From Candidatus Gottesmanbacteria bacterium (GTDB lineage Bacteria > Patescibacteriota > Microgenomatia > UBA10105 > UBA927), in contig JAZDOQ010000027.1 of the NCBI GenBank assembly GCA_043798445.1, positions 1,265-65,264 on the forward strand: DNA of 64,000 nucleotides, given 5' to 3'. How positions within the stretch are numbered: position 1 is the first letter of the stretch; the number at the start of each line of letters is the position of its first letter. The position numbers and the translations under genes were made by a program. Positions 1 to 64,000 of this stretch are shown in pieces. Below the pieces are notes generated by a model. The model was not told where the DNA came from. It saw only the letters and a program-made list of their open reading frames with translations, and searched no databases.

Positions 1-205
1 GTATGATGTTAATAAGCGCGTTAGGATCCCGCTGTTGGATGGCGCGCGCGATTTCATCTTTGTGTTGTCCAAGAAGAGCGCTCAACTCTGGATAAGACCG
101 CATTTGGTAATAAACCGCAAGTGCTTGTTCTTGAGTTTCAACAACGGCCGGCCCAACAGAAACAACAAAATCCTGTGCTGTTTTTGTTGTTGTATCATCT
201 GCCAT
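1..205 (-). CDS. partial hypothetical protein; ATG at 203-205 (minus strand), ORF open to the window edge, N-terminal 68 aa only
   Basis: Reverse-complement translation MADDTTTKTAQDFVVSVGPAVVETQEQALAVYYQMRSYPELSALLGQHKDEIARAIQQRDPNALINII with no stop before the edge. It starts 19 nt downstream of the VirB4-like stop. The plus-strand ORF 35..283 in the track is probably spurious. Confidence 0.3.
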   Translation of the reverse strand, partial: MADDTTTKTAQDFVVSVGPAVVETQEQALAVYYQMRSYPELSALLGQHKDEIARAIQQRDPNALINII

Positions 206-223
206 ACGCTGTATTATACTAGG

Positions 224-2092
224 TTACTCTTTTGTTTGAGGAGTAATGGTTTCGACAGTAAACATTGGTCGTTTGTCTGTTAGTTGTTGTTCTGGAGAAG
301 CCACATTTTTTATTTGTTTCTCTTCCGCTTCCTGTGGTTTCGTTGTGGCAAGTGCATGTTCTTCCTTACTTGCGATAATGCGTATTGCGGCATGTGCTGG
401 TCCCGCAAACAACAACCCCTCTCCAATATCAGAAGAGAGCAATCTGTGTTTTTCCCCCTCGGAAAGATAAAATATTTCTGCGACTTTGTCTATGGCAGCG
501 GAAGACTGCTTGAGAAGTATTTGCATACTGCTGTTTTGAATGATGGTTTTTCCAAGATCTCCAGCAAGAAAGTCCTCAACATCCTGCGTGATTGTTGTGA
601 GGCCGAGATAGTATTTGCGGCTTCGCTTGGCAATAGAATTTAAGAATTGTGCGGAATCCGGGTATTTCATGAGATACCACGCCTCATCAACAACCAATAT
701 GCGGCGTTTTATCGTTTTCCGGATTTTTGTCCAGATAAAGTCCAAAATAAGATACATGGCAATGGGTCGAAGCTCGTCTTCAAGGTCGCGGATGGAGAAA
801 ACGGTGAGTGGGTTGGTAATTTCCATATTGGATTGTTCATCAAATATGCCAACCAAACTGCCTTTAACAAATTTTTCAATGCGGTCGGCAAGACCGCGTG
901 CAATCGGATCTTCCATACCCGTGAGGGTTTTAAACAAATCCTCCATAAGTGGCGGTTCAGCGCCCTGTGTTGCTGGATCCGGCGTTATGCCTTTTTGTTT
1001 GTAGGTAAGGACGAGCGCCCGGTCAAGGATCGCATCCTCTGTTGGAGTGAGTTTTCCCATAACCACACGGAAAAATCCATGAAGCGAGAGTATTTTTTGA
1101 TTAAGATCATTTTCTTCCGGCCCCGCGTCTTTAAGAATAGAAAGATCAAATGGATTAATTTTTGTTTTTCCTCCGAATTCGAACTGAATATATTCTCCGC
1201 CAAGTGCGTTGGTAAGTGCCTCATACTCATTTTCTGGATCAATGATGATAACTTCAGTTCCAAACATCATGCTGCGGATAACCTCAAGTTTAACCATGTA
1301 TGATTTTCCGGAGCCAGACTTTCCAAACACAACGGTGTTGGCGTTTTCCAGAGTAAACCGGTCAAAAATAACCAAGCTTTCGTTGCCTTCGTTAATACCA
1401 TATAAAATACCTTCGTTTGCGGTTAACTCCGACGTGGTGAACGGAAACGTTGTTGCAAGCGACGTCGTGTCCATATTTCTGGTGATCATGAGACGATCTT
1501 GCCCCATGGGAAGTGTTGTTTTGAAGCCCTCCTCCATCTGAAGGATGGCCTTTTTGGTAACGATCATAAGGGACGCAAGCGTTGCCTCAACCTGTTTGGT
1601 TGTTTTATCAAGCTCTTCTTTTGTCTGCGAGGGGATGGTGATATAGAGACCAAACTGGAAAAAGCGTTGTGCTCCTTTGGCAAGCTCTTGTTGAAGTCCA
1701 AGCGCATCTTCAAGTGCAACTTGTATAGAAGGCTCAATGACCCTGCCGCGCTTGAGATCTGACTGGATGGTTGCTTCCATTTCACCAACCTTACGCTTGA
1801 GATTTTCAAGAATCTCTTCTGATTTAGAAGGATATATATACATGGACACGTCTAGGGTATGATTAAACGAAATGAGTGGCTCTAACCAATTGGCGCTGAC
1901 ATACCGTGGATATCCTGCAACAAATAGTGTGCGCACGAGTTGATCTCCAATTGTTAAGAAATCAAAATCAACCTCTATTGCCGGCGGGGCAACAATATCT
2001 TTTGTGGTAAGCGGCCCTGTTGGCGTTGGGCCGCGCAACGGACTTGGTGGCTGCATTGTAACAAACGTTTTAATAACAGTTTTGATGTTCAT
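224..2092 (-). CDS. virB4: VirB4/TraC/TrbE-like type IV secretion / conjugation ATPase (short Gram-positive-like form)
   Basis: Walker A VVFGKSGSGKSYMVK and Walker B ILVVDEAWYL in a 622-aa protein. The architecture matches VirB4/TraE(pIP501)-family ATPases. Confidence 0.8.
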   Translation of the reverse strand: MNIKTVIKTFVTMQPPSPLRGPTPTGPLTTKDIVAPPAIEVDFDFLTIGDQLVRTLFVAGYPRYVSANWLEPLISFNHTLDVSMYIYPSKSEEILENLKRKVGEMEATIQSDLKRGRVIEPSIQVALEDALGLQQELAKGAQRFFQFGLYITIPSQTKEELDKTTKQVEATLASLMIVTKKAILQMEEGFKTTLPMGQDRLMITRNMDTTSLATTFPFTTSELTANEGILYGINEGNESLVIFDRFTLENANTVVFGKSGSGKSYMVKLEVIRSMMFGTEVIIIDPENEYEALTNALGGEYIQFEFGGKTKINPFDLSILKDAGPEENDLNQKILSLHGFFRVVMGKLTPTEDAILDRALVLTYKQKGITPDPATQGAEPPLMEDLFKTLTGMEDPIARGLADRIEKFVKGSLVGIFDEQSNMEITNPLTVFSIRDLEDELRPIAMYLILDFIWTKIRKTIKRRILVVDEAWYLMKYPDSAQFLNSIAKRSRKYYLGLTTITQDVEDFLAGDLGKTIIQNSSMQILLKQSSAAIDKVAEIFYLSEGEKHRLLSSDIGEGLLFAGPAHAAIRIIASKEEHALATTKPQEAEEKQIKNVASPEQQLTDKRPMFTVETITPQTKE

Positions 2093-2102
2093 AGATATGT
2101 TT

Positions 2103-2753
2103 TTATGTAGATTGTTTGTTCGGTAATGACGCTGGCATCACAACCCCCGGATTATAAAAAGAAAAAAATAGTTGTATAAGTTGGTCGTTTGTTAACTGTT
2201 GTGCTTTTAATCCGAGTTTGGAAAGAAGCCGAATTAAGTGATCGCGTTTTGGAGAAAGTGCTATGAGCGCGCGTTCGATGACATACGATTTTTGATATGG
2301 AAGACCGCTTTTTTTTGTTGAAAACAACACGCCCGGAGACACACCGAGTTCAAGGTTTGAAAAAGGAATAACAATATAAAACTTTTTATCGAGCACCTCT
2401 TTTTCCTTCACGGTTGATTCAATAAATGCGCGGTACCCGTGTATGCTGCTCGCAAGTTTAGGATTTGTTTGTTCTTTTTCTTTATCTTCAAGAAGAAGAA
2501 GATATGCACTGATGTCTTTGTGTTTTGAGCGAATCAGAATTTGAATGGGAAAGGAAAGAGAGTTGAGAATGCCTGCGTACGTATAAATCATTGACTCTTG
2601 TTCGGCGGAAGACAACAAGCTGAAATTAACCGCAGCAACACTGATAATAATCGCACACGATCCATTAGAAAATAAAACAATGTTTTGTGTAATGTCTTCA
2701 ATTTCAGTAAACTGTTGTGTTGATGCTCTGATGGGAACGACAGGTTCTGACAT
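2103..2753 (-). CDS. VirB4 N-terminal-domain-like protein encoded as a separate ORF
   Basis: The 216-aa sequence (IVLFSNGSCAIIISVAAVNFSLLSSAEQESMIYTYAGILNSLSFPIQILIRS) resembles the pre-ATPase region of Gram-positive VirB4-family proteins. Its stop (2103-2105) lies 10 nt from the VirB4-like ATG (2090-2092), in a different frame. Confidence 0.4.
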   Translation of the reverse strand: MSEPVVPIRASTQQFTEIEDITQNIVLFSNGSCAIIISVAAVNFSLLSSAEQESMIYTYAGILNSLSFPIQILIRSKHKDISAYLLLLEDKEKEQTNPKLASSIHGYRAFIESTVKEKEVLDKKFYIVIPFSNLELGVSPGVLFSTKKSGLPYQKSYVIERALIALSPKRDHLIRLLSKLGLKAQQLTNDQLIQLFFSFYNPGVVMPASLPNKQST

Positions 2754-2759
2754 AAAGTT

Positions 2760-4010
2760 TTAAGTATTTGTTGTTTGTCCAAAAATTTGTTTTGACAGGT
2801 TTTCTCTATCTATATCCCGCTTGCTTTTTGCGCCGATTTCAATTGCGGGAACAATGGTGCCATTCAGGGTAACTTGTGCCCGGTCAAATGTATATCGTCC
2901 TCTTGGATCTTCAACCTCGATGAAATACACACCATTAAGAAGTTGTGTGGATGCCGCAAATTGACCAATCTTATTGGTTTTTAGCGCGCGAAGAGGAACC
3001 CCATCTTTATCTCGTACGGTAACAAGAACACCGGGAAGCAGTCCTCCCTGGTTGTCTTTAATAATTCCGGTGACAACGTTGGTGAACGTGGTTAACCGAG
3101 GAAGGCCGGCTCGGGCCGCTGCGTCAGGCATAATAATTTTTACCGTTGGCCCCTGTGATTTTGGAGTAGTGATAATCCCGGCTGATTGGGCAGGTTTTTT
3201 GGGAGCCTGAGGAGTAATTGATTGTTTTTTCATGGTGAGAAGCTGTTCTTCTGTTTCACGTTTTTGTTTCATCATTTCTGTCATTTCTTTTTGCAGTTCC
3301 AACACGCGCGTTTCTGCTTGTGCCTTGTCGCCCAGTTCTGTTTGAAGTGACGCAATTTTATTTTGGAGGGCATCAAGTTCCGGATTTTTTTCTTGCGGCA
3401 CCACAGAAACAACGGGTTGTATCAACTGAACATGTGGAGCTTGAGTGGTGGAAGCGGCAACGCTCAATTTAGGTTTCGGGAATATGTCATCAACCCAGGA
3501 AAATAAGGAATCAAAAAAAGATTTTTTTGGTTCAGTGGGCGTTTGTGTGTAGAACCCCTGAAGTGTGGTTGCAATCGGCGTACCAGCTGTTTGTGTTGGT
3601 GGAGGCGGGGCAGAAGATAAAGCCGTACGTTGTGTTTGTGTTGTGGCGGTGACCGGATTTATCTGCGGTTCAGCCCTTGGTTGGGTTCTGTGCCACACAA
3701 ATTGTGTTGGGGCGTAGACGCTTTTTAGAAATGATAATACCCATACATCCATGGGACGTTCTTCAATGGGAACAAATGCAAACCCGATTCCCATAAGTCC
3801 AAACAATACGGTGAGCGGCCAGGTAAAAAAGAATGGAAGGGGAAGGATATAGGATAAGTAAGCGAGTATGGCTCCGGCCGCAAGGTACCCAAACTGTTTA
3901 ATCGTCATGTCGCCGATTAAACGGAACTGAAACGTCGTGACATTTTGCGGGACAGGATGTTGTTCCATAAGGACACAATCTATTGTAAAGAAGAACGACG
4001 GATCTCGCAA
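2760..4010 (-). CDS. PrgI/VirB3-like membrane hairpin fused to a Pro/Thr/Gln-rich linker, a coiled coil and a C-terminal carboxypeptidase-regulatory-like beta-sandwich domain
   Basis: The N-terminus MTIKQFGYLAAGAILAYLSYILPLPFFFTWPLTVLFGLMGIGFAFVPIEERPMDVW has two TM helices typical of PrgI/VirB3. The middle is low-complexity PT-rich followed by the coiled coil LQTELGDKAQAETRVLELQKEMTEMMKQKRETEEQ. The C-terminus GVLVTVRDKDGVPLRALKTNKIGQFAA...GVYFIEVEDPRGRYTF is CarbopepD_reg-like. Confidence 0.55.
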   Translation of the reverse strand: MRDPSFFFTIDCVLMEQHPVPQNVTTFQFRLIGDMTIKQFGYLAAGAILAYLSYILPLPFFFTWPLTVLFGLMGIGFAFVPIEERPMDVWVLSFLKSVYAPTQFVWHRTQPRAEPQINPVTATTQTQRTALSSAPPPPTQTAGTPIATTLQGFYTQTPTEPKKSFFDSLFSWVDDIFPKPKLSVAASTTQAPHVQLIQPVVSVVPQEKNPELDALQNKIASLQTELGDKAQAETRVLELQKEMTEMMKQKRETEEQLLTMKKQSITPQAPKKPAQSAGIITTPKSQGPTVKIIMPDAAARAGLPRLTTFTNVVTGIIKDNQGGLLPGVLVTVRDKDGVPLRALKTNKIGQFAASTQLLNGVYFIEVEDPRGRYTFDRAQVTLNGTIVPAIEIGAKSKRDIDRENLSKQIFGQTTNT

Positions 4011-4100
4011 GAGGAAAAAGCGCGTTAGGACCGTGAAAACTTTAATATTTTCATTTCACGAAAATAAGTGAAATTGTTTTTCTTGTGATATGATTACTTC

Positions 4101-6278
4101 ATGGACCGCGATTTTGTCGTTGTTGAAATAAAAAACACGAGAGACAGTGAAGAAACCCCACTAGCGATGGAACAAGTGTTTGCTGCAATGGGAAGCGGAA
4201 AACCACAAGGGTTGATGTCTCGATTGTTACAAGGAAAATCAAAAGAATCATGGTTGAGTTTTGAAATTGTTGCCGTTGATAGTGCAATTCATTTTTATTT
4301 GGTAACGACAAAAACCACACGTGCGTACATTGAAAGTCAATTAACTGCACAATATCCAAAACTAGCCATAACAGAAACAAAAGACGTAATATCAAGATTA
4401 TTTGAAACAGCACGTGCTGTAACACAGCTTGTGCTTGCGAGCCCCTTTTATTACCCATTAAAAACTTACAAAGACGTCAGGGACATTGATTTGCTCTCAA
4501 GTGTGCTTGGGTGTCTGGCAAAATTACATAAAGATCAGTCAGCAGCTATTCAAATTCGCGTTGTTCCAGCGGGGGCTTCATGGCAACGTCATGCCGCATC
4601 CGTTGTTTCGCACGGTATTCCAGACCCGTCGTTTCCAGGAAGAACAAAAAATCATCCCCAAGCCAGGCTTATAGAAGGAAAAACAAACCAGGTGGGGTTT
4701 CAAACAACAATTCGTGTTGTTGCGACGGGCGCCTCGCAAGAAGCAGCGCAGTCAACACTGCAAACAGTTGCGGGAACGTTTGGCGTGTTTGGGCTCGGTG
4801 AAGGAAACACGCTCGTAACGAATAAACCTGCATTTTGGCAACGGAAAAAACTTGAAACCGCGATGGTGGACCGATCCGGAGCGTTTGCTCCGAAATTTCA
4901 TGTGTTTGGTGCGTCAGAACTTGCCTCTCTTTGGCACCCCCCGGGATTACTGCTTTCAGCGATCAAAAATATTTCCTGGGGAGCAACATTAACCGGAGAA
5001 GCGCCAGAGAATCTTCCGATTGCAACAGACAACGAAGAAGACAAAAAAAAGATAAACTTTTTTGCGAGAACCGAGTTTAAGAACAAACCAACAACGTTTG
5101 GGATTAAGAGTGATGATCGTAGGAAACACTTGTATGTGGTGGGAAAAACAGGAACGGGAAAATCGACCATGATTGCAAATATGGCAATTAATGACATGCG
5201 AAATCACGAAGGAATGGCAGTTGTTGATCCACACGGAGATTTAACAGACGCGCTTCTTGACTATATTCCGTCATTCAGGCTTAATGACATTGCGTATCTT
5301 GATCCTTCAGATGTTGCACACCCGTTTCATTTAAACCCGCTGGAACTGAAAAATCCTGCACATAGAGAACTTGTTGCATCAGGAATCGTATCTATTTTTT
5401 ACAAACTCTATCACTACTCATGGGGACCGCGACTGGAATATATTTTGCGTAACTGTATTTTGACACTGCTGTACGTTCCAAACTCCACACTGTTGGCAAT
5501 TCCAGAGATTCTCACAAATGATAGATATCGGGAAAAAATAGTGATGCAGCTTCCGGATCAGGTACTGAAAAACTTTTGGATTAATGAATACAACAAGTTA
5601 TCTCCACAAATGAGAAGTGAATCCATCATGCCTATTTTAAACAAAGTAGGGCAGTTTCTGTCTTCACAAACCATTCGAAATATTGTTGGCAGCCCGAAAT
5701 CAACGATTGATCTTGAAGAAATGATGAACAAGGGAAAGATTATTCTTGTGAATTTGTCTCAAGGAAAACTCGGGGAAGACAACAGTGCGCTTCTCGGAGC
5801 CATGATCATTACCAAAATCCAACTTGCCGCCATGAATAGGGTGTATGAGGCAGAACACGCACGTAAAGATTTTTACTTATACGTTGACGAGTTTCAAAAC
5901 TTTGCAACAAGCTCGTTTATTAAAATCCTTTCTGAGGCACGAAAATACCGATTGAATCTTACGCTTGCCAATCAATATATCGGACAAATTGATGAAGACG
6001 TGCAAAACGCTATTTTTGGCAACGCAGGCTCAATTGTTTCTTTTTGTGTTGGCGCAACGGACGCCAGGCCCTTGGCGCGGGAGTTTGGACTCAAATATAA
6101 AGAAGAAGAGCTAGTGCAGCTTGGCAATTATCAAATTGTTCTCAAGCTTTCCATTGATAATCATACCTCAAGTCCGTTTTCAGCAACGACACTACCACTT
6201 CCACGGTCTCATAATCAAAGTCGTGAAAAAGTAATACGCGCAAGTCGTGAGCGGTATACGAAAACAATTGAGAAGTAA
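4101..6278 (+). CDS. virD4: VirD4/TraG/TraD-like type IV coupling-protein ATPase, without N-terminal transmembrane segment
   Basis: Walker A LYVVGKTGTGKST, VDPHGDL motif, and Walker B FYLYVDEFQNFATS. A ~300-aa N-terminal soluble domain has no obvious hydrophobic helices. Divergently oriented to the VirB4/PrgI genes. Confidence 0.7.
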   Translation: MDRDFVVVEIKNTRDSEETPLAMEQVFAAMGSGKPQGLMSRLLQGKSKESWLSFEIVAVDSAIHFYLVTTKTTRAYIESQLTAQYPKLAITETKDVISRLFETARAVTQLVLASPFYYPLKTYKDVRDIDLLSSVLGCLAKLHKDQSAAIQIRVVPAGASWQRHAASVVSHGIPDPSFPGRTKNHPQARLIEGKTNQVGFQTTIRVVATGASQEAAQSTLQTVAGTFGVFGLGEGNTLVTNKPAFWQRKKLETAMVDRSGAFAPKFHVFGASELASLWHPPGLLLSAIKNISWGATLTGEAPENLPIATDNEEDKKKINFFARTEFKNKPTTFGIKSDDRRKHLYVVGKTGTGKSTMIANMAINDMRNHEGMAVVDPHGDLTDALLDYIPSFRLNDIAYLDPSDVAHPFHLNPLELKNPAHRELVASGIVSIFYKLYHYSWGPRLEYILRNCILTLLYVPNSTLLAIPEILTNDRYREKIVMQLPDQVLKNFWINEYNKLSPQMRSESIMPILNKVGQFLSSQTIRNIVGSPKSTIDLEEMMNKGKIILVNLSQGKLGEDNSALLGAMIITKIQLAAMNRVYEAEHARKDFYLYVDEFQNFATSSFIKILSEARKYRLNLTLANQYIGQIDEDVQNAIFGNAGSIVSFCVGATDARPLAREFGLKYKEEELVQLGNYQIVLKLSIDNHTSSPFSATTLPLPRSHNQSREKVIRASRERYTKTIEK

Positions 6279-6303
6279 AGGTCAATCCTCTATACTTAGC
6301 TTC

Positions 6304-6858
6304 ATGAAGATAGGACTTTTGGGAGGCAAATTTAACCCACCACACCTGGGACACATTTTTATCGCGCAGCAATGCCTGGACTTCGGGGGATTTGATGAGG
6401 TGTGGTTTGTGCCTAATTACGGTCAAAGTTTTCATGAGCCCGTTGCGCCCGTTGAGGACAGGCTCGCAATGACAAAGTGTATGACCTTGTCTCATACCAG
6501 GGTTTCGACAATTGAGATTGATAATACGCTAGATGGGAAAACCATTCATTTGTTGCCATTTCTTCCAAAGGAACACACACACACCTTTATCATTGGATCT
6601 GACCAACTCGCAACATTCCATCTGTGGGGGGAGTACAAACGATTGTTGGCAAACCTTCCCTTTATTGTTTTTCCAAGGTATGGGTATCCAAACGAGCCCA
6701 TATATGAGCATATGCAGGTATTGTCACATCCATCTCTCATTGCAACAAATATTTCATCAAGTAAAATTAGAGAGCGGGTGAGACTAGGACTCCCCATAGA
6801 AAACTTTGTTCCTAAGGGTGTTGCGGAATATATAAAAGAACATAAATTATATTTATGA
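6304..6858 (+). CDS. nadD: nicotinate-nucleotide adenylyltransferase
   Basis: MKIGLLGGKFNPPHLGHIF (the (H/T)xGH nucleotidyltransferase motif) and C-terminal ISSSKIRE. The start was moved to the ATG at 6304; the track ORF starts at 6247. Confidence 0.85.
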   Translation: MKIGLLGGKFNPPHLGHIFIAQQCLDFGGFDEVWFVPNYGQSFHEPVAPVEDRLAMTKCMTLSHTRVSTIEIDNTLDGKTIHLLPFLPKEHTHTFIIGSDQLATFHLWGEYKRLLANLPFIVFPRYGYPNEPIYEHMQVLSHPSLIATNISSSKIRERVRLGLPIENFVPKGVAEYIKEHKLYL

Positions 6859-7628
6859 AACAGATTGATCCGGAAAAAGAAACAGAGCGGATTATTGATT
6901 TTGTAAAACAGACGTTTCAAACTGCGGGGTTTACCGATGCAGTTATTGGTCTTTCGGGTGGCGTTGACTCCGCAGTTTCCTTATGTCTTGCGACTCGTGC
7001 ACTGGGTCTAGAACACGTATATCCCATTCTTTTGCCATATGGACCTTTAAATACGCGGGGAGTCTTGGACGCGATGGAGTTAATTGAAAAAATAAAAATT
7101 CCAATGACACACGTTGTGCGGATTGATATTAAACCAGCAGTTGATGCGATTGTTAGAATTGATCCATTTATGGATTGTATAAGAAAAGGAAATATCATGG
7201 CTCGTGTCCGCATGACCTATTTATTTGATCAAGCCAAAAAACACCATGCGCTTGTCATGGGAACGGAAAACAAAAGTGAGCATGAACTTGGATATTTTAC
7301 ACGGTTTGGTGATGAGGCAAGTGATGTAGAGCCGATTGTGCATTTATACAAAACACAAGTGGTCGAACTTGCCAGGTTTTTAGAAATTCCTCAATCAATT
7401 ATTATGAAACCACCATCAGCTGATCTCTGGCCAGAACAAACAGACGAGGGGGAGTTGGGATTTACATATAAAGAAGCAGATGAAATTCTTTTTCAGTTGA
7501 TTGATGGAAAGATGGGAAAAGAAGAAACCTCAAATATCTTTGAAAAAGATATGGTAATAAAAATTAGTACCCGCATGAAACAAAACAGATTTAAAAACAA
7601 GCTTCCTTATTCGTTAAGTATGCTATAA
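6855..7628 (+). CDS. nadE: NH3-dependent NAD+ synthetase
   Basis: PP-loop IGLSGGVDSAV, 257 aa, overlapping nadD by 4 nt (translational coupling). Confidence 0.85.
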   Translation: MKQIDPEKETERIIDFVKQTFQTAGFTDAVIGLSGGVDSAVSLCLATRALGLEHVYPILLPYGPLNTRGVLDAMELIEKIKIPMTHVVRIDIKPAVDAIVRIDPFMDCIRKGNIMARVRMTYLFDQAKKHHALVMGTENKSEHELGYFTRFGDEASDVEPIVHLYKTQVVELARFLEIPQSIIMKPPSADLWPEQTDEGELGFTYKEADEILFQLIDGKMGKEETSNIFEKDMVIKISTRMKQNRFKNKLPYSLSML

Positions 7629-7643
7629 TTTTAGAAAATACCT

Positions 7644-10600
7644 ATGGGAGAAAAAGAATCATCAGGAAAAAAAGGTAAGGAAATTGAAGAGATTGCGCGC
7701 GTGGTAGGTAAAGCCGTTGCTCCAAAAGTCGAAACCGTTTCTAATACATCCTCTCCAGAAAAATCGTCAAAAAAAGTAGAAAAAAAGGGTAAAAAATCAG
7801 TAGAGGTTCCAAAATCAAAACTTCAGCCATTGGAAATATCAGTAGAAGGAAAATTTGAAACGTTAGCGCCAAGGAATGAGGCCATAGTACACGTCATTGA
7901 ATCTTCAACAAAGGGAGAATTAAACCGCATTTTACATGGAAAAGTTCCCAAAGATGTTCAAATGATTAATATGATGGATAGGGTGGCAGAGCTGATGGAG
8001 GGTGGGGGTACACCAGATGATGTAAAGAATTTTTACATGCATAATAGAAGTACTGTCGCAGGATTGGAAGGAGAATTGCAGGTGTGCGGAGAGATTCTAA
8101 ATTTAGGAGATCGGTATCCATCTGGAGAGGCAGCATATCAATCGGTTCTTGCAGAAGGTGGGACCGGTACCCCAAGGGCTGCTACAAAACCGTTCTATGA
8201 AAATTATACTTTTAAAGCAAGTGGCGAGGCGGAAAAAAACGTGACTCTTGCAAGAAAATCAGCGGGTGAAGAAATTGTGGACTCTGAAACCGCAAGAAAT
8301 ATTGCAAAACATTTTGAAGATCGATTATTGAAAGGGGATTTTGCAGGAGACGAGACGGAAATGCAGCGAATGATTGCTGACATTCGAAGTAAGGGGAATG
8401 AATTGCGATATGGGGCAAATGAAGAACATTTTTCAAGCATTTATTTATCCAAAGAGGAGCTAGCGTTATTAATTCAAAATCCAATGTTGTTTTTTATGAT
8501 GAAATTGGATTTTATGGAGCGGGAGCTTCACGATCCGAATGCGCCATTATTTAAGGCTTCCATGAATCGTCTACAGCTTGCCCAGGAGTTATTTGGGAAT
8601 GAAAATTTCGATATTACGCGTCTTCATTCCAATGCAGAACCAGGAGAATTAAAAATGCTTTTGAATGATGTGCAGAAAGAAATGCATTCACCGATGAAAT
8701 CACAAGTTTCTGAAATGGTCGATTCACGTATTACCGCAATGTTTACCACGCACGATTTAAACACCTCAACAGACGCAGCCAAATTCGCCGAAAACATGAA
8801 AAATAAAGGAGACCGTCCATACTTATTCGCTCAAACGAGTGAGGGTGGATTAGTTGGAGAATTCAAGGGGCGATTGGAAGCCAATTTACGTCAAGTAACA
8901 CCGCAAGGTTTGCGGAGGCGGGAGTTTGTGGACACGTATCATCAAACCCAAGCAATAAATTTGACTATTAATCAATTTGAAGAAGAATATCCATTACTGC
9001 ACAGGCAAAAAATTATTGACTATTTATTATATTTTCAACAGCCAAATGCCGATGGGACGAAAGAATTATCGCAGGATATCATTAATTATGTTGATGGAAT
9101 GAAGCACGAAATAATTAAATCAATCGTTCGAAGATCAGAAAACGCCATGCGGTTGGAAATGCGTATGCCAGCTCTCATGACCCGAGGAATTGGTGCACAC
9201 GAGTATATGAGTATTAAAGGTGGTTCAAGTGATGTCATGCAAAAATTTACACTTGAATCAACAGACGTTGTTGAAGAAGGTGCTGCAGGAGCACTACTTC
9301 CACGCGAATTTAAACTCCGTAAATTTTTTAAAGGAGACCCCAACAGCATTATTGAACGAACCTTGTGGAATCATGCTGCAAGATTTACTGCGAATTTGGA
9401 CCCCATGGTAAAAAGAGAAACAAACGCAGTTGTAGACCAGCTTCTTCATGATTTGAATCTGCCTGCAAATGGAACAGAACTACAGAAATCCCTCAGAACC
9501 CGTGCAATAGAACGTACATATTACATGTTAAAAATGGATAATAAAGGTCGTGAGACAGAAGAGATTTTTAATAAGATGAAACACACATTAATAGAGCAAG
9601 CGCTAAAAAAAGGTCTTAGTGAAGAAGATGGGAAAAAAGCATTGAATAATTTAAAAAACCCGAATTTTCAACAACTCCTTATCGATCAAGCAAACTCTAT
9701 GAATTCAGATGGGAGCTTTAATGAATTAGTAAAAACAGAAGTTGGTGGAAATGTGTTGCAGATGCGATTATTTCGTGCATACCTATTTTTAGATAGTTTA
9801 TGGCGAAGCGATACATATTTAAAATCACTCCGTACTGGACTTCAGTTTGGTGGCGACAGATCTGTCGGAACAGCCCTCCACGCATCCGGTCTAGCCGTAC
9901 ATTTTGGAGTGTTTAAGGACCATGAAACTAAAAAGGAAGCAATACAAAATTTATCTAGAACAATTAAAAAAACAATAGAGCTTCGTCCGCAAGGAGTTGC
10001 AGAAATGCTTATTGATGGAGAGGACAGAAAGTTTAATACATGGGCGTTTGATAAAAAAAGAGAGGAATATGCATTTCCGGAAGATTGGATTGCTGTTCTT
10101 GACCGACGGTTTATTATGACGAACCAGATGATTCAACGGCAAGATTTGCCGGCAATTCGATATCAGGATTCAAAAACATTTGTGGATTTAGCAGGGAAAG
10201 TGGGGACGCCAGAATATGAAGCAATAAAGACAAAAGCTACATTGACTGCAGAAGCATTTAAGAATTTGCCCTTAGAGAAGCAAGATGAACTTAACAAAAA
10301 ATTTGCATCCCTTCTTGATGTGCATCATGAACATGATGAGTTTGAAGGCGCAATCAAGAAATTGATGAAGGAATCGCCCGATGTAGAAGAACAAATGGCG
10401 CGAGATTGGGTGGAATGGCGCTTGGTTCAACAATTTGAAGCAGCTCAAAGCATTTTTACTATTCAACTGCAGGATGTTGTTATTCAACCGGATGAAGTGA
10501 ATCCTCCTCCTGGTCAGGAAAAGAGCAAAGGAATAAAAATTACTCCAATTAACGATATAAAAACATATTTTGAAGATATGAAGGGATTACATGATGAAAT

Positions 10601-11465
10601 TTCAAAGGATGAAGGTGACTATGTGAAACAACTTGGCTCCATACATTACGCCCGGCAATATTTGAACATTCGATGGATTGATGATAACCCACAATATCTG
10701 ATGGAAAATCCAGAACAATTTAAAGATCGGTATACGCAGGAATACACACTATATGCGAAAGCAAATGGGACAGAGGTAAAGCCTTATACTACACTTGAAA
10801 CAAGGGAGGGTATGGGGCCTGCCGCAAAACATGGGAGAGGTGTTGCAGATTTGGCAAAAGCAATGGGTTCAGCAGACAGTTGGATGTCGCTTAAAGGAGG
10901 ATTTTCAAATGATGATAAAGAATTCGATAAGCTGATAATTGAATGGAGGGATTCAATGGTGGGATACCAAGGATGGGATCCTGCAACAGAAGGAATCGGA
11001 GAATGGTATGCGGCGCACACAGATAATATGCAAACAATTCCTGGAAGAGAAAAGAGGCATGACTCCTCTGTTGATCGTGAGGCAAGAGGTCCAATTGGTA
11101 AATCTGAAGATTTACAGATGGGTGCAGAACGTTGGGAAAAGTTGAGTGGCGTGCTTGGTAATTTGGATGACATAAATCCCGAACTTGATGATAAAGTAAA
11201 AGATGTTTTGCGTATTTCAACATTACATATTGGAAAATTAAATACACACATCTCCTGGAGTTCTATGGCAGAAAAGTTTCCACCACTCAAGACGTTTTTG
11301 GGTGGAAAATTATATAGATTTTTAAATAAAAATTTTGATCTTGGGTTATTCCAGTATAAAATGCGAAACGTTGGGCTTTACGCAGCAGTTTTAGGTCTTA
11401 TTTATGCCGGAAAAATGGTTGAAAAAGGAACAGAGGATTCTTCAGGTGGCGGTAAATCAAAATAA
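7644..11465 (+). CDS. 1273-aa orphan protein, highly charged (K/E/D-rich), single C-terminal hydrophobic anchor
   Basis: Long uninterrupted ORF with no recognisable catalytic motifs. The C-terminus is VGLYAAVLGLIYAGKMV followed by a GGGKSK tail. It sits between the VirD4-like/nadDE unit and the convergent VirB6-like gene. Confidence 0.6.
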   Translation: MGEKESSGKKGKEIEEIARVVGKAVAPKVETVSNTSSPEKSSKKVEKKGKKSVEVPKSKLQPLEISVEGKFETLAPRNEAIVHVIESSTKGELNRILHGKVPKDVQMINMMDRVAELMEGGGTPDDVKNFYMHNRSTVAGLEGELQVCGEILNLGDRYPSGEAAYQSVLAEGGTGTPRAATKPFYENYTFKASGEAEKNVTLARKSAGEEIVDSETARNIAKHFEDRLLKGDFAGDETEMQRMIADIRSKGNELRYGANEEHFSSIYLSKEELALLIQNPMLFFMMKLDFMERELHDPNAPLFKASMNRLQLAQELFGNENFDITRLHSNAEPGELKMLLNDVQKEMHSPMKSQVSEMVDSRITAMFTTHDLNTSTDAAKFAENMKNKGDRPYLFAQTSEGGLVGEFKGRLEANLRQVTPQGLRRREFVDTYHQTQAINLTINQFEEEYPLLHRQKIIDYLLYFQQPNADGTKELSQDIINYVDGMKHEIIKSIVRRSENAMRLEMRMPALMTRGIGAHEYMSIKGGSSDVMQKFTLESTDVVEEGAAGALLPREFKLRKFFKGDPNSIIERTLWNHAARFTANLDPMVKRETNAVVDQLLHDLNLPANGTELQKSLRTRAIERTYYMLKMDNKGRETEEIFNKMKHTLIEQALKKGLSEEDGKKALNNLKNPNFQQLLIDQANSMNSDGSFNELVKTEVGGNVLQMRLFRAYLFLDSLWRSDTYLKSLRTGLQFGGDRSVGTALHASGLAVHFGVFKDHETKKEAIQNLSRTIKKTIELRPQGVAEMLIDGEDRKFNTWAFDKKREEYAFPEDWIAVLDRRFIMTNQMIQRQDLPAIRYQDSKTFVDLAGKVGTPEYEAIKTKATLTAEAFKNLPLEKQDELNKKFASLLDVHHEHDEFEGAIKKLMKESPDVEEQMARDWVEWRLVQQFEAAQSIFTIQLQDVVIQPDEVNPPPGQEKSKGIKITPINDIKTYFEDMKGLHDEISKDEGDYVKQLGSIHYARQYLNIRWIDDNPQYLMENPEQFKDRYTQEYTLYAKANGTEVKPYTTLETREGMGPAAKHGRGVADLAKAMGSADSWMSLKGGFSNDDKEFDKLIIEWRDSMVGYQGWDPATEGIGEWYAAHTDNMQTIPGREKRHDSSVDREARGPIGKSEDLQMGAERWEKLSGVLGNLDDINPELDDKVKDVLRISTLHIGKLNTHISWSSMAEKFPPLKTFLGGKLYRFLNKNFDLGLFQYKMRNVGLYAAVLGLIYAGKMVEKGTEDSSGGGKSK

Positions 11466-11470
11466 ATACT

Positions 11471-12928
11471 TTACTTTCCTCCTACCGCTTTTGTAATATT
11501 CTCACTCATCTTCTCCATTTGTTTTTTCGATACAGCCATTTGGAATAGTTGCATTCCTATTTGTGTTGGTGCAGCAAGCATTCCTCCAAGTTCACCGATT
11601 CCCCCCTGGAGCCCTGGTTTTGGTTTAAGGGCCTCGTTAATCATTTTTCCGACGTTTGGAATCATGAATAGAATGCCTAATGATATAAGCGCTCCAATAC
11701 TTGTTGCGTTGTTTACAAAAAGTCCAGCATATGGTGGATGCCATAGGGTACCATCAGTATTTGATAGCTGCATAAATACTGCAGAAAGAAGAAAGAGAAC
11801 ACTTGCTGCTGGAAAAATGAGAATGTTGGCGATAAGTCCTCGAAACCAAGAATCAAACGCTTTACTTCCGGGAACCGCCTCAAGCAGAAGCTGAAAAGGA
11901 GCAAAAACAAGCGCAATGATTATTTTAATATATGTGCTTAAAAAGAAAACAAAGAGACGAATAAACAAAAGGAGCAATCCGATGCTAAATAGCACTCCTA
12001 TCAATGCAGGAGCCAAACTTAACACAAGAAAAGCGATTGCAACAACGGGCATTGAAATAGATGCAATAGCAAGGCCAATTCCACCCAGCGCTAAAAAATT
12101 AGCACCAGCGATTTCCGCCGGATCATGAATACCAAGGATAATTCTATAAAATAATTGAGATTCGGGAATGTTTGCAAACACCTGGTGCCATAGTGTTCCG
12201 TCAGTGATGGAACCAGTAGGTCCTTGAGGAAGCATGTTTGTTGATTGAAACACACTTCCAACAAGGGCAATTAATAGATACATAACATCAATTGCAATAC
12301 CACCGATTGCATCTGAAAAAGTTACTAAGAGTAAAGTGATGACAATTTTTGGGAGAGCATTTTGTACCGTAACAACGGTTTTTGGATCAATTTTTTTTCG
12401 AAACATTACCATGAAACCAATTGTTACCATAATGAGTGCAAGAACTACATAGGCGATGTCGCGGAATACTTTCCATACAGGAAGAAGAGCTGTTAATCCC
12501 GAAAAACCAATGCCTTGTGCGTAAGCCTGTTTTGGAATAAAGCCAAGCGTTTGTCCAATATCCTGAACAAATGCATACGTTGAAGCAGGGGGTGTTATAT
12601 ACATGCTTGTTATGTATGAAGATATCGAATTAAGAGCGCTCGCCTTTAATAATTTTTGATTGTAAGGAGAATTAAGTGACGCGTCACTTGTGGTTATGCC
12701 GGGAACCGGACCAAGTACGCGTCGTATAAAGTCTGAATACGTATTGGTATTGACATTTGACACATGCGCTGCTGCATTAACATCGCCACTGGTTGCCGCT
12801 GCCTCCATGCTTGCTGCATACCCCGTATCAACCCAAGAAGTGGATTCTGCTTGTGCTGCATGAATGGGCGAGAGAAGACAAAAAGAAGCAAAGACAATCA
12901 AAAATAGTAATATAAACACCCGTTTCAT
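11471..12928 (-). CDS. VirB6/TrbL-like polytopic inner-membrane protein
   Basis: Signal peptide MKRVFILLFLIVFASFCLLSPIHAAQA, a ~150-aa extracytoplasmic region, then about 7-8 hydrophobic helices. It lies directly upstream (minus strand) of the pilin paralog array. Confidence 0.45.
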   Translation of the reverse strand: MKRVFILLFLIVFASFCLLSPIHAAQAESTSWVDTGYAASMEAAATSGDVNAAAHVSNVNTNTYSDFIRRVLGPVPGITTSDASLNSPYNQKLLKASALNSISSYITSMYITPPASTYAFVQDIGQTLGFIPKQAYAQGIGFSGLTALLPVWKVFRDIAYVVLALIMVTIGFMVMFRKKIDPKTVVTVQNALPKIVITLLLVTFSDAIGGIAIDVMYLLIALVGSVFQSTNMLPQGPTGSITDGTLWHQVFANIPESQLFYRIILGIHDPAEIAGANFLALGGIGLAIASISMPVVAIAFLVLSLAPALIGVLFSIGLLLLFIRLFVFFLSTYIKIIIALVFAPFQLLLEAVPGSKAFDSWFRGLIANILIFPAASVLFLLSAVFMQLSNTDGTLWHPPYAGLFVNNATSIGALISLGILFMIPNVGKMINEALKPKPGLQGGIGELGGMLAAPTQIGMQLFQMAVSKKQMEKMSENITKAVGGK

Positions 12929-12966
12929 ATTGGTATTATCCGTTACTTTATATACTGCGTCAAGAT

Positions 12967-13323
12967 TTATGGCACCATCTGGATGCGAAATATTGTTAAG
13001 TTTTCAACCCCTGTTACTTGTTGGATAACAAGAAGAATAAGGTAGCTTCCTACGAGAACCGCAAGCCCAATGATGGCATTAGTGATCGTTCCCTTAGCTT
13101 TTTCCAGTTTTTTTTGATCTCCCCCGGAAAAAAGGAAGGTAAAACCTCCCATAACAAGCATGACAAATAATACAACCCCGGCTAACGCTGTAACAGCTTG
13201 AATAATGTTTGAGAACAAAGAGGCGAGCGATCCGATGGTTGCAACATCAGCAACTGCATCTGCGGGCAAATCACTTGCTTTTTCAAGATTAGTCCAGGTT
13301 GGAATTTGTGCAAGTATATTCAT
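12967..13323 (-). CDS. TrbC/VirB2-like T4SS pilin family protein (paralog 1)
   Basis: 118 aa with an N-terminal leader, a hydrophobic helix, the conserved GGDQKKLEKAKGTITNAIIGLAVLVGSYLILLVI motif and a second TM helix. Confidence 0.6.
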   Translation of the reverse strand: MNILAQIPTWTNLEKASDLPADAVADVATIGSLASLFSNIIQAVTALAGVVLFVMLVMGGFTFLFSGGDQKKLEKAKGTITNAIIGLAVLVGSYLILLVIQQVTGVENLTIFRIQMVP

Positions 13324-13346
13324 ACTATAATAAGTATATCAGATAT

Positions 13347-13375
13347 CAAAAACCCCGCATACGCGGGGTTTTTGT
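13347..13375 (-). terminator. bidirectional rho-independent terminator hairpin CCCCGCATACGCGGGG flanked by A5/T5
   Basis: Perfect 6-bp GC stem at 13353-13368 with T-runs on both sides, immediately downstream of pilin paralog 2. Confidence 0.7.
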
Positions 13376-13392
13376 ATATACTCTTATTTTTC

Positions 13393-13731
13393 TTAATATG
13401 GTTTTGGAAGGTTGATACCTTGTGAACCAATAATATTGACGCCTAAGAAACTCTGCACAAGCATCATAATTGCCCATGCCGCCCCGACGATAATAAGTCC
13501 GACAATTGCATGTGTAATTTTATTTCGTGCTGTTTCCATGGCTGCTTTGTCTCCACCTGAGGTAATCCACTGAAGACCGCCTAAGATAAGAAACAAAAAT
13601 GCCATAAGTGCTGCGAGAATAAGGAGTGTTCCGACGACCGCACTGACAAGTTGTCCAATATCAGTAATACGGACACCTGCCGGCTGTGGAACCGTGATAT
13701 CAGCTGCAAATAATTTTTCTAACATAAACAT
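13393..13731 (-). CDS. T4SS pilin family protein (paralog 2; followed by a strong terminator, candidate major pilin)
   Basis: LILGGLQWITSGGDKAAMETARNKITHAIVGLIIVGAAWAIMMLV; 112 aa. Confidence 0.6.
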   Translation of the reverse strand: MFMLEKLFAADITVPQPAGVRITDIGQLVSAVVGTLLILAALMAFLFLILGGLQWITSGGDKAAMETARNKITHAIVGLIIVGAAWAIMMLVQSFLGVNIIGSQGINLPKPY

Positions 13732-13782
13732 TCCCCCTTTTTAGAATAGATTTATTATACGATATATTTTTGCATTCAGCAA

Positions 13783-14127
13783 TCAACCCTTAAATGAAGG
13801 GATTATTAATGCTTTAATATCAATTCCCAGGAATTGTCCGACAAGGGTGAAAATTGCATACGCAGCGGCAACGATAACAAGCCCAACTAATGCGTTCGTA
13901 ATTTTATTCCGCGCTTGTTCAAGTTGCGCCTTTTCTCCACCCGATGTAAGCCATTGAATACCGCCCATGATCAGGTAAAGAAGTGTAAGAAGAAATGCAA
14001 AAATAAAAAGGAGTCCAACAATATTACTAATGAGACTCCCTATAATTGTTCCACCTCGTTCCGTGCTGCCGGAGCCAAGCGCGGGGGGAAGTACCGGATT
14101 TCGTAATTCTGCAAGTGTGTGATTCAT
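13783..14127 (-). CDS. T4SS pilin family protein (paralog 3)
   Basis: IMGGIQWLTSGGEKAQLEQARNKITNALVGLVIVAAAYAIF. The start was moved to the ATG at 14125-14127 (MNHTLAEL) to avoid a 125-nt overlap with the upstream gene. Confidence 0.55.
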   Translation of the reverse strand: MNHTLAELRNPVLPPALGSGSTERGGTIIGSLISNIVGLLFIFAFLLTLLYLIMGGIQWLTSGGEKAQLEQARNKITNALVGLVIVAAAYAIFTLVGQFLGIDIKALIIPSFKG

Positions 14128-14131
14128 ATTG

Positions 14132-14512
14132 TTATTTAAATTGAATAAGTTCTCCGACCGACGATGGCAAAAGAATGGTGTCCCAGCCAAAAAATTGTCC
14201 GGCAAGGGCAAGAATTGCCCAGCCGGCAACAACAACAACAAGTCCAATAAACGCATTGGATATTTTGTCGCGCGCCTCTGTTAGCTTTGCTTTGTCGCCA
14301 GCCGCAGTGATCCAACTGATGCCCCCCATGGTAACCTGTATAAGAAACCAAATAGCAGCAACAATAGTGAGAAGTCCGATAATCGCCGAGATGGCATTGG
14401 TAAATGCGGAGAATGCGGTTGGACCAGTAAATGTTGTTCCCCCGAAAGGACCGAGTCCTGCGTCTGGACCCGTGCCACCAATCTTTCCAAGATCAACAGC
14501 AAGTAGTTTCAT
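14132..14512 (-). CDS. T4SS pilin family protein (paralog 4)
   Basis: VTMGGISWITAAGDKAKLTEARDKISNAFIGLVVVVAGWAILA; 126 aa. Confidence 0.55.
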   Translation of the reverse strand: MKLLAVDLGKIGGTGPDAGLGPFGGTTFTGPTAFSAFTNAISAIIGLLTIVAAIWFLIQVTMGGISWITAAGDKAKLTEARDKISNAFIGLVVVVAGWAILALAGQFFGWDTILLPSSVGELIQFK

Positions 14513-14516
14513 ATAG

Positions 14517-14882
14517 TTATTTTCCTGGTCCGTAAATTATCGGATTAAGCATAAACATCGGATTACCGAACAATAAATAGCCAAATAATGCGGCAATGAC
14601 AAAAGATCCGGCAATGATGGCAAGACCCAAGAGTGTCTGCCAGATTTTGTCCCATGCTTTAGTAAGCGCTTTTGTGTCTCCGCCCGCGCTCATATAGCCA
14701 TATCCGGCAAGAATAAGATTAATAAACGCATAGATGCCTGCAACGGCGAAAATTAGACGGAGAATGTTGCTAAAAAACGGAACTAACCCCACATCCACAT
14801 TTCCATATTTGTTAAGAGGGTTTTCAATTTTTCCGATGATATCGGTTGCATCCTTGGCGTATATGCGTTCAATAAATGTCAT
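14517..14882 (-). CDS. T4SS pilin family protein (paralog 5)
   Basis: GYGYMSAGGDTKALTKAWDKIWQTLLGLAIIAGSFVIAALF; 121 aa. Confidence 0.5.
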   Translation of the reverse strand: MTFIERIYAKDATDIIGKIENPLNKYGNVDVGLVPFFSNILRLIFAVAGIYAFINLILAGYGYMSAGGDTKALTKAWDKIWQTLLGLAIIAGSFVIAALFGYLLFGNPMFMLNPIIYGPGK

Positions 14883-14883
14883 A

Positions 14884-15210
14884 TTATTTCGGTAAAATAG
14901 TCACTCCGGTAATAATTTCAATTATTTGTATAATCCAATACGATGCAAAAATAAGAACAAGACCTGTTATGGCTGAGGTGATTGCCTGTTTGCTTTGTTC
15001 GGCCTTTTTTGCGTCGCCACTACCTGCTGATACTATAAAGCTAAAACCGCCAAAAATCAATAAAACAAGAAAAATAACACCGGCAATTACAAATGCATTT
15101 TTAAGAAGAACATCAACAAATGCACCAATGGTTGGGAAAGATTTGGCCGGAGCGAAGGTTTGACCAATGTCAACTGTTGGTGCTGGAGTAGCGGCAAAAA
15201 TGCGTTCCAT
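14884..15210 (-). CDS. T4SS pilin family protein (paralog 6)
   Basis: IFGGFSFIVSAGSGDAKKAEQSKQAITSAITGLVLIFASYWII. The start was moved to the ATG at 15208-15210 (MERIFAAT). Confidence 0.5.
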   Translation of the reverse strand: MERIFAATPAPTVDIGQTFAPAKSFPTIGAFVDVLLKNAFVIAGVIFLVLLIFGGFSFIVSAGSGDAKKAEQSKQAITSAITGLVLIFASYWIIQIIEIITGVTILPK

Positions 15211-15278
15211 AGTAAAAAGTGTACGAAATATCAGGAAAGAACACAAGCGGGGCTTTATGGTATAGTAAGGAAGCTTGT

Positions 15279-15818
15279 ATGGACGACGCAAAATTAATTT
15301 CCCGAATACTTGCACGTGATGAACGGGCCCTCCACGAGTTTTATGTTGCGTACTCCCCAAAACTTCGAAGGTTTATCCAAACAAAAGTTCAGAATCCAAA
15401 TGATTGCGAAGATATCTTCCAAGATACCCTGTATGCGTTTTTGGATGCAATCCGTGATTTTCAAGGCAGCTGTCAGATGAACACGTTTTTGCAATCAATC
15501 TGTAACCATAAAATCATTGATTATTACCGGAAAAAGAAGCTACGAAACATTGTATTTTCTCAATTTCCTGAAGTTGATGGTCTTATTTCGCCGCTTCTCA
15601 ATCCTGAAGAAGCGCTTGACGAGATCGTATTGCGGGAAGAATTACATAAAACATTAAACAAGCTGCTTCCACAATATAAGCTCGTATTATATGCGCGGTA
15701 TATCTTAAATATGCCGGTTGTTGAAATTGCAAAGAAATTTGCCACAACCCTAAAAGGCGCAGAATCCATGCTGTTTCGAGCAAAAAAAGCATTCGCTAAA
15801 AATCATGAACACGTTTAA
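15279..15818 (+). CDS. ECF-type RNA polymerase sigma-70 family factor
   Basis: Region 2 (EDIFQDTLYAFLDAIRDFQG) and region 4 (VLYARYILNMPVVEIAKKFATTLKGAESMLFRAKKAF). The start at MDDAKLISRI (ATG 15279) is likely. Confidence 0.75.
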   Translation: MDDAKLISRILARDERALHEFYVAYSPKLRRFIQTKVQNPNDCEDIFQDTLYAFLDAIRDFQGSCQMNTFLQSICNHKIIDYYRKKKLRNIVFSQFPEVDGLISPLLNPEEALDEIVLREELHKTLNKLLPQYKLVLYARYILNMPVVEIAKKFATTLKGAESMLFRAKKAFAKNHEHV

Positions 15819-16035
15819 GTACGATAAATTTGTTGCCAGGTGGAAAGAAACAACAGAACTTGCTCCTCAAGGTGTTGGTCCATTGACTGGTGTGTATAAA
15901 CGGTTAACGCACCGGTTAAAAATTATGCCTATCCCGACGCTTGTCCTTGTCAGCCTCGTTCTTGTATCTGGTGTTGTTTTTTTCCTCGGTCCTTCTATTG
16001 CGTCTTTTGTGACATTTCTCCAACGAGGGTTTTAA
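15805..16035 (+). CDS. small membrane protein, candidate anti-sigma factor
   Basis: 76 aa overlapping the sigma gene 3' end by 14 nt; C-terminal TM helix IPTLVLVSLVLVSGVVFFLG. Confidence 0.3.
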   Translation: MNTFKYDKFVARWKETTELAPQGVGPLTGVYKRLTHRLKIMPIPTLVLVSLVLVSGVVFFLGPSIASFVTFLQRGF

Positions 16036-16058
16036 TCTTCTTTTACGACTAATACTAT

Positions 16059-16676
16059 ATGAGGGGATCAATCCTACGTGGGTGTATTGGATTTATACGA
16101 TCATCAATCGGACTCATAACCACGCCGTATGAAACATATCGCCGGATTGTGAATCACGGATCGTTATGGGAGCTGGTTCCGCTCGGCGTGTTGCTTTCTT
16201 GCTATTTTGCCATATCTTCGTTAGTTAAAACTGCAGCGTTTCGTCCATACATATTAACAAAGCATTTTATTCTTCTTGCTATGGTTGTTCTCGCAACATA
16301 TTCCATAACTGTATTGTTATTATGGGGAGTTTCAAAGCTGTTGCGTGGAAAGGGTGACATCCGCTCATTGGGGATTGCGTGGGGATATACACTCATTCCA
16401 ACATTATTATGGTTTTTGGCAACATCACTTTTATACGTGATATTTCCTCCACCAAGAACAGGAAGACCATTGGGAATACTGTTTAGCGCACTTTATTTAT
16501 CATTTTCAACGGCGCTCTTTTTTTGGAAAGCCATGCTTTCATATTTGACACTTCGTTTTGGCATGCGGCTTGATTTGTGGAGGATTATTGCCGTGTTTTT
16601 TATAGTTGGAGGCGTGATGGCAATATATAGCATTGGGATGTATCGGTTGGGAATATTTAAAGTGCCGTTTATATAA
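16059..16676 (+). CDS. polytopic membrane protein (Yip1-like fold suspected)
   Basis: 205 aa with five hydrophobic helices; no catalytic motif. Confidence 0.3.
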   Translation: MRGSILRGCIGFIRSSIGLITTPYETYRRIVNHGSLWELVPLGVLLSCYFAISSLVKTAAFRPYILTKHFILLAMVVLATYSITVLLLWGVSKLLRGKGDIRSLGIAWGYTLIPTLLWFLATSLLYVIFPPPRTGRPLGILFSALYLSFSTALFFWKAMLSYLTLRFGMRLDLWRIIAVFFIVGGVMAIYSIGMYRLGIFKVPFI

Positions 16677-16680
16677 CACT

Positions 16681-17841
16681 ATGACGCTTAATAAAACAGA
16701 TACGGTTACAACACGACGGAAGGAAATAGAAAAACAATTACATGTAGCACTTTCTCATATTGGTTCGTTTTCACTCGATGAAAAAGTTGCGTCAACACGG
16801 CATTGTGAGAATATGATCGGTGCTACCCAAGTTCCGGTCGGTGTCGCAGGTCCACTTCGGCTTCGCTCAGTGCAAGCCCTTAAAAATAAAGACTATTTTA
16901 TTCCTTTGGCAACAACAGAAGGGGCGCTTGTTGCCTCAGTAAATCGTGGATGTAAAGTAATCACCGAAAGCGGTGGAGCAATAGTTGATAGTTGTCATGT
17001 TGGTTCAACGCGCGGACCGGTTTTTTATACAAAAAATCTGGAGGAGAATGACAGACTCAATATGTTTTTGGAAACACATCTTAAGGAGATGCAACACATT
17101 GCTCGGAGTACCTCAAGTCATATCTTTTTAACAAAAACGTTTTCTCAGGGGGTCGGTCAATATCACTATGTCCGTTTTATCTACGACACAAAAGATGCAA
17201 TGGGGCTGAACATGGTGACGATTGCTACAGATAAGATTACAAAATTTATAGAAGAAAAAACAGATATTGCGTGCATCTCACTTTCCGGAAATTATTGTGT
17301 CGATAAAAAACCGTCGTGGCTCAATTTCATTGAAGGGCGTGGATCAAAAGTGTGGGCAGAAGTAGTCATTCCAGAACGCGTTCTTAAAAAAATCTTAAAA
17401 ACCACAGCAAAAGGTGTGTATGATGTTTGGCTTTCAAAATGCATGATGGGAAGCATTATGAGCGGAGCAATGGGATATAACGCACAGTTTGCCAATGTCC
17501 TTGCTGCCATGTTTCTTGCAACAGGACAAGATATCGCACACATTGCAGAATGCGGTATTGGCGTAACAAATGCTGAAATCCGTGGAAAAAGTTTATACAT
17601 AAGCGTGTATCTTCCAGACCTCATGGTTGGAACCATTGGGGGAGGCACAGAACTTGCAACACAAAAAGAAGCACTGCAGATTCTTGATGTGTATGGAGGA
17701 GAAGACGGAAAGAATAGGAAGCTACTCATAGAAATCATTGGAGCCGCGGTGCTTGCAGGAGAAATCTCATTACTTGCAAGTTTGTCAGAAGGAACACTTG
17801 CAAAAGCACATCAAAAACTCGCGAGAGGAAAAACATCATGA
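16681..17841 (+). CDS. hmgA: class I (archaeal/eukaryotic-type) HMG-CoA reductase
   Basis: ENMIGATQVPVGVAGPL, DAMGLNMV and GTIGGGT motifs. The start was set to ATG 16681 (MTLNKTD) to avoid overlap. Confidence 0.85.
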   Translation: MTLNKTDTVTTRRKEIEKQLHVALSHIGSFSLDEKVASTRHCENMIGATQVPVGVAGPLRLRSVQALKNKDYFIPLATTEGALVASVNRGCKVITESGGAIVDSCHVGSTRGPVFYTKNLEENDRLNMFLETHLKEMQHIARSTSSHIFLTKTFSQGVGQYHYVRFIYDTKDAMGLNMVTIATDKITKFIEEKTDIACISLSGNYCVDKKPSWLNFIEGRGSKVWAEVVIPERVLKKILKTTAKGVYDVWLSKCMMGSIMSGAMGYNAQFANVLAAMFLATGQDIAHIAECGIGVTNAEIRGKSLYISVYLPDLMVGTIGGGTELATQKEALQILDVYGGEDGKNRKLLIEIIGAAVLAGEISLLASLSEGTLAKAHQKLARGKTS

Positions 17842-18881
17842 TGGGCATTGTTTCATACGGTACATATATACCAACATACAGAGTCAGCATTACTGATATA
17901 GCCGCTGCGTGGAAAAAGAATCCGCAGGAAATTGTGAGTGCGCTCGGTGTAAAAGAAAAAACAGTGCCCGGTGTTGACGAAGACGCAGTGACCATTGCAT
18001 TTGAAGCAGTATTTCAAAGCATGCAATCCTTCAAAGGGAAAGCATCAGATATAGAAGCACTGCTTATTGGTTCTGAAAGTCATCCGTATGCTGTTAATCC
18101 AACCTCAACGATCGTTGGAGAATTTTTAGGTATTGGAAATAACTATCTTGCATCAGACCTAGAATTTGCCTGTAAAGCCGGTACTGCCGGAATTCAAATG
18201 ATTGCAGGGCTTTTGTCGTCAGGTCAAATCAAATATGGACTTGCCGTTGGAACGGATACTGCACAAAGCAAACCTCATGACGCGCTCGAATATACATCCG
18301 CATCAGCGGGTGTTGCGGTCTTGATGGGAAAAACACGGGTTTGCACCTCACTTCTTTCATATACATCGTACTCATCAGATACACCGGATTTTTGGCGAAG
18401 AGACGGTATTCGATACCCTTCCCACGCGGGGCGATTTACCGGAGAACCAGCATATTTTGCCCATGTTGTTGGTGCAGCGATGCAATTAATGAAAAAAACA
18501 CATGTATTTCCAAAAGACATTGATTATTGTGTGTTTCATATGCCAAATGGAAAATTCCCAAGAGAAGTTGCAAGGCGATTAGGATTTATTGACACGCAGC
18601 TCGCTCCCTCGTTAACCGTTGATCATATCGGCAATCCGTATTCAGCTTCTTCCATGATGGGGCTTGCAGCGGTTCTTGATATCGCAAAACCAAACAAAAA
18701 AATTTTTATGGTGTCATACGGCTCAGGAGCAGGAAGCGATGCGTTTTTGTGGAAAACAACAGAACATATAAAAGAACTACAAACAAAACGGAAAAAACAA
18801 CATTGGTTAGTGAGTCAGCAAATAGAGGAAAAAACCTACGTTGATTATCTTGGGTATTTAAAACAAACACATAAAATATGA
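17838..18881 (+). CDS. archaeal-type HMG-CoA synthase
   Basis: MMGIVSYGTYIPTYRVSITDIAAAW...VPGVDEDAVTIAFEA; thiolase fold, 347 aa; overlaps the reductase by 4 nt. Confidence 0.8.
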   Translation: MMGIVSYGTYIPTYRVSITDIAAAWKKNPQEIVSALGVKEKTVPGVDEDAVTIAFEAVFQSMQSFKGKASDIEALLIGSESHPYAVNPTSTIVGEFLGIGNNYLASDLEFACKAGTAGIQMIAGLLSSGQIKYGLAVGTDTAQSKPHDALEYTSASAGVAVLMGKTRVCTSLLSYTSYSSDTPDFWRRDGIRYPSHAGRFTGEPAYFAHVVGAAMQLMKKTHVFPKDIDYCVFHMPNGKFPREVARRLGFIDTQLAPSLTVDHIGNPYSASSMMGLAAVLDIAKPNKKIFMVSYGSGAGSDAFLWKTTEHIKELQTKRKKQHWLVSQQIEEKTYVDYLGYLKQTHKI

Positions 18882-20029
18882 ACATAACGGTTGCCGGTTG
18901 CGGCATGACAAAATTTGGTGAACTGTGGGCAGCTTCACCACGCTCTCTTGCAAGAGAGGCCGTTGAGCAAGCAATTGGGGAAAGTGGCGTGGAGAAAAAG
19001 TCCATCCAAGGACTGTTTGTTGCCAACATGCTTGCGGGCATGCTTGGGATGCAGGCACATCTTGGTGCACTGTTTTCTGAAGAATTAGGATTATTTGTTC
19101 CCGCATATACAGTGGAAGGCGCGTGTGCATCCGGCGGGCTTGCGGTGCATGCAGGCGTTATGAGTATTCTTTCCGGACAATATGATACGGTTGTGGTGCT
19201 CGGTGTAGAAAAAATGACTGATCATAAACCGGAATCAGTGAGTTCTGCGCTCATGGGTGCTGGATCTAACGAAGAACGACTGGCAGGAGCAACGTTTCCA
19301 GGATTGTATGCGATGCTTGCGCGTAGCCACATGGAGAAATTTGGCACAACAGAAAAACAAATGGCAGCAGTTGCGGTAAAAAATCATTTTCATGCAAGTT
19401 TTAATTCAAATGCACAATTTTCTAACTGCATAACCATAGACCGGGTGTTGAAAAGTTCATGTATAGCAGACCCATTAAAACTACTTGATTGTTCTCCTGT
19501 AACCGATGGTGCAGCAGCGATAGTTCTAAAACGGGAAACGACCAATGGCAAACAATCTGGGGTACACATTATTGCTTCACAAATTGCAACAGACACACTT
19601 GGTCTTGCACAGCGGAAAAGCCTCCTTGAATTATCAGCAACTAAACGTGCCGCACAACGTGCATTTACACAAGCAGGGATCAGTGAAAAAGATATTGATA
19701 TTGCAGAGGTGCATGACTGCTTTACAATAGCTGAAATACTTGCAATTGAAGATATAGGGTTTGGGAAAAAAGGACAGGTTGCGAGAGATATAGAAAAAGG
19801 AGCATACACGCTCGGGACAGCAAGACATGTCGTTGTGAATTCGTCCGGCGGCTTAAAAGGGTGCGGTCATCCAATTGGTGCAACAGGAGTCAAACAGATT
19901 GTTGAAATAGTAAATCAGCTACGGGGAGTGTGTGGTAAACGACAAGTGAAAAATGCAACAGTAGGTCTTGCACATAATGTTGGCGGGAGTGGTGCAACGG
20001 CAGTGGTACATATAGTACAAAAAGGATAA
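18878..20029 (+). CDS. archaeal-type acetyl-CoA C-acetyltransferase (thiolase)
   Basis: MNITVAGCGMTKFGELW, active-site Cys region VEGACASGGLAVH, C-terminal GHPIGATG. Confidence 0.8.
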   Translation: MNITVAGCGMTKFGELWAASPRSLAREAVEQAIGESGVEKKSIQGLFVANMLAGMLGMQAHLGALFSEELGLFVPAYTVEGACASGGLAVHAGVMSILSGQYDTVVVLGVEKMTDHKPESVSSALMGAGSNEERLAGATFPGLYAMLARSHMEKFGTTEKQMAAVAVKNHFHASFNSNAQFSNCITIDRVLKSSCIADPLKLLDCSPVTDGAAAIVLKRETTNGKQSGVHIIASQIATDTLGLAQRKSLLELSATKRAAQRAFTQAGISEKDIDIAEVHDCFTIAEILAIEDIGFGKKGQVARDIEKGAYTLGTARHVVVNSSGGLKGCGHPIGATGVKQIVEIVNQLRGVCGKRQVKNATVGLAHNVGGSGATAVVHIVQKG

Positions 20030-20032
20030 TTT

Positions 20033-20332
20033 ATGATTAGTCCGGTTAAAATTTGGCGGAATCAAAAACATTATGCCCAGATGGTCGGCAAAACCGGCAG
20101 TATTATTTCCTGGACCATCATTCGTGTACCGCCAGACGGATTTAGTGAGCAAGCACCATATCCACTTGCGGTCGTTCAGCTTGATGACGGACTCCATATA
20201 ACAGCACAGGTTGTTGACTTGGAGTCAAAACAATTACACACAAAACAAAAAGTAATCACTATTATTCGTCGAACAATCGATACAACCGCTGATGGAGTGA
20301 TTCCATACGGCATTAAAGTAAAACCATTATGA
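20033..20332 (+). CDS. DUF35 OB-fold scaffold protein of the thiolase/HMGCS complex (no obvious Zn ribbon)
   Basis: 99-aa protein GSIISWTIIRVPPDGFSEQAPYPLAVVQLDDGLHITAQVVD, positioned exactly as the archaeal DUF35 partner of thiolase/HMGCS. Confidence 0.6.
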   Translation: MISPVKIWRNQKHYAQMVGKTGSIISWTIIRVPPDGFSEQAPYPLAVVQLDDGLHITAQVVDLESKQLHTKQKVITIIRRTIDTTADGVIPYGIKVKPL

Positions 20333-21267
20333 TTACGGTTTCAGTTCCGGGAAAAATTCATTTGATGGGAGAACATGCTGTTGTCTATGGAACACCCGCA
20401 TTGTTTGCTGTGATTAATAAACGAATGATTGTTTCTGTTGAGCATGCAAAAAAAATGGAAATCATTACATCGGAATCATCCGATTATGTGTTGTACGCGC
20501 TTGAAAAAGTAAAAGAACACGTAGGTCTTAACATACTTCCTCCTATGAAAATTACTATCACATCAGATATACCTGCAGGATTTCATCTCGGATCATCTGC
20601 GGCAACTGCTGTGGGGACGGTTGCAGCAACGATATATTTTTTAAAAAAATTGTGGAATCCAAATCAAATTAATGCCATTGCCTATGAAGTTGAAAAGAAG
20701 CAACACGGAAATCCATCGGGTGGAGATAATACCGCAGTAGCCATGGGGGGATTTGTTTGGTTTCGAAAAGAATTAGAGTTTTTGAAAAGCATATGGCAAC
20801 TGGACATACATATTCCTCCATCACTCAATCATTTCTTTCTCATCAATACAGGCAGACCAAAAGAAACAACGGGTGAAATGGTGACACTAGTCAAGTTACG
20901 ATTTGAAAAACATCCAAGCATAATGAAGCAGCAATTTTTGCGTAACGAAGAGCAAGTGAAGAGAATTGCCATAGCACTAAAGGAGCACGATGAAAAAGTA
21001 TTAATAGATGCGATACAAAAAGGTGAACAGACGCTTGAAAAAATCAGTGTCGTTTCGAAAAAAGTGACTCCCTGTATTCGCGAGGTTGAGGCATCGGGAG
21101 GTGCAGCAAAAATCCTTGGCGGTGGGGGAAAGAAGAATGGTGTTGGGTTTATACTTTGCTATCATACAAATAGTCATAAAATTGAAACCATAGGAAAAAG
21201 GTATGGATATGAAGTTCAACCTATTGTGTTAGGTGGTGAAGGCGTTCGTCTTGAACGAAAGGATTAA
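20329..21267 (+). CDS. mvk: GHMP kinase, mevalonate kinase
   Basis: SVPGKIHLMGEHAVVYG and TSDIPAGFHLGSSAATAV. Confidence 0.75.
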   Translation: MITVSVPGKIHLMGEHAVVYGTPALFAVINKRMIVSVEHAKKMEIITSESSDYVLYALEKVKEHVGLNILPPMKITITSDIPAGFHLGSSAATAVGTVAATIYFLKKLWNPNQINAIAYEVEKKQHGNPSGGDNTAVAMGGFVWFRKELEFLKSIWQLDIHIPPSLNHFFLINTGRPKETTGEMVTLVKLRFEKHPSIMKQQFLRNEEQVKRIAIALKEHDEKVLIDAIQKGEQTLEKISVVSKKVTPCIREVEASGGAAKILGGGGKKNGVGFILCYHTNSHKIETIGKRYGYEVQPIVLGGEGVRLERKD

Positions 21268-21272
21268 TATAT

Positions 21273-22196
21273 ATGATCACAGTATCAGCGCCAGGAAAGC
21301 TAATGCTTATGGGGGAACACGCAGTGGTGTACGGACACCCCTGTGTAGTCACTGCGGTTTCTGAACGACTGAGCGTTACTATCAAGGAAACGAATGACGG
21401 CAACGTAATAATTAATGCTCCACAGGTGAAAAATACCCGGTTTCTTGATCAGGCACTTCTTGATGGATGTGCAGCACTCGCCATTCAACACAAAGGATTA
21501 CACATTACTACACAAAGTTGTTTTTCAAACTGTTATGGATTTGGATCATCCTCTGCAGTTACCGTTGCAACACTTTTTGCGTTATCTAAGCTTTTTAATA
21601 AACATATCGATCCAAAGTCTTTGTTTCAACTAGCATATAAAACTGTGTTAACAATTCAAGGAGTAGGGTCTGGATTTGATGTTGCAGCAGCAACATACGG
21701 AGGAACGCTGCTCTATACAAAAGGCGGCAACACACTCGATCAATTAGCATGGGACATGAATGATGGCGTATCAGTTGTTGTTGGATATAGCGGAGTTAAA
21801 GCTGACACCTCATCAATTGTGAAAGAAGTTGCTAAGAAACGCGAGATACAAAAAGAACGAGTTGATAGGATTTTTGGAGCAATAGGAAAACTTGTTATTC
21901 AAGCAAAAGAGGCGGGAGACAAAAAAGATTGGGAGACAGTTGGGAAATTCATGAATTTTAATCAGGAATATCTTCGGGATTTAGGAGTAAGCACAGAAAA
22001 ACTGGAAACTATGATTCAAGCGGCAAAACAGACCGGTGCATATGGCGCAAAACTTTCAGGCGCCGGCGGAGGGGACTGTATGATCGCTCTTACCAGAAAA
22101 GATAAAAAGAAGGACGTTGAAGAGGCGATTGTTAAGGCGGGAGGAATAGTTGTTCCTGTGATAATTCATATAGAAGGGGTGCGGATAGATCAATGA
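21273..22196 (+). CDS. second GHMP kinase (phosphomevalonate kinase or alternative mevalonate-phosphate kinase)
   Basis: SAPGKLMLMGEHAVVYG and YGFGSSSAVTVA. It is a paralog of the preceding gene. Confidence 0.55.
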   Translation: MITVSAPGKLMLMGEHAVVYGHPCVVTAVSERLSVTIKETNDGNVIINAPQVKNTRFLDQALLDGCAALAIQHKGLHITTQSCFSNCYGFGSSSAVTVATLFALSKLFNKHIDPKSLFQLAYKTVLTIQGVGSGFDVAAATYGGTLLYTKGGNTLDQLAWDMNDGVSVVVGYSGVKADTSSIVKEVAKKREIQKERVDRIFGAIGKLVIQAKEAGDKKDWETVGKFMNFNQEYLRDLGVSTEKLETMIQAAKQTGAYGAKLSGAGGGDCMIALTRKDKKKDVEEAIVKAGGIVVPVIIHIEGVRIDQ

Positions 22197-23176
22197 TGAA
22201 GGCAACAGCACTAGCTCCGGCAAATATTGCTCTCATTAAATACTGGGGAAAACGGTCAGACGCGCTTCGTACGCCGCTTAACGATTCAATCTCCATGAAT
22301 TTAAGCGGTGCGCTGACAACGACAACAATAGAATTTTCTCCATTGTTTGAAGGTGATGATATTACGTTTGTTGGAGAAACACTATTAGAAAAAGAACATG
22401 AGCGAATCATTAAGCATCTTAATAGAATTCGAAAAATAGCCCGTAAAAAACTGTATGCTCGCGTGGTGACAAAAAATTCTTTTCCAAAAGGAGCCGGAAT
22501 TGCATCATCAGCATCCGGATTTGCTGCATTAACCGTAGCAGCTGTTTGCGCACTCGGATTACAGCGTACAGAAAAGGAATTAACAATACTTTCGCGTATC
22601 GGATCAGGATCGGCATGTCGAAGTATTCCTGATGGTTTTTCGTGGTGGCACGCCGGAAAGAAATCTTCTCAGTCATACGCAGAATCTATTTTTCCAGCAT
22701 CGTGGTGGAACATACGCGATGTTCTTTGTGTTGTTTCAAAAGAAGCAAAAAAAATATCAAGCACAGAAGGAATGGATGGAATAAAGACAAGTCCGTATTG
22801 GAAAACGCGCATGCGGGGAATCCCCGGAAAAATTGATAGGGCGCTTCATGCATTAAAAGAACGAAACATGGAATTGCTGGGAAACCTTCTTGAGGAGGAT
22901 GCAATTTCAATGCACTGCGTCATGATGACACAAAAACCACCGCTCTTTTATTGGAATGAATCTACCCTTCGGGTGATAGAGGCTGTTTACGCGCTTAGGA
23001 AAAATGGAATAGCTGCATATTATACGATGGACGCGGGTCCGAATGTCCATGTTATTTGTAAAGGTGAAGACGAGGATGAAGTGAGCAGGCAAATGAAACA
23101 GGTATATGGTGTCCAGTCTGTTATTATTAACAAGCCAGCACTAGGAACTCACAGTATTTCAAATCATTTATTTTAA
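22193..23176 (+). CDS. diphosphomevalonate decarboxylase family protein (MVD/PMD)
   Basis: APANIALIKYWGKRSD N-terminus, GHMP-like fold, 327 aa. Confidence 0.75.
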   Translation: MMKATALAPANIALIKYWGKRSDALRTPLNDSISMNLSGALTTTTIEFSPLFEGDDITFVGETLLEKEHERIIKHLNRIRKIARKKLYARVVTKNSFPKGAGIASSASGFAALTVAAVCALGLQRTEKELTILSRIGSGSACRSIPDGFSWWHAGKKSSQSYAESIFPASWWNIRDVLCVVSKEAKKISSTEGMDGIKTSPYWKTRMRGIPGKIDRALHALKERNMELLGNLLEEDAISMHCVMMTQKPPLFYWNESTLRVIEAVYALRKNGIAAYYTMDAGPNVHVICKGEDEDEVSRQMKQVYGVQSVIINKPALGTHSISNHLF

Positions 23177-23179
23177 TTT

Positions 23180-23863
23180 ATGGAAGAACAAAACATACCT
23201 CAACATATAGCAGTCATCATGGATGGGAATCGCCGGTGGGCAAAAGAACGGGGACTTCCAATTCTTGAAGGACATAGAAAAGTAGCTGATGAGATACTTG
23301 AGCCTCTTATCGAACATGCCGCAAAACGGGGCGTGAAATATATGACGTTTTGGGCATTTTCTACAGAGAACTGGAATCGTTCAGAAAAAGAAGTGCAAGG
23401 GATTATGAGTATTTTTCGCCACGTGATACAAAAGCGTTGGCAAATACTGCATGAAAAGGGTGTTAAGATTCGTGTGATTGGAGATATGATGAGGTTTTCA
23501 CAGGACATTAAAGATGCTCTGACAAAAGTAATAGAACAAACAAAAGATAATACAAAGATTACCATTGTTTTTGCGCTTAATTATGGCGGTCGAGATGAAA
23601 TGATACGGGCGATGAATAAAAGCCGTGGAGAAGAAGATACATCAAAGAAAACATTTGAACAGCATCTTGATACTGCTGGAATTCCAGATCCAGAATTGAT
23701 TATTCGAACGGGCGGGGAGCAACGGTTGTCAGGGTTCTTGCTCTGGCAGAGTGAATATAGTGAATTATTGTTTCCTTCTTGGTACATGCCGGAGTTCACA
23801 CCAGAAAGACTGGATGAATTAATAGAGGAATACTCAACTCGTCAGCGAAGATTTGGAAAGTAG
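23180..23863 (+). CDS. uppS: undecaprenyl-diphosphate synthase (cis-prenyltransferase)
   Basis: HIAVIMDGNRRWA, ALNYGGRDE and RTGGEQRLSGFLLWQSEYSEL. Confidence 0.85.
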   Translation: MEEQNIPQHIAVIMDGNRRWAKERGLPILEGHRKVADEILEPLIEHAAKRGVKYMTFWAFSTENWNRSEKEVQGIMSIFRHVIQKRWQILHEKGVKIRVIGDMMRFSQDIKDALTKVIEQTKDNTKITIVFALNYGGRDEMIRAMNKSRGEEDTSKKTFEQHLDTAGIPDPELIIRTGGEQRLSGFLLWQSEYSELLFPSWYMPEFTPERLDELIEEYSTRQRRFGK

Positions 23864-23864
23864 T

Positions 23865-24203
23865 CTACTTAAATGTATCTCCGATAGCCGTAATACCAAA
23901 GACAATTCCTAAAAGTTGTGTAATCCAATAAGCCAAAAAAATAATAACAAATCCAACTACTCCATAAGTAAGTGTTTGTTTCCCCTTTTCCATTTTTTTA
24001 GCATCTCCAGCACTGGTAAGAAGTGTGAATCCTGCACTAATAATCATGATAAGGAGCACAATACCCGCTATGGGGAGTGCGAATTTATATATATTAGAAA
24101 GAATAGTACCGATGGTAACATTTTTATCACCCAGTGGGCCAACTAGATTAGGAGTTCCAGGAAGAGTTAATTTTTGTGCGAGTAAGTGATCCATATTATT
24201 CAA
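23865..24203 (-). CDS. T4SS pilin family protein (paralog 7)
   Basis: IISAGFTLLTSAGDAKKMEKGKQTLTYGVVGFVIIFLAYWI; start overlaps the upstream gene stop by 8 nt. Confidence 0.55.
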   Translation of the reverse strand: MNNMDHLLAQKLTLPGTPNLVGPLGDKNVTIGTILSNIYKFALPIAGIVLLIMIISAGFTLLTSAGDAKKMEKGKQTLTYGVVGFVIIFLAYWITQLLGIVFGITAIGDTFK

Positions 24204-25101
24204 ATCCTGGAATTCTTAATATTTTAACCCCAATTAATTGTAGGAGAAAAATTGAAAAGATGATAAGAAGAAGTCCTGTGATTGCTGCACTGATCAGTTC
24301 TTTTCCTGCGTTAAGTTTTTCTGGGTTTCCAGCAGACATCATTATTTGCAAAGCGCCGAAAAGAATAAGAAGAAATGCTATTCCTCCAGCTATACCGATA
24401 CCAAAAGGAAGAAACGTATTAATTATTCCAGAGGGTGATGCATCAATGCATCCAATTGCGGTCCATACTTTTTTTTCAGCTTTCATACAATCATCACAAG
24501 CTTCTTTTTGAGGAGATATGAAAGTATTGCAGACATAACCAGCCGAGGCTGGTTGTGTAGGTGTATTAGGACATCCTGCCTTTGATGTACAACATTTATA
24601 ACTTGAGCCTGGGCATAAGTGTATATAACTTGAATAATCAATGTTTGAGCCAGCGATAGTAGGGGGACAGCCAGTAAATTTAAAGGGATCTCCATAGACA
24701 CATTTATACGCTGGCGTTGGCGGGAATGGTGGACATCCCGTCTTTGGATCGCAACATTTTTTTGGATTGAATCCAGGACAATTTACATATCCAGATTTAC
24801 TACATACGCTATCAAATCCAATAATTCCCACGTCGTCTATACATTTTTTAATTGGAGTTGGTGAGGCGTTGTTAGAAATACAAGAACATCCTGCAGTAGC
24901 GCATGTAGAGATTGTGCCGGCACAACGAGCTGTTGTCCCAGTGGGGCATTTGTTCATTGTAGCATCTACTTCACACGAAAGATCGCCAACGCCATAATGG
25001 CTGACATTTTTACATTCACACGTTTGTGCAAAAATTTTTGTCGGATTTTGAAAAAGAACGACAAGAAGAAAAGCAAAGATAAATAAAATTAGTTTTTTCA
25101 C
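24196..25101 (-). CDS. secreted Cys-rich protein with a C-terminal T4SS-pilin domain (candidate minor/tip pilin)
   Basis: Signal peptide MKKLILFIFAFLLVVLFQNPTKIFAQT, then ~200 aa with about 27 Cys and an internal repeat (KKCCDPKTGCPPFPPTP / YKCCTSKAGCPNTPTQP). The C-terminus LQIMMSAGNPEKLNAGKELISAAITGLLLIIFSIFLL is a pilin module. Confidence 0.55.
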   Translation of the reverse strand: MKKLILFIFAFLLVVLFQNPTKIFAQTCECKNVSHYGVGDLSCEVDATMNKCPTGTTARCAGTISTCATAGCSCISNNASPTPIKKCIDDVGIIGFDSVCSKSGYVNCPGFNPKKCCDPKTGCPPFPPTPAYKCVYGDPFKFTGCPPTIAGSNIDYSSYIHLCPGSSYKCCTSKAGCPNTPTQPASAGYVCNTFISPQKEACDDCMKAEKKVWTAIGCIDASPSGIINTFLPFGIGIAGGIAFLLILFGALQIMMSAGNPEKLNAGKELISAAITGLLLIIFSIFLLQLIGVKILRIPGFE

Positions 25102-25161
25102 TCCTTAAGTGTATCATGAGCTCCACTTTAAAGAAAAGGGCATGATAGAATAGAAAGACGC

Positions 25162-26871
25162 ATGAAATATGTATTTCATTTCATTTCCGTTTTGTTTTTT
25201 TGTTTATTAGTCTTTTCCCCATTAAAGAATATATATGCGCAATCATGTGATTCTTCTTGTGCAAATACGATTGAATGTCAACAAAAGATTGCAAAGTGCC
25301 AGGAAGCATGGGATCAGATGGAAGCAGCAAAAAAACCCCACGTTGATACGCTTCGTAAGATGGAAGCAGATATCGCTGCGTTTTTAAATCGCATCAAAAT
25401 CATCGAAGCGGAGATGGTTAAAAAAGCAGCTGCAATTATTGAAGGAGAAAAGGAATTGGGATCACTTCTTGTTGTTGCAAATCGAAGAATCCGTTCTTTT
25501 TACATGCGGTCTTCAAATACTAATCTCATTGCGGTATTACTTTCTTCTTCTGATGTTGGGACTGCGCTTCGAAGTTATGGCTATCAACAGGCCGTGACAA
25601 ATGAAGATAAGCGGGTGATTACGCAAACAGCGGTGATGGTAAAAGATCTGGAAAATAAAAAGAAAAAACTTGAAGGTGAACGCATAACGCTTGCGAGTAT
25701 GAAAGAAGATGTGGATAGGCGGGCAATATCCGTACGGAAGCTTGTCGGTGATGCAAACGCGTATCAATCAAAACTGTCTACCACAATTGCTAGTTTAACC
25801 GCATTGCAAGTGGCTATTTTGAATGCTAAAACAGGTACGTTTCAAACAAGCGTAGGCGATGTTCCACTTGCTGATGATGCCGCGAGCAGACCGGATTATA
25901 ATCCCGGGTTTTCTCCAGCGTTCGCAGCGTTTTCTTTTGGCGCACCGCACTATAGGGGGATGAGTCAATATGGAGCATTTGGAAGAGCAAAGCAGGATCA
26001 AAACTATGAAACGATTTTGCGGGCATACTATGGTGGAGGGATTGAAATTAGAGATCATAATCCAGACGCACAAATATCAGTGGACGGATACGGAACATAC
26101 TCTCTTGAAGAATATGCAAAACGGATTTATGAAATGCCTGGCTCATGGGGTGATGAGGGTGGGATGGAAGCGTTGAAAGCGCAAGCAATCGCGGCAAGAA
26201 GTTATGCGCTAGCTCGCGGCGGTTCTATTTGTGCCACAGAGAGTTGTCAGGTGTTTAAGCCTGAGCCTAAAGGTGGAAATTGGGAAAAAGCAGTGAATGA
26301 CACGAGAGGGAAGGTTGTGTACGCAAACGGGTCTCCATTTTCGACATGGTATGCTTCCACGAGCGGTGGATACCAAGAATCGTATAGTGCTAATGGGTAT
26401 TCAACTCCTGGTTTTTGGGATACGCAGAATGGTCGAGCGGGCTGGACAAGTCAAGCGTACGAAAAAATAGGTGGAAGTCCATGGTTTTATAAAGCATGGT
26501 ACAAAAATAGAGCAGGTGATAGTTGTGGAAGAAGCCATCCGTGGTTAACAAGTGAGGAGATGGCAGACATTCTAAATGCATGGGTAGTTTTATACCAAGG
26601 TGGTGGTGACAGCTCCAGGGTGACGCCAACATCATCATGTTGGGGTGGAAATCCGTACTCAATGTCAGAACTTCGATCTATTGGAGGATACACAAACGTT
26701 TCAGGAGTATCAGTGACGTATTCAGAAGCAGGGGTAACCTCGACAGTCACGTTTCAAACGAATAAAGGAAGCGTTCCCATTACAGGTGCTGATTTTAAGA
26801 AAGCATTTAATCTTCGTGCTCCAGGCCGCGTTTCACTGATGAGTGGCTTGTTTAATATTGAGCGGAAGTAG
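25162..26871 (+). CDS. secreted coiled-coil protein with C-terminal SpoIID/LytB-like domain
   Basis: Signal peptide plus ~230 aa coiled coil. GAPHYRGMSQYGAFGRAKQDQNYETILRAYYGG matches the SpoIID/LytB signature. Confidence 0.6.
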   Translation: MKYVFHFISVLFFCLLVFSPLKNIYAQSCDSSCANTIECQQKIAKCQEAWDQMEAAKKPHVDTLRKMEADIAAFLNRIKIIEAEMVKKAAAIIEGEKELGSLLVVANRRIRSFYMRSSNTNLIAVLLSSSDVGTALRSYGYQQAVTNEDKRVITQTAVMVKDLENKKKKLEGERITLASMKEDVDRRAISVRKLVGDANAYQSKLSTTIASLTALQVAILNAKTGTFQTSVGDVPLADDAASRPDYNPGFSPAFAAFSFGAPHYRGMSQYGAFGRAKQDQNYETILRAYYGGGIEIRDHNPDAQISVDGYGTYSLEEYAKRIYEMPGSWGDEGGMEALKAQAIAARSYALARGGSICATESCQVFKPEPKGGNWEKAVNDTRGKVVYANGSPFSTWYASTSGGYQESYSANGYSTPGFWDTQNGRAGWTSQAYEKIGGSPWFYKAWYKNRAGDSCGRSHPWLTSEEMADILNAWVVLYQGGGDSSRVTPTSSCWGGNPYSMSELRSIGGYTNVSGVSVTYSEAGVTSTVTFQTNKGSVPITGADFKKAFNLRAPGRVSLMSGLFNIERK

Positions 26872-26883
26872 TACAATCAAAGC

Positions 26884-27513
26884 ATGCCGACGCTATTTGT
26901 CAAACAAGCGCCAGAAGAATCTGCGACAAACACGAGCGTACAAAAACAGACGCCCATGAATATATTTACCGCTTTTGCCAGAAGTCCAAAACACCTCAGG
27001 TTTGAAACACAGGAAAAAGATGAAGTGGTCATTCTATTTTTGCGTCAACATCTCATTACCCTTATCCCGTGGTTTATTGTTGGAGCAGTTATGGTGCTGG
27101 TGCCAACTATTCTTTTTCCGCTCATTATTAAACTGATTTCAACAGCGCTTGCTGTTCCTGTTGGATATATCATTGTCGGAACCGTGTTTTGGTATGTAGC
27201 AACGTTCGGATTTATGATGTCGAAATTTTTGTATTGGTTTTTCAATATATTTATTGTGACCAACGAACGGATTGTTGATATTGATTTTGTGAATCTTCTG
27301 TATAAAGACATTGCTGAGACACAGCTTGAGCGGGTGCAGGATATTTCCTATCAAACGCGCGGTGTGTTGGCAACAATGTTTAATTACGGGAATGTAATGA
27401 TTCAAACCGCCGGTGAAGTACCGAATTTTGCATTTGAGCGTGTTCCTCGACCAAATGAAGTTACTGATATTATTAGCGACACAGCAAAGCTAATAAATAA
27501 AAAGGCAGTATGA
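26884..27513 (+). CDS. membrane-flanked bacterial PH-domain (DUF304/bPH_2-like) protein
   Basis: Two TM helices followed by the soluble domain NERIVDIDFVNLLYKDIAETQLERVQDISYQTRGVLATMFNYGNVMIQTAG. Confidence 0.45.
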   Translation: MPTLFVKQAPEESATNTSVQKQTPMNIFTAFARSPKHLRFETQEKDEVVILFLRQHLITLIPWFIVGAVMVLVPTILFPLIIKLISTALAVPVGYIIVGTVFWYVATFGFMMSKFLYWFFNIFIVTNERIVDIDFVNLLYKDIAETQLERVQDISYQTRGVLATMFNYGNVMIQTAGEVPNFAFERVPRPNEVTDIISDTAKLINKKAV

Positions 27514-27731
27514 ATCCGAACCAATACACAACCATAGGGTTCTTGATTACAAAAGTATTAACGATTATCGCGTTATTGCTGTATACAATCTATGCAGGAA
27601 TTATGTATAGACAAGAACATCTTATGTCAAAAGTATTGGCTGAAACGTCCGAAGCAGTGTTACGCATCCTCGTTATTGTTCATTTTTGTGCCGCACTTTT
27701 TGTGGTGCTGCTTGCCATTATTTTACTGTAA
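27510..27731 (+). CDS. small two-helix membrane protein
   Basis: 73 aa, two hydrophobic helices, 4-nt overlap with the upstream gene. Confidence 0.3.
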   Translation: MNPNQYTTIGFLITKVLTIIALLLYTIYAGIMYRQEHLMSKVLAETSEAVLRILVIVHFCAALFVVLLAIILL

Positions 27732-27743
27732 ACCGTTCAAAAC

Positions 27744-29552
27744 GTGATACCATGGAACTGTATGCAGATTCTCTCATCCGTGGGTTCAGTTGTCGGAAAC
27801 AATTCCTCTGTTCATTGGGCACAAACCATTAAAAATCCCCATGTCTACGGCATTATCGAAGCGATAGATGCCGCAAGCATCGCACAAACTATCGGCATGC
27901 AGGCAATTAGTAAAATAACGCAGCGTGCGAACCGATCCGTCGTGAGTCTTCGCGATCTTGAAGAGGTGGCAGATGAAGGAATGCATGAGGGCATCAGATC
28001 AATTGCGCTCATTGTCCCCGTTGGTACAACGCTCTATGTTGTTGTTCGTGGATCAGGCATGGTGTACTTAAAACGGAATGGACAATATGCACGACTTCTT
28101 GATCACGAAGGAAGTATATCTGGAGAAGGAAAAGAAGGAGACGTTGTCCTGTTGGTTTCAGATGCGTGTAAAAACACTGTATCGGAATCCGAGATGATGG
28201 GAATATTTGATCACTTGTCAGCGGTGGAAGCGGCAGAAAAGTTTGCATTACTTCTCAATGGAAAAACAGATTCAGCCGGGTGTGTAGCACTATTGTTTGA
28301 AGTGATGAAACATGTTCCTTATGAGTCCGTACAACAGCCTGTAATCGATCCGACGCATGCGGGAAAAATTGGACGATTCTTACGGGCAAGACCTCAAGAC
28401 AAAGCGCAAACCATTAAACGCCACGCATTGGTGTGGGGAAGAAGACTTAAAAATCCAAAAGTAAGTGTGACCATGCTTCTCATTGTGTTATTTGTTGCAA
28501 GCGTATTATTTGGGATTAACAAAGAATTTTCTATGAAAAGTGATCAACAAGTGACTTCTGTTATGAAGGAAACTGAGCGTGTGTATGAAGAAGGCATGGC
28601 GCTCATGGAACTCAATCCCGTGAAAGGGAGAGAGCGATTGGCAGCTGCAAAGACACTCCTTGCTCCCATAAAAGAAATTATTACGTCAAAAACAAAAGAT
28701 GGCCGTCGCGTGCTTGAACTATTTGGTCAGATTGAAGACTCGCTCACGCAGGCCATGCATGCATACACGGATGAACCAACACTTTTTTATGATGCAGCAC
28801 TGTTAAAAAGCGGCGGAACGATCACGTATATGGCAGCAGCAGAAGATATGATTATTTTGGGAGACACCAAAGAAAAAGCAGTATATAGTTTGGCAATCCC
28901 CGGGAAAACAGGGCAAATTGTTGCAGGTGGTAGCGGGTATGAGATGACACAAGCGGTAGCTATTCGCGGAGGAGTAGGATACGCATTGTTGTCAGAAGGA
29001 ATAAACGAAATATCACTTGATGATAAAAAAGCAAAACAAAACGTCATAAAGAAAAGCAACGATTGGGGACGAATAGCGCCGATGGTTTCATTTGGTGGAA
29101 ACATATATTTACTTGATGTGGAAAAAGGGAGGATCTGGAAATATGTTGCAACCGAAACAGGGTTTTCAGATATTCGTGAGTATTTAAATCCGGATACACT
29201 TCCTGATTTGTCAAAAGCAACCAGTATGGCAATAGATGGATCAGTGTGGATAGGAACAACAGATGGAAAAATTATACGGTTTACTCAAGGAAGAGAGAAT
29301 ACATTTGTTCCAAAAGGTGTTGATCCGGCATTTGGATCACAATTAATTGTGTATACGAGTGACATTGTAAACAATGTATATGTACTTGATGTGCAAAATA
29401 AACGGGTGGTTGTCCTCGATAAAGATGGAATATATCTGTCCCAATATTCATGGAAAAGTGATAGTGTTCCTACTAATTTGGTAGTTTCTGAAAAACACGG
29501 TAAAATATTTCTTCTTGCCGGAGGGGCGATCTATAGTATTGATCTTAAATAG
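27744..29552 (+). CDS. hypothetical membrane protein; N-terminal domain with weak PPM/SpoIIE-phosphatase-like traits, central TM helix, C-terminal repeats (beta-propeller-like)
   Basis: GTTLYVVVRGSGMVYLKRNGQYARLLDHEGSISGEGKEGDVVLLVSDA resembles the C-terminal half of PP2C/SpoIIE domains. TM helix VTMLLIVLFVASVLFGI. Repeats GNIYLLDVEKGRIWKY / NVYVLDVQNKRVVVLDKDGIYL. Confidence 0.3.
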   Translation: MIPWNCMQILSSVGSVVGNNSSVHWAQTIKNPHVYGIIEAIDAASIAQTIGMQAISKITQRANRSVVSLRDLEEVADEGMHEGIRSIALIVPVGTTLYVVVRGSGMVYLKRNGQYARLLDHEGSISGEGKEGDVVLLVSDACKNTVSESEMMGIFDHLSAVEAAEKFALLLNGKTDSAGCVALLFEVMKHVPYESVQQPVIDPTHAGKIGRFLRARPQDKAQTIKRHALVWGRRLKNPKVSVTMLLIVLFVASVLFGINKEFSMKSDQQVTSVMKETERVYEEGMALMELNPVKGRERLAAAKTLLAPIKEIITSKTKDGRRVLELFGQIEDSLTQAMHAYTDEPTLFYDAALLKSGGTITYMAAAEDMIILGDTKEKAVYSLAIPGKTGQIVAGGSGYEMTQAVAIRGGVGYALLSEGINEISLDDKKAKQNVIKKSNDWGRIAPMVSFGGNIYLLDVEKGRIWKYVATETGFSDIREYLNPDTLPDLSKATSMAIDGSVWIGTTDGKIIRFTQGRENTFVPKGVDPAFGSQLIVYTSDIVNNVYVLDVQNKRVVVLDKDGIYLSQYSWKSDSVPTNLVVSEKHGKIFLLAGGAIYSIDLK

Positions 29553-29560
29553 GCATAGAT

Positions 29561-30004
29561 ATGAAAATTATCAACCGAAAAGCACCATTTGAATATACCA
29601 TTGTGGACCGGATAGAAGCCGGTATTGCTCTTGCGGGGTCAGAAGTTAAGTCACTTCGACTGGGACATGGAAAATTAGAAGGAGCGTTTGTTAAAATTCT
29701 CAATGGAGAAGCGTATCTTGTGAATGCTGAAATCACAATGTATCCGTACGCACGTCCAAATGGGTATGACCCAAAACGGACAAGGAAGCTTCTTTTGCAC
29801 AAAAAAGAGCTCATTTCTCTTCAAAGCAAGCTAGAAAGCGCCAAATTGACCTTAATACCTCTTTCTTGGTATACTAAAGGCCCACAAATGAAGCTTGAGA
29901 TAGGGCTTGCGCGTGGGAAGAAACAGTACGAGAAACGGGAAATAAAGAAAAAGAAAGACTTACAGCGAGAACTAGAGGTGGATTTTCGGGGGAAGATTAA
30001 ATAA
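29561..30004 (+). CDS. smpB: SsrA-binding protein
   Basis: FEYTIVDRIEAGIALAGSEVKSLR...LLLHKKELISLQSK; 147 aa. Confidence 0.85.
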   Translation: MKIINRKAPFEYTIVDRIEAGIALAGSEVKSLRLGHGKLEGAFVKILNGEAYLVNAEITMYPYARPNGYDPKRTRKLLLHKKELISLQSKLESAKLTLIPLSWYTKGPQMKLEIGLARGKKQYEKREIKKKKDLQRELEVDFRGKIK

Positions 30005-30009
30005 GGATT

Positions 30010-30394
30010 GGGGATGTACGATTCGACAGTTTGATGCTCTTTAACACTGCAGGTCGACTTTGATATTTGGTCGTTAACTAATTATCAAAAAAATACATGC
30101 TGATAACGATGAGTTAGAAGCAGCCCGATATGCTCCGGCTTGGGCCGCGCGAGCAGCTTACGCTTACGCATAAAGGGACGCCGTAATCGCATTCGCTTTG
30201 GTGATGTCTACGGTGTAAAAACAGCCGAAGTGCAATTTTTCTGGTTTGATGTTCCAGATAAACAAAGTTTAATACATCTTGATCCGCCGGATCTTGTCAA
30301 TTCGGTTGAGGGCGGATGACAATTGTTGATTGACTACACCTGTAGATGTGTTTGGAATGTCAGATTGGACCCGGGCTCACCCCCGGCATCTCCA
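30010..30394 (+). ncRNA. ssrA: tmRNA (ssrA)
   Basis: Starts 6 nt after smpB with GGGGATGTACGATTCGACAG (the conserved GGGG...GATTCGAC tmRNA 5' end). The 3' end CATCTCC-A pairs with 5' GGGGATG, including a G3:U wobble. T-arm CCGGG/CCCGG. An in-frame candidate tag ORF ends ...AARAAYAYA-TAA. Confidence 0.75.
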
Positions 30395-30401
30395 CAACTG
30401 T

Positions 30402-30425
30402 TGCCGTTCCGCATAGCGGACGGCT
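30402..30425 (+). terminator. hairpin GCCGTTCCGC-ATAG-CGGACGGC downstream of tmRNA
   Basis: Imperfect 9-bp stem; the following tract is not T-rich, so it may be a processing structure rather than an intrinsic terminator. Confidence 0.3.
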
Positions 30426-30464
30426 TACAGATGTGGATGCCCAGAAAGGGCGCCACGTATTTTT

Positions 30465-31151
30465 ATGTCTCTTCTTGATATTATCTACCCAAAAATTTGC
30501 TTAGGGTGTGGAAAACTTGGCACATATTGTTGTTCCCATTGTCTGGAATCAATGCCGAAATTGCCATACTTAAAATGCCCGGAATGTGAACGACCGGCCA
30601 TTGATGGAAAAACACACCCACGTTGTCAAAAACAATTTGGCATAGACGGAGTGATCAGTTTATATCCATACGCAGGAATAGTAAAAAAGGCAATTAAAGG
30701 CATTAAATACCGGTTTGCGTTTCGTATTATTGAAGATTTGTTTCGAGTAATTCCGGAAGAACAGTTGCTATTATTGAAGAATATAGGAAGTAAAAAAAAT
30801 ATTTGTTTTATCCCCATCCCGCTTCATGCGTCACGACAAAGATTGCGGGGATTTAATCAAGCAGAAATTATTGCCAATACCTTCTCTAAGATAGTATTTA
30901 TACCGACTCAAACAGATGTGTTGGAGCGAATTCAAAAAACACCTCCGCAGGTTGAGATGAAACACCGTCAGGATAGAATACAAAACATGAAACAAGTATT
31001 TTCTGTGAAAAAAAACAACATAGAAATATGTGGTTTCTCCATATTTCTTGTTGATGATGTTTACACAACTGGTTCAACAATGAAAAGCGCTGCAGAAGTG
31101 TTAAAGCGAGCGGGTGCTCATTTTGTCTTTGGGATAACGATTGCGCAATAA
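30465..31151 (+). CDS. comF: ComF/ComFC family phosphoribosyltransferase-domain protein
   Basis: N-terminal Cys4 zinc-finger-like motif CLGCGKLGTYCCSHCL...CPECERP, and PRTase motif LVDDVYTTGSTMKSAAEVL at the C-terminus. Confidence 0.75.
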   Translation: MSLLDIIYPKICLGCGKLGTYCCSHCLESMPKLPYLKCPECERPAIDGKTHPRCQKQFGIDGVISLYPYAGIVKKAIKGIKYRFAFRIIEDLFRVIPEEQLLLLKNIGSKKNICFIPIPLHASRQRLRGFNQAEIIANTFSKIVFIPTQTDVLERIQKTPPQVEMKHRQDRIQNMKQVFSVKKNNIEICGFSIFLVDDVYTTGSTMKSAAEVLKRAGAHFVFGITIAQ

Positions 31152-31161
31152 TAAATTGCTG

Positions 31162-31542
31162 TTAGGCAACATCAATTTTCCAAAGCCCGTGAATATTACA
31201 AAACTCTCTGATGATTAGTGATCCGTCCACAAGCGGAAAGTCCGCTTCCGGTTTTTCTCCAGGTGATAAATAGACGCGGTATGTTCGTTTTTCCGCAATA
31301 AGCTCTATCCATTCAATAAAATGTGCGTCTTCCATTGGATGAGGTATTGATCCGATTGCAATATGAATGCCTTGCGCTGTTTTTGTCACGACTGGAACAT
31401 GTTTTTCTTGACCCATATCGCTTGTTTTTTCAGGCACAAGGAGTGGTTTGTGACATACTTCTGGAAGTTCATTCCCTGGCCGCAATATCTCAACGAGATT
31501 GTTGCAAACCAAACATTGATAAATTTGATGTAGTTTATTCAT
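31162..31542 (-). CDS. dfx: desulfoferrodoxin / superoxide reductase (2Fe-SOR)
   Basis: N-terminal desulforedoxin-like YQCLVCNNLVEI...EVCHKPL, and the SOR centre motif EKHVPVV with downstream His ligands. The start was set to MNKLHQIY (ATG 31540-31542). Confidence 0.75.
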   Translation of the reverse strand: MNKLHQIYQCLVCNNLVEILRPGNELPEVCHKPLLVPEKTSDMGQEKHVPVVTKTAQGIHIAIGSIPHPMEDAHFIEWIELIAEKRTYRVYLSPGEKPEADFPLVDGSLIIREFCNIHGLWKIDVA

Positions 31543-31611
31543 GTGCAGTCCTCCTATTACAGGAGAGTGTAACAGAAACATAAAATAAGTACATAGTCGC
31601 CAGAACGCCGT

Positions 31612-31626
31612 CTCTCTTGGTATAAT
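31612..31626 (+). promoter_or_regulatory. extended -10 promoter element TGGTATAAT upstream of tRNA-Ser(GCT)
   Basis: TCTCTTGGTATAATG about 20 nt before the tRNA 5' end. Confidence 0.4.
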
Positions 31627-31645
31627 GAAAGCCGAAGTTTATATA

Positions 31646-31730
31646 GGAGGGTGACTCAAACGGCTAAGAGACAAGTTTGCTAAACTTGCATCGCGCAAGC
31701 GGTGAGTGGGTTCGACTCCCACACCCTCCG
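31646..31730 (+). tRNA. tRNA-Ser (anticodon GCT)
   Basis: Acceptor GGAGGGT/ACCCTCC, anticodon loop TTGCTAA, long variable arm, T-arm GTGGGTTCGACTCCCAC. Confidence 0.8.
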
Positions 31731-31770
31731 CATTGAAATATCTTACCAAGTGTAGCGAGGTTAGAGATTT

Positions 31771-31866
31771 CAATGCTCAGAACGCGAATAGCGATTCTGA
31801 GAGTCCTTGAAAATTTTCGAGTTTAGAAATGACAATGCTCAGAAGGTGTTAGCAATTCTGAGTGTC
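31771..31866 (+). repeat. two copies of a ~35-nt hairpin unit CAATGCTCAGAA-(11-13 nt)-TTCTGAG between the two tRNA-Ser genes
   Basis: CTCAGAA/TTCTGAG perfect 7-bp inverted repeats at 31776-31801 and 31838-31862. Flanking ATTGAAATAT/ATTTCAATG also recurs after both tRNAs. Confidence 0.6.
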
Positions 31867-31876
31867 AATATTTTTT

Positions 31877-31967
31877 GGAGAGGTCGCATAGTTGGTCTAG
31901 TGCGGTAGTCTTGAAAACTACTAGGGGCGCAAGCTCCTCGCGAGTTCGAATCTCGCCCTCTCCGCCA
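31877..31967 (+). tRNA. tRNA-Ser (anticodon TGA), CCA encoded
   Basis: Acceptor GGAGAGG/CCTCTCC, anticodon loop CTTGAAA, long variable arm, T-arm GCGAGTTCGAATCTCGC. Confidence 0.8.
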
Positions 31968-32059
31968 TCACGGACGAACATAAATTTTCAATTGAAATAT
32001 GCGTTTGTAGCGTTACAAAAATACGTTCTGACTTTGAAGTACTGAAAATTTCTTTTAAA

Positions 32060-32092
32060 GCTGACAGACGGCGGGATTAGAACCTAATAAAA
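32060..32092 (+). promoter_or_regulatory. promoter-like motif copy 1: CTGACA-(GACGGCGGGATTAGAAC)-CTAATAAAAT
   Basis: A -35-like hexamer, a 17-nt spacer containing the conserved GGGATTAGAAC, and an AT-rich -10-like box, ~90 nt upstream of the ORF at 32180. Confidence 0.4.
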
Positions 32093-32179
32093 TAGATTGA
32101 TTGTCCAACAATATCAAGACATCGCTTTTTAAGCAACGAAATAGTGGAATAACTGAAAAACAATTAGACTAATTGATTT

Positions 32180-32863
32180 ATGAGAAAAACTCCTCGAACC
32201 CAATATAAAAGTAATCTGGGCGACTTATTCATAGACGTTAAAAAAAATCACGAGATTTTTTGCCTTGTAGACCAAATTTTTCACAAAGAATCACCCTTAA
32301 CAATACTTCTTGAAGGTTCCGCTGATGTTAAAAATATTGAAATACTAGTTGATGTTATTAAGTTTCGCAAAAATCCAAAAGATATCATTGTTCTTATAGA
32401 TATCAATTCTCAATCAATTAAGGAACATAAACAACATATTATCAATAAACGCTTAGTTTCTTCTTGTCAGGCCATGGTCGCCGATATGAACGATCTGCCA
32501 TTTGATGATCACTCAATTGATCTAGTGATAAATTATTTTACTGTTAATTTTAATACATCAGATAGGGATGATGATCAAACGATTGCAGAAATTCAGCGTG
32601 TACTCAAACCAGGAATGTCCGCTTGTTTATTTTCAGTATATGTGTCTGATGAAAGCAATAAAGTTGCTGACAGAGGTTATGCTCATGGTGCTCGGAAAAA
32701 GGATACAACTTTCACATTCCCAGCAGTTTATTATCAATCAGCGTTTAAAAAATATTATTTGAAGTGTGTTAACTTTGCTTTACAGAACGGAACTGATCAA
32801 CAATATCTGTCATATCGTCGTTTTCTTTTAATGTTACAATCACCATCTCCACAAAATATATGA
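32180..32863 (+). CDS. class I SAM-dependent methyltransferase-like protein (divergent)
   Basis: Post-I/II motifs MVADMNDLPFDDHSIDLVINYFTVNF...IAEIQRVLKPGM. The glycine-rich motif I is degenerate. Confidence 0.35.
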   Translation: MRKTPRTQYKSNLGDLFIDVKKNHEIFCLVDQIFHKESPLTILLEGSADVKNIEILVDVIKFRKNPKDIIVLIDINSQSIKEHKQHIINKRLVSSCQAMVADMNDLPFDDHSIDLVINYFTVNFNTSDRDDDQTIAEIQRVLKPGMSACLFSVYVSDESNKVADRGYAHGARKKDTTFTFPAVYYQSAFKKYYLKCVNFALQNGTDQQYLSYRRFLLMLQSPSPQNI

Positions 32864-34134
32864 ATACTCAAGCCTTTATTTCAGATAGTAATACATATCA
32901 TGAATTTCTGGATAGCATCTACCGTGTTGAACAGGGTCAGCAGGCTAAATTTTCTATGCACTCATCCATAACACCTGCAATTTTAGATGAAAAAGAGGCG
33001 AACGGATTTATAAATAGATATGAAATTATTCAACAATATTTAAAAATATCAGAAAAAATCTTTAAAGATAGCTTGTTTGATAATTCTCACAGTAGAATTA
33101 GGGACTTGATTCTTAACGAAGTAAATCCTGATTTCTCCGTCTCGTATCACCGTGAGCTTTATAGTAAAAAAACGAGTACTCCTTATTTTTTTCGAACTGA
33201 CGAAAGTGTACCAGGAAAAATTTCTGAAATTCAGTATGGTGGTTCTCTATGGGGAATGGTTGATGTATTACAACAATCTCTAGAAGTGTTATCTACCTTG
33301 GTAGATATTCCGATTCGGAGTTTTAATCAAGTAAAAATAACTGAAATATTTGCAGAAATTATTAAAGACTTAACAAACAATGATCCATTAATATTTCATC
33401 AAATTGATGAAAGCTCAAATATGTTGGATATGAACTTATTCATCTCACTCTCGAGGAAATATGGTTTGAAGTATTTAGGAAGAGATTATGATGTATCACT
33501 AAATAATGTAAATTTTATTCGAACCCATTCATTTCTAGAAGAAGTAACAAATAGTAATTTTATTGGTTTTTTGGAAAAATATCATAAAGGAACGCTTCTA
33601 TTTGACATATTTCCTAGTGTGCTTTTTTTTCAAAAACTTCCGCTTATGCTCCCATTCTGGGAAGAAACAAAAAATTATTATCCCGATAGTGTTCGTGATA
33701 TTTTTCCATTTAGCTCTTTAGTTGGTGACGATGATGTGATTTTGGAAAGCGGTGCGCATCTAACAATTGATGAATTTGTAAGATTGAAAGCTGGTGAGAG
33801 AAATTATTATTTAAAATATGCAGGTATGAATGGAAATATTAATTGGGGTGCAAAAAGCGTGTATCAATTAAGTAATAGCAGTGTTCAATGTAAAAAACTA
33901 CTTCAAACGGCTGCAGAACAATTTAGAAGAGGACAATACTGGATAATACAGAAGGCGTATCATAAAAAAGAGAGTGTTAGCTATGTGAGTGAAGACAGTG
34001 TTGTCACAAAACCTATGTACACAAAATATAGTGGATTTTACGGTCCAAAAGGATTTATGGGTGGGCACGTAATGACAAGATCGTTTTATAAGGTACATGG
34101 TCAAAACGAAGGTGTTTGTAGACTAATTCTATAA
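32860..34134 (+). CDS. hypothetical protein (424 aa), translationally coupled to the methyltransferase-like gene
   Basis: ATGA start/stop overlap. FRTDESVPGKISEIQYGGSLWG is weakly reminiscent of circularly permuted ATP-grasp/GSP-synthetase-like enzymes. Confidence 0.3.
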   Translation: MNTQAFISDSNTYHEFLDSIYRVEQGQQAKFSMHSSITPAILDEKEANGFINRYEIIQQYLKISEKIFKDSLFDNSHSRIRDLILNEVNPDFSVSYHRELYSKKTSTPYFFRTDESVPGKISEIQYGGSLWGMVDVLQQSLEVLSTLVDIPIRSFNQVKITEIFAEIIKDLTNNDPLIFHQIDESSNMLDMNLFISLSRKYGLKYLGRDYDVSLNNVNFIRTHSFLEEVTNSNFIGFLEKYHKGTLLFDIFPSVLFFQKLPLMLPFWEETKNYYPDSVRDIFPFSSLVGDDDVILESGAHLTIDEFVRLKAGERNYYLKYAGMNGNINWGAKSVYQLSNSSVQCKKLLQTAAEQFRRGQYWIIQKAYHKKESVSYVSEDSVVTKPMYTKYSGFYGPKGFMGGHVMTRSFYKVHGQNEGVCRLIL

Positions 34135-34146
34135 TTTATTCGAAAA

Positions 34147-34176
34147 TAGGTTATAACATTGTCAATGGTTCTCCGC
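34147..34176 (+). repeat. motif B copy 1: TAGGTTATAAC-ATTGTCA-ATGGTTCTCCGC
   Basis: Contains the palindrome GTTATAAC. A second copy is at 37321-37350. Confidence 0.5.
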
Positions 34177-34220
34177 AGAAGTCACTTCAATTTCTTCAGT
34201 GTGTAGTATATACTGACTAT

Positions 34221-34739
34221 ATGGACGAAACGTCTGCCCGAGCAACACCAACCACGAAAGAAGAGGTGTACATTACGTGGACATCTCCATCGAGATTGTT
34301 TAAACGGAGAAATAAAGAATATTTTACCAATATTGGTGCCATTGTTTTTCTTCTTGTTGTTATTCTTATTTTTGCCCGTGAATTTGTTCTGGTTGCTGCA
34401 GTTCTCTCCATTGTCTTTTTGATTTATGTGTTATCAACCGTCCCACCTGAAGATATAACACATAGACTCACAAACTTGGGTATTGAAAGCGCAGGTCATT
34501 ATTACCGATGGGAAGAATGTGCTGCGTTTTGGTTTGAAGAACAGTGGGGACAGGTGTTATTTATTTTGCAACCTATAATTGGGCCCCGTATTATTATTCT
34601 TCTTGGCGCACAAGATAAGAAACAAATTCAGGATGTTGCGGAAAAACATATTCCATTCCGTGAACAACCAGAGAAGTCTTGGGTAGAAAACACCGCTTCC
34701 TGGCTTGCTAAAAAAATTCCTCTGGAAAAGCCACAGTGA
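34221..34739 (+). CDS. hypothetical membrane protein
   Basis: 172 aa with two adjacent TM helices (IGAIVFLLVVILIFAREFVLVAAVLSIVFLIYVL) and a soluble C-terminal domain. Confidence 0.35.
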   Translation: MDETSARATPTTKEEVYITWTSPSRLFKRRNKEYFTNIGAIVFLLVVILIFAREFVLVAAVLSIVFLIYVLSTVPPEDITHRLTNLGIESAGHYYRWEECAAFWFEEQWGQVLFILQPIIGPRIIILLGAQDKKQIQDVAEKHIPFREQPEKSWVENTASWLAKKIPLEKPQ

Positions 34740-34777
34740 TAGCCTCAATTCTTGTTTCGTAGTAAAATGCAATCATT

Positions 34778-34850
34778 GCGCCCGTAGCTTAATGGATAGA
34801 GCACCAGATTGCGGATCTGATGATTGTGGGTTCGACTCCCGCCGGGCGCG
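34778..34850 (+). tRNA. tRNA-Arg (anticodon read as GCG; tentative)
   Basis: Acceptor GCGCCCG/CGGGCGC and D-arm TAGCTTAATGGATAGAGC are highly similar to Bacillus tRNA-Arg. The anticodon loop is TTGCGGA. Confidence 0.65.
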
Positions 34851-34869
34851 CTTAGAAGAATTCTATTGA

Positions 34870-34959
34870 GGGTGAGGTGCAGGAGTGGCTAAACTGCCTG
34901 GTCTCGAAAACCATGGGAGATGAAAGTCTCACGCGAGTTCAAATCTCGCCCTCACCGCC
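34870..34959 (+). tRNA. tRNA-Ser (anticodon CGA), CCA encoded
   Basis: Acceptor GGTGAGG/CCTCACC, long D-loop, anticodon loop CTCGAAA, long variable arm, T-arm GCGAGTTCAAATCTCGC. Confidence 0.75.
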
Positions 34960-34993
34960 AATAAATAATAGTGAAGTAGATATAAGGAGGAAT

Positions 34994-35413
34994 ATGAAAA
35001 TAACGATTTGCGGTAGTATGCAATTTTATTTAGAAATGAAAGCTGTGAAAGACGGGCTTGAGGTTTTAGGTCATGATGTGCTTGTTCCCATGGAAGTTGA
35101 AAACAATACCGTTCCTATTGAAGCACTTCCAGAAACAACGGATGAAGATAAAATATCTGCAAAAATTGAATACGATTTTATCAGGGAACATTTTTTTAAA
35201 ATTCAGGTGTCCGAAGCGATTCTCATTTTAAATTACGAAAAAAAAGGAATTCCCGGATATATCGGCGGAAATACATTTTTGGAAATGGGATACGCCTTTG
35301 GACTCGGAAAAAAGATTTTTTTGATGTTCCCGGTTCCCAAAACAGAATACTCTGTTGAAATGCATTCCATGCAGCCCATCATTATCGACGGGGATATCGC
35401 AAAAATTAAATAA
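34994..35413 (+). CDS. nucleoside 2-deoxyribosyltransferase-like family protein
   Basis: GGNTFLEMGYAFGLGKKIF matches the conserved (D/G)xGTxxExGyA motif. RBS AGGAGG at 34983-34988. The start was moved from the track ORF, which runs through the tRNA-Ser. Confidence 0.45.
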   Translation: MKITICGSMQFYLEMKAVKDGLEVLGHDVLVPMEVENNTVPIEALPETTDEDKISAKIEYDFIREHFFKIQVSEAILILNYEKKGIPGYIGGNTFLEMGYAFGLGKKIFLMFPVPKTEYSVEMHSMQPIIIDGDIAKIK

Positions 35414-35419
35414 AAACGG

Positions 35420-35491
35420 GCTTCTGTAGTTCAATGGATAGAACGCGGCCCTCCGGAGGCTGTAATTGCAGTTCGACTCTGCACAGGAGCG
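35420..35491 (+). tRNA. tRNA-Arg (anticodon CCG)
   Basis: Acceptor GCTTCTG/CAGGAGC (one G:U), anticodon loop CTCCGGA, T-arm TGCAGTTCGACTCTGCA. Confidence 0.7.
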
Positions 35492-35506
35492 CATAGGAAT
35501 ATTTAT

Positions 35507-36148
35507 ATGGAAAACATTTTTGACACAACTATCAGCGATCTCGAAACAAAAAAAATTTTTGTTCTCGTACCTGAACTGAAACCACTTGAGCATGTGATCG
35601 AAAATAATATCGGTCATAAAAAACAGGATGTCTGGATGCATACAAAGAATGTTTTTCGAGCGCTCCAAGAAGCTTTGAGGTGTGATTTTCTTAATACGGA
35701 AAAAAAAGCTGTATATCTCAAATATTTTTCAACCCATATTGGAACAACGATAAAAGCAAAAGCAATGATGGTTGCTGTCATTTTCCATGATATTGCGAAA
35801 TCACACACGCTTACGCAGGATGCTGTAGGTAATACAATGTGTCCAAATCACGAAAAAATTGGTGCAGAAATGATAAAGCAAATCATAAAAAGATTAGGAT
35901 TGTTAAAAGAAGAACAATTGTATATTTGTCAGCTCGTCTTACACCATGGAACTCTACATGGTTTATTAGGTTTTCCATTTAAGGAAAATTTGTCAGTTGA
36001 ATCACTTCGAAAAGAAAAACGAACGCATCACGATATCTGGTCCGAATTGGTTTTTCTTTGCTGTGCTGATATACTTGGCGCTGATTTTGTCAGAATAAAC
36101 CCGGATGATGCGAATAGGCGAATAAAACGCCTTATTTCATGGTTATAA
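35507..36148 (+). CDS. HD-domain phosphohydrolase superfamily protein
   Basis: WMHTKNV ... VIFHDIAKSHT ... LVLHHGTLHG (the H..HD..H..D pattern). Confidence 0.55.
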   Translation: MENIFDTTISDLETKKIFVLVPELKPLEHVIENNIGHKKQDVWMHTKNVFRALQEALRCDFLNTEKKAVYLKYFSTHIGTTIKAKAMMVAVIFHDIAKSHTLTQDAVGNTMCPNHEKIGAEMIKQIIKRLGLLKEEQLYICQLVLHHGTLHGLLGFPFKENLSVESLRKEKRTHHDIWSELVFLCCADILGADFVRINPDDANRRIKRLISWL

Positions 36149-36150
36149 TT

Positions 36151-36241
36151 GGAAGGGTCGCATAGTTGGTCTAGTGCGCGCGCTTGGAAAGCGCGTATCG
36201 CCGCAAGGTGATCGCGGGTTCGAATCCCGCCCCTTCCGCCA
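36151..36241 (+). tRNA. tRNA-Ser (anticodon GGA), CCA encoded
   Basis: Acceptor GGAAGGG/CCCTTCC, anticodon loop TTGGAAA, long variable arm, T-arm GCGGGTTCGAATCCCGC. Confidence 0.8.
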
Positions 36242-36245
36242 CGTA

Positions 36246-36350
36246 ATATCTTAGCGAATTTTGATCTTGATCAAAATGAGCTTAGAGATTACGTGGGAAC
36301 GTTTACTTTCGAAGAAAGTATTACGTTTGATTCGCTAAGATAAACGTGGC
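36246..36350 (+). repeat. nested inverted repeats between tRNA-Ser(GGA) and the GIY-YIG gene (ATCTTAGCGAAT ... ATTCGCTAAGAT with inner palindrome TTTTGATCTTGATCAAAA)
   Basis: 12-nt perfect inverted repeat separated by ~75 nt. The inner 18-nt palindrome contains two GATC sites. Confidence 0.5.
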
Positions 36351-36361
36351 TTACTGCCTTT

Positions 36362-36616
36362 ATGTTTTATTACGTCTATATTCTTCAGAGTCAAAAAGAT
36401 AACAGTTTTTATATTGGATACACAACGGACTTGGTTAAACGATTTAAGCAACATAATTCTGGTGAAAGCCAGGCGACTAAACCATTTAGACCATATAAAT
36501 TAATCTTTTATGAAGCGTTTCTTGATAGAATAGATGCAAAGAATCGAGAAATATATCTAAAAAGCGGATACGGAAGAAAAACAATAAATGGATTGCTCAA
36601 GAAGTATTTAGCCTGA
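36362..36616 (+). CDS. small GIY-YIG nuclease-domain protein
   Basis: YVYILQSQKDNSFYIGYTTDLVKRFKQHN (GIY...YIG...R...H), 84 aa. Confidence 0.7.
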   Translation: MFYYVYILQSQKDNSFYIGYTTDLVKRFKQHNSGESQATKPFRPYKLIFYEAFLDRIDAKNREIYLKSGYGRKTINGLLKKYLA

Positions 36617-36648
36617 TAGGAAGTGGGATTAGAACTTAAACCTATAAT
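36613..36648 (+). promoter_or_regulatory. promoter-like motif copy 2: CTGATA-(GGAAGTGGGATTAGAAC)-TTAAAC-CTATAAT
   Basis: Same conserved 17-nt spacer core (GGGATTAGAAC) as the copies at 32060 and 37385; 17 nt upstream of the ORF at 36665. Confidence 0.4.
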
Positions 36649-36664
36649 ATGATAATATACCTCC

Positions 36665-37303
36665 ATGCTTCCTGAATTAGCTAGAAATCAAACTGCTGAA
36701 ATTTTTAGGCAAATCATCAATGAGTCTCCCCAAGCAGGTAGCGAAATCAAAACACGTCAGGAACGAGAACTTGGTCACGCGGCAGATGTTGCAAATTGGA
36801 TTATTATTTTATCTCCTGACGCTACTTTGGATCTACAAGTAGCTGGATGGCTGCATGACTGTGAACGGTTGGTAGACAACGAGGGCACAGTTGGATTTAA
36901 AGGCGACAGAACGAGTCCAGAATATCTTGCACACAAAAAAGGTCATGCAAAAAGAAGCGCCGATCTCGCTAAAGTTATGTTACAAAGATTCGGGTTTTCA
37001 GCATCAAATATTGACAGGACATATTTCTTAATACTTCATCACGATGATACAGGAGAAGAAATTGATAAAATTGGAGATGAAGAGCTTACGATTCTTGCTG
37101 CAGCTGACAGTCTTTCGTTTTTTACCTTTATTGCTGCGGATATGTTGCAACGTGAAGGAGAGAGCAGACTACAAGATAAAGCAAACTTCATGGTTGATAA
37201 AATGTCCTCAGGTATCAGAAAGTTACTTGGTGATCAGCAGATTACTGATCCAACTATTTCACGCGTAAAAAATCAAGCACTTGCTAAATACCAACAAGGG
37301 TAA
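36665..37303 (+). CDS. HD-domain protein
   Basis: LGHAADVANWIIIL...GWLHDCER...FLILHHDDTGEE. Confidence 0.5.
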   Translation: MLPELARNQTAEIFRQIINESPQAGSEIKTRQERELGHAADVANWIIILSPDATLDLQVAGWLHDCERLVDNEGTVGFKGDRTSPEYLAHKKGHAKRSADLAKVMLQRFGFSASNIDRTYFLILHHDDTGEEIDKIGDEELTILAAADSLSFFTFIAADMLQREGESRLQDKANFMVDKMSSGIRKLLGDQQITDPTISRVKNQALAKYQQG

Positions 37304-37320
37304 TACGAGATGACTTATAA

Positions 37321-37350
37321 TAGGTTATAACTTTATAAATGGTTCTCCGC
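37321..37350 (+). repeat. motif B copy 2: TAGGTTATAAC-TTTATAA-ATGGTTCTCCGC
   Basis: The 11-nt and 12-nt arms are identical to copy 1 at 34147-34176. Confidence 0.5.
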
Positions 37351-37384
37351 CAAGATTTAGAAAAATATTCTAGCTGAAGTGAAG

Positions 37385-37417
37385 TTGACAGGAGGCAGGG
37401 TTAGAACTTATGATAAT
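37385..37417 (+). promoter_or_regulatory. promoter-like motif copy 3: TTGACA-(GGAGGCAGGGTTAGAAC)-TTATGATAAT
   Basis: Consensus -35, 17/18-nt spacer with GGGTTAGAAC, TATGAT -10. The ATG at 37433 lies about 10 nt after the predicted transcription start site. Confidence 0.45.
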
Positions 37418-37432
37418 ATCATCAATGCATTT

Positions 37433-38089
37433 ATGAAAAATAAACCACTAATTATCATTATCAGTCTCATTATTCTGCTTTGGATAAGTATTGGATATTG
37501 GTATTTCTATGGGTCTAAGACTTCCATATTGGGAGCAATAAGCGAATCCATCGCAATTGAGACGCTTCAAAATAAATTCCCCGAACTTAGAGAATATCCG
37601 AATGATAATCTTCCTCCAAAATCCATTAAGACAGAAAAAACAAGCGGCGGCTGGTATGTGGCTTTCATACAGGAAGGATCGGGCGTGCCGATTATTGACG
37701 CCCGATGTTTTTTAGTAAAAAATGATAAAAGCTTCACACAGAATAAATATATCCCGCAAGATAATGCTCTTATTGGCGAATTTTCTGCAAGAGAATGTAA
37801 GATAGTCGAAAATACAATCGGGGAAAATACTGGAGGTTCAAACTGTGCGCTGGAGACATGTCACGGTTTGGATATAAAATGCGGAGTAAATCCACCCGGT
37901 GCGTGCACTGCTATGTATGCAGTAGGCGATAGATGCTTACAGTATGCAACGTGTGGCATCCAAAACGGAACGTGCCAACAGATACAAAATTCTCAATTCA
38001 CGGAGTGTAAATTGTGCATCCAAAAATGCATAGATGCTAACAGAAACGATACTATAAAGTTGTTTGAGTGCGAGGGAAATTGTAATTAA
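37433..38089 (+). CDS. secreted/membrane-anchored Cys-rich protein
   Basis: N-terminal TM/signal helix KPLIIIISLIILLWISIGYWYFYG; C-terminal ~90 aa with about 14 Cys (CALETCHGLDIKCG...CKLCIQKCIDAN...CEGNC). The start was moved from the track GTG 37379, which would read through the promoter motif. Confidence 0.4.
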   Translation: MKNKPLIIIISLIILLWISIGYWYFYGSKTSILGAISESIAIETLQNKFPELREYPNDNLPPKSIKTEKTSGGWYVAFIQEGSGVPIIDARCFLVKNDKSFTQNKYIPQDNALIGEFSARECKIVENTIGENTGGSNCALETCHGLDIKCGVNPPGACTAMYAVGDRCLQYATCGIQNGTCQQIQNSQFTECKLCIQKCIDANRNDTIKLFECEGNCN

Positions 38090-38123
38090 AATCAATTTGC
38101 TGCTAAAAAACCCGTGTCCATTA

Positions 38124-38912
38124 ATGAAGAAAAAAACAATATTACTCACTGGTGATGATGGATTTGATTCTTTGGGAACACGGCTCCTTATTCATTTATT
38201 GAAAAATACATACACGCTTGTTATTGCAGGTACAAAGACACAGCAAAGCGGTGTTGGCGGGCATAAATCAATCATGGGAAAAGGCGAATGGGGAGAAGAA
38301 ATGGTTGATGGGGTACCAGCGCTTTGGGTGAATGGAACTCCTGTTGATGCGGTTGAAGCAGCGCGATCATGGTATCCACAAGCATTTGATTATATTATTT
38401 CTGGAATGAATTGGGGAATTAATGTTGCAGGCAGTTTATGCAGCTCTGGTACGTTCTCAGCTGCATTTTTTGCAATGAATCTTGGACTTGCCCCTCGAGC
38501 AATTGCCATCAGTTGGGATATTTCTGCAGGACACCATTTTACTCGGCACACAATAGAAGATGGAATTGAAGCATTTATAAATCACCCCGGAAGATCTGCA
38601 AAGGTTGCGTTAACAGAAGCATTTCGCACAAACTGCTGGGGTGCAGCAATTGTAAATATTAATATTCCGGCAAAAGAGACGAAGGTTTTTGAGTTCGCAA
38701 GACCGCTTGAAGTCATGCAGGGATTATGGCCACCTATTGAATTAAATAAAAATACGGGTATGTTTTCTTACAAATCAGGAGACCATGTATTAACAATGGG
38801 TAGCAATGATACTGATGTCCAGGTGGTACGGAGGGGTCATATTGCAATCACTCCCTGTCAAGCCACTATGATAGATAGTGTGGTATATAGAAAAATGACA
38901 GGGAAGAAATGA
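38124..38912 (+). CDS. surE: 5'/3'-nucleotidase SurE
   Basis: ILLTGDDGFDSLG (the SurE signature), 262 aa from MKKKTILL. Confidence 0.7.
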   Translation: MKKKTILLTGDDGFDSLGTRLLIHLLKNTYTLVIAGTKTQQSGVGGHKSIMGKGEWGEEMVDGVPALWVNGTPVDAVEAARSWYPQAFDYIISGMNWGINVAGSLCSSGTFSAAFFAMNLGLAPRAIAISWDISAGHHFTRHTIEDGIEAFINHPGRSAKVALTEAFRTNCWGAAIVNINIPAKETKVFEFARPLEVMQGLWPPIELNKNTGMFSYKSGDHVLTMGSNDTDVQVVRRGHIAITPCQATMIDSVVYRKMTGKK

Positions 38913-38916
38913 TAAT

Positions 38917-39552
38917 TTATTTTTTCAATTTGTGTTTGATTGCTTCAATCACCATCGGGACAACAGAAATAAGAATGATAGCAATAATAACAAGGGAGAA
39001 ATTTTCTTTTATAGACGGAATATTGCCAAACAAATACCCCGCGAGGGTAAATAGTACTACCCAGAGAATCCCGCCGATAATATTGAATGAGATAAATTTT
39101 TCGTAGTGCATTTTACCTACTCCGGCAACAAAAGGAGCAAACGTGCGGACAATCGGAACAAAACGAGCAAGAATAATTGTTTTTCCTCCATATTTATCGA
39201 AGAATGCTTTGGTTTTATCGATATGTTCTTTGTTAATTGGAATTTTTGGATTTGCAATCATTTGTTCTCCAAAAAAATGTCCTATCCAGTAATTACATGT
39301 ATCGCCAAAAATAGCAGCACCAATAAGAAGCGGAACAATAATCCAGATATTGAGAGATCCTAGTGCTGCGAGTGCTCCAGCTGCAAATAAAAGTGAATCT
39401 CCTGGAAGAAATGGAGTAAGGACAAGCCCGGTTTCAATAAAAACAATCCCAAATAATATGGCGTATGTTACTGTTCCATAGGTTAATACAAGCTGTGCAA
39501 GGTGCGTATCAATATGAAGAATAAAATTGACGAGATTCATGATGACATCCAT
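38917..39552 (-). CDS. DedA/VTT (SNARE-associated) family membrane protein
   Basis: [17 protein letters not shown] ... [26 protein letters not shown]. Confidence 0.75.
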
Positions 39553-39582
39553 AGAGTCTGATTATACGAAAAAAAGAATAAT

Positions 39583-40845
39583 GTGTATACTCACATCATG
39601 GATGATTTTGACGTATGTGTTATAGGAGGCGGGCCAGCGGGCATGATGGCAGCGTTGTCTGCAAAAAAACATCATCCGGAAAAATCCATTGTTCTTCTTG
39701 ACCGGACATTTGAACTTGGGAGAAAACTCCTTGTTGCGGGAGCAGGCAGAGGGAATCTTACAAACATAAACCTTCAAAAAGATCCATCTTTATTTGTGCA
39801 TGGGCCAAAGGAACTAATAAGCGCAACATTTTCTCAATTTGGGTATCAGGATATTGTCGATTTTTTTAATTCTTTAGGAGTCCCGTTGTATGAAGAACAA
39901 AAAACCGGAAAGGGAAAGATGTTTCCGGTTATTGACCACGCAAAGACGGTTCGAGATATATTAGTGGATGAAATAAACAGACAACGGATAACTGTGTTAA
40001 CAAATGCAGAGGTGCTTAGTGTAAAACAAAAAAAAGAACAGTGGCGTATTCAAACAACACACGGTTTCATGATAATCTCAGACACAATTCTTTCTTGTGG
40101 CGGGATTACATACCCGTCACTCGGGTCAAATGGATCAGGGTATGGGTTTGCGAAAAATATTGGACATACAATTATTGAGCCTGTGCCAAGCGCGGTTCCA
40201 CTAGTGTCAAAGAATGTATTATCACACCTCCTTCAGGGGGAAAAATTACAGATGCAGGTTACCACTATTGATGAAAACTCTTCTTCTCGTGTTGTGATTG
40301 GTGATGTTCTGTTTACTCAATATGGCGTATCAGGTTCCGCAATACTTGATGTTAGCCGTGATATTTCCATATTGCTTCATCGTGATCACAAAAATGAAGT
40401 CAGTCTTCACTTATCTTTTTTCCCCGGAAAAACAATTGATGAAATAAGCGCACTATTAGAAGAACGATGGAAAAATCATAATGATCAGTTAGTTTCGAGA
40501 AATTTGTGGGGACTCGTAACGACAAAGGTCTCTGGCGCAGTCTGTGCCGCATCAGGTATTGCTAAAGAGCAAACCGTTGGAAAGATGAAGAACGAAGAAA
40601 AACAACGTTTGGTAAAAACGCTTTCTTCATATAAACTCATTGTGACAGATACGCGAGGGTGGAATGAAGCTGAATTTACTGCGGGTGGTGTTGCTGCAGA
40701 TGAGGTTGATATACACTCCCTTGCATCAAAAAAAGCTCCACATCTCTATATCGTTGGAGAGCTCTTAGATGTTGATGGTGATATTGGTGGATATAATCTT
40801 TCGTGGGCGTGGGCGTCAGGATGGGTTGCCGGAAAATTACAATGA
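39583..40845 (+). CDS. HI0933/BaiN-like FAD-binding flavoprotein
   Basis: DVCVIGGGPAGMMAA dinucleotide-binding N-terminus, 420 aa, C-terminal GELLDVDGDIGGYNL. Confidence 0.6.
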   Translation: MYTHIMDDFDVCVIGGGPAGMMAALSAKKHHPEKSIVLLDRTFELGRKLLVAGAGRGNLTNINLQKDPSLFVHGPKELISATFSQFGYQDIVDFFNSLGVPLYEEQKTGKGKMFPVIDHAKTVRDILVDEINRQRITVLTNAEVLSVKQKKEQWRIQTTHGFMIISDTILSCGGITYPSLGSNGSGYGFAKNIGHTIIEPVPSAVPLVSKNVLSHLLQGEKLQMQVTTIDENSSSRVVIGDVLFTQYGVSGSAILDVSRDISILLHRDHKNEVSLHLSFFPGKTIDEISALLEERWKNHNDQLVSRNLWGLVTTKVSGAVCAASGIAKEQTVGKMKNEEKQRLVKTLSSYKLIVTDTRGWNEAEFTAGGVAADEVDIHSLASKKAPHLYIVGELLDVDGDIGGYNLSWAWASGWVAGKLQ

Positions 40846-40864
40846 GAAACATTACAATACGTAT

Positions 40865-41335
40865 ATGATTACCTGTATATTTGAGGATGGAAATAAAGCA
40901 ACACTCCGACACGTTGTTGTTCATATGATCGTTGAAAAAGACGGATGTTTATTATTGGAAAAGCGGGATGGACCGATTTTAGAGACTGGGAAATGGTGTT
41001 TGCCAGCTGGGTTTTTAGAACGGGATGAAACAGCAGCCCAGTGTGCCATACGGGAATTGAAGGAAGAAACAGGATGGAACGGGGAAGTGCTGAAACTGTT
41101 TAAAATTAACACAAATCCTAATCGGCCAAAAGAGGACAGACAGAATATTACTATTGAATTTTTAGTAAAACCAATTCAAAAAACAGGAGAAAAAGATTGG
41201 GAATCGTCAAAGGTGGAATGGATACCTGTTGAGAAATTATTACCTTTTGAGGATTTTGCATTTGATCATGGAGAAACAATCAAACAATATTTGGAATATA
41301 AAAAAAGTCCTTTTCCGCTGCCAATTCTTGTATAA
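40865..41335 (+). CDS. NUDIX hydrolase
   Basis: Nudix box LPAGFLERDETAAQCAIRELKEETG. Confidence 0.7.
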   Translation: MITCIFEDGNKATLRHVVVHMIVEKDGCLLLEKRDGPILETGKWCLPAGFLERDETAAQCAIRELKEETGWNGEVLKLFKINTNPNRPKEDRQNITIEFLVKPIQKTGEKDWESSKVEWIPVEKLLPFEDFAFDHGETIKQYLEYKKSPFPLPILV

Positions 41336-41401
41336 CTGTTGTTATTTTCCATTTTTATGGTATTCTTGAGCCACGAGTTGTGTATACATATATTTTGAGG
41401 A

Positions 41402-43189
41402 GTGTCACGTATGGGCAATGCAGACGAAGTCAAATCAAGACTCAATATTATTGATGTTATCAGTGAAAAAGTCCAGTTAAAAAAATCCGGCAGAAATTTC
41501 AAAGGGTTATGTCCATTTCATAACGAAAAAACACCATCCTTTATGGTGTCTCCTGATAGGCAAGTTTTTCATTGCTTTGGGTGCGGCAAAGGGGGATCGG
41601 TTATTGATTTTGTGATGGAATACAACCACGTTGATTTTCCTGAAGCGCTCGAAGAGTTGGCATCACGTGCAGGAGTTACCTTATCTCTTGTAAAAAGCGA
41701 ATCTCCAGAACGAAAACTAAAAAATGCAATATATGAAATCAACGCTCTCGCAAGTGAATTCTATCAGTATTTACTTATAAAACATCCACTTGGGGAGAAA
41801 GCACTTCTGTATTTAAAAAACCGTGGAATTACTGATAAATCAATCAAAACATTTAGCCTTGGCTACAGTCCAAACAGTTGGGAGGCGCTATATCAATTTT
41901 TGAAAAAGAAAAAATATAGTGAGGAGCTCATCGAAAAAGCAGGACTTGCACTTCGAGGGAATCGCGGTCTCTATGATCGGTTTCGAGGTCGTCTTATATT
42001 TACGCTTCGCGATCACAGAGGTAAAGTTGTTGGATTTTCCGGACGTGTACTTAATCCGAGTATTAAGGAAGCAAAATATATCAACACATCAGAAACCCCA
42101 GTATACAGCAAAAGCAATGTGCTTTACGCATTTGATGTAACCCATGAGGCAATTGCACGGGCGAATGAAGCAATTCTCATGGAAGGAGAACTTGATGTGA
42201 TTTCATCCTTTCAAGCGGGTGTGTCGAATGTGGTTGCAATTAAAGGATCAGCGCTCACTGAAGGACATGTGCATCTTCTAAAGCGATATACGGAGCGCAT
42301 TATATTTTCTCTTGATAGTGACATAGCAGGAGATATGGCAGCCAGGCGAGGGATTGATATTGCAGAGCGGGCAGGGCTTGATATGAAAGTGGCAGTCCTT
42401 CCTGTTGGAAAAGATCCTGACGAAGCAGTTCGGGAAGATCCGATTGGGTTTAAAAAGGCCATGAAAAACGCAATACCTATTTATGATTATTTTATTGCCT
42501 CCGCAATTAAACGTTTTGATATAACAAGCGCATTCGGTAAGAAAAAAGCAAGTGAAGAACTTTTTCCGGTAATGTCAAAAATTGAAAATAGTATTGTGCA
42601 AGGGCACTATATAAAAAAGGTAGCACAAGCGCTTGATGTTTCAGAAGACGTGATTATTGATGGAGTAAAAAAAGTTAAACTGCCAATAGGATTATCCAGA
42701 AATCAATTGCCAGCTTCAAAACCACAGGAAAGTTTTGCCATATCAGGACCAGAGCGGTTGGAACTATATTGTTTGGGATTAGTACTTCAAGGAGATACAA
42801 AAAAATTATATGAAGAATTTTCAGCGGTTATTACGTCGGGCGACATAAAACACATGGGAGTCCGGCGTATTGTTGAAGCAATATCTTTATATATTCATGG
42901 AGAAACACCATTTGTGGTTGCTGATTTTGCAAAAATACTCTCGAAAGAATTATTGCCTGTTTTGGACGAAGCGTACCTTTGGGATATATCAGTCAGTACA
43001 GAAAATAGCGACTTGTTTGCTAAAGAATGGTTAAGAACTTTGAAAGAAGTACAAAAAAGTATTTTGAAACGTAAGATGCGTGAAGTATCAGATAAAATAC
43101 GATCAACAGATGAGAAAGAGGAGGGGCAAACACAAGAAAAGCTTGCAAAACTAGCTTCAGAGTACGCGCTTCTGGAAAAAACCAGCTGA
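41402..43189 (+). CDS. dnaG: DNA primase
   Basis: CHC2 zinc finger CPFHNEKTPSFMVSPDRQVFHCFGCGKGG, and TOPRIM EGELDVIS...DSDIAGD. Confidence 0.85.
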   Translation: MSRMGNADEVKSRLNIIDVISEKVQLKKSGRNFKGLCPFHNEKTPSFMVSPDRQVFHCFGCGKGGSVIDFVMEYNHVDFPEALEELASRAGVTLSLVKSESPERKLKNAIYEINALASEFYQYLLIKHPLGEKALLYLKNRGITDKSIKTFSLGYSPNSWEALYQFLKKKKYSEELIEKAGLALRGNRGLYDRFRGRLIFTLRDHRGKVVGFSGRVLNPSIKEAKYINTSETPVYSKSNVLYAFDVTHEAIARANEAILMEGELDVISSFQAGVSNVVAIKGSALTEGHVHLLKRYTERIIFSLDSDIAGDMAARRGIDIAERAGLDMKVAVLPVGKDPDEAVREDPIGFKKAMKNAIPIYDYFIASAIKRFDITSAFGKKKASEELFPVMSKIENSIVQGHYIKKVAQALDVSEDVIIDGVKKVKLPIGLSRNQLPASKPQESFAISGPERLELYCLGLVLQGDTKKLYEEFSAVITSGDIKHMGVRRIVEAISLYIHGETPFVVADFAKILSKELLPVLDEAYLWDISVSTENSDLFAKEWLRTLKEVQKSILKRKMREVSDKIRSTDEKEEGQTQEKLAKLASEYALLEKTS

Positions 43190-43224
43190 TCCTGGTATAA
43201 TTCTTTCTGCTCAAGCGAAGTTCA

Positions 43225-44358
43225 TTGTTTGTTGATGAAGTGGTAACAAACGGGGACTCACGGTATATTATGACAAAAGTAAAAACTATTACTAGTGCTG
43301 AAGAACTTCTAAAAGAAGGAAAAGAAAACGGTTTCATTTCCCAGGAAGATATCCTCTTTTTATATCCAAAACCAGAAGATCATATCGTTGACATCGATCG
43401 CCTTTACGATAAATTGATAAGAGCTGGGATTGACGTGTTTGAAACGACATCAGCAGATGTTGAAAAAGAAGCGGGGAAAAGTATTGAAGAACTGGAAAAA
43501 GAAATTGAATCCCTTGTCACCTCAAGCGCTGAGCCGGTATCAGATCCGGTCCGCATGTATTTAAAAGAAATCGGTCGCATTCCACTTCTGAAGTTTGAAG
43601 ATGAAATCTATTTAGCTAAACGCTATGAAAAAGGAGACAAAAAAGCAAAGAAAAAACTTACTGAATCCAATCTTCGTCTTGTTGTATCTATTGCTAAAAA
43701 ATACATAGGTCGAGGCATGAGCTTGCTTGACCTCATCCAAGAAGGAAATCAGGGACTCATCAGGGCTGTTGAAAAATATGATTGGCGCAAAGGATATAAA
43801 TTTTCTACGTATGCAACATGGTGGATACGGCAAGCCATTACCCGTGCTATTGCCGATCAAGCCCGTACGATCCGCATTCCTGTTCATATGGTGGAAACGA
43901 TTAATCGGTTTGCGCGAATTTCCCGTCGCCTCATGCAGGACCTTGGTCGTGAGCCATTCCCTGAAGAAATTGCAAAAGCCATGGAAGTGGATGTGACAAA
44001 GGTACGAGAAATAATGAAAGTGTCGCAAGAGCCAACCAGTCTTGAAACACCAGTGGGAGATGAAGAAGATAGTCATCTCGGAGATTTCATTTCTGATCCG
44101 GGACCAACACCGTATGATCAGACATCAAAACAATTATTAAAAGAACATATGGAAGAAGTGTTAACAACACTTTCTGACCGTGAGAAAAAAGTATTAATTT
44201 TGCGGTTTGGTCTTGAAGATGGGAAACCGCGGACATTAGAGGAGGTTGGAGCAATGTTTGGCGTTACCCGAGAACGTATCAGACAAATTGAGGCAAAAGC
44301 GTTGAGAAAGCTTCGTCATCCTTCACGGAGCAAAAAGCTCAAGGATTACCTAGAATAA
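43225..44358 (+). CDS. rpoD: RNA polymerase primary sigma factor
   Basis: Region 2 [37 protein letters not shown], and region 4 [29 protein letters not shown]. Immediately downstream of dnaG. Confidence 0.85.
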
Positions 44359-44388
44359 CAGCCGTACTGTCATACAGTATATTTTCCT

Positions 44389-45546
44389 ATGATAGATCAC
44401 TACCAACCATATTTATTTCCATTTTTGGGTTCCCGCGCATCGTATCCCAATCCATTGGTAAAACGATATTATTATTGGTCATGGGAAGATGGGTTGTGGG
44501 ATTTATTGCGAGGGAAACATGTTGAAAAGGGGAGCACAATTTTAATCCCAGATTTCTATTGTTCAGATGTTATCAACAACATTCGTACGCATGGATATAC
44601 CGTTGTTTTGTACCGATTAGATCAACACTTTCAAGTAAAAAAACAAACATTGCTTAATAGCATTAGGAGGCACAATCCATCCGTTGTTATTGTATTTCAT
44701 GTGTGTGGTGTTAAAAGTACGGTTATGACAAAGCCAACATGGATGAAAAAAAGCGCAAAGGAAACGATTATTGTTGAAGATTCCGTTCATCAGCTTTTGA
44801 CACCCTCTCTGGTGAAACCATTATCAGATAATCATTTTATTATGGATAGTTTACGAAAAGTTAGCCCACTGTATGGGAGTTTCTTGTATGGAACAAAAAA
44901 AGGGTTACACTTTCATCAGACGAACAAAACATGGTCGTTCTACACCATGTATTCATTATTGTTGTATGGATTATTTCGTATCGTTTTGACCGCTGGGCAT
45001 GTGTTTAATCAACCGTCGCTTGCTGTATTTGCACACGAAAAATTACTAAAGTTTCATGACAATGTCATTGGAGATAGTATGCGTTCATATCGCGGATGTA
45101 CCTTATTTTCTTGGATGACACAATGGATTTATACAACACGAGTAGAACGAATAAAGCGAGAGCAAGTAAAAATGTATGAACATACGTTTAAATCTTTGTG
45201 GGGAAGAAGATCACCATTGTATAGGATACAAATGAAACGAAGTGATTATGGAAAACTTCACGTATACCCAGTTGGTCTTCGTCAAAAAACATCAGTTGAA
45301 CTTCTGTCTTATTTACGAAGTAAAAAAATTATTGTCTGGCCGAAATTTTCAGACAGTGTGTGGGCAAAGAAACGCGATGTGTTGTTTTTTCCGCTTGGGT
45401 TTCATATGAATAAACAAAAGATTAAAGTAATTGCAAAAGCGCTCGTGAGTTGGAAAACGGGAGCGTGGAAGCAGGAAAAAACAACAGTGAAAAATCCATC
45501 TCCTCATTTATTAGTTCGTGCAGCAGAAGTAATATTGTCGTTTTGA
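44389..45546 (+). CDS. hypothetical protein with distant DegT/DnrJ/EryC1-like (aminotransferase fold) traits
   Basis: ILIPDFYCSDVINNIRTHGYTVVLYRLD...SVVIVFHVCGV...IIVEDSVHQ...MDSLRKVSPL loosely follows the DegT pattern. No strong motif. Confidence 0.25.
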   Translation: MIDHYQPYLFPFLGSRASYPNPLVKRYYYWSWEDGLWDLLRGKHVEKGSTILIPDFYCSDVINNIRTHGYTVVLYRLDQHFQVKKQTLLNSIRRHNPSVVIVFHVCGVKSTVMTKPTWMKKSAKETIIVEDSVHQLLTPSLVKPLSDNHFIMDSLRKVSPLYGSFLYGTKKGLHFHQTNKTWSFYTMYSLLLYGLFRIVLTAGHVFNQPSLAVFAHEKLLKFHDNVIGDSMRSYRGCTLFSWMTQWIYTTRVERIKREQVKMYEHTFKSLWGRRSPLYRIQMKRSDYGKLHVYPVGLRQKTSVELLSYLRSKKIIVWPKFSDSVWAKKRDVLFFPLGFHMNKQKIKVIAKALVSWKTGAWKQEKTTVKNPSPHLLVRAAEVILSF

Positions 45547-45638
45547 CAGTTATATTTTTTTTGGATACAAATCTCTTTCAGTAAGACATTCATTCATAGA
45601 CATGCATTCTTTAGCTAATTTGAGTATGCGCCATGCTA

Positions 45639-46082
45639 TTATTTCCAACCAAATTCCGAGTAGAAAATATTTTTGCAAACACAGTGGATTGCATGGGAAA
45701 CATAGGGGACGACATCTCTTGGAAGTGCATCAAGGGGTGTCCAGACAAGTTGATTGCATTTTTCCGGTTCCATATTTTTCAGTGTTCCACTCCATGAATT
45801 GATCCGGAAGAAAAAATCTATACGAATATCATCACTTTTTCGATGCATGATATGGGAAAGAAGAAATTGAGAAGGAATTAGAGTTATTCCGACCTCTTCT
45901 CGCATTTCCCGAATAAGGGCTTGAGTAATTGTTTCTCCGTCTTCAACATGTCCTGCAGGAACACTTAATTTTCCGTCTGCATACCCTGTTTGGAATCTAC
46001 GGGAGAGCAAGATATTGTTTTTTTTGATAAAGAATGCATATGAGGAAGCGATCATTTTATATTGATGTTGCTTCATAGACAA
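45639..46082 (-). CDS. NUDIX hydrolase
   Basis: Nudix box VPAGHVEDGETITQALIREMREEVG. Confidence 0.7.
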   Translation of the reverse strand: MSMKQHQYKMIASSYAFFIKKNNILLSRRFQTGYADGKLSVPAGHVEDGETITQALIREMREEVGITLIPSQFLLSHIMHRKSDDIRIDFFFRINSWSGTLKNMEPEKCNQLVWTPLDALPRDVVPYVSHAIHCVCKNIFYSEFGWK

Positions 46083-46149
46083 AAAGAGTATAACAAATTA
46101 TATGGAGTTTGAGCTAGGTCAATGTTATAATACTCACGTTCATTAACAT

Positions 46150-46221
46150 TCCCCTGTAGCTCAATGGTAGAGCGGCTTCCTGTTAAGAAGAAGGTTCGAG
46201 GTTCGAATCCTCGCGGGGGAG
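46150..46221 (+). tRNA. tRNA-Asn (anticodon GTT)
   Basis: Acceptor TCCCCTG/CGGGGGA, D-arm TAGCTCAATGGTAGAGC, anticodon loop CTGTTAA, T-arm CGAGGTTCGAATCCTCG. Confidence 0.75.
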
Positions 46222-46268
46222 CACTTCGGCAAGCTCAGTGCAAGCCAAACACTATTATAATAGGAAGC

Positions 46269-46559
46269 ATGTGGTACGTTTATCTACTTCTTTGCGACCA
46301 GAAAACTTTTTACATTGGAATAACACCTGATATTAAATCAAGACTCATAGAGCACAGAAGTAAACAATCATTTTTCACAAAAAAGTTTTCTGATATTCAA
46401 TTGATGTACTGTGAAGAATATAAAGATAAGTTTGCAGCAGCAAAAAGGGAAAGACAGTTAAAAGGTTGGTCTGTCGCAAAGAAAAGATTATTAATCGAAG
46501 GAACCCTTGGAATTAATCGGTGCACTGAGCTTGTCGATGTCCTCAATCAGAGGATTTGA
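46269..46559 (+). CDS. small GIY-YIG nuclease-domain protein (cassette 1)
   Basis: YVYLLLCDQKTFYIGITPDIKSRLIEHRS. The start was moved to ATG 46269; the track ORF 46164 runs through the tRNA-Asn. Confidence 0.65.
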   Translation: MWYVYLLLCDQKTFYIGITPDIKSRLIEHRSKQSFFTKKFSDIQLMYCEEYKDKFAAAKRERQLKGWSVAKKRLLIEGTLGINRCTELVDVLNQRI

Positions 46560-46769
46560 TTTCGAATTTATCTTGAGCATTTCGGCGAGCTCAATGCGAG
46601 CTGAAATAGCCGAAAGATCCTCGCGGGGGAGCAAAATAGAGTTTAGAACGTATAGACAAGCTAAAATACTAACACAACATCAGCATTTAAGCCTTCTAAT
46701 TTTAGAGTACACCGTTTTTGACTTCTTAATAGTTGTATGGACCTCCTTGTATGATATTATAGGGGTATT
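46560..46769 (+). repeat. cassette-boundary element 0, containing an exact 17-nt direct repeat of the tRNA-Asn 3' end (ATCCTCGCGGGGGAGCA, 46617-46633 = 46207-46223)
   Basis: Nested hairpins (TTTCGGC...GCCGAAA; GAGCTC). The 3' part GAGCAAAATAGAGTTTAGAACG...ATCAGCATTTAAGCCTTCTAATTTTAG is shared with the elements at 48339 and 49872. Confidence 0.7.
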
Positions 46770-48329
46770 ATGCCTGATCCTGGTTTAGCCGAATTACCAT
46801 TAAGAAAATTAGAATTACCTCAATTTCAACAAGCAAAGATTCGTATTGAAAAATCAGCTCGAATAAAAAATGATTTACTTCCTACGCATAGTAGCCCAAA
46901 TGGTCAGCGATTGGCAGAGGTAGGAAATGTCGAGAAAAAATCTGTAGGATTAAAAGAAGGCGATAAATCTGGATTATCTGAAATTGCAATTGATATTCGT
47001 GGTTATCAGGAACAACGCTTTAAGATGAATTATGTTTCACCTGACGGTAAAAATATTACAGAATCTTTAGTGTTTTTCGTCAAAACGAGCCAGGCTGGAC
47101 AACCTGAATGGCTGACAGTTGGCGGACAACCATTAGCATTAAACGCTGACTTATATGACAGTCGTCAACCTAGTAATATACATGGTCAACAGAAGGATTG
47201 CGCGCGCACTTTTATCCCCCGCGTAGACGGTCGAGGAGCGTATACAGGCATTGTTAGTCTATTCGAACAACCACGAAATACAGGTAACGAAAATATATTA
47301 CCTAAAAGTGATGGTGGAAAAGGATCTTTACAAGTGCCTACTACACCAGATTTTGCTAGATCTTCTTTGCAGACAATGGCACATCCCGAACAGAATAATG
47401 ATTTGGTAAAGTATGAAGCAACTGCAAGAAAGCTAAAACTGGATGAGCAGAAACCACCTAAGCCAGATAGTATTATAGCTCCGGTTGTTGGTAACATGTT
47501 TGGTGAAGATGACCATCCGACTCTTGCTGGACGGGTGATATCAAGGGTATATGAGCAGTTGATACAACGTGATAATTTTAAAACTCCAAATTCTCGCGAA
47601 GAAGCTATTAAAATTAATGAACTTGGAAAACAAGTAATTCAAAAGACGGCAGACTATGCCAAAAGCAAATTGCTTCAACGCTGGAATAGTGGAGACCAAC
47701 GTATTGTATTTGGTAATAATCGACAACCTGGAACTGACGCTTTCCATTTTGACGGTGATGCTAATCCGGCAAAAGACCATGTTTTTTATTTTAATAAAGC
47801 CTCAAGGACATGGAAAAACGCGAATGAGTCACAAGTGAGAGCATACATAACATTATCTCCCCAACAAATAGATGCTCTTCCACAGCATTTTGTTGATTTG
47901 AGTCTTGAAATGTACGATGCTGGAATAGATTTTAACGGGAAAAGTTGTAGTTTATATGGGGCAATGCGTAGAACCGACAATATGGTCTTTTATATTAGTG
48001 CAAGCGATCAGGTAAAGGCATCTGAATTGATAAAAAATTATATGAATAAAAATGGCATAGGAAGAGGATATGTATCAGCAGCGATACCAAGTCCACAAGA
48101 AGGATTATCATGGGCTATGGACCCAAGTGAATCTCAGAAAAACACATGGCAGAAGGTGTCAGGTTCATCTGAAAAGGTTAGTTATAATGCTTATATAGCT
48201 ACAATGTGTATGCCTACATATTTAGATCGTTTAGCTGATGCTCAGAGTAAGGTTGGTGATAGTGTAAGTGCGGATATATATAGGCAGGAAGCCCAACGTG
48301 TTCGGTTGATAATTTCAGGATCAAGTTAA
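46770..48329 (+). CDS. 519-aa orphan protein (cassette 2)
   Basis: Long ORF with no recognisable motif. Confidence 0.4.
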   Translation: MPDPGLAELPLRKLELPQFQQAKIRIEKSARIKNDLLPTHSSPNGQRLAEVGNVEKKSVGLKEGDKSGLSEIAIDIRGYQEQRFKMNYVSPDGKNITESLVFFVKTSQAGQPEWLTVGGQPLALNADLYDSRQPSNIHGQQKDCARTFIPRVDGRGAYTGIVSLFEQPRNTGNENILPKSDGGKGSLQVPTTPDFARSSLQTMAHPEQNNDLVKYEATARKLKLDEQKPPKPDSIIAPVVGNMFGEDDHPTLAGRVISRVYEQLIQRDNFKTPNSREEAIKINELGKQVIQKTADYAKSKLLQRWNSGDQRIVFGNNRQPGTDAFHFDGDANPAKDHVFYFNKASRTWKNANESQVRAYITLSPQQIDALPQHFVDLSLEMYDAGIDFNGKSCSLYGAMRRTDNMVFYISASDQVKASELIKNYMNKNGIGRGYVSAAIPSPQEGLSWAMDPSESQKNTWQKVSGSSEKVSYNAYIATMCMPTYLDRLADAQSKVGDSVSADIYRQEAQRVRLIISGSS

Positions 48330-48338
48330 GATATAATA

Positions 48339-48445
48339 AGTCCGAACATCATCCATTGCTCGGAGCAAATGATGGTTTAGAGCGTATTGACAATCTAAAC
48401 CACTAATTAAAACATCAGCATTTAAGCCTTCTGATTTTAGTTTAC
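48339..48445 (+). repeat. cassette-boundary element A
   Basis: AAGTCCGAACATCATCCATTGCTCGGAGCAAATGATGGTTTAGAGCGTATTGACAATCTAAACCACTAATTAAAACATCAGCATTTAAGCCTTCTGATTTTAG. It contains the imperfect hairpin CATCATCCATTGCTC-GG-AGCAAATGATGG. The GTCCGAACATC...CGGAGCAA part aligns to the tRNA-Asn T-arm/acceptor 3' strand. Confidence 0.7.
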
Positions 48446-48500
48446 TACGTCTTGATGTAATTGTTATATTTTTTCTAATTTGTATATAATAGAGTAAGTT

Positions 48501-49811
48501 ATGAAAAAAATATTCATTATATTAACTTTTTTTCTCTCTTTTTTTATTCTTTTGGATTTAATACGTAGTTCCAATTCTATTAAAGCTCAAGGAAATGACC
48601 ATGTTCCAGGACAAATTTTAGTTAAATTTAAAGAAAATACTTCCCAGGAGGAAATCAACAGACAGCTTAATGGTCATCGGGCAAGCGTGAAAGAAAAAAT
48701 AGAAAAACTCGGCGTTTTAGTACTTCGGGTTCCGGAAGTTGCCCAGGATCAAGTGTTAACAGCTTTGTCAAAAAATACTCATGTAGAGTTTGCGGAATTT
48801 GATTATCTTGCGGAAACCTTTACCATTCCGAATGATCCTGACTTTGGTAATCAATGGGGTTTGGAAAATATTGGGCAGACAATTCAAGGTGTTCCTGGAA
48901 TAATTGATGTAGATATTGATGCGTCAACAGCTTGGAATATCACTCAAGGTGGGGTAAAAGTAGCCATTCTTGATACTGGAATTGATCAATATCATGAGGA
49001 TTTAGACTCACAAATTGTTGTAAACAAAGACTTTACTGGTTCAACGTCAGGATATAACGATATTTATGGACACGGGACTCATGTTAGCGGAATAGTGGCG
49101 GCACGAACTAATAACGGTATGGGGGGAGCGGGAGTTTGTCCTAACTGTCAATTGATGAATGGTAAAGTATTAAATGATAGTGCCTCAGGTGCTTATTCTT
49201 GGATAGCAAGCGGTATAACATGGGCAACAGATAATGGTGCAAAAGTTATCAATATGAGCTTAGGTGGTTCAACCCCATCAAAAACACTTGAGAGTGCAGT
49301 AAATTATGCATGGAATAACGGTGTCGTCGTCGTCGCCGCTGCAGGTAACTCTGGAAATACATCAAAAACATATCCCGCAGCTTATGTAAATGCCATTGCG
49401 GTTGCCGCAACTGATAATCAAGATAAAAAGGCTACGTTTTCAGAATACGGTAGTTGGGTGGATGTCGCCGCTCCCGGTGTTCATATTTATTCAACATGGA
49501 ATGATGAAACGAGCACTTCGGCACCTTATCCAGTATGTTATTCACCAACGCAATGTTATAAATATGCATCAGGAACTTCTATGTCTACTCCTATGACTAC
49601 GGGAGTAGTTGCGTTGATTTGGTCGACAGGAAAATATACAACCGCTTCAGAAGTAAGAAGTAGACTTGAATTGACCGCTGATAAAATAACAGGAACAGGA
49701 ACATATTGGTTAGCAGGAAGAATAAATGCTGGTAACGCAGTGGGTGATTATATTGCGCCAACTCCTACTCCTACACCAACTTCAAAACCAAAACCCGGCC
49801 GGAATAAGTAG
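48501..49811 (+). CDS. secreted subtilisin-like (S8) serine protease (cassette 3)
   Basis: Signal peptide; catalytic triad motifs DTGIDQYHEDL, HGTHVSGIVAA and GTSMSTPMTTGVVAL. C-terminus PTPTPTPTSKPKP. Confidence 0.85.
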   Translation: MKKIFIILTFFLSFFILLDLIRSSNSIKAQGNDHVPGQILVKFKENTSQEEINRQLNGHRASVKEKIEKLGVLVLRVPEVAQDQVLTALSKNTHVEFAEFDYLAETFTIPNDPDFGNQWGLENIGQTIQGVPGIIDVDIDASTAWNITQGGVKVAILDTGIDQYHEDLDSQIVVNKDFTGSTSGYNDIYGHGTHVSGIVAARTNNGMGGAGVCPNCQLMNGKVLNDSASGAYSWIASGITWATDNGAKVINMSLGGSTPSKTLESAVNYAWNNGVVVVAAAGNSGNTSKTYPAAYVNAIAVAATDNQDKKATFSEYGSWVDVAAPGVHIYSTWNDETSTSAPYPVCYSPTQCYKYASGTSMSTPMTTGVVALIWSTGKYTTASEVRSRLELTADKITGTGTYWLAGRINAGNAVGDYIAPTPTPTPTSKPKPGRNK

Positions 49812-49848
49812 AGCTCAATAAGAGATAGGTTTAGTTTTAGCAAATACT

Positions 49849-49864
49849 TAACATCTAGATGTTA
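49849..49864 (+). promoter_or_regulatory. perfect 16-nt palindrome TAACATCTAGATGTTA downstream of the S8 protease gene
   Basis: Self-complementary 16-mer that is not followed by a T-run. It could be an operator or a hairpin. Confidence 0.35.
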
Positions 49865-49871
49865 TAAAATA

Positions 49872-49990
49872 AGTTCGAACATCATCCATTGCTCGGAGCC
49901 AGTGATAGTTTGGAGCGTATTGACAATCTAAACTACTAATTAAACATCAGCATTTAAGCCCTCTAATTCTAATTTACAATGTTTTGATAT
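49872..49990 (+). repeat. cassette-boundary element B (about 85% identical to A)
   Basis: AAGTTCGAACATCATCCATTGCTCGGAGCCAGTGATAGTTTGGAGCGTATTGACAATCTAAACTACTAATTAAACATCAGCATTTAAGCCCTCTAATTCTAATTTACAATG. Confidence 0.7.
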
Positions 49991-49999
49991 ACTTCGGTT

Positions 50000-50467
50000 A
50001 TGGAAGAAAAAAGAAAAGACTTTCAAATTGTTGAGTTTCAACCTAAGTACCAAACAATGGTTATTGATCTTATTAGTAAAGTTTTGCGAGACCAGAAAGT
50101 TATTCCTGATTCTACGGAACCAATAGATGATGAAGATTTACATTATATTCCAAGGATATATTTCGGTAAGGGAAGGTTCTGGGTTGCAGTACATAAAGAA
50201 AATGTGATCGGAACGGTTGCAATAAGAGATACGGGAGGTAATACAGCTAAATTAAATCGTATGTTTGTGGAGACTCAATTTCATGGAACTGGTATTGGTC
50301 AGACATTATTAGATTACGCTTTGGGTTTTGCAAGAGAACAGGGATTTAGGGAGATAATTTTGAATACGCATCTACTAATGAAAAGAGCGCACCGTTTTTA
50401 TGAGAAAAACGGGTTTCAGAAAGTAAAAAAGGTTTCCGATACATATCATTATCAACGTAGTTTGTGA
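50000..50467 (+). CDS. GNAT family N-acetyltransferase (cassette 4)
   Basis: Acetyl-CoA-binding region FHGTGIGQTLLDYALGFAREQGFREIIL; 155 aa. Confidence 0.75.
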   Translation: MEEKRKDFQIVEFQPKYQTMVIDLISKVLRDQKVIPDSTEPIDDEDLHYIPRIYFGKGRFWVAVHKENVIGTVAIRDTGGNTAKLNRMFVETQFHGTGIGQTLLDYALGFAREQGFREIILNTHLLMKRAHRFYEKNGFQKVKKVSDTYHYQRSL

Positions 50468-50474
50468 GATAAAA

Positions 50475-50520
50475 AGTCCGAACATCGTCCATTGCTCGGA
50501 GCAGAAATGAGTGGAAATAA
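50475..50520 (+). repeat. cassette-boundary element C (5' part only: AGTCCGAACATCGTCCATTGCTCGGAGCAGAAATGAGTGG)
   Basis: Same GTCCGAACATC / CCATTGCTCGGAGCA motif pair as A/B. The 3' part is replaced by a different promoter region. Confidence 0.6.
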
Positions 50521-50525
50521 AGCCA

Positions 50526-50598
50526 AAATCGTGAATTTATATCAATTTTTACCTATTTTTCACGATTATGTTGACAAAATCGTGAATAAGTGTATAAT
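50526..50598 (+). promoter_or_regulatory. sigma-70-like promoter TTGACA-16-TATAAT for the Fic gene, embedded in AAATCGTGAA / TTCACGATT repeats (candidate operator)
   Basis: AAATCGTGAAT at 50526 and 50577 (direct repeats), TTCACGATT at 50559 (inverted), TTGACA at 50571-50576, TATAAT at 50593-50598. Confidence 0.5.
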
Positions 50599-50606
50599 TC
50601 GACTAT

Positions 50607-51485
50607 ATGGCCAAAACACTTAATATTTTTAATAAGATACGTTCTCTTCGTCAAAGATACTATCAAACAGCAATTGGTAAAGAGGCCCTTATTCAACTGA
50701 TTAACGAAGCTGAAGTCGCTGACCAGGTTTATAACTCTAACGCTATTGAAAACAGTACGTTGACTCTCGAAGAAACTGAAAAAATTCTTCTCCAAATTGA
50801 TTTGGATCGATATGTAACCGAACGGGAAATTTTTGAAACGAAGAATTTGGCACGGGTCGTTTCATACATAGATAAAAAAGCCAAGGAGCAGGAACTGACG
50901 TTGGACGTGATTTTATTTCTTCATAAAATGCTGATCTCTAATATTCGAGATGATGTTGCCGGAAGATTCAGAAAAGATAATGAATTTGTTCGAGTCGGTA
51001 GCCATATAGCCCCTGCTCCAAAAGAAATTACTGAGCGACTAGAAAACATGTTGGCGACACATAACGCTGCTAGTCATGAGCTTATTATTAAGCGTATCGC
51101 TCGTTTACATTTGACGTTTGAATACATCCATCCTTTTGTTGACGGGAATGGTCGTATTGGACGAGCAATCAATAATTATTTGCTTATTCGAGAAGGGTTT
51201 GTTCCCATAAACATAAAGTTTATTGATAGGAAAAAATATTACGAGGCGTTTAAAGAATTTGATGGAAAAGAAGTAACGACGGTGATGGAAGAAATGGTGG
51301 GAAAAGCATTAACGAACAGTTATCACAAACGACTTGTGTATCTGGAGGGTAAAAAAATCATTACATTATCCGATTATGCTAAAAGTAATAAGCTTTCTCA
51401 TTCCAATCTTATAAATAAAGCCGGTCGACAAACTATTGAAGCTTTTTTGGAAAAGAATATTTGGAAAATTGGTGCCGACAAATGA
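50607..51485 (+). CDS. Fic/Doc family protein (cassette 5)
   Basis: Canonical Fic motif HPFVDGNGRIGR. Confidence 0.85.
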   Translation: MAKTLNIFNKIRSLRQRYYQTAIGKEALIQLINEAEVADQVYNSNAIENSTLTLEETEKILLQIDLDRYVTEREIFETKNLARVVSYIDKKAKEQELTLDVILFLHKMLISNIRDDVAGRFRKDNEFVRVGSHIAPAPKEITERLENMLATHNAASHELIIKRIARLHLTFEYIHPFVDGNGRIGRAINNYLLIREGFVPINIKFIDRKKYYEAFKEFDGKEVTTVMEEMVGKALTNSYHKRLVYLEGKKIITLSDYAKSNKLSHSNLINKAGRQTIEAFLEKNIWKIGADK

Positions 51486-51496
51486 GCTATTATCAT

Positions 51497-51551
51497 ATCA
51501 GCATTTAAGCCTTCTAATATTAGTTTACAATGTTCTTGATATACTATTTGT
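51497..51551 (+). repeat. cassette-boundary element D (3' part only: ATCAGCATTTAAGCCTTCTAATATTAGTTTACAATGTTCTTGATATACT)
   Basis: Matches the 3' halves of elements 0/A/B and runs up to the ATG of the next gene. Confidence 0.6.
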
Positions 51552-52544
51552 ATGACACTTTTAAAACCACCAAAACTTCAACGAGGGGATACAATTGGTA
51601 TTGTGGCCACTTCTTTTCCTTTACCTAGAAATGAATTTCCAGATTCATCCTACATTCAAGAATACAAAATCGCTATCCAAGAGTTGGAAAATATGGGTTT
51701 CAAAGTTAAGGAAGGGAAAAACTTAAATAGAGTAAAATGGTGGTTTGCGGGAACTGCTCAAGAAAGAGCGACAGACATAAATGAAATGTTTACCGACCCA
51801 GAAGTTAAAGCAATCATGGTTCATGAAGGAGGACAGTCAGCAATTGCAGTATTGGAATTAATTGACTATGAGCTTGTAAAAAAGCACCCAAAACCCTTCA
51901 TTGGTTTTTCTGATGTGACAAACATTCATATAGCTTTGCATGCACAAACAGGTCTTGTTGGATTTCATGGACCGCTTTTAACTTATAGTCTTGGCAAAAT
52001 ATGGGAGAAATATTTACCTGACAAAAAAGAAGAAGGAAAATCACGACTATTGAATATGTTAACTTCAGACAAACCTGCTGGAGTTATTTCACCCTTTACC
52101 GAGTGGCAATGTTGGAAAGAGGGGGAAGCAGAAGGCACTTTATTTGGTGGGAATTTAGGAAACCTTGCATCATTAGTTGGAACAAAATATTTTCCCAAGC
52201 TTGATGATATTCAAAACTCGATACTTTTTTGGGAAATTGATAATGTACCATCATACAGAATTGAAAAAGGATTGTATCAGCTCAAATATGCGGGAATATT
52301 AGATTGCATATCCGGAATGTTGGTTGGTAAGCTACCTGATATTAAGAGAACTGCATGGGAAGGACTTCAAGAACCAACTCTAAAAGAGATTGTGTTGGAG
52401 ACATTGAAGGACTACAGCTTTCCTATAATTGGTGAAGTTGATTTTGGGCATAAAACAGTTGATACACCAATGCCCATTGGTATACGAGCCAAAATGATTG
52501 CTAAAGAATTACGTTTGGAGTTTTTAGAAGCTGCTGTTCAATAG
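51552..52544 (+). CDS. LD-carboxypeptidase (peptidase S66; LdcA/MccF-like) (cassette 6)
   Basis: LQRGDTIGIVATSFPL ... GFSDVTNIHIALH, typical S66 N-terminal nucleophile region; 330 aa. Confidence 0.7.
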   Translation: MTLLKPPKLQRGDTIGIVATSFPLPRNEFPDSSYIQEYKIAIQELENMGFKVKEGKNLNRVKWWFAGTAQERATDINEMFTDPEVKAIMVHEGGQSAIAVLELIDYELVKKHPKPFIGFSDVTNIHIALHAQTGLVGFHGPLLTYSLGKIWEKYLPDKKEEGKSRLLNMLTSDKPAGVISPFTEWQCWKEGEAEGTLFGGNLGNLASLVGTKYFPKLDDIQNSILFWEIDNVPSYRIEKGLYQLKYAGILDCISGMLVGKLPDIKRTAWEGLQEPTLKEIVLETLKDYSFPIIGEVDFGHKTVDTPMPIGIRAKMIAKELRLEFLEAAVQ

Positions 52545-52554
52545 TGCATATAGA

Positions 52555-52618
52555 AGGTTCGAACATCCTCACTGAAAATCAAATGATTTCCAGCATAAAC
52601 CATTGCGCGGAGCAAGAG
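52555..52618 (+). repeat. cassette-boundary element E
   Basis: AGGTTCGAACATCCTCACTGAAAATCAAATGATTTCCAGCATAAACCATTGCGCGGAGCAAG. The first 18 nt match the tRNA-Asn variable-loop/T-arm (GAAGGTTCGA..ATCCTC). Confidence 0.65.
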
Positions 52619-52640
52619 AAGCATTTGATATAATACATTC

Positions 52641-52985
52641 ATGGTAATTACAAAAACTACTCCGTTTACCTCAGAGGAAATTCAACAACTTCGGGAACAA
52701 TTCGACAGTTATATTAAAACCGTCATTGATATTGAAAAGAAGATTTGTTCAGCAGGATGTGATCGGCATTTTGAGTCGGAAAAGATATTTCTTGATCAAG
52801 GATCAAAACAGGGGAATGTTTGGGGTGGTGGAATCGATTTGGAGACAAAAACGGTAGATGGTAATTCATTCATAAATATTCGTCCCAGCCAAGGAAATAC
52901 AAGTAATGAAATACAAGATTCAGGTATTCGGAAGTCTTTTGAAGAACTAACTAAATATTTTTTTGATGAGATATATGGAAAATAA
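52641..52985 (+). CDS. hypothetical protein (114 aa) (cassette 7a)
   Basis: ORF with a TATAAT-like box about 10 nt upstream; no motif. Confidence 0.35.
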   Translation: MVITKTTPFTSEEIQQLREQFDSYIKTVIDIEKKICSAGCDRHFESEKIFLDQGSKQGNVWGGGIDLETKTVDGNSFINIRPSQGNTSNEIQDSGIRKSFEELTKYFFDEIYGK

Positions 52986-53223
52986 AATAGCATTAGCATC
53001 ACTTGCTATGGACTTAAAGCGTGTTGCGCTTGGACTTCATAGAAAATCAAATACCATGGCAAACCGATTTTTACATGAAGCTATGAAACGGAAAGATGAA
53101 GTGGATACAAAAAAACTCCATCCTTATATGCAACACATTTTTATGAAATTAAATGAACAACTTGATGCTGAAGATGCACTCATGTATAGTACCCGTATTC
53201 AAAACTACGTACTATACAAATAG
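52963..53223 (+). CDS. hypothetical protein (86 aa), overlaps the preceding ORF by 23 nt (cassette 7b)
   Basis: Overlapping small-gene pair; basic/helical sequence. Confidence 0.3.
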   Translation: MMRYMENKIALASLAMDLKRVALGLHRKSNTMANRFLHEAMKRKDEVDTKKLHPYMQHIFMKLNEQLDAEDALMYSTRIQNYVLYK

Positions 53224-53224
53224 A

Positions 53225-53280
53225 TGGTTCGAACATTTCCCTAAAGGCAAGCAAGCGTCTGTTGTGCGGAGCAATATAGA
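53225..53280 (+). repeat. cassette-boundary element F
   Basis: TGGTTCGAACATTTCCCTAAAGGCAAGCAAGCGTCTGTTGTGCGGAGCAATATAG, with the same GGTTCGAACAT...GCGGAGCAA pair. Confidence 0.6.
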
Positions 53281-53285
53281 TTACC

Positions 53286-53951
53286 GTGGTAAAATACACG
53301 TACTGTATGCGATTTAAAAACAGGGTAGAAGCAGGAAAAAAATTAGCCATCACTTTAAGAGAATATAGAAGAGAAAATGTTGTCGTATATGGTCTTCCCA
53401 GAGGCGGAGTGGTGTTAGCGTACGAAATCGCAAAATATCTGCGGTCTCCGCTTGAATTAATTATTATTCGTAAAATCGGTCATCCGTATTCTCCTGAATA
53501 TGCGGTGGGAGTTGTTGCACAAGACGGGTGTACTCTCTATAACGAAAAAGAAATCACATTGATAGATAAAGTCTGGTTAGAGAATGAAAGGGATATAAAA
53601 AGAAAAGAAGCTCAACGGAGGAGAGCGTTGTATAACGTTTGCGGAACTCCTGTATCAGCCGAAGGGAAAATAGCGATTCTCGTTGATGACGGTATCGCTA
53701 CAGGACTGACGGTAACAGTGGGGATTTTGGAACTCAACCATCAAAAACCCAAAAAAATGATAGTTGCTGTTCCTGTTTGCCCTAAAAGCTTTGCAGACGA
53801 AATAAAAGCAGAGGGATATGATTGTGTTGCTCTTGACACGCCGTTTCTTCATGCAGATGCGGTAAATGCGTATTATGAAGAATTTCCACAAGTGTCGGAT
53901 GAGGAGGTTATTCGTTTGATACGCCAAAACCATTCTACGACATATTTGTAA
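53286..53951 (+). CDS. phosphoribosyltransferase-domain protein (cassette 8; alternative start ATG 53307)
   Basis: PRPP-binding motif ILVDDGIATGLTV. Confidence 0.65.
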   Translation: MVKYTYCMRFKNRVEAGKKLAITLREYRRENVVVYGLPRGGVVLAYEIAKYLRSPLELIIIRKIGHPYSPEYAVGVVAQDGCTLYNEKEITLIDKVWLENERDIKRKEAQRRRALYNVCGTPVSAEGKIAILVDDGIATGLTVTVGILELNHQKPKKMIVAVPVCPKSFADEIKAEGYDCVALDTPFLHADAVNAYYEEFPQVSDEEVIRLIRQNHSTTYL

Positions 53952-53987
53952 GGAAATATCCTCGTATATAAATGGTATACTAAATTT

Positions 53988-54575
53988 ATGCGCCGTAAAC
54001 GACGTATCTATGCACACAACCATTTACACAAATGGAAGTATAAAAATATTACCCTGGCATTCATCGGGATATTGGTAGCAGTGCTCCTTTCCCAAATTGA
54101 AGGCTTTCATTCTTTTCTTACTCATCTAGGAGGATTTGGGTATATCGGAGCATTTGTTTCAGGGACGTTGTTTGTTTCAACATTTACAGTGGCGACCAGT
54201 GCGTTGGTTTTATTAACGCTTGCCGAAACAGTATCCCCCATAGAAATTGGCTTAATTGCAGGACTGGGTGCAGTTGTTGGTGATATGATTATTTTCCATT
54301 TCATAAAAGATAATTTGTCTTCTGAAATTGAAGATGTCTACAATAATTTTGACAGGAAAAAACATCTTAAAAAACTCTTTCACACAAAATATTTTAACTG
54401 GATGCTGCCAATTTTTGGAGCAATTATCATCGCTTCACCGCTTCCGGATGAATTAGGAGTAAGCATGATTGGCTTGTCAAAAATGAGTACGGTTCGATTT
54501 ATTCTTCTTTCGTATGTCCTCAATTCTATAGGAATATTTTTAGTTGTATCAGCGTCCTTGTTAATTAAACCATAA
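53988..54575 (+). CDS. hypothetical polytopic membrane protein
   Basis: 195 aa with about five hydrophobic helices. Confidence 0.35.
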   Translation: MRRKRRIYAHNHLHKWKYKNITLAFIGILVAVLLSQIEGFHSFLTHLGGFGYIGAFVSGTLFVSTFTVATSALVLLTLAETVSPIEIGLIAGLGAVVGDMIIFHFIKDNLSSEIEDVYNNFDRKKHLKKLFHTKYFNWMLPIFGAIIIASPLPDELGVSMIGLSKMSTVRFILLSYVLNSIGIFLVVSASLLIKP

Positions 54576-54580
54576 AAAAT

Positions 54581-57019
54581 ATGTTTCCAAATGAACAAGG
54601 ATTATCTAAGGAAGAAATAATGAAGAGACAGCAACAGTATGGTCTTAACGTTCTTCCTGAAAAACCGCCACCAAGTCAACTATCCCTTGTTGTTGCACAA
54701 TTAAAAAGTCCGCTTGTTTATATTCTGTTGATTGCAGCACTCGTAACGATCGCAATAGGACATATAACTGATGCATGTATCATTCTTGTTGCCGTTCTTC
54801 TCAACACGTTTCTGGGGTATATTCAAGAACGACGTGCAACGAATGCGCTATTCGCTCTTAAAAAATATGTAACTCACACATCCGTTGTCATACGGGAGGG
54901 GAAGCGAATGACAGTACGCACAACTGATATAGTCCCCGGTGACATTGTTATATTGGACCAGGGAGTCAAGATTCCTGCTGACGGAATACTTCTTTTTGCC
55001 AATCGGCTCTATATTGACGAATCTCTTTTAACCGGCGAAAGTGTACCTGTTAATAAAAAGAAGGATGATGAAGTGTCTATGGGCACTATTGTTGCTTCAG
55101 GACAGGGGATGATACGCGTTGAGACAATAGGTGCACAGACCAAAATGGGAACAATAGCAATGCACATCCAACAGGATGAGGAAGATACACCATTGCAACG
55201 TCAATTGAAGAAATTCAGCAAACAATTAGTTATGGTGATTGGAATACTCATCACATCGGTGTTGCTTCTTGGTATTATTTACCAGTTTAGCCTGACTGAA
55301 ATATTTGTAATATCTGTTGCTCTTGCGGTATCAAGTATTCCTGAGGGGCTGTTAGTGTCACTGACGGTTGTTCTTGCCATCGGCATGCAAAAAATAGTGA
55401 GGCACCGCGGACTCGTGAGGAAACTATCAGCAGCAGAGACACTCGGCGGGGTAACCGTTATTTGTGTTGATAAAACGGGCACTCTAACACAAGGAAAAAT
55501 GACAGTTGTTGATCATTTAGGTGATGAAAAAGAATTGGCAAAGCAGACACTTCTGGCAAACGATTTAGATGATCCCATGATTATTTCTGCATTTACATGG
55601 GGAAGAACTATCATTAAAGATTTTGTCTCTGAACATCAACGTCTTGACAGTATTCCGTTTTCGCCAAAAGAACGGTTTTTTATAAGTCTTCATACCTGGA
55701 CAGATACAACAAATATGATTTTTGTCAACGGCGCTCCAGAGTTGCTCCTTTCGTGGTCAAATACAACAGAAAGTGAAAAGAATGAAATGCGTGAAACAAT
55801 TGAAACACTGACAAAACAAGGAAAACGATTGATTGGATTTGCACGAAAAGAGGTGGGTAATACAAAAAAAATCATAGAACAGGATGATGCAAAAGAGGGA
55901 TTAACGTGGGTGGGGTTATTAGCGTTTTCAGACCCCGTACGCTTAGGAGTGAAAGAGGCATTGGATATAGCAAAAACTGCTGGTATAAAAACAATTGTTA
56001 TTACTGGTGATTATCCAAAAACATCAGAATTTGTTTTGTCAGAGCTTGGTATGCCGGTTGATGAAAAAGAAATCATTCTAGGAGAGGAGCTTGAAAACAG
56101 TACACCCGATATATTAAAAGAAAAAGTGAAAATAATACGGTTATTTGCCAGAACTACCCCTGATCAAAAATTACTGATTGTGGACGCATTGAAAAAGAAT
56201 GGAGAAATTGTTGCCATGATGGGAGACGGAGTAAATGATGCACCAGCCCTCCATAAAGCTGATATAGGTATTGTTGTAGGAGAAGCGACAGATGTTGCCA
56301 AAGAATCGGCAGACCTAGTGCTTCTTGATTCAAACTTTTCAACGATCGTGAAAGCAATAGAGGAGGGAAGATCAATGTTTGAAAATATAAGAAAGATTAT
56401 TTTATATCTCATGAGTGATGCGTTTGCGGAGATTATCGTTATTATCGGAGGTATCATACTTGGTCTGCCTCTTCCTCTTACTGCTGTGCAGATTTTGTGG
56501 ATTAATTTGGTGTCTGATGGATTTCCTAATCTTTCATTGACCATTGATCCAAAACGACGCGACCTCATGAAGGAACACCCAAGAAATCCAAAAGAACGGT
56601 TGGTAAACAGATGGATGATGGTGCTTCTTGGCACCGTAAGCACTGTGGCGGGATTGTTGGCATTATCATCGTTCGTTGTGATATATAACATATCAGGAAG
56701 TGTGATGCTGGCACGGTCATTTACATTTATTGTGCTTGGGTTAAACTCTCTAACATACGTATTTTCCGTACGCGTGCTGATGATGCCATTTTGGAAAAAT
56801 CATGTATTTGAAAATAAATGGCTGGTTTTAGCTGTTGGAGCTGGATTCTGTTTGCAAGTTGTTCCGTTCCTTACTCCATCGCTACGGCAATTTTTTGGAT
56901 TGACACACCTTTCTTTTTCATATTGGATTACAGCAATAGCGTTATCTATAACGATGTTTTTTGTGATAGAAATATTTAAACTGGTGTATCGATATAGAAG
57001 AGTAAAAAGACGATCGTGA
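54581..57019 (+). CDS. P-type cation-transporting ATPase (P2-type, Ca2+/Mg2+-like)
   Basis: Phosphorylation motif CVDKTGTLTQG, TGDYP, hinge MMGDGVNDAPAL, about 10 TM helices; 812 aa. Confidence 0.85.
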   Translation: MFPNEQGLSKEEIMKRQQQYGLNVLPEKPPPSQLSLVVAQLKSPLVYILLIAALVTIAIGHITDACIILVAVLLNTFLGYIQERRATNALFALKKYVTHTSVVIREGKRMTVRTTDIVPGDIVILDQGVKIPADGILLFANRLYIDESLLTGESVPVNKKKDDEVSMGTIVASGQGMIRVETIGAQTKMGTIAMHIQQDEEDTPLQRQLKKFSKQLVMVIGILITSVLLLGIIYQFSLTEIFVISVALAVSSIPEGLLVSLTVVLAIGMQKIVRHRGLVRKLSAAETLGGVTVICVDKTGTLTQGKMTVVDHLGDEKELAKQTLLANDLDDPMIISAFTWGRTIIKDFVSEHQRLDSIPFSPKERFFISLHTWTDTTNMIFVNGAPELLLSWSNTTESEKNEMRETIETLTKQGKRLIGFARKEVGNTKKIIEQDDAKEGLTWVGLLAFSDPVRLGVKEALDIAKTAGIKTIVITGDYPKTSEFVLSELGMPVDEKEIILGEELENSTPDILKEKVKIIRLFARTTPDQKLLIVDALKKNGEIVAMMGDGVNDAPALHKADIGIVVGEATDVAKESADLVLLDSNFSTIVKAIEEGRSMFENIRKIILYLMSDAFAEIIVIIGGIILGLPLPLTAVQILWINLVSDGFPNLSLTIDPKRRDLMKEHPRNPKERLVNRWMMVLLGTVSTVAGLLALSSFVVIYNISGSVMLARSFTFIVLGLNSLTYVFSVRVLMMPFWKNHVFENKWLVLAVGAGFCLQVVPFLTPSLRQFFGLTHLSFSYWITAIALSITMFFVIEIFKLVYRYRRVKRRS

Positions 57020-57100
57020 TGATTTTGTGAGATGCGCTCATTGGCGTATGCTGTATACTGAATGTATACGAAAAAACACAAGAATTTTTTTCAACATATC

Positions 57101-57859
57101 ATGGTTAAGCATCCTTTTGCCTTCACGCTGATTGAAATTTTATTAGTTGTCACAATTATTGGTATTATTGCACCAACTGCATATCTTGGAGTGTCCTCAT
57201 ATTTTGCCCAAGCACATGATTTTCAAAGAAAAAAGGATTTAAAAGATCTCGAAGTTGTTATGGAATATTACTATGATGCGGCAACCGCATACCCCTCTGC
57301 CATACCAGCGTGCGGTAAACCGCTTATGTATAACGATAAAGTCATTCTTGATTCATTTCCGTGTGATCCAACAACAAATGAGCCGTACACCTATCTCACT
57401 GATGAATTAACGCAATATCAATGGTACAAAATTTATACACATTTGGAGCGAAATGCAGATCAATCCATTCCGCTTATCGGGTGTTCTGATGGATGCGGAC
57501 CGGAATGTGCATATAACTTTGGCGTTGCGAGCTCAAACATATCTATTACTGCGTGTGTTTGGTCAGGACCGGATATTTCACCAAGACCAACGGAAGAACC
57601 AACAGAAACACCACAACCAACCATACAAACGGATCCATCGAACTATCCAGCAGAACCAACGCTGTCACCAGCGCCGACACCGGCGTATTCGAATTATGTT
57701 TGTGCGCCCGGCGGCGGCCAGCTGGGATTTTGCGAAGTGTTTGATGATCCCGATCGGAGCTTATGTCCGTTTGTTTATCTTGATGACCCGACCTGTCAGA
57801 ATAAATGCGACGATAAAAATAATCGGTGCAAAAATTCCTCAGGAAAATATATACCGTAA
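57101..57859 (+). CDS. type IV pilin-like (prepilin N-terminal methylation motif) protein with Cys-rich, Pro/Thr-rich C-terminus
   Basis: FAFTLIEILLVVTIIGIIA class-III signal/pilin N-terminus. The C-terminus has about 14 Cys and the linker PRPTEEPTETPQPTIQTDPSNYPAEPTLSPAPTP. Confidence 0.5.
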   Translation: MVKHPFAFTLIEILLVVTIIGIIAPTAYLGVSSYFAQAHDFQRKKDLKDLEVVMEYYYDAATAYPSAIPACGKPLMYNDKVILDSFPCDPTTNEPYTYLTDELTQYQWYKIYTHLERNADQSIPLIGCSDGCGPECAYNFGVASSNISITACVWSGPDISPRPTEEPTETPQPTIQTDPSNYPAEPTLSPAPTPAYSNYVCAPGGGQLGFCEVFDDPDRSLCPFVYLDDPTCQNKCDDKNNRCKNSSGKYIP

Positions 57860-57871
57860 TAAGCTGTATGT

Positions 57872-58303
57872 TTACTGATATTTCTTTGCAAATTCACCAA
57901 ACCAATCTATTGGTTTTTGATCCTCCGCTTTTCCGTTGTAATTGACCGTAATTTCTTCACCTGTTTTTATATTCCTGACCGCTTGATAGATCATTGTTTT
58001 TGCGTGGAAATCCTGTTTCCACTGGGTATTTGGTGTAAACGAGTGATTGTAGATTGAACCGTATCCAAGAACCATAGCGCCACACCTCATGCTCGTCCAG
58101 GGATAGAGATAATAAGCAAGAATGGTGTGTTCACAGTGAGTCCGTTCTTTGGGGGAAAGATATACGATAGGGCATGTTTCAATGATTTCCCCTTTCACAA
58201 AATTTTTTCCTGCAAAAACACCACGCCCTTTTTTACCAGTCTCTTTTACAACGACTGATAAATTCATGGAAATAGATGATGAAACATCAGAGCCACCGGA
58301 CAT
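57872..58303 (-). CDS. SET-domain protein (putative protein-lysine methyltransferase)
   Basis: GRGVFAGKNFVKGEII ... NHSFTPN (the NHSCxPN motif) ... EEITVNY (the ELTxDY-like motif). Confidence 0.6.
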   Translation of the reverse strand: MSGGSDVSSSISMNLSVVVKETGKKGRGVFAGKNFVKGEIIETCPIVYLSPKERTHCEHTILAYYLYPWTSMRCGAMVLGYGSIYNHSFTPNTQWKQDFHAKTMIYQAVRNIKTGEEITVNYNGKAEDQKPIDWFGEFAKKYQ

Positions 58304-58778
58304 ACGTGCATCCCGTTGCTTGTTTTTTTTCGCGATCCCATCCTGCAGTTGAACATTTCTTCATTTTTTTGCCTGATGCTGTTGTGTACAATACAAGTTT
58401 TTCAGCGCATTCCGGACATTCTTCATCAAGCGGTTCTGTTGTACCATTAATCCATTCAACATAGTCACATCCTGTCACCTGTTTTTTTGTTGCATCCCAA
58501 CCACCAGTTGAACATTTTTTCATTTTCTTTCCAAAACGTGTCATGGAAAGAACGAGCGGGGCATCACACTTTGGACATGTTTCCTCAAGTGTTTGTGGCT
58601 CAAAGGGAAGCCAAAGAACGTAATCACACCCGTCAATTTTTTTTGTATCTGTATTCCACATGCCCGCGTTACAGCGTCGTAGTTTTTTTCCGGAACCTGT
58701 GATAACGATCTCACTGAGGTTGCTGCCGCATTTTGGACACGTTTCTTGTGTGTTAGTTGGATGTTGTTGTGTATTCAT
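58287..58778 (-). CDS. protein of three tandem topoisomerase-type C4 zinc-ribbon repeats
   Basis: Three ~50-aa repeats CPKCGS...RRCNAGMW...GCDYVLW / CPKCDA...KKCSTGGW...GCDYVEW / CPECAE...KKCSTAGW...GCTYVRW. The 3' end overlaps the SET-domain gene start by 17 nt. Confidence 0.5.
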   Translation of the reverse strand: MNTQQHPTNTQETCPKCGSNLSEIVITGSGKKLRRCNAGMWNTDTKKIDGCDYVLWLPFEPQTLEETCPKCDAPLVLSMTRFGKKMKKCSTGGWDATKKQVTGCDYVEWINGTTEPLDEECPECAEKLVLYTTASGKKMKKCSTAGWDREKKQATGCTYVRWL

Positions 58779-58897
58779 ATTGTCATACTATAGCATGGAT
58801 ATTTCAAAAAATGTATGGAGAAAAATTTTTATGCGTATATCTCCTCTTAACAAATGTGATGTCTATTGGTTATACTCTAATAACCAAAATGTGACAT

Positions 58898-59503
58898 ATG
58901 ATTACAGAGCTCATTTTTGATGTTGAAACAAAAAAGTTATTTAGCGATATAACAACGGATGACCCGGGAGAGTTGGGGGTGTCAGTTGTTTCTGTGTACA
59001 GAAGAACATTAAACACCGCACTTGAAGAAATTGAAGGCGAAATGAGGAGTTTTTGGGAAAAGGATTTTTTTTCGATGTGGCCATGGTTTGTGAAAGCAGA
59101 TAGAATAATCGGGTTTAATTCATTAAAATTTGATGTTCCGGCACTCAGGCCGTATGCGCCAGTAACGTTTTCTACATTGAAACACTTCGATATTATGGAA
59201 TTAGTCCGCCAAAAACTCGGAAGACGAATTGGACTGAGCGCGCTTACAAAAGATACATTAGGAAATGAAAAAACCGATGTTGGTACCAACGCAGTTATCT
59301 ATTGGACGAAAGGCGACCCAGTCAATTTACGTAAATTACAAACATATTGTGAAGCGGATGTTGTGTTAACCCGAGATCTCTATGATTTTGGAAGGAAGAA
59401 TAAATACCTCAAATATCGTGATAAATGGAATAATATTGTAACCATTGATATAGATTTTTCATACCCAATTAAAAAAGAAGAACCTCAAATAGGATTATTT
59501 TAA
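58898..59503 (+). CDS. RNase H-like fold / DEDD-type 3'-5' exonuclease-like protein
   Basis: IFDVET (Exo I-like DxE) and IIGFNSLKFDVP (Exo II-like); 201 aa. Confidence 0.4.
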   Translation: MITELIFDVETKKLFSDITTDDPGELGVSVVSVYRRTLNTALEEIEGEMRSFWEKDFFSMWPWFVKADRIIGFNSLKFDVPALRPYAPVTFSTLKHFDIMELVRQKLGRRIGLSALTKDTLGNEKTDVGTNAVIYWTKGDPVNLRKLQTYCEADVVLTRDLYDFGRKNKYLKYRDKWNNIVTIDIDFSYPIKKEEPQIGLF

Positions 59504-60298
59504 TGCAAGTAGGCGTTTAATTGCATCTATCTTCTTTTCTGTTTCGTCAATGCCAAGTTGGATGGTTGGTCCACCGTGAACTGATTCTGTAATATTTTTT
59601 GGTGTTACGCGCGGCTCTATAATGATATCTGCGTACTTACTATTTTCTTTTGCTAAACTATACCGCAAACTGTTGATTGTTGACCACGCGACGGAGATTG
59701 ACGACGGTTGTTTTTGCGGTTGATTTGATTCTTTATTGACAAGATATGCATCACAATTAACTGCAATGACGATATCAGCCCCCATGCCACGTACAACTGA
59801 TGCGGGAACAGGCAGCGATATCCCGCCATCCATGAGGTATGAATTATCGATTTTCATAGGTTGAAAAAGCAGAGGGACTGAACTACTTGCGCGTACAGCA
59901 TTAATCAGATCTCCGTGTTTGATAATAACCGGTTCACCAGATGCAACATTTGTAGCCACAGCCGCAAAAGGAAGAGAAAGAGATTCTATAGTGCGTTTCC
60001 CTATATAATGTGCCAAAAATTCAATAGCACGTTGCCCTTTTATAACACCGGAAGAAAAGGCTGCATCGGTAAGAATCCATGCCAAGTCACGATAGCCAAA
60101 AGCTTCCACAATCGCTTCCACCTTGTTAATATCTCCAAGCGCTGCGAATACGCCGCCAATGACGGATCCTGCGCTGGTTCCTGCAATCATATCAATGGGG
60201 ATTTGGTGAGCAAGAAGGGTTTTAATAACACCAATATGAACGAGTCCTCGTACACCACCACTGCCAAGCGCAAGTCCAACCATTTTTCGTTTCTTCAT
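59495..60298 (-). CDS. patatin-like phospholipase
   Basis: GLALGSGGVRGLVHIGV (GxGxxG) and GTSAGSVIG (GxSxG), plus a DGG region. Confidence 0.8.
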   Translation of the reverse strand: MKKRKMVGLALGSGGVRGLVHIGVIKTLLAHQIPIDMIAGTSAGSVIGGVFAALGDINKVEAIVEAFGYRDLAWILTDAAFSSGVIKGQRAIEFLAHYIGKRTIESLSLPFAAVATNVASGEPVIIKHGDLINAVRASSSVPLLFQPMKIDNSYLMDGGISLPVPASVVRGMGADIVIAVNCDAYLVNKESNQPQKQPSSISVAWSTINSLRYSLAKENSKYADIIIEPRVTPKNITESVHGGPTIQLGIDETEKKIDAIKRLLALK

Positions 60299-60314
60299 AT
60301 GGATAGTATATCAA

Positions 60315-61088
60315 TTATGTGAGAACAAAAAAGTAGAAAACACCCGCAAGAACAATACGATACACTGCAAATGGTAAGAATGAATTATTTTTTACAAATC
60401 GAAGGAATGTTTTAATTGCAAGAAGCGCCGTTACAAAAGATGTGACAAGTCCAACGGTAAGAAGTAATACCGTTGAAGTGTTGATGATAATAGGAGATTT
60501 TAATACATCAAGTCCAACCGCCGCTATCATTGTTGGAATAGCAAGAAGAAATGAAAATTCAACAGAAAGCTCTCTGGAGAGTCCTGTCAGTAGCCCGCTA
60601 CATATTGATGCTGCAGACCGTGATACTCCCGGAATCATGGAAAATGTTTGGCCAATTCCTATACATATCGCCTGTTTAGGGGTAATCTGTTCAAGCACTG
60701 TTGTTTTTCGCGGGAACCTTTTAACGGCATTCTCAATAAGAAAAAATGCAATACCGCCAATGCATAAAGAAGCAACAACAACAAACGGATTTCCTAATAG
60801 ATAGTGTTTGACAATTTTATAGAGCAAAAATCCAATAATTGCTGTTGGAATAAATGCAAACAATAATGGTTTCCACAGGAATCGTTTTGATAGGAGGGTC
60901 CGTGCGTACAAAACAACGGCAGCAGCAATTGCTCCAAGCTGAATAATGATTTCAAACGATGTTAAAAAATCTGTTTGAGGAATCGCAAATAGTTTTCCGA
61001 ATAAAATCATGTGTCCTGTTGATGAAACCGGTAAAAATTCCGTAATTCCTTCGACGAATCCAAGAAGCAGTGCGTGAATAAGATTCAT
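60315..61088 (-). CDS. uppP: undecaprenyl-diphosphate phosphatase (BacA/UppP)
   Basis: LLGFVEGITEFLPVSSTGHMIL N-terminal signature, polytopic; 257 aa. Confidence 0.85.
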   Translation of the reverse strand: MNLIHALLLGFVEGITEFLPVSSTGHMILFGKLFAIPQTDFLTSFEIIIQLGAIAAAVVLYARTLLSKRFLWKPLLFAFIPTAIIGFLLYKIVKHYLLGNPFVVVASLCIGGIAFFLIENAVKRFPRKTTVLEQITPKQAICIGIGQTFSMIPGVSRSAASICSGLLTGLSRELSVEFSFLLAIPTMIAAVGLDVLKSPIIINTSTVLLLTVGLVTSFVTALLAIKTFLRFVKNNSFLPFAVYRIVLAGVFYFFVLT

Positions 61089-61102
61089 AGAAGAATACTA
61101 TT

Positions 61103-61297
61103 TTATGTAATTACCTCAATTGCAGCATTTGGACAAGCAGCGGCAGCTTCTCTAGCAAGTTTTTCATCAACTTCAGTATATGTTGATGGATCCTTTTTGA
61201 TTGCAACAATACCGGTATCAATGGAAAAAAGCTCAGGTGCAATGGATGAACACATGCCGCATGATAAACATTTGTCTGTATGAACAGTGATAATCAT
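61103..61297 (-). CDS. small single-cluster ferredoxin
   Basis: CLSCGMC ... ACPNAAI (CxxCxxC...CP). The start was set to MIITVHTDKC (ATG 61295-61297). Confidence 0.55.
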   Translation of the reverse strand: MIITVHTDKCLSCGMCSSIAPELFSIDTGIVAIKKDPSTYTEVDEKLAREAAAACPNAAIEVIT

Positions 61298-61308
61298 ATG
61301 CCTCCTCC

Positions 61309-61725
61309 TTATATTTTTATTCGATACCGTTTTATGTGTGTGGCGCCCGTTGTCAATTGTGCTGTGATGGTGAGTGTTGCTTGAGAAATGTTGTAATGCG
61401 GTGTGCATACCCCATGGCTGCACGTACCGAAATAGAGATCGCGTGAATCAGACACAAGACCAGTTGTTTGCACTGTTCCCATTGCGCCCTGAGTGATGCC
61501 ATTTGCTACATACCGTAACTCATATAAAATTCGTTTTACAGTACCTAAATTTTGAAACGTTACAACAACACTGTTGGTTGATCGAGACAGTTTTGCTGTT
61601 GAGTATGAAACACTTCTTTGCCCTGAAACCGTTGCCTTTTTAACCCGTAGTTTTGCTGCATACATAGGAGACACAAGAAGGAAGCAAAAAATAACGCCTA
61701 AAATAGCTCGCGAAGCATACTTCAT
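61309..61725 (-). CDS. secreted hypothetical protein
   Basis: Signal peptide MKYASRAILGVIFCFLLVSPMYAAK; 138 aa. Confidence 0.4.
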   Translation of the reverse strand: MKYASRAILGVIFCFLLVSPMYAAKLRVKKATVSGQRSVSYSTAKLSRSTNSVVVTFQNLGTVKRILYELRYVANGITQGAMGTVQTTGLVSDSRDLYFGTCSHGVCTPHYNISQATLTITAQLTTGATHIKRYRIKI

Positions 61726-61776
61726 AATAGCTCATATTATATACCGCATATAGAAAATTTGGTAGAATGATCCTAT

Positions 61777-62385
61777 ATGAAAAAGCATATTATCATAGCA
61801 GGCGCTATTTTAGTCGTTGGATTAACAGTTGCAGGTCTTCTTGTGTTTAAAGATAGAATTTTCAAGAAATCCTCTGTTTCTCAGACGGTTGAAGAAATGA
61901 AAAAAGAAGTAGACCTATGGGAAGACCAAGCAGGATTTTCGTTCCAATATCCAAAAGGAATAGTGATAGATAAACACGATGAAGATACTGAAAATTATGC
62001 ACACCTTGAATTAACCGAAGCCTCACACAAAGGCCGGCTTATTGTGTGGGCAAAGGATACGCTCTACGGAGACGTTGATACGTGGGTAAAAAAAGATGCG
62101 TCTTTGAAAGAGGCTTCCGTCATTGATACGACACTTGGAGGAAAACCGGCAAAAAAAATCATTCTTACTAGTGCAACAAAAAAATTAATAACCGGAGTAA
62201 TTGATGATCAAATTTTGTTTACCATTGAGGCAGAAACAGAAGGAAATGTGTTTTGGCAAGAGACATACGACATAATTGTTCAAAGCTTTGTGTTTACTCC
62301 TATAGTTGGTCAAAAATCATCAGATAACGAGCCGACTATTGAAAATTCAGGTTCTGTTATTGATGAGGAAGAGGTGTTGGAATAA
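61777..62385 (+). CDS. N-terminally membrane-anchored hypothetical protein
   Basis: TM helix IIIAGAILVVGLTVAGLLVF, then a soluble domain and an acidic C-terminus. Confidence 0.4.
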   Translation: MKKHIIIAGAILVVGLTVAGLLVFKDRIFKKSSVSQTVEEMKKEVDLWEDQAGFSFQYPKGIVIDKHDEDTENYAHLELTEASHKGRLIVWAKDTLYGDVDTWVKKDASLKEASVIDTTLGGKPAKKIILTSATKKLITGVIDDQILFTIEAETEGNVFWQETYDIIVQSFVFTPIVGQKSSDNEPTIENSGSVIDEEEVLE

Positions 62386-62420
62386 TCGCGATTTATTATT
62401 CGGTGTGATATACTCTCGCT

Positions 62421-62696
62421 ATGTCTATAAATCTATTTATTGGAAATTTACCATATACGACGGATGATGGTAAGCTCGGCGAAATATTTGCTCCCGCGGG
62501 AGTTGTCGTTTCTGCTCATGTGATTACGGATAAATATTCAGGTCGATCGCGAGGATTTGGATTCGTTGAAATGAGTTCAGACGAAGAAGCAAAAAAAGCA
62601 ATAGAATTATTAAACGGCACGGTCGTCGAAGGAAGACCACTCGTAGTCAATGTTGCGAAACCACCTGCACCAGGCGTAAGTAATGTTATGGTGTAG
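62421..62696 (+). CDS. RRM-type RNA-binding protein
   Basis: RNP-2 LFIGNL and RNP-1 RGFGFVEM; 91 aa. Confidence 0.8.
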   Translation: MSINLFIGNLPYTTDDGKLGEIFAPAGVVVSAHVITDKYSGRSRGFGFVEMSSDEEAKKAIELLNGTVVEGRPLVVNVAKPPAPGVSNVMV

Positions 62697-64000
62697 GAGT
62701 TGGTGATGGAAGTGTCTGGCATCTTCCGCCAGTTGGTTCCGTTCCTCTTATAAAGTATTCCGGTCGACCAAAATAACAGGGAAGTGATACAACATTTTCA
62801 CTTCTTGTGACAATCTCATCCTGCTTATCTTTGAGAAGTTCAACCATAATATCGTGCCAAATAGGAGCAGCCCCAGTAATGCCAGATGAAAGATGGGGAT
62901 TCATCGGAGCATTATCATTGTTTCCAACCCAGACCGTTGTTACATATGATGGCGTATATCCGATGGTCCAATTGTCCCGTTTGTCATTACTTGTTCCGGT
63001 TTTTACGGACACGGTTTTTCCTGGAATTACCAGTGTTGAATTTGGACCAAATGCATTAGTGCGTGCAGCATTATCACTTAATATATTGCTCATAATCCAT
63101 GCAACGTCTTCTTTAACAGCCTGAACACCGCTTTGTACTTTGTTCCGTTCATATACTTTACCGGTATAATCAGTGACCTCTAATATTGACACCACATCTT
63201 TTCGGATGCCGCTATTTGCGAGCGTGCCGAATACTTCTGCCATATCAAGCATGGTGACATCACCTCCACCGAGAGTGATAGATAAGCCATATCGCGATTC
63301 GTCGGTCCATGACCCGATTCCCATTGCTTTTCCTTTTGCAACAATCGAACTAACGCCGAGCCGTGCAGCAAGTTTGACAGCGGGGATGTTGTAGGAATTG
63401 GCAAGTGCGTAGCGAAGCGGTGTAGCACCATGAAATTTTCCATCATAATTCACCGGTGCATACGGAGGATTATTTGGAATAGTATAAACAACAGGAGAAT
63501 CATCAAGAACAGATGCGGCAGTGAACCCATTTTCAAGAGCAAGTGCGTAGGTGACAACCTTAATTGAAGAACCTGGTTGACGAAGCGCGGTTGTAACATT
63601 CACATTGCCATCACGCTTCGCATCAAAATAATTTCTGCTTCCAACCATAGCAAGAATCTCTCCAGTTTTAGGATTTGTCACAAGCGCCGCACCATTTCCA
63701 ACATTGAGTCGTGCAAGACTGTCAATATTTGATGTGACAATATCTTGGATTTTTTCTTGTATGGCGACATCAAGTGAAGTCACAACCCGAAGTCCGCCAT
63801 GTTCCACGCGTCTCGTACCGTACCGTTTTTCAAGAATGTCTTTTATATACATGACAAAATGTGGGGCGCGTATGGAAACATTCGGTGTTGCGAAACGAAT
63901 TGTTTCTGCGTACGCTTCCAGTGCTTCTTCTTTTGTGATATACCCGTCCTCAATCATTCGTCTTAGTACTTCTGCCTGACGATTGAATGCTTTTTCCGGA
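62686..64000 (-). CDS. class A penicillin-binding protein, transpeptidase domain (5' end lies beyond the window)
   Basis: SxxK (GSSIK), SxN (ANSYN) and KTG (KTGTSND) motifs. The reading frame stays open upstream of the annotated Met to the window edge (…PEKAFNRQAEVLRRMIEDG…), consistent with a transglycosylase domain lying outside the window. Confidence 0.75.
   Translation of the reverse strand, partial: PEKAFNRQAEVLRRMIEDGYITKEEALEAYAETIRFATPNVSIRAPHFVMYIKDILEKRYGTRRVEHGGLRVVTSLDVAIQEKIQDIVTSNIDSLARLNVGNGAALVTNPKTGEILAMVGSRNYFDAKRDGNVNVTTALRQPGSSIKVVTYALALENGFTAASVLDDSPVVYTIPNNPPYAPVNYDGKFHGATPLRYALANSYNIPAVKLAARLGVSSIVAKGKAMGIGSWTDESRYGLSITLGGGDVTMLDMAEVFGTLANSGIRKDVVSILEVTDYTGKVYERNKVQSGVQAVKEDVAWIMSNILSDNAARTNAFGPNSTLVIPGKTVSVKTGTSNDKRDNWTIGYTPSYVTTVWVGNNDNAPMNPHLSSGITGAAPIWHDIMVELLKDKQDEIVTRSENVVSLPCYFGRPEYFIRGTEPTGGRCQTLPSPTPTP

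Follow-up and report, generated by a model that had tools for sequence, protein, structure and literature searches.

A fixed-order array of six divergent T4SS pilins in a Microgenomatia genome, with one predicted major subunit and a predicted VirB6 homologue downstream

Pilins of the classical VirB2/TrbC/TraA family (PF04956), which form the T-pilus and the F-pilus, are usually encoded by single-copy genes; they are made with a long signal peptide that is cleaved off, and cyclisation or acetylation is frequent among them. The small pilin-like membrane proteins Mbov_0395, from Mycoplasma ICEs, and pLS20_p028 are single-copy as well in the conjugative elements of their monoderm hosts. Several tandem VirB2-family genes are found in the T4SS locus of Bartonella and of Anaplasma phagocytophilum, where, according to work cited in PMC12102498, they presumably serve to vary antigens or the binding to host cells. 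Arrays of pilin genes have already been published for Patescibacteria (Wang et al., 2023; Quinonero-Coronel et al., 2025), and the locus described here belongs among them. The latter survey reports 441 arrays of 2–11 genes, with the largest numbers in Microgenomatia and Saccharimonadia and a within-array identity of 25% on average and 54% at most (PMC12102498).

The array of Southlakia epibionticum ML1, the one genetically tested relative and the only one in which pilin essentiality is known, likewise consists of six divergent tandem small pilins of the PF18895 family (SEML1_0014–0019). According to Wang et al. (2023; PMC10633639), it is embedded in a T4SS cluster of monoderm type that includes VirB4, PrgI and VirB6-like genes, and a further pilin is encoded elsewhere in the genome, a layout resembling that of the present locus. 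The Tn-seq data given there score SEML1_0014, 0017, 0018 and 0019 each as essential, and the array pilin subunits are stated to be essential; the separate pilin SEML1_0024 is dispensable. ML1 belongs to Saccharimonadia, whereas the present array comes from a Candidatus Gottesmanbacteria MAG of the CPR class Microgenomatia, with a 100% match to the NCBI entry V1917_03150. No coupling protein was recognised in ML1, unlike in the present window, which has a VirD4-like gene.

The window, i.e. the whole 64-kb stretch of DNA that was analysed, contains between positions 12967 and 15210 six consecutive minus-strand pilin ORFs, as an earlier note made from the letters alone had claimed. An array is understood here as at least two tandem PF18895/PF04956 genes in a T4SS-bearing Patescibacteria genome, and in the direction of transcription the six genes are the following.

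14884–15210, minus strand: g1, 108 aa, opening the array; PF18895 at 29.3 bits; position-specific orthologous group in 58 loci
14517–14882, minus strand: g2, 121 aa, 1 nt past g1; most divergent group
14132–14512, minus strand: g3, 126 aa, 4 nt past g2; conserved N-terminal tail motif GLGPFG
13783–14127, minus strand: g4, 114 aa, 4 nt past g3; conserved N-terminal tail motif NPVLP
13393–13725, minus strand: g5, 110 aa (112 aa from an alternative start at 13731); PF18895 at 35.3 bits; candidate major subunit
12967–13323, minus strand: g6, 118 aa, with a VirB6-like gene 38 nt further on; PF18895 at 42.6 bits; orthologous group

All six products matched the Pfam family PF18895 (T4SS_pilin; gathering cut-off 26.6 bits), which was the test that the earlier note had named for its family claim, and five of them did so above the cut-off (42.6, 35.3, 31.9, 29.8 and 29.3 bits). 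The sixth, g2, gave sub-threshold scores with PF18895 (20.0 bits) and TrbC (18.3 bits), and both g2 and the Cys-rich fusion described below were linked to the family through alignment with the paralogs. The cut-off of PF04956 (TrbC/VirB2; 27.9 bits) was reached by no paralog, and there were three sub-threshold matches to this family, 22.3 bits for a seventh paralog outside the array, 18.3 for g2 and 13.7 for g4, the others giving no match. The NCBIfam families of Mbov_0395 and pLS20_p028 (NF045849/NF045890) were matched weakly, at 20–31 bits, by five of the six array pilins and by the seventh paralog, all scores being below the cut-offs of 40 and 150 bits. In addition, g1 matched the N-terminus of TrbL_3.

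Pairwise identity within the array was 23–58% over 91 aligned core columns. Thus, the divergence of the paralogs that had been noted stands but the range given for it, 35–60%, does not, and the locus fits the low-identity arrays described by Quinonero-Coronel et al. (2025). Similarly, the conserved core motif is present although it is looser than first described: one copy has AAGD, another has W in place of K/R and a third carries an insertion. The gene given at 13393–13731 is real, but its translation probably starts at the second ATG, at 13725 (MLEKLFA...), because this start is used by the orthologues and by the NCBI record and lies 7 nt from the ribosome-binding site AGGGGGA. The longest ORF of g4 extends to 14256 but would overlap the neighbouring gene. 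An in-frame upstream extension of g5 or g2 is impossible since a stop codon is found 3–6 codons upstream.

The PF18895 architecture, in which a short polar/basic loop connects two long hydrophobic helices, is borne out by the hydropathy and charge profiles of each of the six groups. Each pilin has two hydrophobic segments in total, with 0–1 K/R in the helices, 3–4 in the loop and an N-terminal tail that is net neutral or acidic, and the AlphaFold2 model of g5 shows two helices (residues 22–57 and 62–96, pLDDT > 90). The N-terminus comprises a short polar leader, M-x(0-8)-[LIV][FYL]A, and a polar tail of about 20–30 residues; a classical long signal peptide with a hydrophobic core was absent from the N-termini and hydropathy profiles of the array pilins. 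This array shares with classical pilins the predicted small two-helix hairpin, the basic loop and the company of VirB4-like and VirB6-like genes, but it differs from them in the short leader lacking a hydrophobic core, in the presence of six to eight paralogs and in the monoderm host. A Foldseek comparison of the g5 model with solved structures gave no significant match (best E = 3.8, top match ATP synthase subunit c), and solved pilins were not found by the sequence-profile search.

Outside the array, two further genes of the family confirm what had been noticed at 23865–25101, namely a seventh paralog and a Cys-rich pilin fusion.

24196–25101, minus strand: pilin fusion, 301 aa, with a signal peptide, a Cys-rich head (24 Cys) and a C-terminal pilin domain
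23865–24194, minus strand: small seventh pilin, 109 aa from its ATG, coupled 1 nt past the fusion gene; PF18895 at 50.9 bits

The seventh pilin probably starts at 24194, 1 nt past the fusion stop, within a longest ORF of 23865–24203. The fusion matched PF18895 at 26.5 bits in its C-terminal 75 residues, and its 120 homologues (166–368 aa) have a conserved pilin domain and a variable head. The same gene pair is present in the related loci L011, L069, L071 and L076. Because in this natural fusion the pilin domain immediately follows a signal peptide and an exported Cys-rich domain, the N-terminus of the pilins would lie outside the cell. Together with the charges of the loop, helices and tail, this suggests that the pilins sit in the membrane with both ends outside the cell and the short basic loop on the inner side.

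The genes surrounding the array correspond to those of a T4SS, with VirB4-like, PrgI and VirD4-like genes within 13 kb of the pilins, a TrsD-like gene and conserved synteny.

224–2092, minus strand: C-terminal part of a VirB4-like ATPase; P-loop_TraG at 95 bits and AAA_10; syntenic in related loci
2103–2753, minus strand: TrsD-like protein of 216 aa resembling the N-terminal part of VirB4; weak NCBIfam matches (TrsD, VirB4 N-terminal region); syntenic
2760–4010, minus strand: PrgI/VirB3-like protein; PF12666 at 34.3 bits
4101–6278, plus strand: VirD4-like coupling protein; TrwB_AAD_bind at 28.1 bits (cut-off 20.5) and TraG-D_C at 21.6 bits (just under the cut-off of 22)
7644–11465, plus strand: fast-evolving protein of the cluster, 1273 aa, with no Pfam matches
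11471–12928, minus strand: polytopic membrane protein of 485 aa, anchor gene of the array and predicted divergent VirB6 homologue; 529 homologues

The assignment of the 485-aa protein was made at the structural level, as no Pfam or NCBIfam profile matched it. The top seven PDB matches obtained with Foldseek were all TrwI/VirB6 chains of the R388 T4SS, with E values of 8e-3 to 0.4 and probabilities of 0.80–1.00; superposition on these chains gave TM scores of 0.20–0.45 and rmsd values of 9–16 Å for a model with a mean pLDDT of 76. In the 58 loci that have a complete array, this gene comes immediately after it on the downstream side.

Comparison of these 58 loci, each from a related species, revealed that the array is a fixed set. 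Exactly six pilin genes per array were present in 52–58 related loci and the order 1-2-3-4-5-6 was kept in every one of them. In 345 of 348 comparisons, the nearest neighbour of a given pilin in another species occupied the corresponding place in its own array. Core identity was 49–75% within groups and 24–48% between them; g5 is the most conserved group, with 75% as opposed to 49–60% for the others (60% for g2). Orthologues from other loci shared 47–69% identity with the copy in the window and were closer to it than the paralogs of the same genome. By these comparisons, g1–g6 are six ancient one-to-one orthologous groups in invariant order, directly upstream of the predicted divergent VirB6 homologue. 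Six is not a universal number, since some Microgenomatia arrays have seven genes, the extra copy being g4-like, and the published range is 2–11 genes (PMC12102498). The same source treats the arrays as variable, unlike the six fixed groups and the predicted g5 expression cassette found here, and the passages that a term search of the paper brought up describe neither.

These data bear on the proposal that the paralogs can stand in for one another, as alternative or interchangeable subunits, and would thereby provide antigenic or adhesive variation, as the earlier note had suggested in part, or host versatility, an idea put forward for Patescibacteria arrays by Quinonero-Coronel et al. (2025; PMC12102498). 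In agreement with it, the array paralogs share only 23–58% identity and the N-terminal tails, which would be exposed, are the least conserved part of the proteins (column conservation of 0.36–0.57 versus 0.56–0.91 for the helices and loop). However, each group keeps a tail motif of its own, such as GLGPFG, NPVLP or DIVG. Recombination tracts between copies, which the earlier note had proposed to search for, were not found, the longest DNA shared by two copies being a direct repeat of 27 nt at 78% identity. Variation is thus disfavoured because copy number is fixed, recombination tracts are absent and orthologues are closer than paralogs. The locus differs in this from those of Bartonella and Anaplasma, and it shows neither lineage-specific copy number nor recent duplication, given six genes in exactly 52 of the loci, an identical order in all and one-to-one orthology in 345 of 348 nearest-neighbour tests. 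Furthermore, the array pilins of S. epibionticum, including the four Tn-seq entries mentioned above, are reported as essential (PMC10633639). Hypervariability resides elsewhere: the variable parts of the system are the head of the pilin fusion and the 1273-aa protein. The slot of the latter holds, in over 50 loci, an ORF of roughly 1000–1450 aa almost without detectable similarity. Altogether, interchangeable subunits are very unlikely.

The second asymmetry of the array concerns its expression signals. The gaps from g1 through g6 to the VirB6-like gene are 1, 4, 4, 51–57, 69 and 38 nt, and the following elements were identified.

15218–15246, minus strand: candidate g1 promoter, TTGTGT, 17-nt spacer and TACACT, the latter being a −10 box that precedes the ATG by 7 nt; predicted
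13754–13782, minus strand: candidate g5 promoter, TTGCTG, 17-nt spacer and TATAAT; read from the sequence rather than mapped
13732–13738, minus strand: g5 Shine-Dalgarno site AGGGGGA; duplex energy −10.7 kcal/mol
13347–13374, minus strand: intrinsic terminator hairpin and T-run after g5, CAAAAACCCCGC-GTAT-GCGGGGTTTTTG
13333–13341, minus strand: candidate extended −10 element TGATATACT, placed 9 nt ahead of the ATG and serving g6 and the VirB6-like gene; kept in close relatives; predicted

The perfect GC hairpin with its T-run, already pointed out in the earlier note, has a folding energy of −24.4 kcal/mol in context (z = −7.4 against shuffled sequences) and is the only strong one in the window (−19.5 versus −8 kcal/mol for the next best). 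A terminator was found at the same position in 15 of the 58 loci, and in three at most after any other array gene. Five of the ten stem pairs show compensatory changes; the stem therefore covaries, which indicates that the structure is under selection. The other g5 signals are more widely distributed. A promoter-like element (at least 10 of 12 matches) precedes g5 in 42 of 58 loci, as opposed to 0–1 for g2–g4. The median Shine-Dalgarno energy across the 58 loci is −11.45 kcal/mol for g5 and lies between about 0 and −3 for the rest of the array, values of −8 kcal/mol or below being reached by g5 in 72% of loci and by the others in 4% at most. The spacers flanking g5 have medians of 86 and 67 nt, compared with 3–4 nt between the other genes. 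Regarding g1, related loci again have the TACACT box and, further upstream, one resembling TTGACA, with at least 10 of 12 matches in 19 of 58.

It could be argued that the hairpin is simply an operon boundary, an insulator or a stabiliser of the mRNA 3' end and that the six pilins are made at similar levels. It is missing from about 43 of the 58 loci, and the candidate g6 promoter lies directly past it, so that it may only part two transcription units. Nevertheless, in loci lacking the hairpin g5 still has its own spacers, putative promoter and strong ribosome-binding site, features shared by none of the other array genes; it is the slowest-evolving member, and the covariation of the stem also stands against this explanation, which we consider highly improbable. 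The comparative evidence from the 58 species thus supports, in agreement with the earlier note, that g5 is the major and highly expressed subunit, because it belongs to the most conserved group and has its own putative promoter, spacers, strong Shine-Dalgarno site and terminator.

Taking these results together, we propose, with a probability of roughly 0.6, that g1–g6 are six non-interchangeable VirB2-like pilins of a chromosomal Patescibacteria T4SS, expressed as three units and assembled into one heteromeric pilus or conduit made mainly of g5. In this model each pilin would be a helical hairpin of about 110–125 aa. The first unit, g1–g4, would be transcribed from a near-leaderless promoter and translationally coupled, and its products may be made in low and roughly equal amounts because the gaps are of 1–4 nt, the genes are coupled and ribosome-binding sites are lacking, although coupling or a leaderless start need not mean weak expression in these organisms. 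The second, g5, with its near-consensus promoter, leader with a strong ribosome-binding site and subclade terminator, would be produced in excess. The third would comprise g6 and the VirB6-like gene, probably expressed together from the extended −10 promoter just past the terminator, whose position 9 nt before the ATG implies a near-leaderless mRNA. The promoters, leaderless starts and relative translation are predictions based on consensus sequences. A VirB4-powered machine would pull the hairpins out of the membrane at the VirB6 platform, where they would polymerise, most likely into one obligate heteromeric pilus or conduit consisting chiefly of g5, and the five low-abundance paralogs would occupy defined positions at the tip, at the base or as adaptors.

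Sets of major and minor subunits are well known in type IV pili (PilA with FimU-PilVWX-PilE) and in the pseudopili of type II secretion (GspG with GspHIJK). The present array would be comparable in combining one abundant subunit with a conserved operon of low-abundance paralogs of the same fold that have one-to-one orthologues. The analogy is functional and not one of homology, as the fold, assembly machine and signal peptide class are unrelated.

A different possibility is that no extended pilus exists and the six proteins are stoichiometric parts of a T4SS channel spanning the membrane or cell wall, such as a hetero-oligomeric ring encircling VirB6 or a stalk of little length, g5 being merely the most abundant. 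Related monoderm conjugative T4SSs are described as pilus-less in two reports (PMC12102498; PMC10633639), and a T4SS pilus has not been seen on any Patescibacterium to date (PMC12857230). Helical hairpins also build rings, as in the ATP synthase subunit c that was the non-significant top match of g5; the weak matches to Mbov_0395, pLS20_p028 and, for g1, the TrbL_3 N-terminus concern monoderm conjugation membrane proteins, and the presumed co-expression of g6 with the VirB6-like gene points in the same direction. However, one strong and several weak subunits would be the usual design of a filament and not of a ring of fixed stoichiometry, the family is kin to the pilus-forming VirB2/TrbC proteins, albeit through sub-threshold TrbC matches, and a large exported Cys-rich head on a pilin domain is easier to explain as display on a filament. 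We therefore regard a channel made of all six as possible, although doubtful.

Returning to the heteromeric pilus or conduit, conjugative pili and VirB5/VirB6 display five-fold symmetry in the R388, F-pilus and T-pilus structures. Speculatively, g1–g4 and g6 might form a single heteropentameric layer, a cap or a base, fitting the five-fold VirB2-type pili and the R388 VirB6 pentamer and replacing the missing VirB5 tip pentamer, with g5 forming the repeating layers. We consider this arrangement rather unlikely; if true, the essential T4SS filament of Patescibacteria would ancestrally have had a "5 + 1" design, and the six pilins of the Saccharibacteria array would be one-to-one orthologues of the present ones.

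The T4SS of Patescibacteria, whose most unusual feature is its pilin arrays, is required for growth in the one species tested genetically. The new elements reported here are the fixed set of six orthologues in Microgenomatia, the predicted high-expression cassette of g5 and the location of the array directly upstream of a predicted VirB6 that had not been recognised previously. These three results replace the vague notion of many pilins by a specific and testable model in which one pilin is the major subunit, five are minor ones with set positions and VirB6 serves as the platform. The model shows which protein should be tagged or sought in filaments. Likewise, determinants of host specificity would now be sought in the Cys-rich fusion head and in the 1273-aa protein, which evolves fast.

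The source MAG belongs to Candidatus Gottesmanbacteria, class Microgenomatia of the Patescibacteria/CPR. Its six adjacent minus-strand ORFs at 12967-15210, of 108-126 aa each, had been read in the earlier note as tandem T4SS pilin paralogs, and they are named here g1 to g6 in order of transcription.

Genes of the pilin array and other genes considered here (coordinates, strand, description)
14884-15210, minus: g1, pilin gene, array position 1
14517-14882, minus: g2, pilin gene, array position 2
14132-14512, minus: g3, pilin gene, array position 3
13783-14127, minus: g4, pilin gene, array position 4
13393-13725, minus: g5, pilin gene, array position 5
12967-13323, minus: g6, pilin gene, array position 6
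11471-12928, minus: VirB6-like polytopic membrane protein of 485 aa, directly downstream of the array
7644-11465, plus: 1273-aa protein, convergent with the VirB6-like gene
24196-25101, minus: pilin fusion of 301 aa, made up of signal peptide, 24-cysteine head and, at the C-terminus, the pilin domain (26.5 bits)
23865-24203: seventh, small pilin (PF18895, 50.9 bits)
T4SS cluster member: split VirB4, as a TrsD-like 216-aa protein and a 622-aa ATPase
T4SS cluster member: PrgI/VirB3-like protein
T4SS cluster member: VirD4-like coupling protein

The pilin assignment was borne out, as all six array proteins matched the Pfam family PF18895 (T4SS_pilin), five of them above the gathering score and g2 with 20 bits, under the cut-off; the array genes belong to this family. 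The public gene call of g5 begins two codons downstream of the start first proposed, so that looking up the exact sequence of the longer version gave no record. Weak, sub-threshold likeness of the window pilins to the Mycoplasma ICE 'Mbov_0395 pilin-like' protein and to pLS20_p028 (NCBIfam NF045849 and NF045890), and weak, also sub-threshold likeness to the N-terminus of TrbL_3 (Pfam PF19590), were observed as well. They hint that monoderm conjugation systems are not wholly devoid of pilin-like hairpins, and bear on where the pilins of Patescibacteria came from.

Using the 485-aa protein as anchor, 80 related loci were fetched from 80 species-level genomes, nearly all of them Gottesmanbacteria or other Microgenomatia. 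An HMM built from the window pilins identified exactly six same-strand pilin ORFs directly upstream of the anchor in each locus that extended far enough in that direction. Among the 58 complete arrays, the closest protein in any other species occupied the matching array position 345 times out of 348, and mean core identity within positions g1 to g6 was 0.53, 0.60, 0.51, 0.49, 0.75 and 0.55, respectively, against 0.24-0.48 between positions. Group-specific HMMs gave the order 1-2-3-4-5-6 in every locus, incomplete loci being suffixes of it. The sole copy-number change among the 80 loci was a single additional g4-like copy inserted between g4 and g5 in a few seven-gene arrays; these were complete (1-2-3-4-4-5-6) in L068, L072 and L077, and cut at the 5' end (3-4-4-5-6) in L065, all four from more distant Microgenomatia. 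Mean identity of the orthologues to the window copies was 47-69%, comparable with the tblastn medians of the VirB6-like (41%), PrgI-like (48%) and VirD4-like (69%) proteins nearby; the closest available relative shared 66% identity in the VirB6-like protein. Recombination tracts between the paralogs, whose search the earlier note had proposed, were not found, common DNA tracts never exceeding 27 nt. Positional orthology, fixed order, group-specific motifs and this lack of longer shared tracts show that the six genes are old, individually conserved and do not exchange sequence. Many of the MAG records, L001, L003 and L004 among them, bear the title 'uncultured Gammaproteobacteria' or 'Pseudomonadales', and Bathyarchaeia is the title of one; all encode the same Microgenomatia-type locus, and these labels are evidently placeholders or wrong.

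In its AlphaFold2 model, g5 forms two long helices, at residues 22-57 and at residues 62-96, whose pLDDT exceeds 90, and its tails are disordered. In all six groups the connecting loop carries 3-4 K/R residues and the hydrophobic helices 0-1, while the net charge of the N-terminal tail is zero or negative. This distribution of K/R, by the positive-inside rule, would place the loop in the cytoplasm and both pilin ends outside. The build of the pilin fusion supports such a topology: an exported Cys-rich domain with a normal signal peptide runs straight into the pilin domain, which puts the N-terminal end of the latter outside. The exposed N-terminal tail carries a different conserved motif in each group, such as GLGPFG in g3, NPVLP in g4 and DIVG..NPL in g2. 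As to the leader that had been ascribed to these genes, a short common motif, M-x(0-8)-[LIV][FYL]A-[Q/A], does exist at the N-termini of the array pilins (for example at 13705-13725) and was found in 20-49 of the 58 orthologues, depending on the group; it is missing from some, and it does not include the hydrophobic core of ordinary signal peptides. It is like the cleavage-site end of the ordinary signal peptides of the organism itself, for example that of the fusion (...KIFA↓Q) or of a neighbouring 569-aa protein (...NIYA↓Q). Longer upstream ORFs that would give the pilins full signal peptides were considered and rejected, because stop codons lie just upstream and the orthologues start at the short leader.

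The GC hairpin with T-run that had been noticed after g5, the second-to-last gene of the array, is CAAAAACCCCGC-GTAT-GCGGGGTTTTTG at 13347-13374. Its folding is much stronger than that of shuffled sequence (z = -7.4), and no other strong perfect hairpin with a T-run occurs in the 64 kb (-19.5 kcal/mol, the runner-up reaching -8); the observation was therefore confirmed apart from small corrections. The standard terminator scan missed it, since its A/T-extended stem absorbs the T-run; it was confirmed by folding and a separate hairpin scan. The stem sequences after g5 differ from locus to locus, with compensatory double changes at 5 of the 10 stem pairs among nine close relatives, and a hairpin with T-run lies downstream of g5 in 15 of the 58 loci and of any other array gene in 3 at most. 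The remaining signals of g5 are also distinctive. Median gaps between g1, g2, g3 and g4 are 4, 3 and 3 nt, while g5 is preceded by a median 86 nt and followed by 67 nt. The median Shine-Dalgarno/anti-SD duplex reaches -11.45 kcal/mol in g5 (at or below -8 kcal/mol in 72% of loci), against about 0 to -3 in the other array genes (4% of loci at most). Sigma-70-like promoters matching at least 10 of 12 positions within 100 nt upstream were found for g5 in 42 of 58 loci, for g1 in 19, for g6 in 14 and for g2-g4 in 0-1. In most loci the g5 promoter reads TTGACA, about 12 nt, TTGCGCAA(CAAT), about 10 nt and TATAAT; in the window it is TTGCTG, 17 nt and TATAAT. Spacers, Shine-Dalgarno, promoter and covarying hairpin together mark g5 as a putative separate, strongly expressed cassette within an otherwise tightly coupled array, and g6 appears to be paired with the VirB6-like gene.

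The perfect palindrome TTGCGCAA between the TTGACA and TATAAT boxes was seen in 32 of 58 loci, in the g4-g5 spacers of L010-L069 (in L040, for example, at about 9100-9180, corresponding to 13740-13785 of the window). The subclade to which the window belongs lacks this palindrome and carries TTGATTGCTGA in its place. The palindrome might serve a dimeric regulator as operator. Boxes resembling -10 elements lie 5-12 nt from the ATG of g1 (15218-15223 in the window), g6 (13333-13341) and the divergent sigma-factor gene (15262-15270), the distance being 5-10 nt for g1 and g6, implying leaderless or near-leaderless mRNAs; within the array, g5 alone has a leader with a strong ribosome-binding site. 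None of the array spacers matched an RNA element known to Rfam.

The genes around the array form a monoderm-type T4SS cluster. The 485-aa protein, 100% identical to NCBI V1917_03150, had no Pfam or NCBIfam match, and the seven best PDB matches of its AlphaFold2 model were TrwI/VirB6 chains of the R388 T4SS (best E = 8e-3, probability 1.00, low TM scores). VirB6 is described as scarce in Microgenomatia in the survey of Quinonero-Coronel et al. (2025; PMC12102498), and by its modelled fold this protein is probably the missing, divergent VirB6 of the class. An HMM search for a pilin-like segment within the VirB6-like, 1273-aa, PrgI-like and TrsD-like proteins gave nothing significant. Divergent from g1 there is an ECF-type sigma-70 family gene (15279-15818, plus), followed by genes for a predicted 76-aa membrane protein, possibly an anti-sigma factor (15805-16035, plus), and a Yip1-domain protein (16059-16676, plus), the three being syntenic in 51-59 of the 80 loci. 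The NAD biosynthesis genes nadD and nadE (6247-7628, plus) lie inside the cluster between the VirD4-like and 1273-aa genes, a placement syntenic in 25-45 related loci. Finally, divergent from the pilin fusion is the gene of the secreted 569-aa protein (25162-26871, plus), with a SpoIID-type peptidoglycan-hydrolase domain. According to the same survey, most Patescibacteria genomes with VirB2 homologues have no VirB1, whose role in opening the cell wall the 569-aa protein could take over.

The seventh paralog and the Cys-rich fusion, 9 kb from the array, were likewise confirmed, and the small pilin gene is coupled 1 nt downstream of the fusion gene. Among 120 fusion homologues (P0241-P0360; 166-368 aa in total) the pilin domain was conserved, with all 7140 pairs aligning, and the heads, of about 50 to about 250 residues, had any similarity in only 22% of pairs. 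The fusion might serve as an adhesin that the filament presents. The 1273-aa protein, with an E/K-rich N-terminus and by eye no obvious signal peptide, had no Pfam match. An ORF of about 1000-1450 aa occupies its slot in more than 50 related loci, yet the protein is almost unalignable (24% identity over 321 aa with the closest relative, L001, and no match for the majority of loci). Perhaps it is a rapidly evolving substrate of the T4SS or a factor in host interaction.

As for the roles proposed earlier for the paralogs, a single major subunit is plausible, g5 having independent support from its sequence signals, and variation provided by the array was unsupported. The fusion head and the 1273-aa protein are better candidates for adhesive or host-specific variation, if there is any. 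The pilins probably work like VirB2: the hairpins would be pooled in the membrane and polymerised by the VirB4 ATPase on the VirB6 platform. In contrast with classical TrbC/VirB2, the array pilins do not have the long signal peptide, and none reached the cut-off of that model in the Pfam scan. A structure search gave no significant fold match to solved pilins, and when the eight pilin domains were run as a profile against all PDB sequences, neither a pilin nor anything else matched significantly. The main rival explanation is that the pilins serve a non-filamentous channel or stalk, and a 2025 review (PMC12857230) considers the pilus still to be shown. The most likely reading is that the six pilins build a single obligate heteromeric T4SS filament or conduit, made chiefly of g5, in which the other five are minor subunits at set positions.

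Wang et al. (2023; PMC10633639) report that the T4SS cluster of the Saccharibacterium S. epibionticum contains several predicted pilins that are essential. SEML1_0014-0019 are tabled there as PF18895 proteins, the Tn-seq rows of SEML1_0014, 0017, 0018 and 0019 each give essential genes, and the separate pilin SEML1_0024 is dispensable. The 2025 survey (PMC12102498) counted 441 arrays, each with 2-11 pilin genes and most of them from Microgenomatia and Saccharimonadia, at a mean identity of 25%; drawing on the analogy of Bartonella and Anaplasma, it suggests versatility in host range. This kind of feature is therefore already known. What is added here is the structure of six fixed groups, the cassette of g5 and the place directly upstream of a VirB6 homologue, none of which was found in the passages of these two papers drawn on here. 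The locus offers useful new comparative insight into an already known array type.

Follow-up and report, generated by a model that had tools for sequence, protein, structure and literature searches.

A cysteine-rich protein of a Candidatus Gottesmanbacteria bacterium as a candidate modular VirB2-like pilin with a hypervariable exported domain

A large part of bacterial diversity belongs to the Patescibacteria, which for the most part live attached to other cells. In Southlakia, the one species tested, the T4SS and its pilin array are essential to epibiotic growth (PMC10633639). Arrays of Patescibacteria T4SS pilins were surveyed by Quinonero-Coronel et al. 2025, who found neither an adhesin nor a tip protein for these systems (PMC12102498). 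Could the protein encoded at 24196-25101 of the window, i.e. the entire stretch of 64,000 nucleotides analysed here, be the element that contacts the host? A first-pass annotation had described it as a Cys-rich secreted domain fused to a pilin module and proposed a pilus tip or adhesin subunit. We analysed this gene of an ultrasmall bacterium, hereafter the target, together with its surroundings (Table 1) and its relatives in other genomes.

Table 1 Features of the target gene and of its T4SS-related surroundings in the 64-kb window.
Feature	Position	Strand	Description and basis
Target ORF	24196-25101	minus	301 aa, GTG start
Predicted Sec-type signal peptide, residues 1-25, MKKLILFIFAFLLVVLFQNPTKIFA before Q	25027..25101	minus	Hydropathy and motif
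Conserved extended -10-like element, cATGATACACTTAA	25105..25118	minus	Terminates a few nt upstream of the GTG
Cys module M1, residues 28-74	24880..25020	minus	8 Cys, CxC...CxC pattern; AF2 pLDDT <60
Cys module M2, residues 87-123	24733..24843	minus	6 Cys, first internal-repeat copy (..CPG..KCC..K.GC); BLASTP
Cys module M3, residues 134-177	24571..24702	minus	6 Cys, second repeat copy; alignment
4-Cys knot, residues 191-218	24448..24531	minus	C-x10-C-x2-C-x7-WTAIGC; conservation and AF2
VirB2-like pilin hairpin, residues 219-301	24199..24447	minus	Conserved IPGF tail; PF18895, hhalign, AF2
Partner small pilin	23865..24194	minus	109 aa from ATG 24194; PF18895 50.9 bits
Array of six small PF18895 pilins	12967..15210	minus	No cysteines; context
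VirB4-like ATPase	224-2092	minus	T4SS core context
TrsD-like	2103-2753	minus	T4SS core context
PrgI/VirB3-like	2760-4010	minus	T4SS core context
Coupling-protein-like ATPase	4101-6278	plus	T4SS core context

The target is predicted to be exported, as the first-pass annotation had it. Its N-terminus (MKKLILFIFAFLLVVLFQNPTKIFA followed by QT) combines a KK n-region with a hydrophobic core of 14 residues and the cleavage motif I-F-A, AF2 places a helix at residues 2-24, and the Ala preceding the first Cys is nearly invariant across the family. Comparison of orthologous upstream regions revealed a conserved extended -10-like element with the motif TGnTAnA[C/G]T. It precedes the predicted start in 60 of 82 related loci, at a distance of 6-9 nt in 52 of those 60, and occurs a single time within the window. 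As this element ends only a few nucleotides before the GTG, the upstream sequence suggests a leaderless transcript. A generic sigma-70 promoter and terminator scan returned sites not in excess of shuffled sequence.

Judged by its sequence, the C-terminus is a genuine T4SS-type (VirB2-like, PF18895) pilin module and not a generic anchor. Residues 225-290 match the Pfam family PF18895 (T4SS_pilin) with E=7e-6 and 26.5 bits over profile positions 7-71 of 71, which is 0.1 bit under the gathering cut-off of 26.6 bits; several long family members lie above that cut-off (26.8-29.1 bits), and PF18895 is matched by 119 of 120 target homologues at E<=1e-3. Alignment of the family profile with the seven small pilins of the window using hhalign yields a probability of 97.8% (E=1.3e-12, 74 columns). 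These data bear out the pilin-type helix pair reported previously, and a pilin HMM match is found where an anchor lacking any such match had been envisaged as the opposing outcome. AF2 models two helices, 223-255 and 260-294, joined by the loop SAGNPEK (pLDDT 79-95) and in agreement with hydropathy, and many invariant Gly, Gln, Ser, Asn, Pro and Glu positions are located inside and between them. The preceding 4-Cys knot is modelled as two short helices and a beta-hairpin adjoining the membrane (pLDDT 91-95 over residues 191-230), with C191, C202, C205, W213, T214, A215, G217 and C218 being invariant or nearly so; the minimal family members (115-130 aa) retain from it only C-x5-11-TAIGC.

Other assignments were searched for as well. 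PF18895 is the sole Pfam family matched by the target at E<=1, and NCBIfam returns no family. PF04956 (TrbC/VirB2) gives no match at this threshold, and sub-threshold PF04956 matches occur in two small paralogues of the window alone (E=1.6e-4 and 2.8e-3). No N_methyl or TIGR02532 match, i.e. no type IV prepilin motif, is present in the target according to Pfam and NCBIfam, nor is there similarity to VirB5, TraC or CagL. No solved conjugative pilin was matched significantly in fold searches (best 8dfu, E=3.9), helical hairpins carrying little information.

A small pilin gene is situated directly downstream of the target, as it is downstream of the target homologue in 76 of 84 related loci, and its product matches the NCBIfam Mbov_0395 pilin-like protein below threshold (E=1.7e-7). 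As its orthologues nearly all start with M-x(1-4)-(L/F)-A-Q, the start is placed at ATG 24194 and not at TTG 24203, and the two genes are probably joined as TAA-T-ATG with a 1-nt gap; the previously reported 8-nt overlap would hold for a start at TTG 24203. The pair is separate from the six-gene array in agreement with the adhesin-pilin unit proposed earlier, of which the adhesin part is plausible rather than proven. All seven small pilins of the window (109-126 aa) lack both cysteines and a Sec signal peptide. The array is adjoined by a polytopic protein of 485 aa. The target is found ~9 kb from this array and ~18 kb from the T4SS ATPases (9-24 kb overall), separated from them by isoprenoid genes. 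Housekeeping genes form its conserved neighbourhood, and its synteny may therefore reflect merely a stable backbone. As a side observation, a role as a VirB1 analogue is conceivable for the SpoIID-domain neighbour, although a cell-division hydrolase accounts just as well for its PcsB-like coiled coil and its housekeeping synteny.

This arrangement also accommodates a different account, in which the target is a membrane-anchored surface protein that does not polymerise, its hairpin being an anchor or a static dock at the T4SS channel and its Cys stalk a receptor, spacer or envelope component. A gene outside the T4SS cluster and among housekeeping genes is compatible with such a role, as is an N-terminal load of 190 aa, unusual for a VirB2-type subunit given the size of the small pilins of the window, and a PF18895 pilus, none having been demonstrated, is only a possibility according to PMC12857230. 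However, simple anchors evolve freely save for their hydrophobicity, whereas this hairpin maintains invariant polar, Gly and Pro positions and the core surpasses the partner pilin in median identity (57%). In addition, the predicted helices of 33-35 residues exceed the span of a bilayer, as is typical of pilins, and the gene is tightly coupled to that of a bona fide small pilin. We consider the anchor account unlikely, yet serious enough to be kept in mind.

The exported part is dominated by cysteines. The target contains 24, all within residues 28-218 (12.4% Cys, as compared to 1.1% in the long ORFs of the window), so that the enrichment previously noted is real, while the count of about 27 is not. 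In M1, every Cys is conserved in the orthologue P0002, and similar CxC...CxC modules are present in P0005, P0009, P0010, P0025 and P0052. Pro/Thr-rich linkers (residues 75-86 and 124-133) surround M2. The motif KCC-x2-K-x-GCP occurs at residues 115 and 169, with 15 of 30 positions identical in the flanking segments (BLASTP E=1e-5), in support of the duplication recognised in the first-pass annotation. M3 represents the six-Cys part of a 10-Cys layout that is common in the family; C134, C145 and C171 are nearly invariant in an alignment of 120 sequences, and P0003 and P0004 share the module at 61% identity. In an exhaustive phmmer search of 1.84 billion representative proteins, the ectodomain was matched by P0002 and partially by P0003 only, and two further matches were discarded as spurious, representing Cys-free repeat proteins that align to the Pro/Thr linkers. 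Structure prediction of residues 25-230, as suggested earlier, is confident for the knot, but the Cys-rich remainder reaches a pLDDT of only 35-60 with alignments of 120 and of 55 sequences, and for this reason no ectodomain fold, binding site or disulfide map can be named.

Even Cys numbers prevail in the family (100 of the 115 homologues from databases, 71 of the 80 proteins from the loci), and most odd cases are due to one Cys in the signal peptide. A check for a disulfide oxidase, also suggested previously, detected no DsbA, DsbB, VKOR or thioredoxin-fold oxidase among ~70 ORFs of the 64-kb window compared with Pfam. CPR bacteria show an enrichment in MdbA-like oxidoreductases and in VKOR (bioRxiv 10.1101/335083). 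The two further Cys-rich proteins mentioned in the first-pass annotation are both present, at 37379-38089 (14 Cys) and 57062-57859 (12 Cys); the latter is indeed pilin-like, but as a type IV pilus-class prepilin (N_methyl/TIGR02532 motif) it belongs to a pilin superfamily other than that of the target.

Small disulfide-rich modules of knottin-toxin-like composition could also point to a released toxin or signalling peptide for which the hairpin is merely a carrier or export module, and single family members show chance-level matches to Toxin_12 and a TNFR domain. We regard this as far-fetched, as no conserved cleavage site separates the ectodomain from the knot, the conserved parts are the knot and the hairpin themselves, and no Pfam toxin family matches the target.

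How the ectodomain relates to the core becomes apparent from the family, which is represented in 292 species genomes, the named ones mostly from Microgenomates-group lineages. All 84 loci encode a detectable knot and hairpin, whose median identity of 57% is near housekeeping level (UppS 64%, SmpB 68%; partner pilin and SpoIID protein both 46%). The target ectodomain, on the other hand, is recognisable in only two of the 84, and the search for the same fusion in relatives, proposed earlier, thus recovered the family and its core throughout but this particular ectodomain rarely. Ectodomain length across the family extends from 0 to 331 aa, and BLAST clustering of 147 sequences gives 55 groups unrelated in sequence; typical members have 4 or 10 Cys, and the target is an elaborate representative of this large family, not a one-off. 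Ectodomain type and genomic backbone are discordant: the flanks of locus L002 are the closest to those of the target (SmpB 85%, p602 72%), yet its protein has 187 aa and 10 Cys, whereas the 24-Cys type is common to L001 and L005, which are more distant in backbone. Some genomes carry two tandem copies of the target homologue. In the relative L060, encoded at a different genomic location, a VWA domain occupies the ectodomain position (E=1.6e-18).

Two possible sources of the variation were rejected. Diversification of the DGR type is not indicated, as the gene has neither a template/variable repeat pair nor a tandem repeat; the ectodomain-coding part is free of repeats of >=30 nt, one 30-nt A-rich chance-level match touching signal-peptide codons, and no reverse transcriptase was found among the scanned proteins of the window. 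A mobile or phage origin was likewise dismissed, since 2.9 million viral contigs contain no relatives and the chromosomal synteny is conserved.

On these grounds, we propose that the target is a VirB2-like pilin of modular build, exposing a hypervariable domain stabilised by disulfides either extracellularly or on a pilus, and that it is co-expressed with its small partner pilin; we assign this reading a probability of roughly 0.45. The predicted Sec signal peptide exports the N-terminal 193 residues, comprising three Cys modules (8 + 6 + 6) with Pro/Thr-rich linkers and then the 4-Cys knot. Next come two long hydrophobic helices, which share homology with the small T4SS pilins encoded in this genome. 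Given a signal peptide and two membrane helices, both protein ends would be oriented outward and the SAGNPEK loop would be cytoplasmic, i.e. the predicted topology is that of conjugative pilins. An outward-facing C-terminus fits with the 6-Cys tail that follows the C-terminal LPGFE in L053. The 24 Cys may form 12 extracytoplasmic disulfides through an MdbA/VKOR-type oxidase encoded elsewhere in the genome. Transcribed together, probably from a leaderless promoter, the target and the small pilin would then meet in a T4SS-associated pilin assembly, into which the knot and hairpin dock alongside small pilins; through such docking the variable ectodomain would be displayed on the cell or pilus surface. 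That the assembly polymerises is an assumption, and none of the Patescibacteria has been seen to form a PF18895 pilus.

The position of the target within such a filament may be considered in two further ways. It could be the major, shaft-forming pilin, with an ectodomain on every subunit generating a bottle-brush filament whose surface varies between strains as in flagellins. Flagellins and type IV major pilins show the same pattern of a conserved core with an outer part ranging from near nothing to >300 aa, the minimal family members have ordinary pilin size (115-130 aa), and flexible Pro/Thr linkers would permit the modules to extend radially. Nevertheless, we find this quite improbable: in an 87-Å F-type pilus (PMC5018250), the outer surface available per subunit, by a rough estimate ~700-1000 Å2, is tight for 190-330 aa, and the seven small pilins lacking an ectodomain are more obvious shaft subunits. 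Alternatively, the target may replace VirB5 as a tip or initiator subunit, loaded first on a VirB6-like platform and moved outward by basal addition of small pilins until its ectodomain caps the filament. VirB5 was reported by the survey from rare Gram-negative-type systems only (PMC12102498), the canonical VirB5 pentamer starts assembly and finishes at the tip (PMC12857230), this position offers the least steric hindrance to a bulky ectodomain, and the usual locus has one such gene and one partner pilin. Against this, similarity to the VirB5 family is missing from the target, a pilin-fold subunit has no intrinsic restriction to the tip, and some genomes carry the gene as two tandem copies; we hold this account to be improbable and any tip location speculative. 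The first-pass annotation derived its tip assignment from the premise that minor pilins act as tip adhesins in type IV and T4SS pili; for T4SS the premise is inaccurate, as the known tip protein there is VirB5, a non-pilin (PMC12857230), whereas adhesins of the minor-pilin kind are those of type IV pili, which form a separate superfamily.

For the ectodomain of the proposed display pilin, contact with the surface of a host or partner cell would be the most likely role, and its turnover on a constant core could reflect host-range adaptation or evasion. An adhesin or host-recognition function is plausible from the sequence data, and gains indirect support from the hypervariable ectodomain on a conserved core, the VWA domain of L060 and the lack of an adhesin in the survey (PMC12102498). 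We note that L060 is the sole relative with a recognisable adhesion domain. Extended to the Microgenomates group, the idea would be that one conserved VirB2-like pilin serves as a display scaffold whose mature N-terminus is a swap hot spot for Cys-knot stalks, beta-rich and VWA domains, representing the first pilin-adhesin fusion to be known from a T4SS and supplying the host-recognition determinant that the Patescibacteria T4SS has so far lacked, host range being set by the type of ectodomain; this generalisation is tentative and rather doubtful. The subfamily, with its invariant assembly core and hypervariable exported domain, was not found described in the literature searched and provides a concrete candidate for the host-contact element. 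Ectodomain type is a sequence marker that could be correlated with host identity in metagenomes, and the ectodomain lends itself to labelling of the putative pilus. Should the target be only a membrane-anchored surface protein, it would be an ordinary lineage-specific surface antigen.

Mature canonical conjugative pilins measure ~65-75 aa and have no appended domain, and a canonical VirB2 that bears a large ectodomain at its N-terminus is not known to us. The predicted topology of the target, with both termini out, two long helices and a short polar loop on the cytoplasmic or lumen side, resembles that of VirB2/TrbC/TraA (PF04956) as in the F pilus (PMC5018250), although the target lacks both a PF04956 match and a significant structural match. 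As the N- and C-termini of F-pilin are exposed on the pilus exterior (PMC5018250), an N-terminal fusion would be displayed.

The design also recalls the type IV pilins of Streptococcus sanguinis, where PilB carries a vWA and PilC a lectin module (PMC8179133, PMC9934059): in both cases a pilin assembly module is combined with a separate functional module in a monoderm, and L060 likewise has a VWA. However, PilB and PilC are type IV pilins that have a class III signal peptide and a single N-terminal helix and bear the additional module at the C-terminus, whereas the target family has a VirB2-like hairpin core and an N-terminal module. One role proposed for the target, contacting a host or recipient from the far end of a T4SS pilus, corresponds to that of VirB5, TraC and CagL, but these show no sequence relationship to it, VirB5 being soluble and helical (PMC12857230) and the target a predicted membrane-inserted pilin. 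The VirB2 and VirB5 variants of Bartonella Trw and the Anaplasma T4SS, as cited in PMC12102498, similarly combine diversifying surface pilus parts with constant machinery, and their variation is interpreted there as host-range adaptation or immune evasion; as cited, those variants are tandem small-pilin paralogues, whereas here an appended domain is replaced or expanded on a single conserved orthologue.

Closest are the PF18895 pilins of the same phylum, exemplified by the essential array of six pilins in Southlakia epibionticum ML1 (PMC12102498; PMC10633639), with which the target shares a homologous two-helix hairpin, and of which it is a variant. Its genome, too, has a six-gene array and a monoderm-type T4SS (VirB4, PrgI/VirB3, coupling protein). 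Whereas the described pilins are small, the target carries in addition a signal peptide of the Sec type, a conserved 4-Cys knot and a Cys-rich, hypervariable ectodomain of 165 aa, resides at a conserved locus of its own, and has a core with a median identity of 57% between genomes, as compared to the ~25% reported within an array.

The best-supported reading of the gene at 24196-25101(-) is that it encodes a modular VirB2-like pilin, here termed extended pilin, whose conserved assembly core would expose, at the surface of the cell or of a pilus, a hypervariable ectodomain stabilised by disulfides, and whose gene would be co-expressed with that of the small partner pilin behind it. Sequence data establish the architecture, the homology, the pattern of conservation across the family and the disulfide signature; polymerisation, an adhesive role and the location of the protein are inferred. 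Residues 1-25 (MKKLILFIFAFLLVVLFQNPTKIFA, followed by QT) carry the features of a Sec signal peptide. All 24 cysteines, a count that replaces the approximately 27 of the first-pass annotation, lie within residues 28-218 and make up 12.4% of this stretch, compared to an average of 1.1% in the long ORFs of the window. They form three modules with 8, 6 and 6 cysteines, separated by Pro/Thr-rich linkers, and then a 4-Cys segment, the knot (residues 191-218), which leads into the two-helix pilin hairpin (residues 219-301). Modules 2 and 3 share 15 of 30 positions around CPG-x4-KCC-x2-K-x-GCP (BLASTP E=1e-5) and are an ancient duplication, of which a DNA repeat search detected no remaining trace at the DNA level.

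Profile searches identify the C-terminus, a pilin-type helix pair in the first-pass annotation, as a T4SS-type pilin module. PF18895 (T4SS_pilin) matches residues 225-290 (E=7e-6, 26.5 bits; Pfam cut-off 26.6 bits) and is found in 119 of 120 homologues, and in profile-profile alignment the family matches the seven small pilins of the window with 97.8% probability (E=1.3e-12). A search for canonical TrbC/VirB2, VirB5 and type IV pilin motifs in Pfam and NCBIfam returned no match. In one rival reading, the protein may be a VirB5-like tip initiator. In the AlphaFold2 model residues 186-294 are confidently placed: two short helices precede a beta-hairpin (WTAIGC), and a pair of 33-35-residue helices follows it. 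The Cys-rich part reaches a pLDDT of only 35-60; a typical 187-aa relative behaves in the same way. Foldseek found no significant PDB match, and the fold evidence is therefore neutral; first-ranked for the model of the relative was an archaeal conjugation pilin (8dfu, E=3.9). Alternatively, the protein may be an anchored, non-polymerising surface protein. The hairpin, however, is more strongly conserved than a mere anchor would be, with Gly, Gln, Ser, Asn, Pro and Glu residues that do not vary in the family alignment.

The first-pass annotation proposed to look for the same fusion in related organisms. A database search retrieved 588 homologues, and a scan of species-representative genomes located relatives in 292 genomes; named records belong mostly to the Microgenomates group (Gottesman-, Blackburn-, Roizman-, Shapiro-, Woese- and Beckwithbacteria), the names of many records are uninformative, and a single record bears the label Taylorbacteria. 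Knot and hairpin (residues 191-301) are present in 84/84 related loci with a median identity of 57%, next to 64% for UppS, 68% for SmpB and 46% for both the partner pilin and the SpoIID-domain neighbour, and the ectodomain (residues 26-190) is recognisable in only two. The small pilin lies directly downstream in 76/84 loci, the SpoIID-domain gene divergently upstream in 70/84, and uppS is convergent in 66/84. Family proteins measure 115-665 aa with a variable region of 0-331 aa (55 BLAST clusters from 147 sequences); 4 or 10 cysteines are commonest, placing the present protein at the elaborate end, and minimal members retain only C-x5-11-TAIGC before the hairpin. Searched exhaustively against 1.84 billion representative proteins, the ectodomain matched only its orthologue and one partial relative, apart from two Cys-free repeat proteins. 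Ectodomain type is discordant with the genomic backbone: the flanking genes closest to those of the window are found in L002, which nevertheless encodes a 187-aa, 10-Cys protein, and the 24-Cys type is common to the window and the more distant loci L001 and L005. No DGR-like repeats were found, nor any viral relatives. At L033, L038, L052 and L064, IPGF/LPGF and a stop codon close the sequence just 5' of the extended pilin, hence these loci carry two tandem extended pilins.

Even cysteine counts occur in 100/115 and 71/80 family proteins, the odd ones mostly having one cysteine inside the signal peptide, which is a strong signature of disulfide pairing. MdbA-like oxidoreductases and VKOR are enriched in CPR bacteria (bioRxiv 10.1101/335083); a scan of the proteins of the 64-kb window for these and for the DsbA/DsbB or VKOR-like oxidant that the first-pass annotation proposed to seek revealed none. 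The two further Cys-rich exported proteins named there are present (table) and have even cysteine counts; the SpoIID-domain protein, too, has 8 Cys beyond its signal peptide, all of which fits a disulfide-rich exoproteome.

In the F pilus, both pilin termini lie outside and the inter-helix loop in the lumen (PMC5018250). With a signal peptide and two helices, the extended pilin is predicted to share this topology, which would put its N-terminal domain on display. In a further rival reading it may be a decorated, flagellin-like shaft subunit. A 665-aa member (L053) has an additional 6-Cys tail behind its C-terminal LPGFE, in keeping with a C-terminus on the outside. In another member (L060, 5014-6294(+), 426 aa), which lies in a different genomic context without a partner small pilin, a VWA domain (E=1.6e-18) stands between an N-terminal membrane/signal anchor and a Pro-rich linker that leads into the knot and then the hairpin. 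PilB of S. sanguinis, a modular type IV pilin, has a VWA module as its adhesive part (PMC8179133). No adhesin emerged from a survey of Patescibacteria T4SS (PMC12102498).

Features of the window
Feature	Position (strand)	Remarks
VirB4-like ATPase, TrsD-like protein, PrgI/VirB3, coupling-protein-like ATPase	224-6278	
1273-aa protein	7644-11465(+)	no Pfam or NCBIfam match
485-aa protein and adjoining six small PF18895 pilins	11471-15210	
485-aa protein	11471-12928(-)	polytopic membrane protein, signal peptide
Six-pilin array	12967-15210(-)	
Mevalonate pathway	16633-23176	
Partner small pilin	23865-24194(-)	PF18895
Extended pilin	24196-25101(-)	301 aa, GTG start
TGnTAnA[C/G]T element	25105-25118(-)	extended -10-like
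SpoIID-domain protein	25162-26871(+)	signal peptide, 4 Cys (8 after the signal peptide in another count), PcsB-like coiled coil, SpoIID/LytB domain
tmRNA gene	30010-30397(+)	directly after smpB
Four tRNA-Ser, two tRNA-Arg genes	31646-36241(+)	short ORFs interspersed
Exported Cys-rich protein	37379-38089(+)	membrane anchor, 14 Cys in last 127 residues
Composite element copies	46628-46727, 48320-48462, 49853-49994, 50466-50503, 51446-51545, 52577-52614	
Exported type IV pilus-class prepilin	57062-57859(+)	12 Cys

The partner pilin, the seventh small pilin, directly follows the extended pilin. Since its orthologues begin M-x(1-4)-(L/F)-A-Q almost without exception, its start is probably ATG 24194, leaving a 1-nt gap where an 8-nt overlap had been annotated. 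All seven small pilins lack a Sec signal peptide and begin M-x(0-4)-[LIFT]-[LFY]-A-[QAEVK] (e.g. MDHLLAQ, MNILAQ, MERIFAA); in nearly all of some 45 related loci inspected (L001-L045) the partner starts M-x(1-4)-(L/F)-A-Q-x-(L/I)-x-(L/I)-P. The motif may mark the site where a short leader is processed, or else a mature N-terminus that is conserved. Agrobacterium VirB2 is cleaved between Ala and Gln and then cyclised. The TGnTAnA[C/G]T element recurs at the same position in 60/82 related loci, 6-9 nt 5' of the extended-pilin start codon in 52. In the window AAGGAG directly abuts the GTG, with no spacer, and GTG is the common start in close relatives; the mRNA is probably leaderless.

The SpoIID-domain gene lies 60 bp from the extended pilin. 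Its product is 44% identical in L002 (SmpB 85%) and 72-76% in the more distant L009, L010, L025, L028 and L078, and this uncoupling from the neighbouring genes points to allelic types or to recombination. The protein may be a VirB1-like enzyme that opens the cell wall, or no more than a division hydrolase.

Elsewhere, L003 and L012 carry the MEP-pathway genes IspD, IspE, IspF, IspG, IspH and Dxr between the same flanks (uppS on one side; Yip1, sigma factor and pilin array on the other) that enclose the mevalonate pathway in the window, L001, L002 and L004, as if one isoprenoid precursor pathway had been exchanged for the other in place. A composite intergenic element (~90-140 nt, copies 62-92% identical, no Rfam match) with a TCCGA...TCGGA stem-loop and a TTGACA-containing segment is repeated 5' of consecutive, functionally unrelated genes (HopA1-like protein, subtilase, GNAT acetyltransferase, Fic protein, LD-carboxypeptidase, DUF5674). 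GC content falls to 32% at 32-34 kb.

NCBI already lists the exact protein under the title 'MAG: pilin [Candidatus Gottesmanbacteria bacterium]', and pilin arrays of Patescibacteria are in print; the searched literature makes no mention of the subfamily, which is defined by a signal peptide and a variable Cys-rich ectodomain ahead of a 4-Cys knot and a highly conserved hairpin, at a fixed locus. The window carries a monoderm-type T4SS, with the array ~9 kb from the extended pilin and the mevalonate-pathway genes in between. The 1273-aa and 485-aa proteins flank the array, the latter a candidate highly divergent VirB6, a component reported scarce in Microgenomatia by a 2025 survey (PMC12102498). 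This T4SS and pilin arrangement agrees with the published Patescibacteria T4SS/pilin arrays (PMC12102498, PMC12857230, PMC10633639).

Follow-up and report, generated by a model that had tools for sequence, protein, structure and literature searches.

The question raised by this locus is what kind of system assembled the genes that lie 3′ of its tRNA-Asn. The DNA analysed, a stretch of 64 kb (the window), comes from a tiny bacterium of the candidate phyla radiation, and the array sits 3′ of the tRNA-Asn gene. A preliminary description had seen eight single-gene cassettes, separated by hairpin repeats derived from the tRNA and captured in the manner of an integron. The tRNA-Asn-anchored tandem array of accessory units between site-specific recombination sites was upheld, but the enzyme and the site type were not: the sites resemble attP-type sites of a large serine recombinase (LSR) rather than attC-like hairpins for a tyrosine recombinase. 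We judge, with a probability of roughly 0.6, that positions 46150-53951 consist of small mobile units that an LSR not encoded in the window has inserted in tandem at the tRNA-Asn 3′ end.

The repeats themselves are not in doubt. The 17-nt tRNA 3′ end ATCCTCGCGGGGGAGCA at 46207-46223 recurs exactly at 46617-46633, and GTYCGAACAT occurs five times in the 64 kb, always on the + strand (48340, 49873, 50476, 52557 and 53227), against 0.27 expected from shuffles, with 0/100 shuffles reaching five. Mismatch-free copies of TTGYNCGGAGCM are restricted to these five sites, and the cores in the window begin 3-11 nt 3′ of a stop codon. The two long copies, A and B, share 87% identity across 92 nt, close to what had been described, and a 3′ arm, ATCAGCATTTAAGCCYTCTRAT, is common to four sites (46679, 48414, 49946 and 51497; 0 expected). 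A CATTGC motif reported at site F was not found, the actual letters being TGTTGTGCGGAGCAA. The likeness of the core to the tRNA-Asn 3′ half is above chance (z = 5.7, the highest among the window's seven tRNAs) and is equalled by 0.07% of genomic 31-mers. The likeness was thus borne out, but descent from the tRNA was not; a likeness between attP and attB half-sites takes its place.

The array begins with tRNA-Asn(GTT), which has no intron (46150-46222; ARAGORN, Rfam and site alignment). Its 3′ half appears, from the sequence, to be the B-type left arm of the primary attachment site, with the crossover GG presumed at 46218-46219. The GIY-YIG unit that follows (46224-46616, ORF 46269-46559; Pfam and repeat analysis) is flanked by 21-nt direct repeats (46225-46245 and 46581-46601) in addition to the 17-nt duplication of the tRNA end, and is probably an atypical, separate insertion at the tRNA 3′ end. 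Element 0 (46617-46710) consists of the tRNA 3′ end copy at 46617-46633 (GG 46628-46629) and a type-a right arm. It can be read as an attL-type junction (B arm plus P′ arm) whose right arm is an LSR-gene fossil; it forms the 5′ end of the cassette of orf519, and its flank is found directly 3′ of the true tRNA-Asn in three relatives (loci L001, L011 and L029).

The cargo identities given earlier agree with Pfam, and all array genes lie on the + strand, as had been stated. The 519-aa orphan orf519 (46770-48329; a weak HopA1-like hit) is followed by site A (48337-48445), in which a 27-nt core, the P arm, occupies 48340-48366 with its central GG at 48362-48363; the P′ arm runs to ~48391 and a type-a LSR fossil to 48445. 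After the secreted S8 subtilase with its prodomain (48501-49811) comes site B (49870-49977; core 49873-49899, GG 49895-49896, P′ arm and type-a fossil to 49977), and after the GNAT acetyltransferase (50000-50467) site C (50473-50519), with an intact core (50476-50502, GG 50498-50499) and a truncated P′ arm. The Fic cassette (50527-51485, ORF 50607-51485) has its own promoter/operator region. At the Fic/S66 junction, element D (51497-51528; formerly 'arm3') has lost the core and P′ arm and keeps only the distal part of a type-a fossil, ATCAGCATTTAAGCC..TAGTTTAC. The S66 LD-carboxypeptidase (51552-52544) precedes site E (52557-52613), whose core is split by a 29-nt hairpin-forming insertion (~52571-52599) that is also present in L024/L030. 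DUF5674 (52641-52985) and an overlapping 86-aa ORF (52963-53223) make up one two-gene cassette (52641-53223). Site F (53227-53272), the array's last, has a core split by ~24 nt. The terminal unit, a PRTase (53286-53951), has no core 3′ of it and is possibly a resident gene distal to the array; an orthologue in L004 (47% amino acid identity) likewise lies at an array's distal end. Because D lacks the core, and E and F carry insertions, the array comprises ~7 units rather than eight clean single-gene cassettes. Of the sites, A and B have all their parts and C nearly all; since D, E and F are damaged, the distal half is probably frozen.

The cassettes had been called promoter-poor, yet they possess their own -10/-35 elements. 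The Fic promoter is a perfect sigma-70 match at 50571-50598 (12/12 consensus positions), its promoter/operator region contains ATCGTGAAT repeats, and TGATATAAT is conserved 5′ of shared cassettes. As the preliminary description had said, no integrase or transposase is in view: window ORFs of at least 130 aa contain no recombinase or transposase domain, and tblastn of three LSRs against the 64-kb window found no LSR, a negative result that counts against the LSR reading.

The case for an LSR comes from the sites, which match LSR gene ends. Judged by their sequence, the cores and flanks appear to be sites of the attP type that, read antisense, preserve the 3′ ends of LSR genes as fossils. The antisense consensus is …YAxxxxWLRAMDDVRT, and the window sites read YAxxxxWLRAMDDVRT[YF][YF] in frame and stop-free (site A, ..SKLKSEGLNADVLISGLDCQYALNHHLLRAMDDVRTYY, also stop-free; site B, LDCQYAPNYHWLRAMDDVRTYF). 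When LSR C-terminal remnants were compared with the whole window by tblastn, the best match was site B (E = 0.009). Intact LSRs or their remnants adjoin tRNA-Asn or cores in relatives. In L006 and L010, LSR genes (Resolvase, Recombinase and Zn_ribbon_recom domains) lie directly 3′ of tRNA-Asn on the opposite strand, and their ORFs run antisense through the tRNA (..AWLP/REDSNLEPSS); the remnant in L033 reads through a core (..AWLP/LMDDVRTRNF*), and the L019 fossils (..LWLQNPLM/LRAMDDVRTYY) correspond to a C-terminus of the L006/L051 type. The far end of the L051 element, 9 kb away, is a canonical core, the LSRs of L059 and L061 have core-like P arms, and further remnants occur in L036 and L041. 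Among the best 120 of 985 LSR homologues the majority C-terminus is WLP-R-x-DSN, the tRNA antisense, and a minority have WL[PR]x[LIM]Dx[VF]RT, the attP form. The 61 distinct cores vary at every third base, with 117 synonymous against 30 non-synonymous codon differences in the LRAMDDVRT frame (27% synonymous expected). Three observations count against an LSR: reading the cores in the sense frame gives a 3-nt periodicity that is just as synonymous, flank types b and c show a statistically weak resemblance to LSR 3′ ends, and none of ~60 loci has an intact LSR adjoining a canonical core.

The geometry of the sites points the same way. In the site alignment GGTTCGAAC falls at positions 16-24 of the core half-site but at 11-19 of the tRNA half-site, which places it 5 bp farther from the GG centre in the core. 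This offset equals the published 5-bp shift of the ZD motif between LSR attP and attB (PMC3783163). An AGCGTA block lies at right-arm positions 19-24 in both LSR-encoded and cassette sites. Many cores, including E and F of the window, carry insertions of 17-65 nt that separate the presumed RD contact region from that of ZD; these count against LSR sites, as a double-stranded half-site should not tolerate them. All junctions 3′ of tRNA-Asn look attL-like (B + P′), which also counts against an LSR, and attL x attP recombination by canonical LSRs requires a directionality factor (PMC3783163).

In the mechanism proposed, the 27-nt core would serve as the left half-site, of P type, with the crossover dinucleotide formed by the first GG of GGAGC; the ~25 nt after the crossover (..TTTAGAGCGTA..) would be the P′ half-site. 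The long repeat as a whole (~105 nt, arm3 included) would be a truncated LSR gene 3′ end in antisense. The B-type half-site would be the tRNA 3′ half (GGTTCGAATCCTCGCGGG/GGAGC), whose copy of the GGTTCGAA motif lies 5 bp nearer the centre. Each unit would therefore be laid out as P′ fossil, own promoter, gene(s), stop and P arm. Circularised, the unit would have a single complete attP-type site, and its insertion or removal would proceed by recombination at GG, with either the tRNA junction or a further site as partner. Units lacking an LSR would be moved in trans, by an LSR encoded at another genomic locus or by a co-resident element, and the array-linked LSR family would have to act on a tRNA junction that is already occupied and attL-like. 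No circular cassette junctions were seen, which counts against this scheme. No other recombinase, tyrosine recombinases included, recurs in array loci (135 ORFs, 45 loci).

A search with the core pattern matched 12 species-representative genomes (one stretch each) and 33 metagenome contigs, so that the 27-nt core (GTYCGAACRTCRTCCATTGCNCGGAGC) is present in ~45 contigs of Patescibacteria, each genome having it at a single locus. Neither the core nor an array-linked LSR turned up on any viral contig, which counts against the LSR reading. The 86 distinct core copies sit just 3′ of stop codons at a spacing of 0.4-2 kb, with uniform orientation within each locus, and a co-oriented tRNA-Asn lies upstream in 10/10 loci that reach far enough. 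Gene content varies, and cassettes are present, absent or reordered among relatives, as the cassette model had anticipated and in place of a conserved operon. S8, Fic and DUF5674 cassettes recur in different contexts (Fic in L027 and L022, 82% amino acid identity; DUF5674 with the 86-aa ORF in L004, L027, L040 and L035). When site pairs were compared on both sides, 66 were alike upstream only, 100 downstream only and 13 on both. The series tRNA/X (L008), tRNA/S8/X (L029) and tRNA/GIY/orf519/S8/GNAT (window) differs by insertions or deletions whose homology breaks fall exactly at GGAGC. What precedes the S8 cassette is tRNA-Asn in L029 but core A in the window; homology between the two begins exactly at GGAGCA, and the cassette has the same P′ flank and core in both.

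Could such an array arise by accretion and decay only? Separate LSR-bearing integrations at tRNA-Asn would have had their LSR genes deleted to ~100-nt stumps, LSR-less units would never have moved alone, and genomes would differ by deletion and vertical descent. LSR stumps of varied length are common, whole LSR elements are stacked before older units at the L051/L023 and L036 loci, synonymous-site variation in the cores suggests sampling from many functional LSR alleles, and window sites D, E and F are damaged. This is nevertheless unlikely. The window and L029 have the same S8 unit, from truncated stump and promoter through gene to core, yet in a different position and with different neighbours, and L008 lacks precisely this unit; type-a stumps across many cassettes and genomes share an end point (..TAGTTTAC), which independent deletions would not produce, and the core is conserved far above its surroundings. 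Alternatively, RecA might swap cassettes after DNA uptake via the tRNA, the 27-mers and the ~100-nt flanks, an LSR having only created the first repeats. Repeats of 27-110 nt, 75-92% identical, surround every unit, homologous recombination would likewise place breakpoints at the edge of homology, and genes for T4SS/pilus-like uptake or transfer lie in the window. However, the tRNA and core left arms are non-homologous while the junction is still exact at GGAGC, the arms are short and diverged for RecA, and the strict co-orientation, the single locus and a conserved 27-mer of half-site size with a 5-bp shift argue for recognition by a protein. We regard RecA-driven swapping as decidedly improbable.

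A role of the 27-mer at the level of the transcript, as an mRNA 3′ terminator or processing signal or a terminator of antisense transcription, would explain its position 0-11 nt 3′ of stop codons and the hairpin insertions tolerated at one position. Three window cores score as terminators with hairpin and T-run on the minus strand, and terminator-like sites number 11 against 4.8 expected. But the 27-mer is found at one locus per genome and nowhere in the window's other 56 kb, has no Rfam match, is conserved in sequence and not structure with codon-like periodic variation, and is interchangeable with the tRNA 3′ end at cassette junctions; that it is a transcript element instead of a recombination site is very improbable, though it may have a secondary terminator role. 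The original proposal, an IntI-like tyrosine recombinase acting on folded attC-like single-stranded hairpins derived from the tRNA, is largely refuted and keeps a barely appreciable likelihood. The cassettes are indeed co-oriented, mostly single-gene and variable in content, site A folds better as ssDNA than shuffled sequences (z = -3.3), and the dyad CATCAT/ATGATG is 82% paired with three compensatory changes. Against this, RYYYAAC/GTTRRRY boxes are absent, hairpin covariation is weak and not above controls (40/500 shuffles reach it), many functional-looking cores lack any partner arm, the cassettes have their own promoters, the sites read as in-frame serine recombinase gene fossils, and a tyrosine recombinase is neither in the window nor recurrent in the arrays (135 ORFs, 45 loci).

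The LSR-built stack has parallels in several known systems. Phage large serine integrases (phiC31, Bxb1, the Listeria A118/LI integrase) share the enzyme's domain architecture, the ~50-bp site around a central dinucleotide and a distal (ZD) motif that attB has 5 bp further inward than attP (PMC3783163). Here, in contrast, the target is a tRNA 3′ end, the recombinase ORF crosses the crossover so that its last ~10 residues are swapped upon integration, and serial insertion at an occupied, attL-like junction is non-canonical. Tyrosine-integrase genomic islands are also anchored at a tRNA 3′ end, regenerate the tRNA and leave partial tRNA-like repeats between stacked elements, but no tyrosine integrase is found in this array, its units are single-gene and its repeats, the GIY-YIG unit excepted, are a distinct 27-mer with a 5-nt offset. 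In SCC/SCCmec composite islands, CcrAB/CcrC are the large serine recombinases that move the elements, the site is the 3′ end of rlmH (orfX), and the stacks include pseudo-SCC units that lack a recombinase and rely on one in trans (10.1101/336396, PMC12648241). Common to both are serine-recombinase insertion at a conserved gene's 3′ end, tandem elements each bounded by repeated integration-site sequence, and units without a recombinase. The SCC target is rlmH and not a tRNA, its units are 10-60 kb where those here are mostly single genes of 0.6-1.7 kb, and it is staphylococcal whereas this array lineage belongs to Patescibacteria; the array sites here are, moreover, recognisable stumps of the recombinase gene itself.

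Integrons and CALIN (IntI, attI, attC) likewise form a single array per genome, headed by a primary site, of small co-oriented cassettes with a site at each gene's 3′ end and content that varies between relatives, and recombinase-less arrays exist. They differ in using a tyrosine recombinase and folded, structure-defined attC sites, where the present array has the serine family, double-strand attP-like half-site pairs of conserved sequence, cassettes with their own promoters and a tRNA 3′ end as the primary site. The best reading is thus of an SCC- or integron-like array whose recombinase acts in trans or is now lost. With separators that would be fossil LSR attachment sites, the array would resemble an integron built on another enzyme family.

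The tRNA-Asn(GTT) gene that precedes the array was located at 46150-46222 by direct reading of the region and a tRNA search. Its last 17 nt recur exactly at 46617-46633, and a 96-aa GIY-YIG gene is enclosed between the two copies. In the 64-kb window GTYCGAACAT was found five times (48340, 49873, 50476, 52557 and 53227, designated sites A, B, C, E and F), always on the + strand, where 0.27 copies would be expected; exact matches to its companion TTGYNCGGAGCM were limited to these five places, and ATCAGCATTTAAGCCYTCTRAT was present in four copies with 0 expected. Copies A and B are 87% identical across 92 nt. The preliminary description of the repeats stands with small corrections: the cores (the 27-nt repeats that follow the cassette genes) of sites E and F are broken up by insertions, and junction D (51497) has no core. 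Its list of cargo (GIY-YIG, orf519, S8 protease, GNAT, Fic, S66, DUF5674 with an 86-aa ORF, and PRTase) was borne out by Pfam, as was its report that the window contains no recombinase or transposase: no Phage_integrase or other recombinase domain was detected in any ORF of at least 130 aa in the 64 kb. When the repeats were searched against Rfam at gathering and E-value thresholds no family was found and the tRNA alone was matched. A dispersed intergenic repeat of the REP or terminator type was rejected, as all copies in the 64 kb lie within 46.6-53.3 kb and a GTDB scan gave one stretch per genome.

A degenerate 27-mer pattern matched the genomes of 12 GTDB species, with one stretch in each, and 33 metagenome contigs (related loci are given L numbers). 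A profile search gave 86 distinct core copies, co-oriented within every locus, 0.4-2 kb apart and each with its start 0-11 nt past a stop codon. All ten loci that reach far enough (the window, L004, L008, L014, L021, L029, L036, L042, L046 and L052) have a tRNA-Asn upstream in the same orientation, often with a group I intron that hides it from ARAGORN. This intron (Rfam RF00028, 53-69 bits) follows CTGT of the anticodon loop in several relatives (L029 337-568, L052 978-1187 and L021 2889-3128; also L006, L010 and L011); the tRNA-Asn of the window is intronless.

The preliminary description had called for a comparison of related tRNA-Asn loci. One flanking protein of the window has 100% identity to a protein of a Ca. 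Gottesmanbacteria MAG (Microgenomates, CPR). A DnaG-RpoD-aminotransferase-(DUF7489)-tRNA-Asn block is kept in relatives, as is a distal block encoding SET, Zn-ribbon, RNase H-like, patatin and BacA proteins. Between the two blocks the gene set is wholly different in each genome compared and a simple conserved operon is therefore ruled out. The L004 aminotransferase shares 66% aa identity with that of the window and the same repeats are present there, yet they lie between different genes. The NUDIX gene of the window (45639-46082, - strand) has 51-57% aa identity to its orthologue in L002, L004 and L008, where it lies at the distal limit of the variable region, on the + strand and directly ahead of the SET gene; the DUF7489 gene, normally ahead of tRNA-Asn, is missing in the window. 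Both features indicate a local rearrangement around the window array. Several species-representative MAGs (L015, L017, L018, L019-L022 and L024) have Patescibacteria-type arrays and synteny but are titled 'uncultured Gammaproteobacteria' or 'Bacteriovorax', and are probably mislabelled.

Individual cassettes are shared between loci. The S8 cassette is common to the window and L029 (73% aa identity), the Fic cassette to the window, L027 and L022 (82%), and the DUF5674 cassette is also found in L004, L027, L040 and L035. When 200 nt on either side of all sites were compared, 66 site pairs were alike on the upstream side only, 100 on the downstream side only and 13 on both. The S8 cassette provides the clearest case: in L008 the tRNA-Asn is followed by a gene unit X, in L029 by S8 and then X, and in the window by GIY-YIG, orf519, S8 and GNAT. 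Homology between the window and L029 has its left limit precisely at GGAGCA, beyond which lies core A in the window and the true tRNA end in L029, and extends through the flank (the sequence 3' of the GG of the core), the promoter and the S8 gene to core B.

All flank types found after cores also occur directly after a genuine tRNA-Asn in some locus: type a in L001, L011 and L029, type b in L052, type c in L008, type d in L002 and type e in L004. It follows that either the 27-mer or the tRNA 3' end can serve as left arm and that the flank belongs to the cassette downstream; a unit consists of flank, promoter, gene and core. The cassettes had been described as promoter-poor, which does not hold for the shared ones, as these carry their own conserved TGATATAAT or full sigma-70 promoters. 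At 50527-50598 the Fic cassette has a perfect sigma-70 promoter, TTGACA-16-TATAAT, overlapped by direct and inverted ATCGTGAAT repeats, an arrangement kept in L027 and L022; the repeats look like an autoregulatory operator that travels with the cassette.

A crude motif screen of the loci for tyrosine and serine recombinases gave nothing. BLAST clustering and a pooled Pfam scan, which took its place, showed that a large serine recombinase (LSR) is the only recombinase repeatedly linked to array loci; no tyrosine recombinase recurred among the 135 ORFs from array loci in the pooled scan. An intact LSR gene (Resolvase, Recombinase and Zn_ribbon_recom domains) adjoins a site in L006, L010, L051 and L061, and LSR remnants do so in L033, L036, L041, L059 and L019; no LSR is encoded in the 64-kb window. 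In L006 and L010 the gene is on the opposite strand immediately 3' of tRNA-Asn and its ORF runs antisense through the tRNA (..AWLP/REDSNLEPSS). In L033 a remnant runs through a core (..AWLP/LMDDVRTRNF*), and L019 has two fossils reading ..LWLQNPLM/LRAMDDVRTYY. L051 contains a ~10-kb element headed by an intact LSR and closed by a canonical core. In L059 and L061 the P arm of the LSR resembles the core, and a convergent cargo gene and TAATAA lie ahead of it. Among the best 120 of 985 LSR homologues most C-termini are tRNA antisense (WLP-R-x-DSN) and a minority have the attP form, WL[PR]x[LIM]Dx[VF]RT. No intact LSR fused to a canonical core was seen in the sampled loci, and scans of viral contigs with the core and with the L010 LSR gave no matches, so no free phage attP was found.

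In the LSR family P0071-P0294 the ORF spans the crossover point and integration exchanges the last ~10 residues, from WLP/LxDxVRT.. to WLP/RxDSNxxP.. (tRNA antisense); the att state can therefore be read from the protein C-terminus alone. More than 100 short LSR C-terminal remnants are present in Patescibacteria. The gene next to the LSR P0087 encodes an HTH_17 protein, a candidate directionality factor.

The sites of the window itself read, in antisense, as stumps of LSR genes. Site A antisense, ..SKLKSEGLNADVLISGLDCQYALNHHLLRAMDDVRTYY, is stop-free for 46 codons, and site B antisense reads LDCQYAPNYHWLRAMDDVRTYF; the LSR C-terminus with which they were compared is ..LRLEGKxxRYDWIKPFDKIAFYASRxxWL[PR]x[MI]DxVRT. 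The 3' arm of the preliminary description corresponds to ..EGLNAD in antisense. In a tblastn search of the whole window with LSR remnants the best match was site B (E=0.009). In the 61 distinct cores the variable positions are every third base; in the LRAMDDVRT frame 117 codon differences are synonymous and 30 non-synonymous, where 27% synonymous would be expected, and they include the arginine switch CGA to AGA. When the 27-mer cores from all loci are read in the sense frame VRTSSIARS, which has an in-frame TAA or TAG immediately ahead, the 3-nt periodic variation is likewise synonymous (102 synonymous, 26 non-synonymous). Flank types b and c, aligned locally with LSR 3' ends, gave weak z-scores, which are only suggestive of such a derivation. 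The idea that the mid hairpin and the 3' arm are promoter or terminator modules was superseded by the in-frame match to LSR C-termini. The T-loop-like GTTCGAA was also considered as a tRNA-like minihelix or RNA tag and rejected: it has no pairing partner and no 5' acceptor strand, and its variation has a codon-like period.

LSR attachment sites are ~40-50 bp in length and consist of two half-sites around a central dinucleotide that is shared by the partners. Core and P' arm (the ~25 nt after the GG) together are ~52-55 bp, as long as an LSR attP. When the sites were aligned on the first GG of GGAGC, this GG was common to the tRNA and the cores and coincided with the homology breakpoint and the centre of the dyad in the hairpin of the preliminary description. 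From this alignment it is presumed to be the crossover dinucleotide. Both arms have conserved blocks at positions 16-24; on the right arm AGCGTA is kept at positions 19-24 in LSR-encoded and cassette sites alike. GGTTCGAAC is at half-site positions 16-24 in the core but 11-19 in tRNA-Asn. The difference matches exactly the rule described for LSRs (PMC3783163), by which the zinc-ribbon-domain (ZD) motif of attB is 5 bp nearer the centre than that of attP. LSR C-termini show this offset throughout the family (DSN at codons 6-8, [VF]RT at codons 8-10). Covariation in the hairpin is weak, the observed value being reached by 40 of 500 shuffles, and given the attP size of core plus P' arm the dyad symmetry of a putative dimer-binding site is a better reading of the hairpin.

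Insertions of 17-65 nt, often hairpin-forming, interrupt cores at one fixed position between ..CGTC(C) and (C)CATTGC, both in the window (52571-52599, 53238-53261 and 46567-46616) and in relatives (L019 7612; L020 1488, 2696 and 4390; L023 5770; L027 8218; L035 4130 and 4796; L044 2607), and some types are found again in different genomes. A simple double-strand half-site model does not account for them. None of the loci compared had a B'-type right arm, and serial insertion would therefore need non-canonical use of substrates.

The GIY-YIG unit (46224-46616) has its own 21-nt direct repeats at 46225 and 46581 in addition to the 17 nt duplicated exactly from the tRNA. A single 22-mer of the same sequence as these repeats, CTTCGGCAAGCTCAGTGYAAAC, directly follows GGAGCA in two other arrays that lack a GIY-YIG gene (L027 4454-4475; L035 4177-4198), and small GIY-YIG genes adjoin tRNA-Ser in L002 (3386-3634) and tRNA-Asn in L052 (750-911). 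The unit resembles a small mobile element in its own right, with tRNA ends as its target; the nuclease was rejected as a general cassette enzyme, being present in three loci only. The window also contains type IV secretion-like genes (224-6278, 13783-14256 and 24196-25101) for a TraG P-loop/VirB4-like ATPase, a PrgI-family protein, a TrwB-like coupling protein and pilin-like proteins, a possible apparatus for DNA transfer or uptake.

The array is probably a stack of LSR-type units at tRNA-Asn, with sites A and B as complete attP-type sites and element 0 (46617-46710) and the tRNA junction as attL-type; site C is truncated and sites D, E and F show damage. Among known systems the SCC composite island comes closest; it likewise has tandem elements, some without a recombinase, bounded by integration-site repeats at a conserved gene 3' end; in L051 and L023 an LSR element is followed by LSR-less units. 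SCC recombinases belong to the Ccr clade and their target is rlmH; the target here is tRNA-Asn. The closest analogy is the integron, with which these arrays share small co-oriented cassettes whose content varies between strains. Integrons are defined by an IntI-type tyrosine recombinase adjoining the array; in CALIN it is encoded elsewhere in the genome. Their attC sites are imperfect palindromes, R''(RYYYAAC)-L''...L'-R'(GTTRRRY), recognised as a folded strand, and their cassettes are mostly promoterless and driven from a common Pc promoter. Here, in contrast, there is no IntI-type recombinase among ORFs of at least 130 aa in the 64-kb window and no tyrosine recombinase recurring among the 135 ORFs from array loci, and the shared cassettes carry promoters of their own. 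The reading as attC-like hairpins served by a tyrosine recombinase, favoured in the preliminary description, is not supported: the attC consensus boxes are absent from the cores, covariation is weak, and many cores lack a partner arm.

Termination would be at most a secondary function of the core. Three window cores (48341-48364, 49876-49895 and 50477-50500) score on the minus strand as intrinsic terminators with a hairpin and a T-run; they may be what is left of a terminator belonging to the antisense LSR gene, and could still stop antisense transcription. Two further rivals remain. Whole LSR elements may have integrated and then simply decayed, an accretion to be set against the S8 case and the fact that every type-a stump (truncated LSR gene 3' end) is cut off at the same place, both of which argue that LSR-less units move as units. 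Alternatively, homologous recombination between the repeats may shuffle the units. Movement of LSR-less units would be explained most simply by an LSR acting in trans. An LSR adjoining tRNA-Asn, or on a co-resident element, would capture, excise and reshuffle promoter-bearing single-gene cassettes, each bearing a minimal attP made of an LSR gene stump. The target would be the tRNA-Asn junction, the reaction would be of a non-canonical attP x attL type, and the outcome would be a lineage-wide exchangeable pool of accessory genes. That the array is such a working LSR-based counterpart of the integron in Patescibacteria, with cassette capture, excision and reshuffling at tRNA-Asn, is a tentative proposal to which we give a probability of about 0.4.

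No description of integrons, cassettes or tRNA-targeting serine recombinases in Patescibacteria, nor of such arrays or tRNA-targeting LSR cassettes, was found in the literature. If the proposal is correct, the loci would offer natural LSR/att pairs whose target, a tRNA 3' end, is conserved and whose attP, attB and attL states can be read, a useful resource in enzyme discovery for genome engineering, and a test case for a relaxation of LSR directionality rules that allows serial insertion. Bacteria of the candidate phyla radiation have tiny genomes and, to our knowledge, little is known of how they acquire accessory genes. The window locus and about 45 related loci point to a dedicated single-site platform for gene exchange, re-invented with a serine recombinase, which would provide a mechanism for the flexible gene content of Patescibacteria; among the cargo here are Fic, toxins, proteases, acetyltransferases and cell-wall enzymes.
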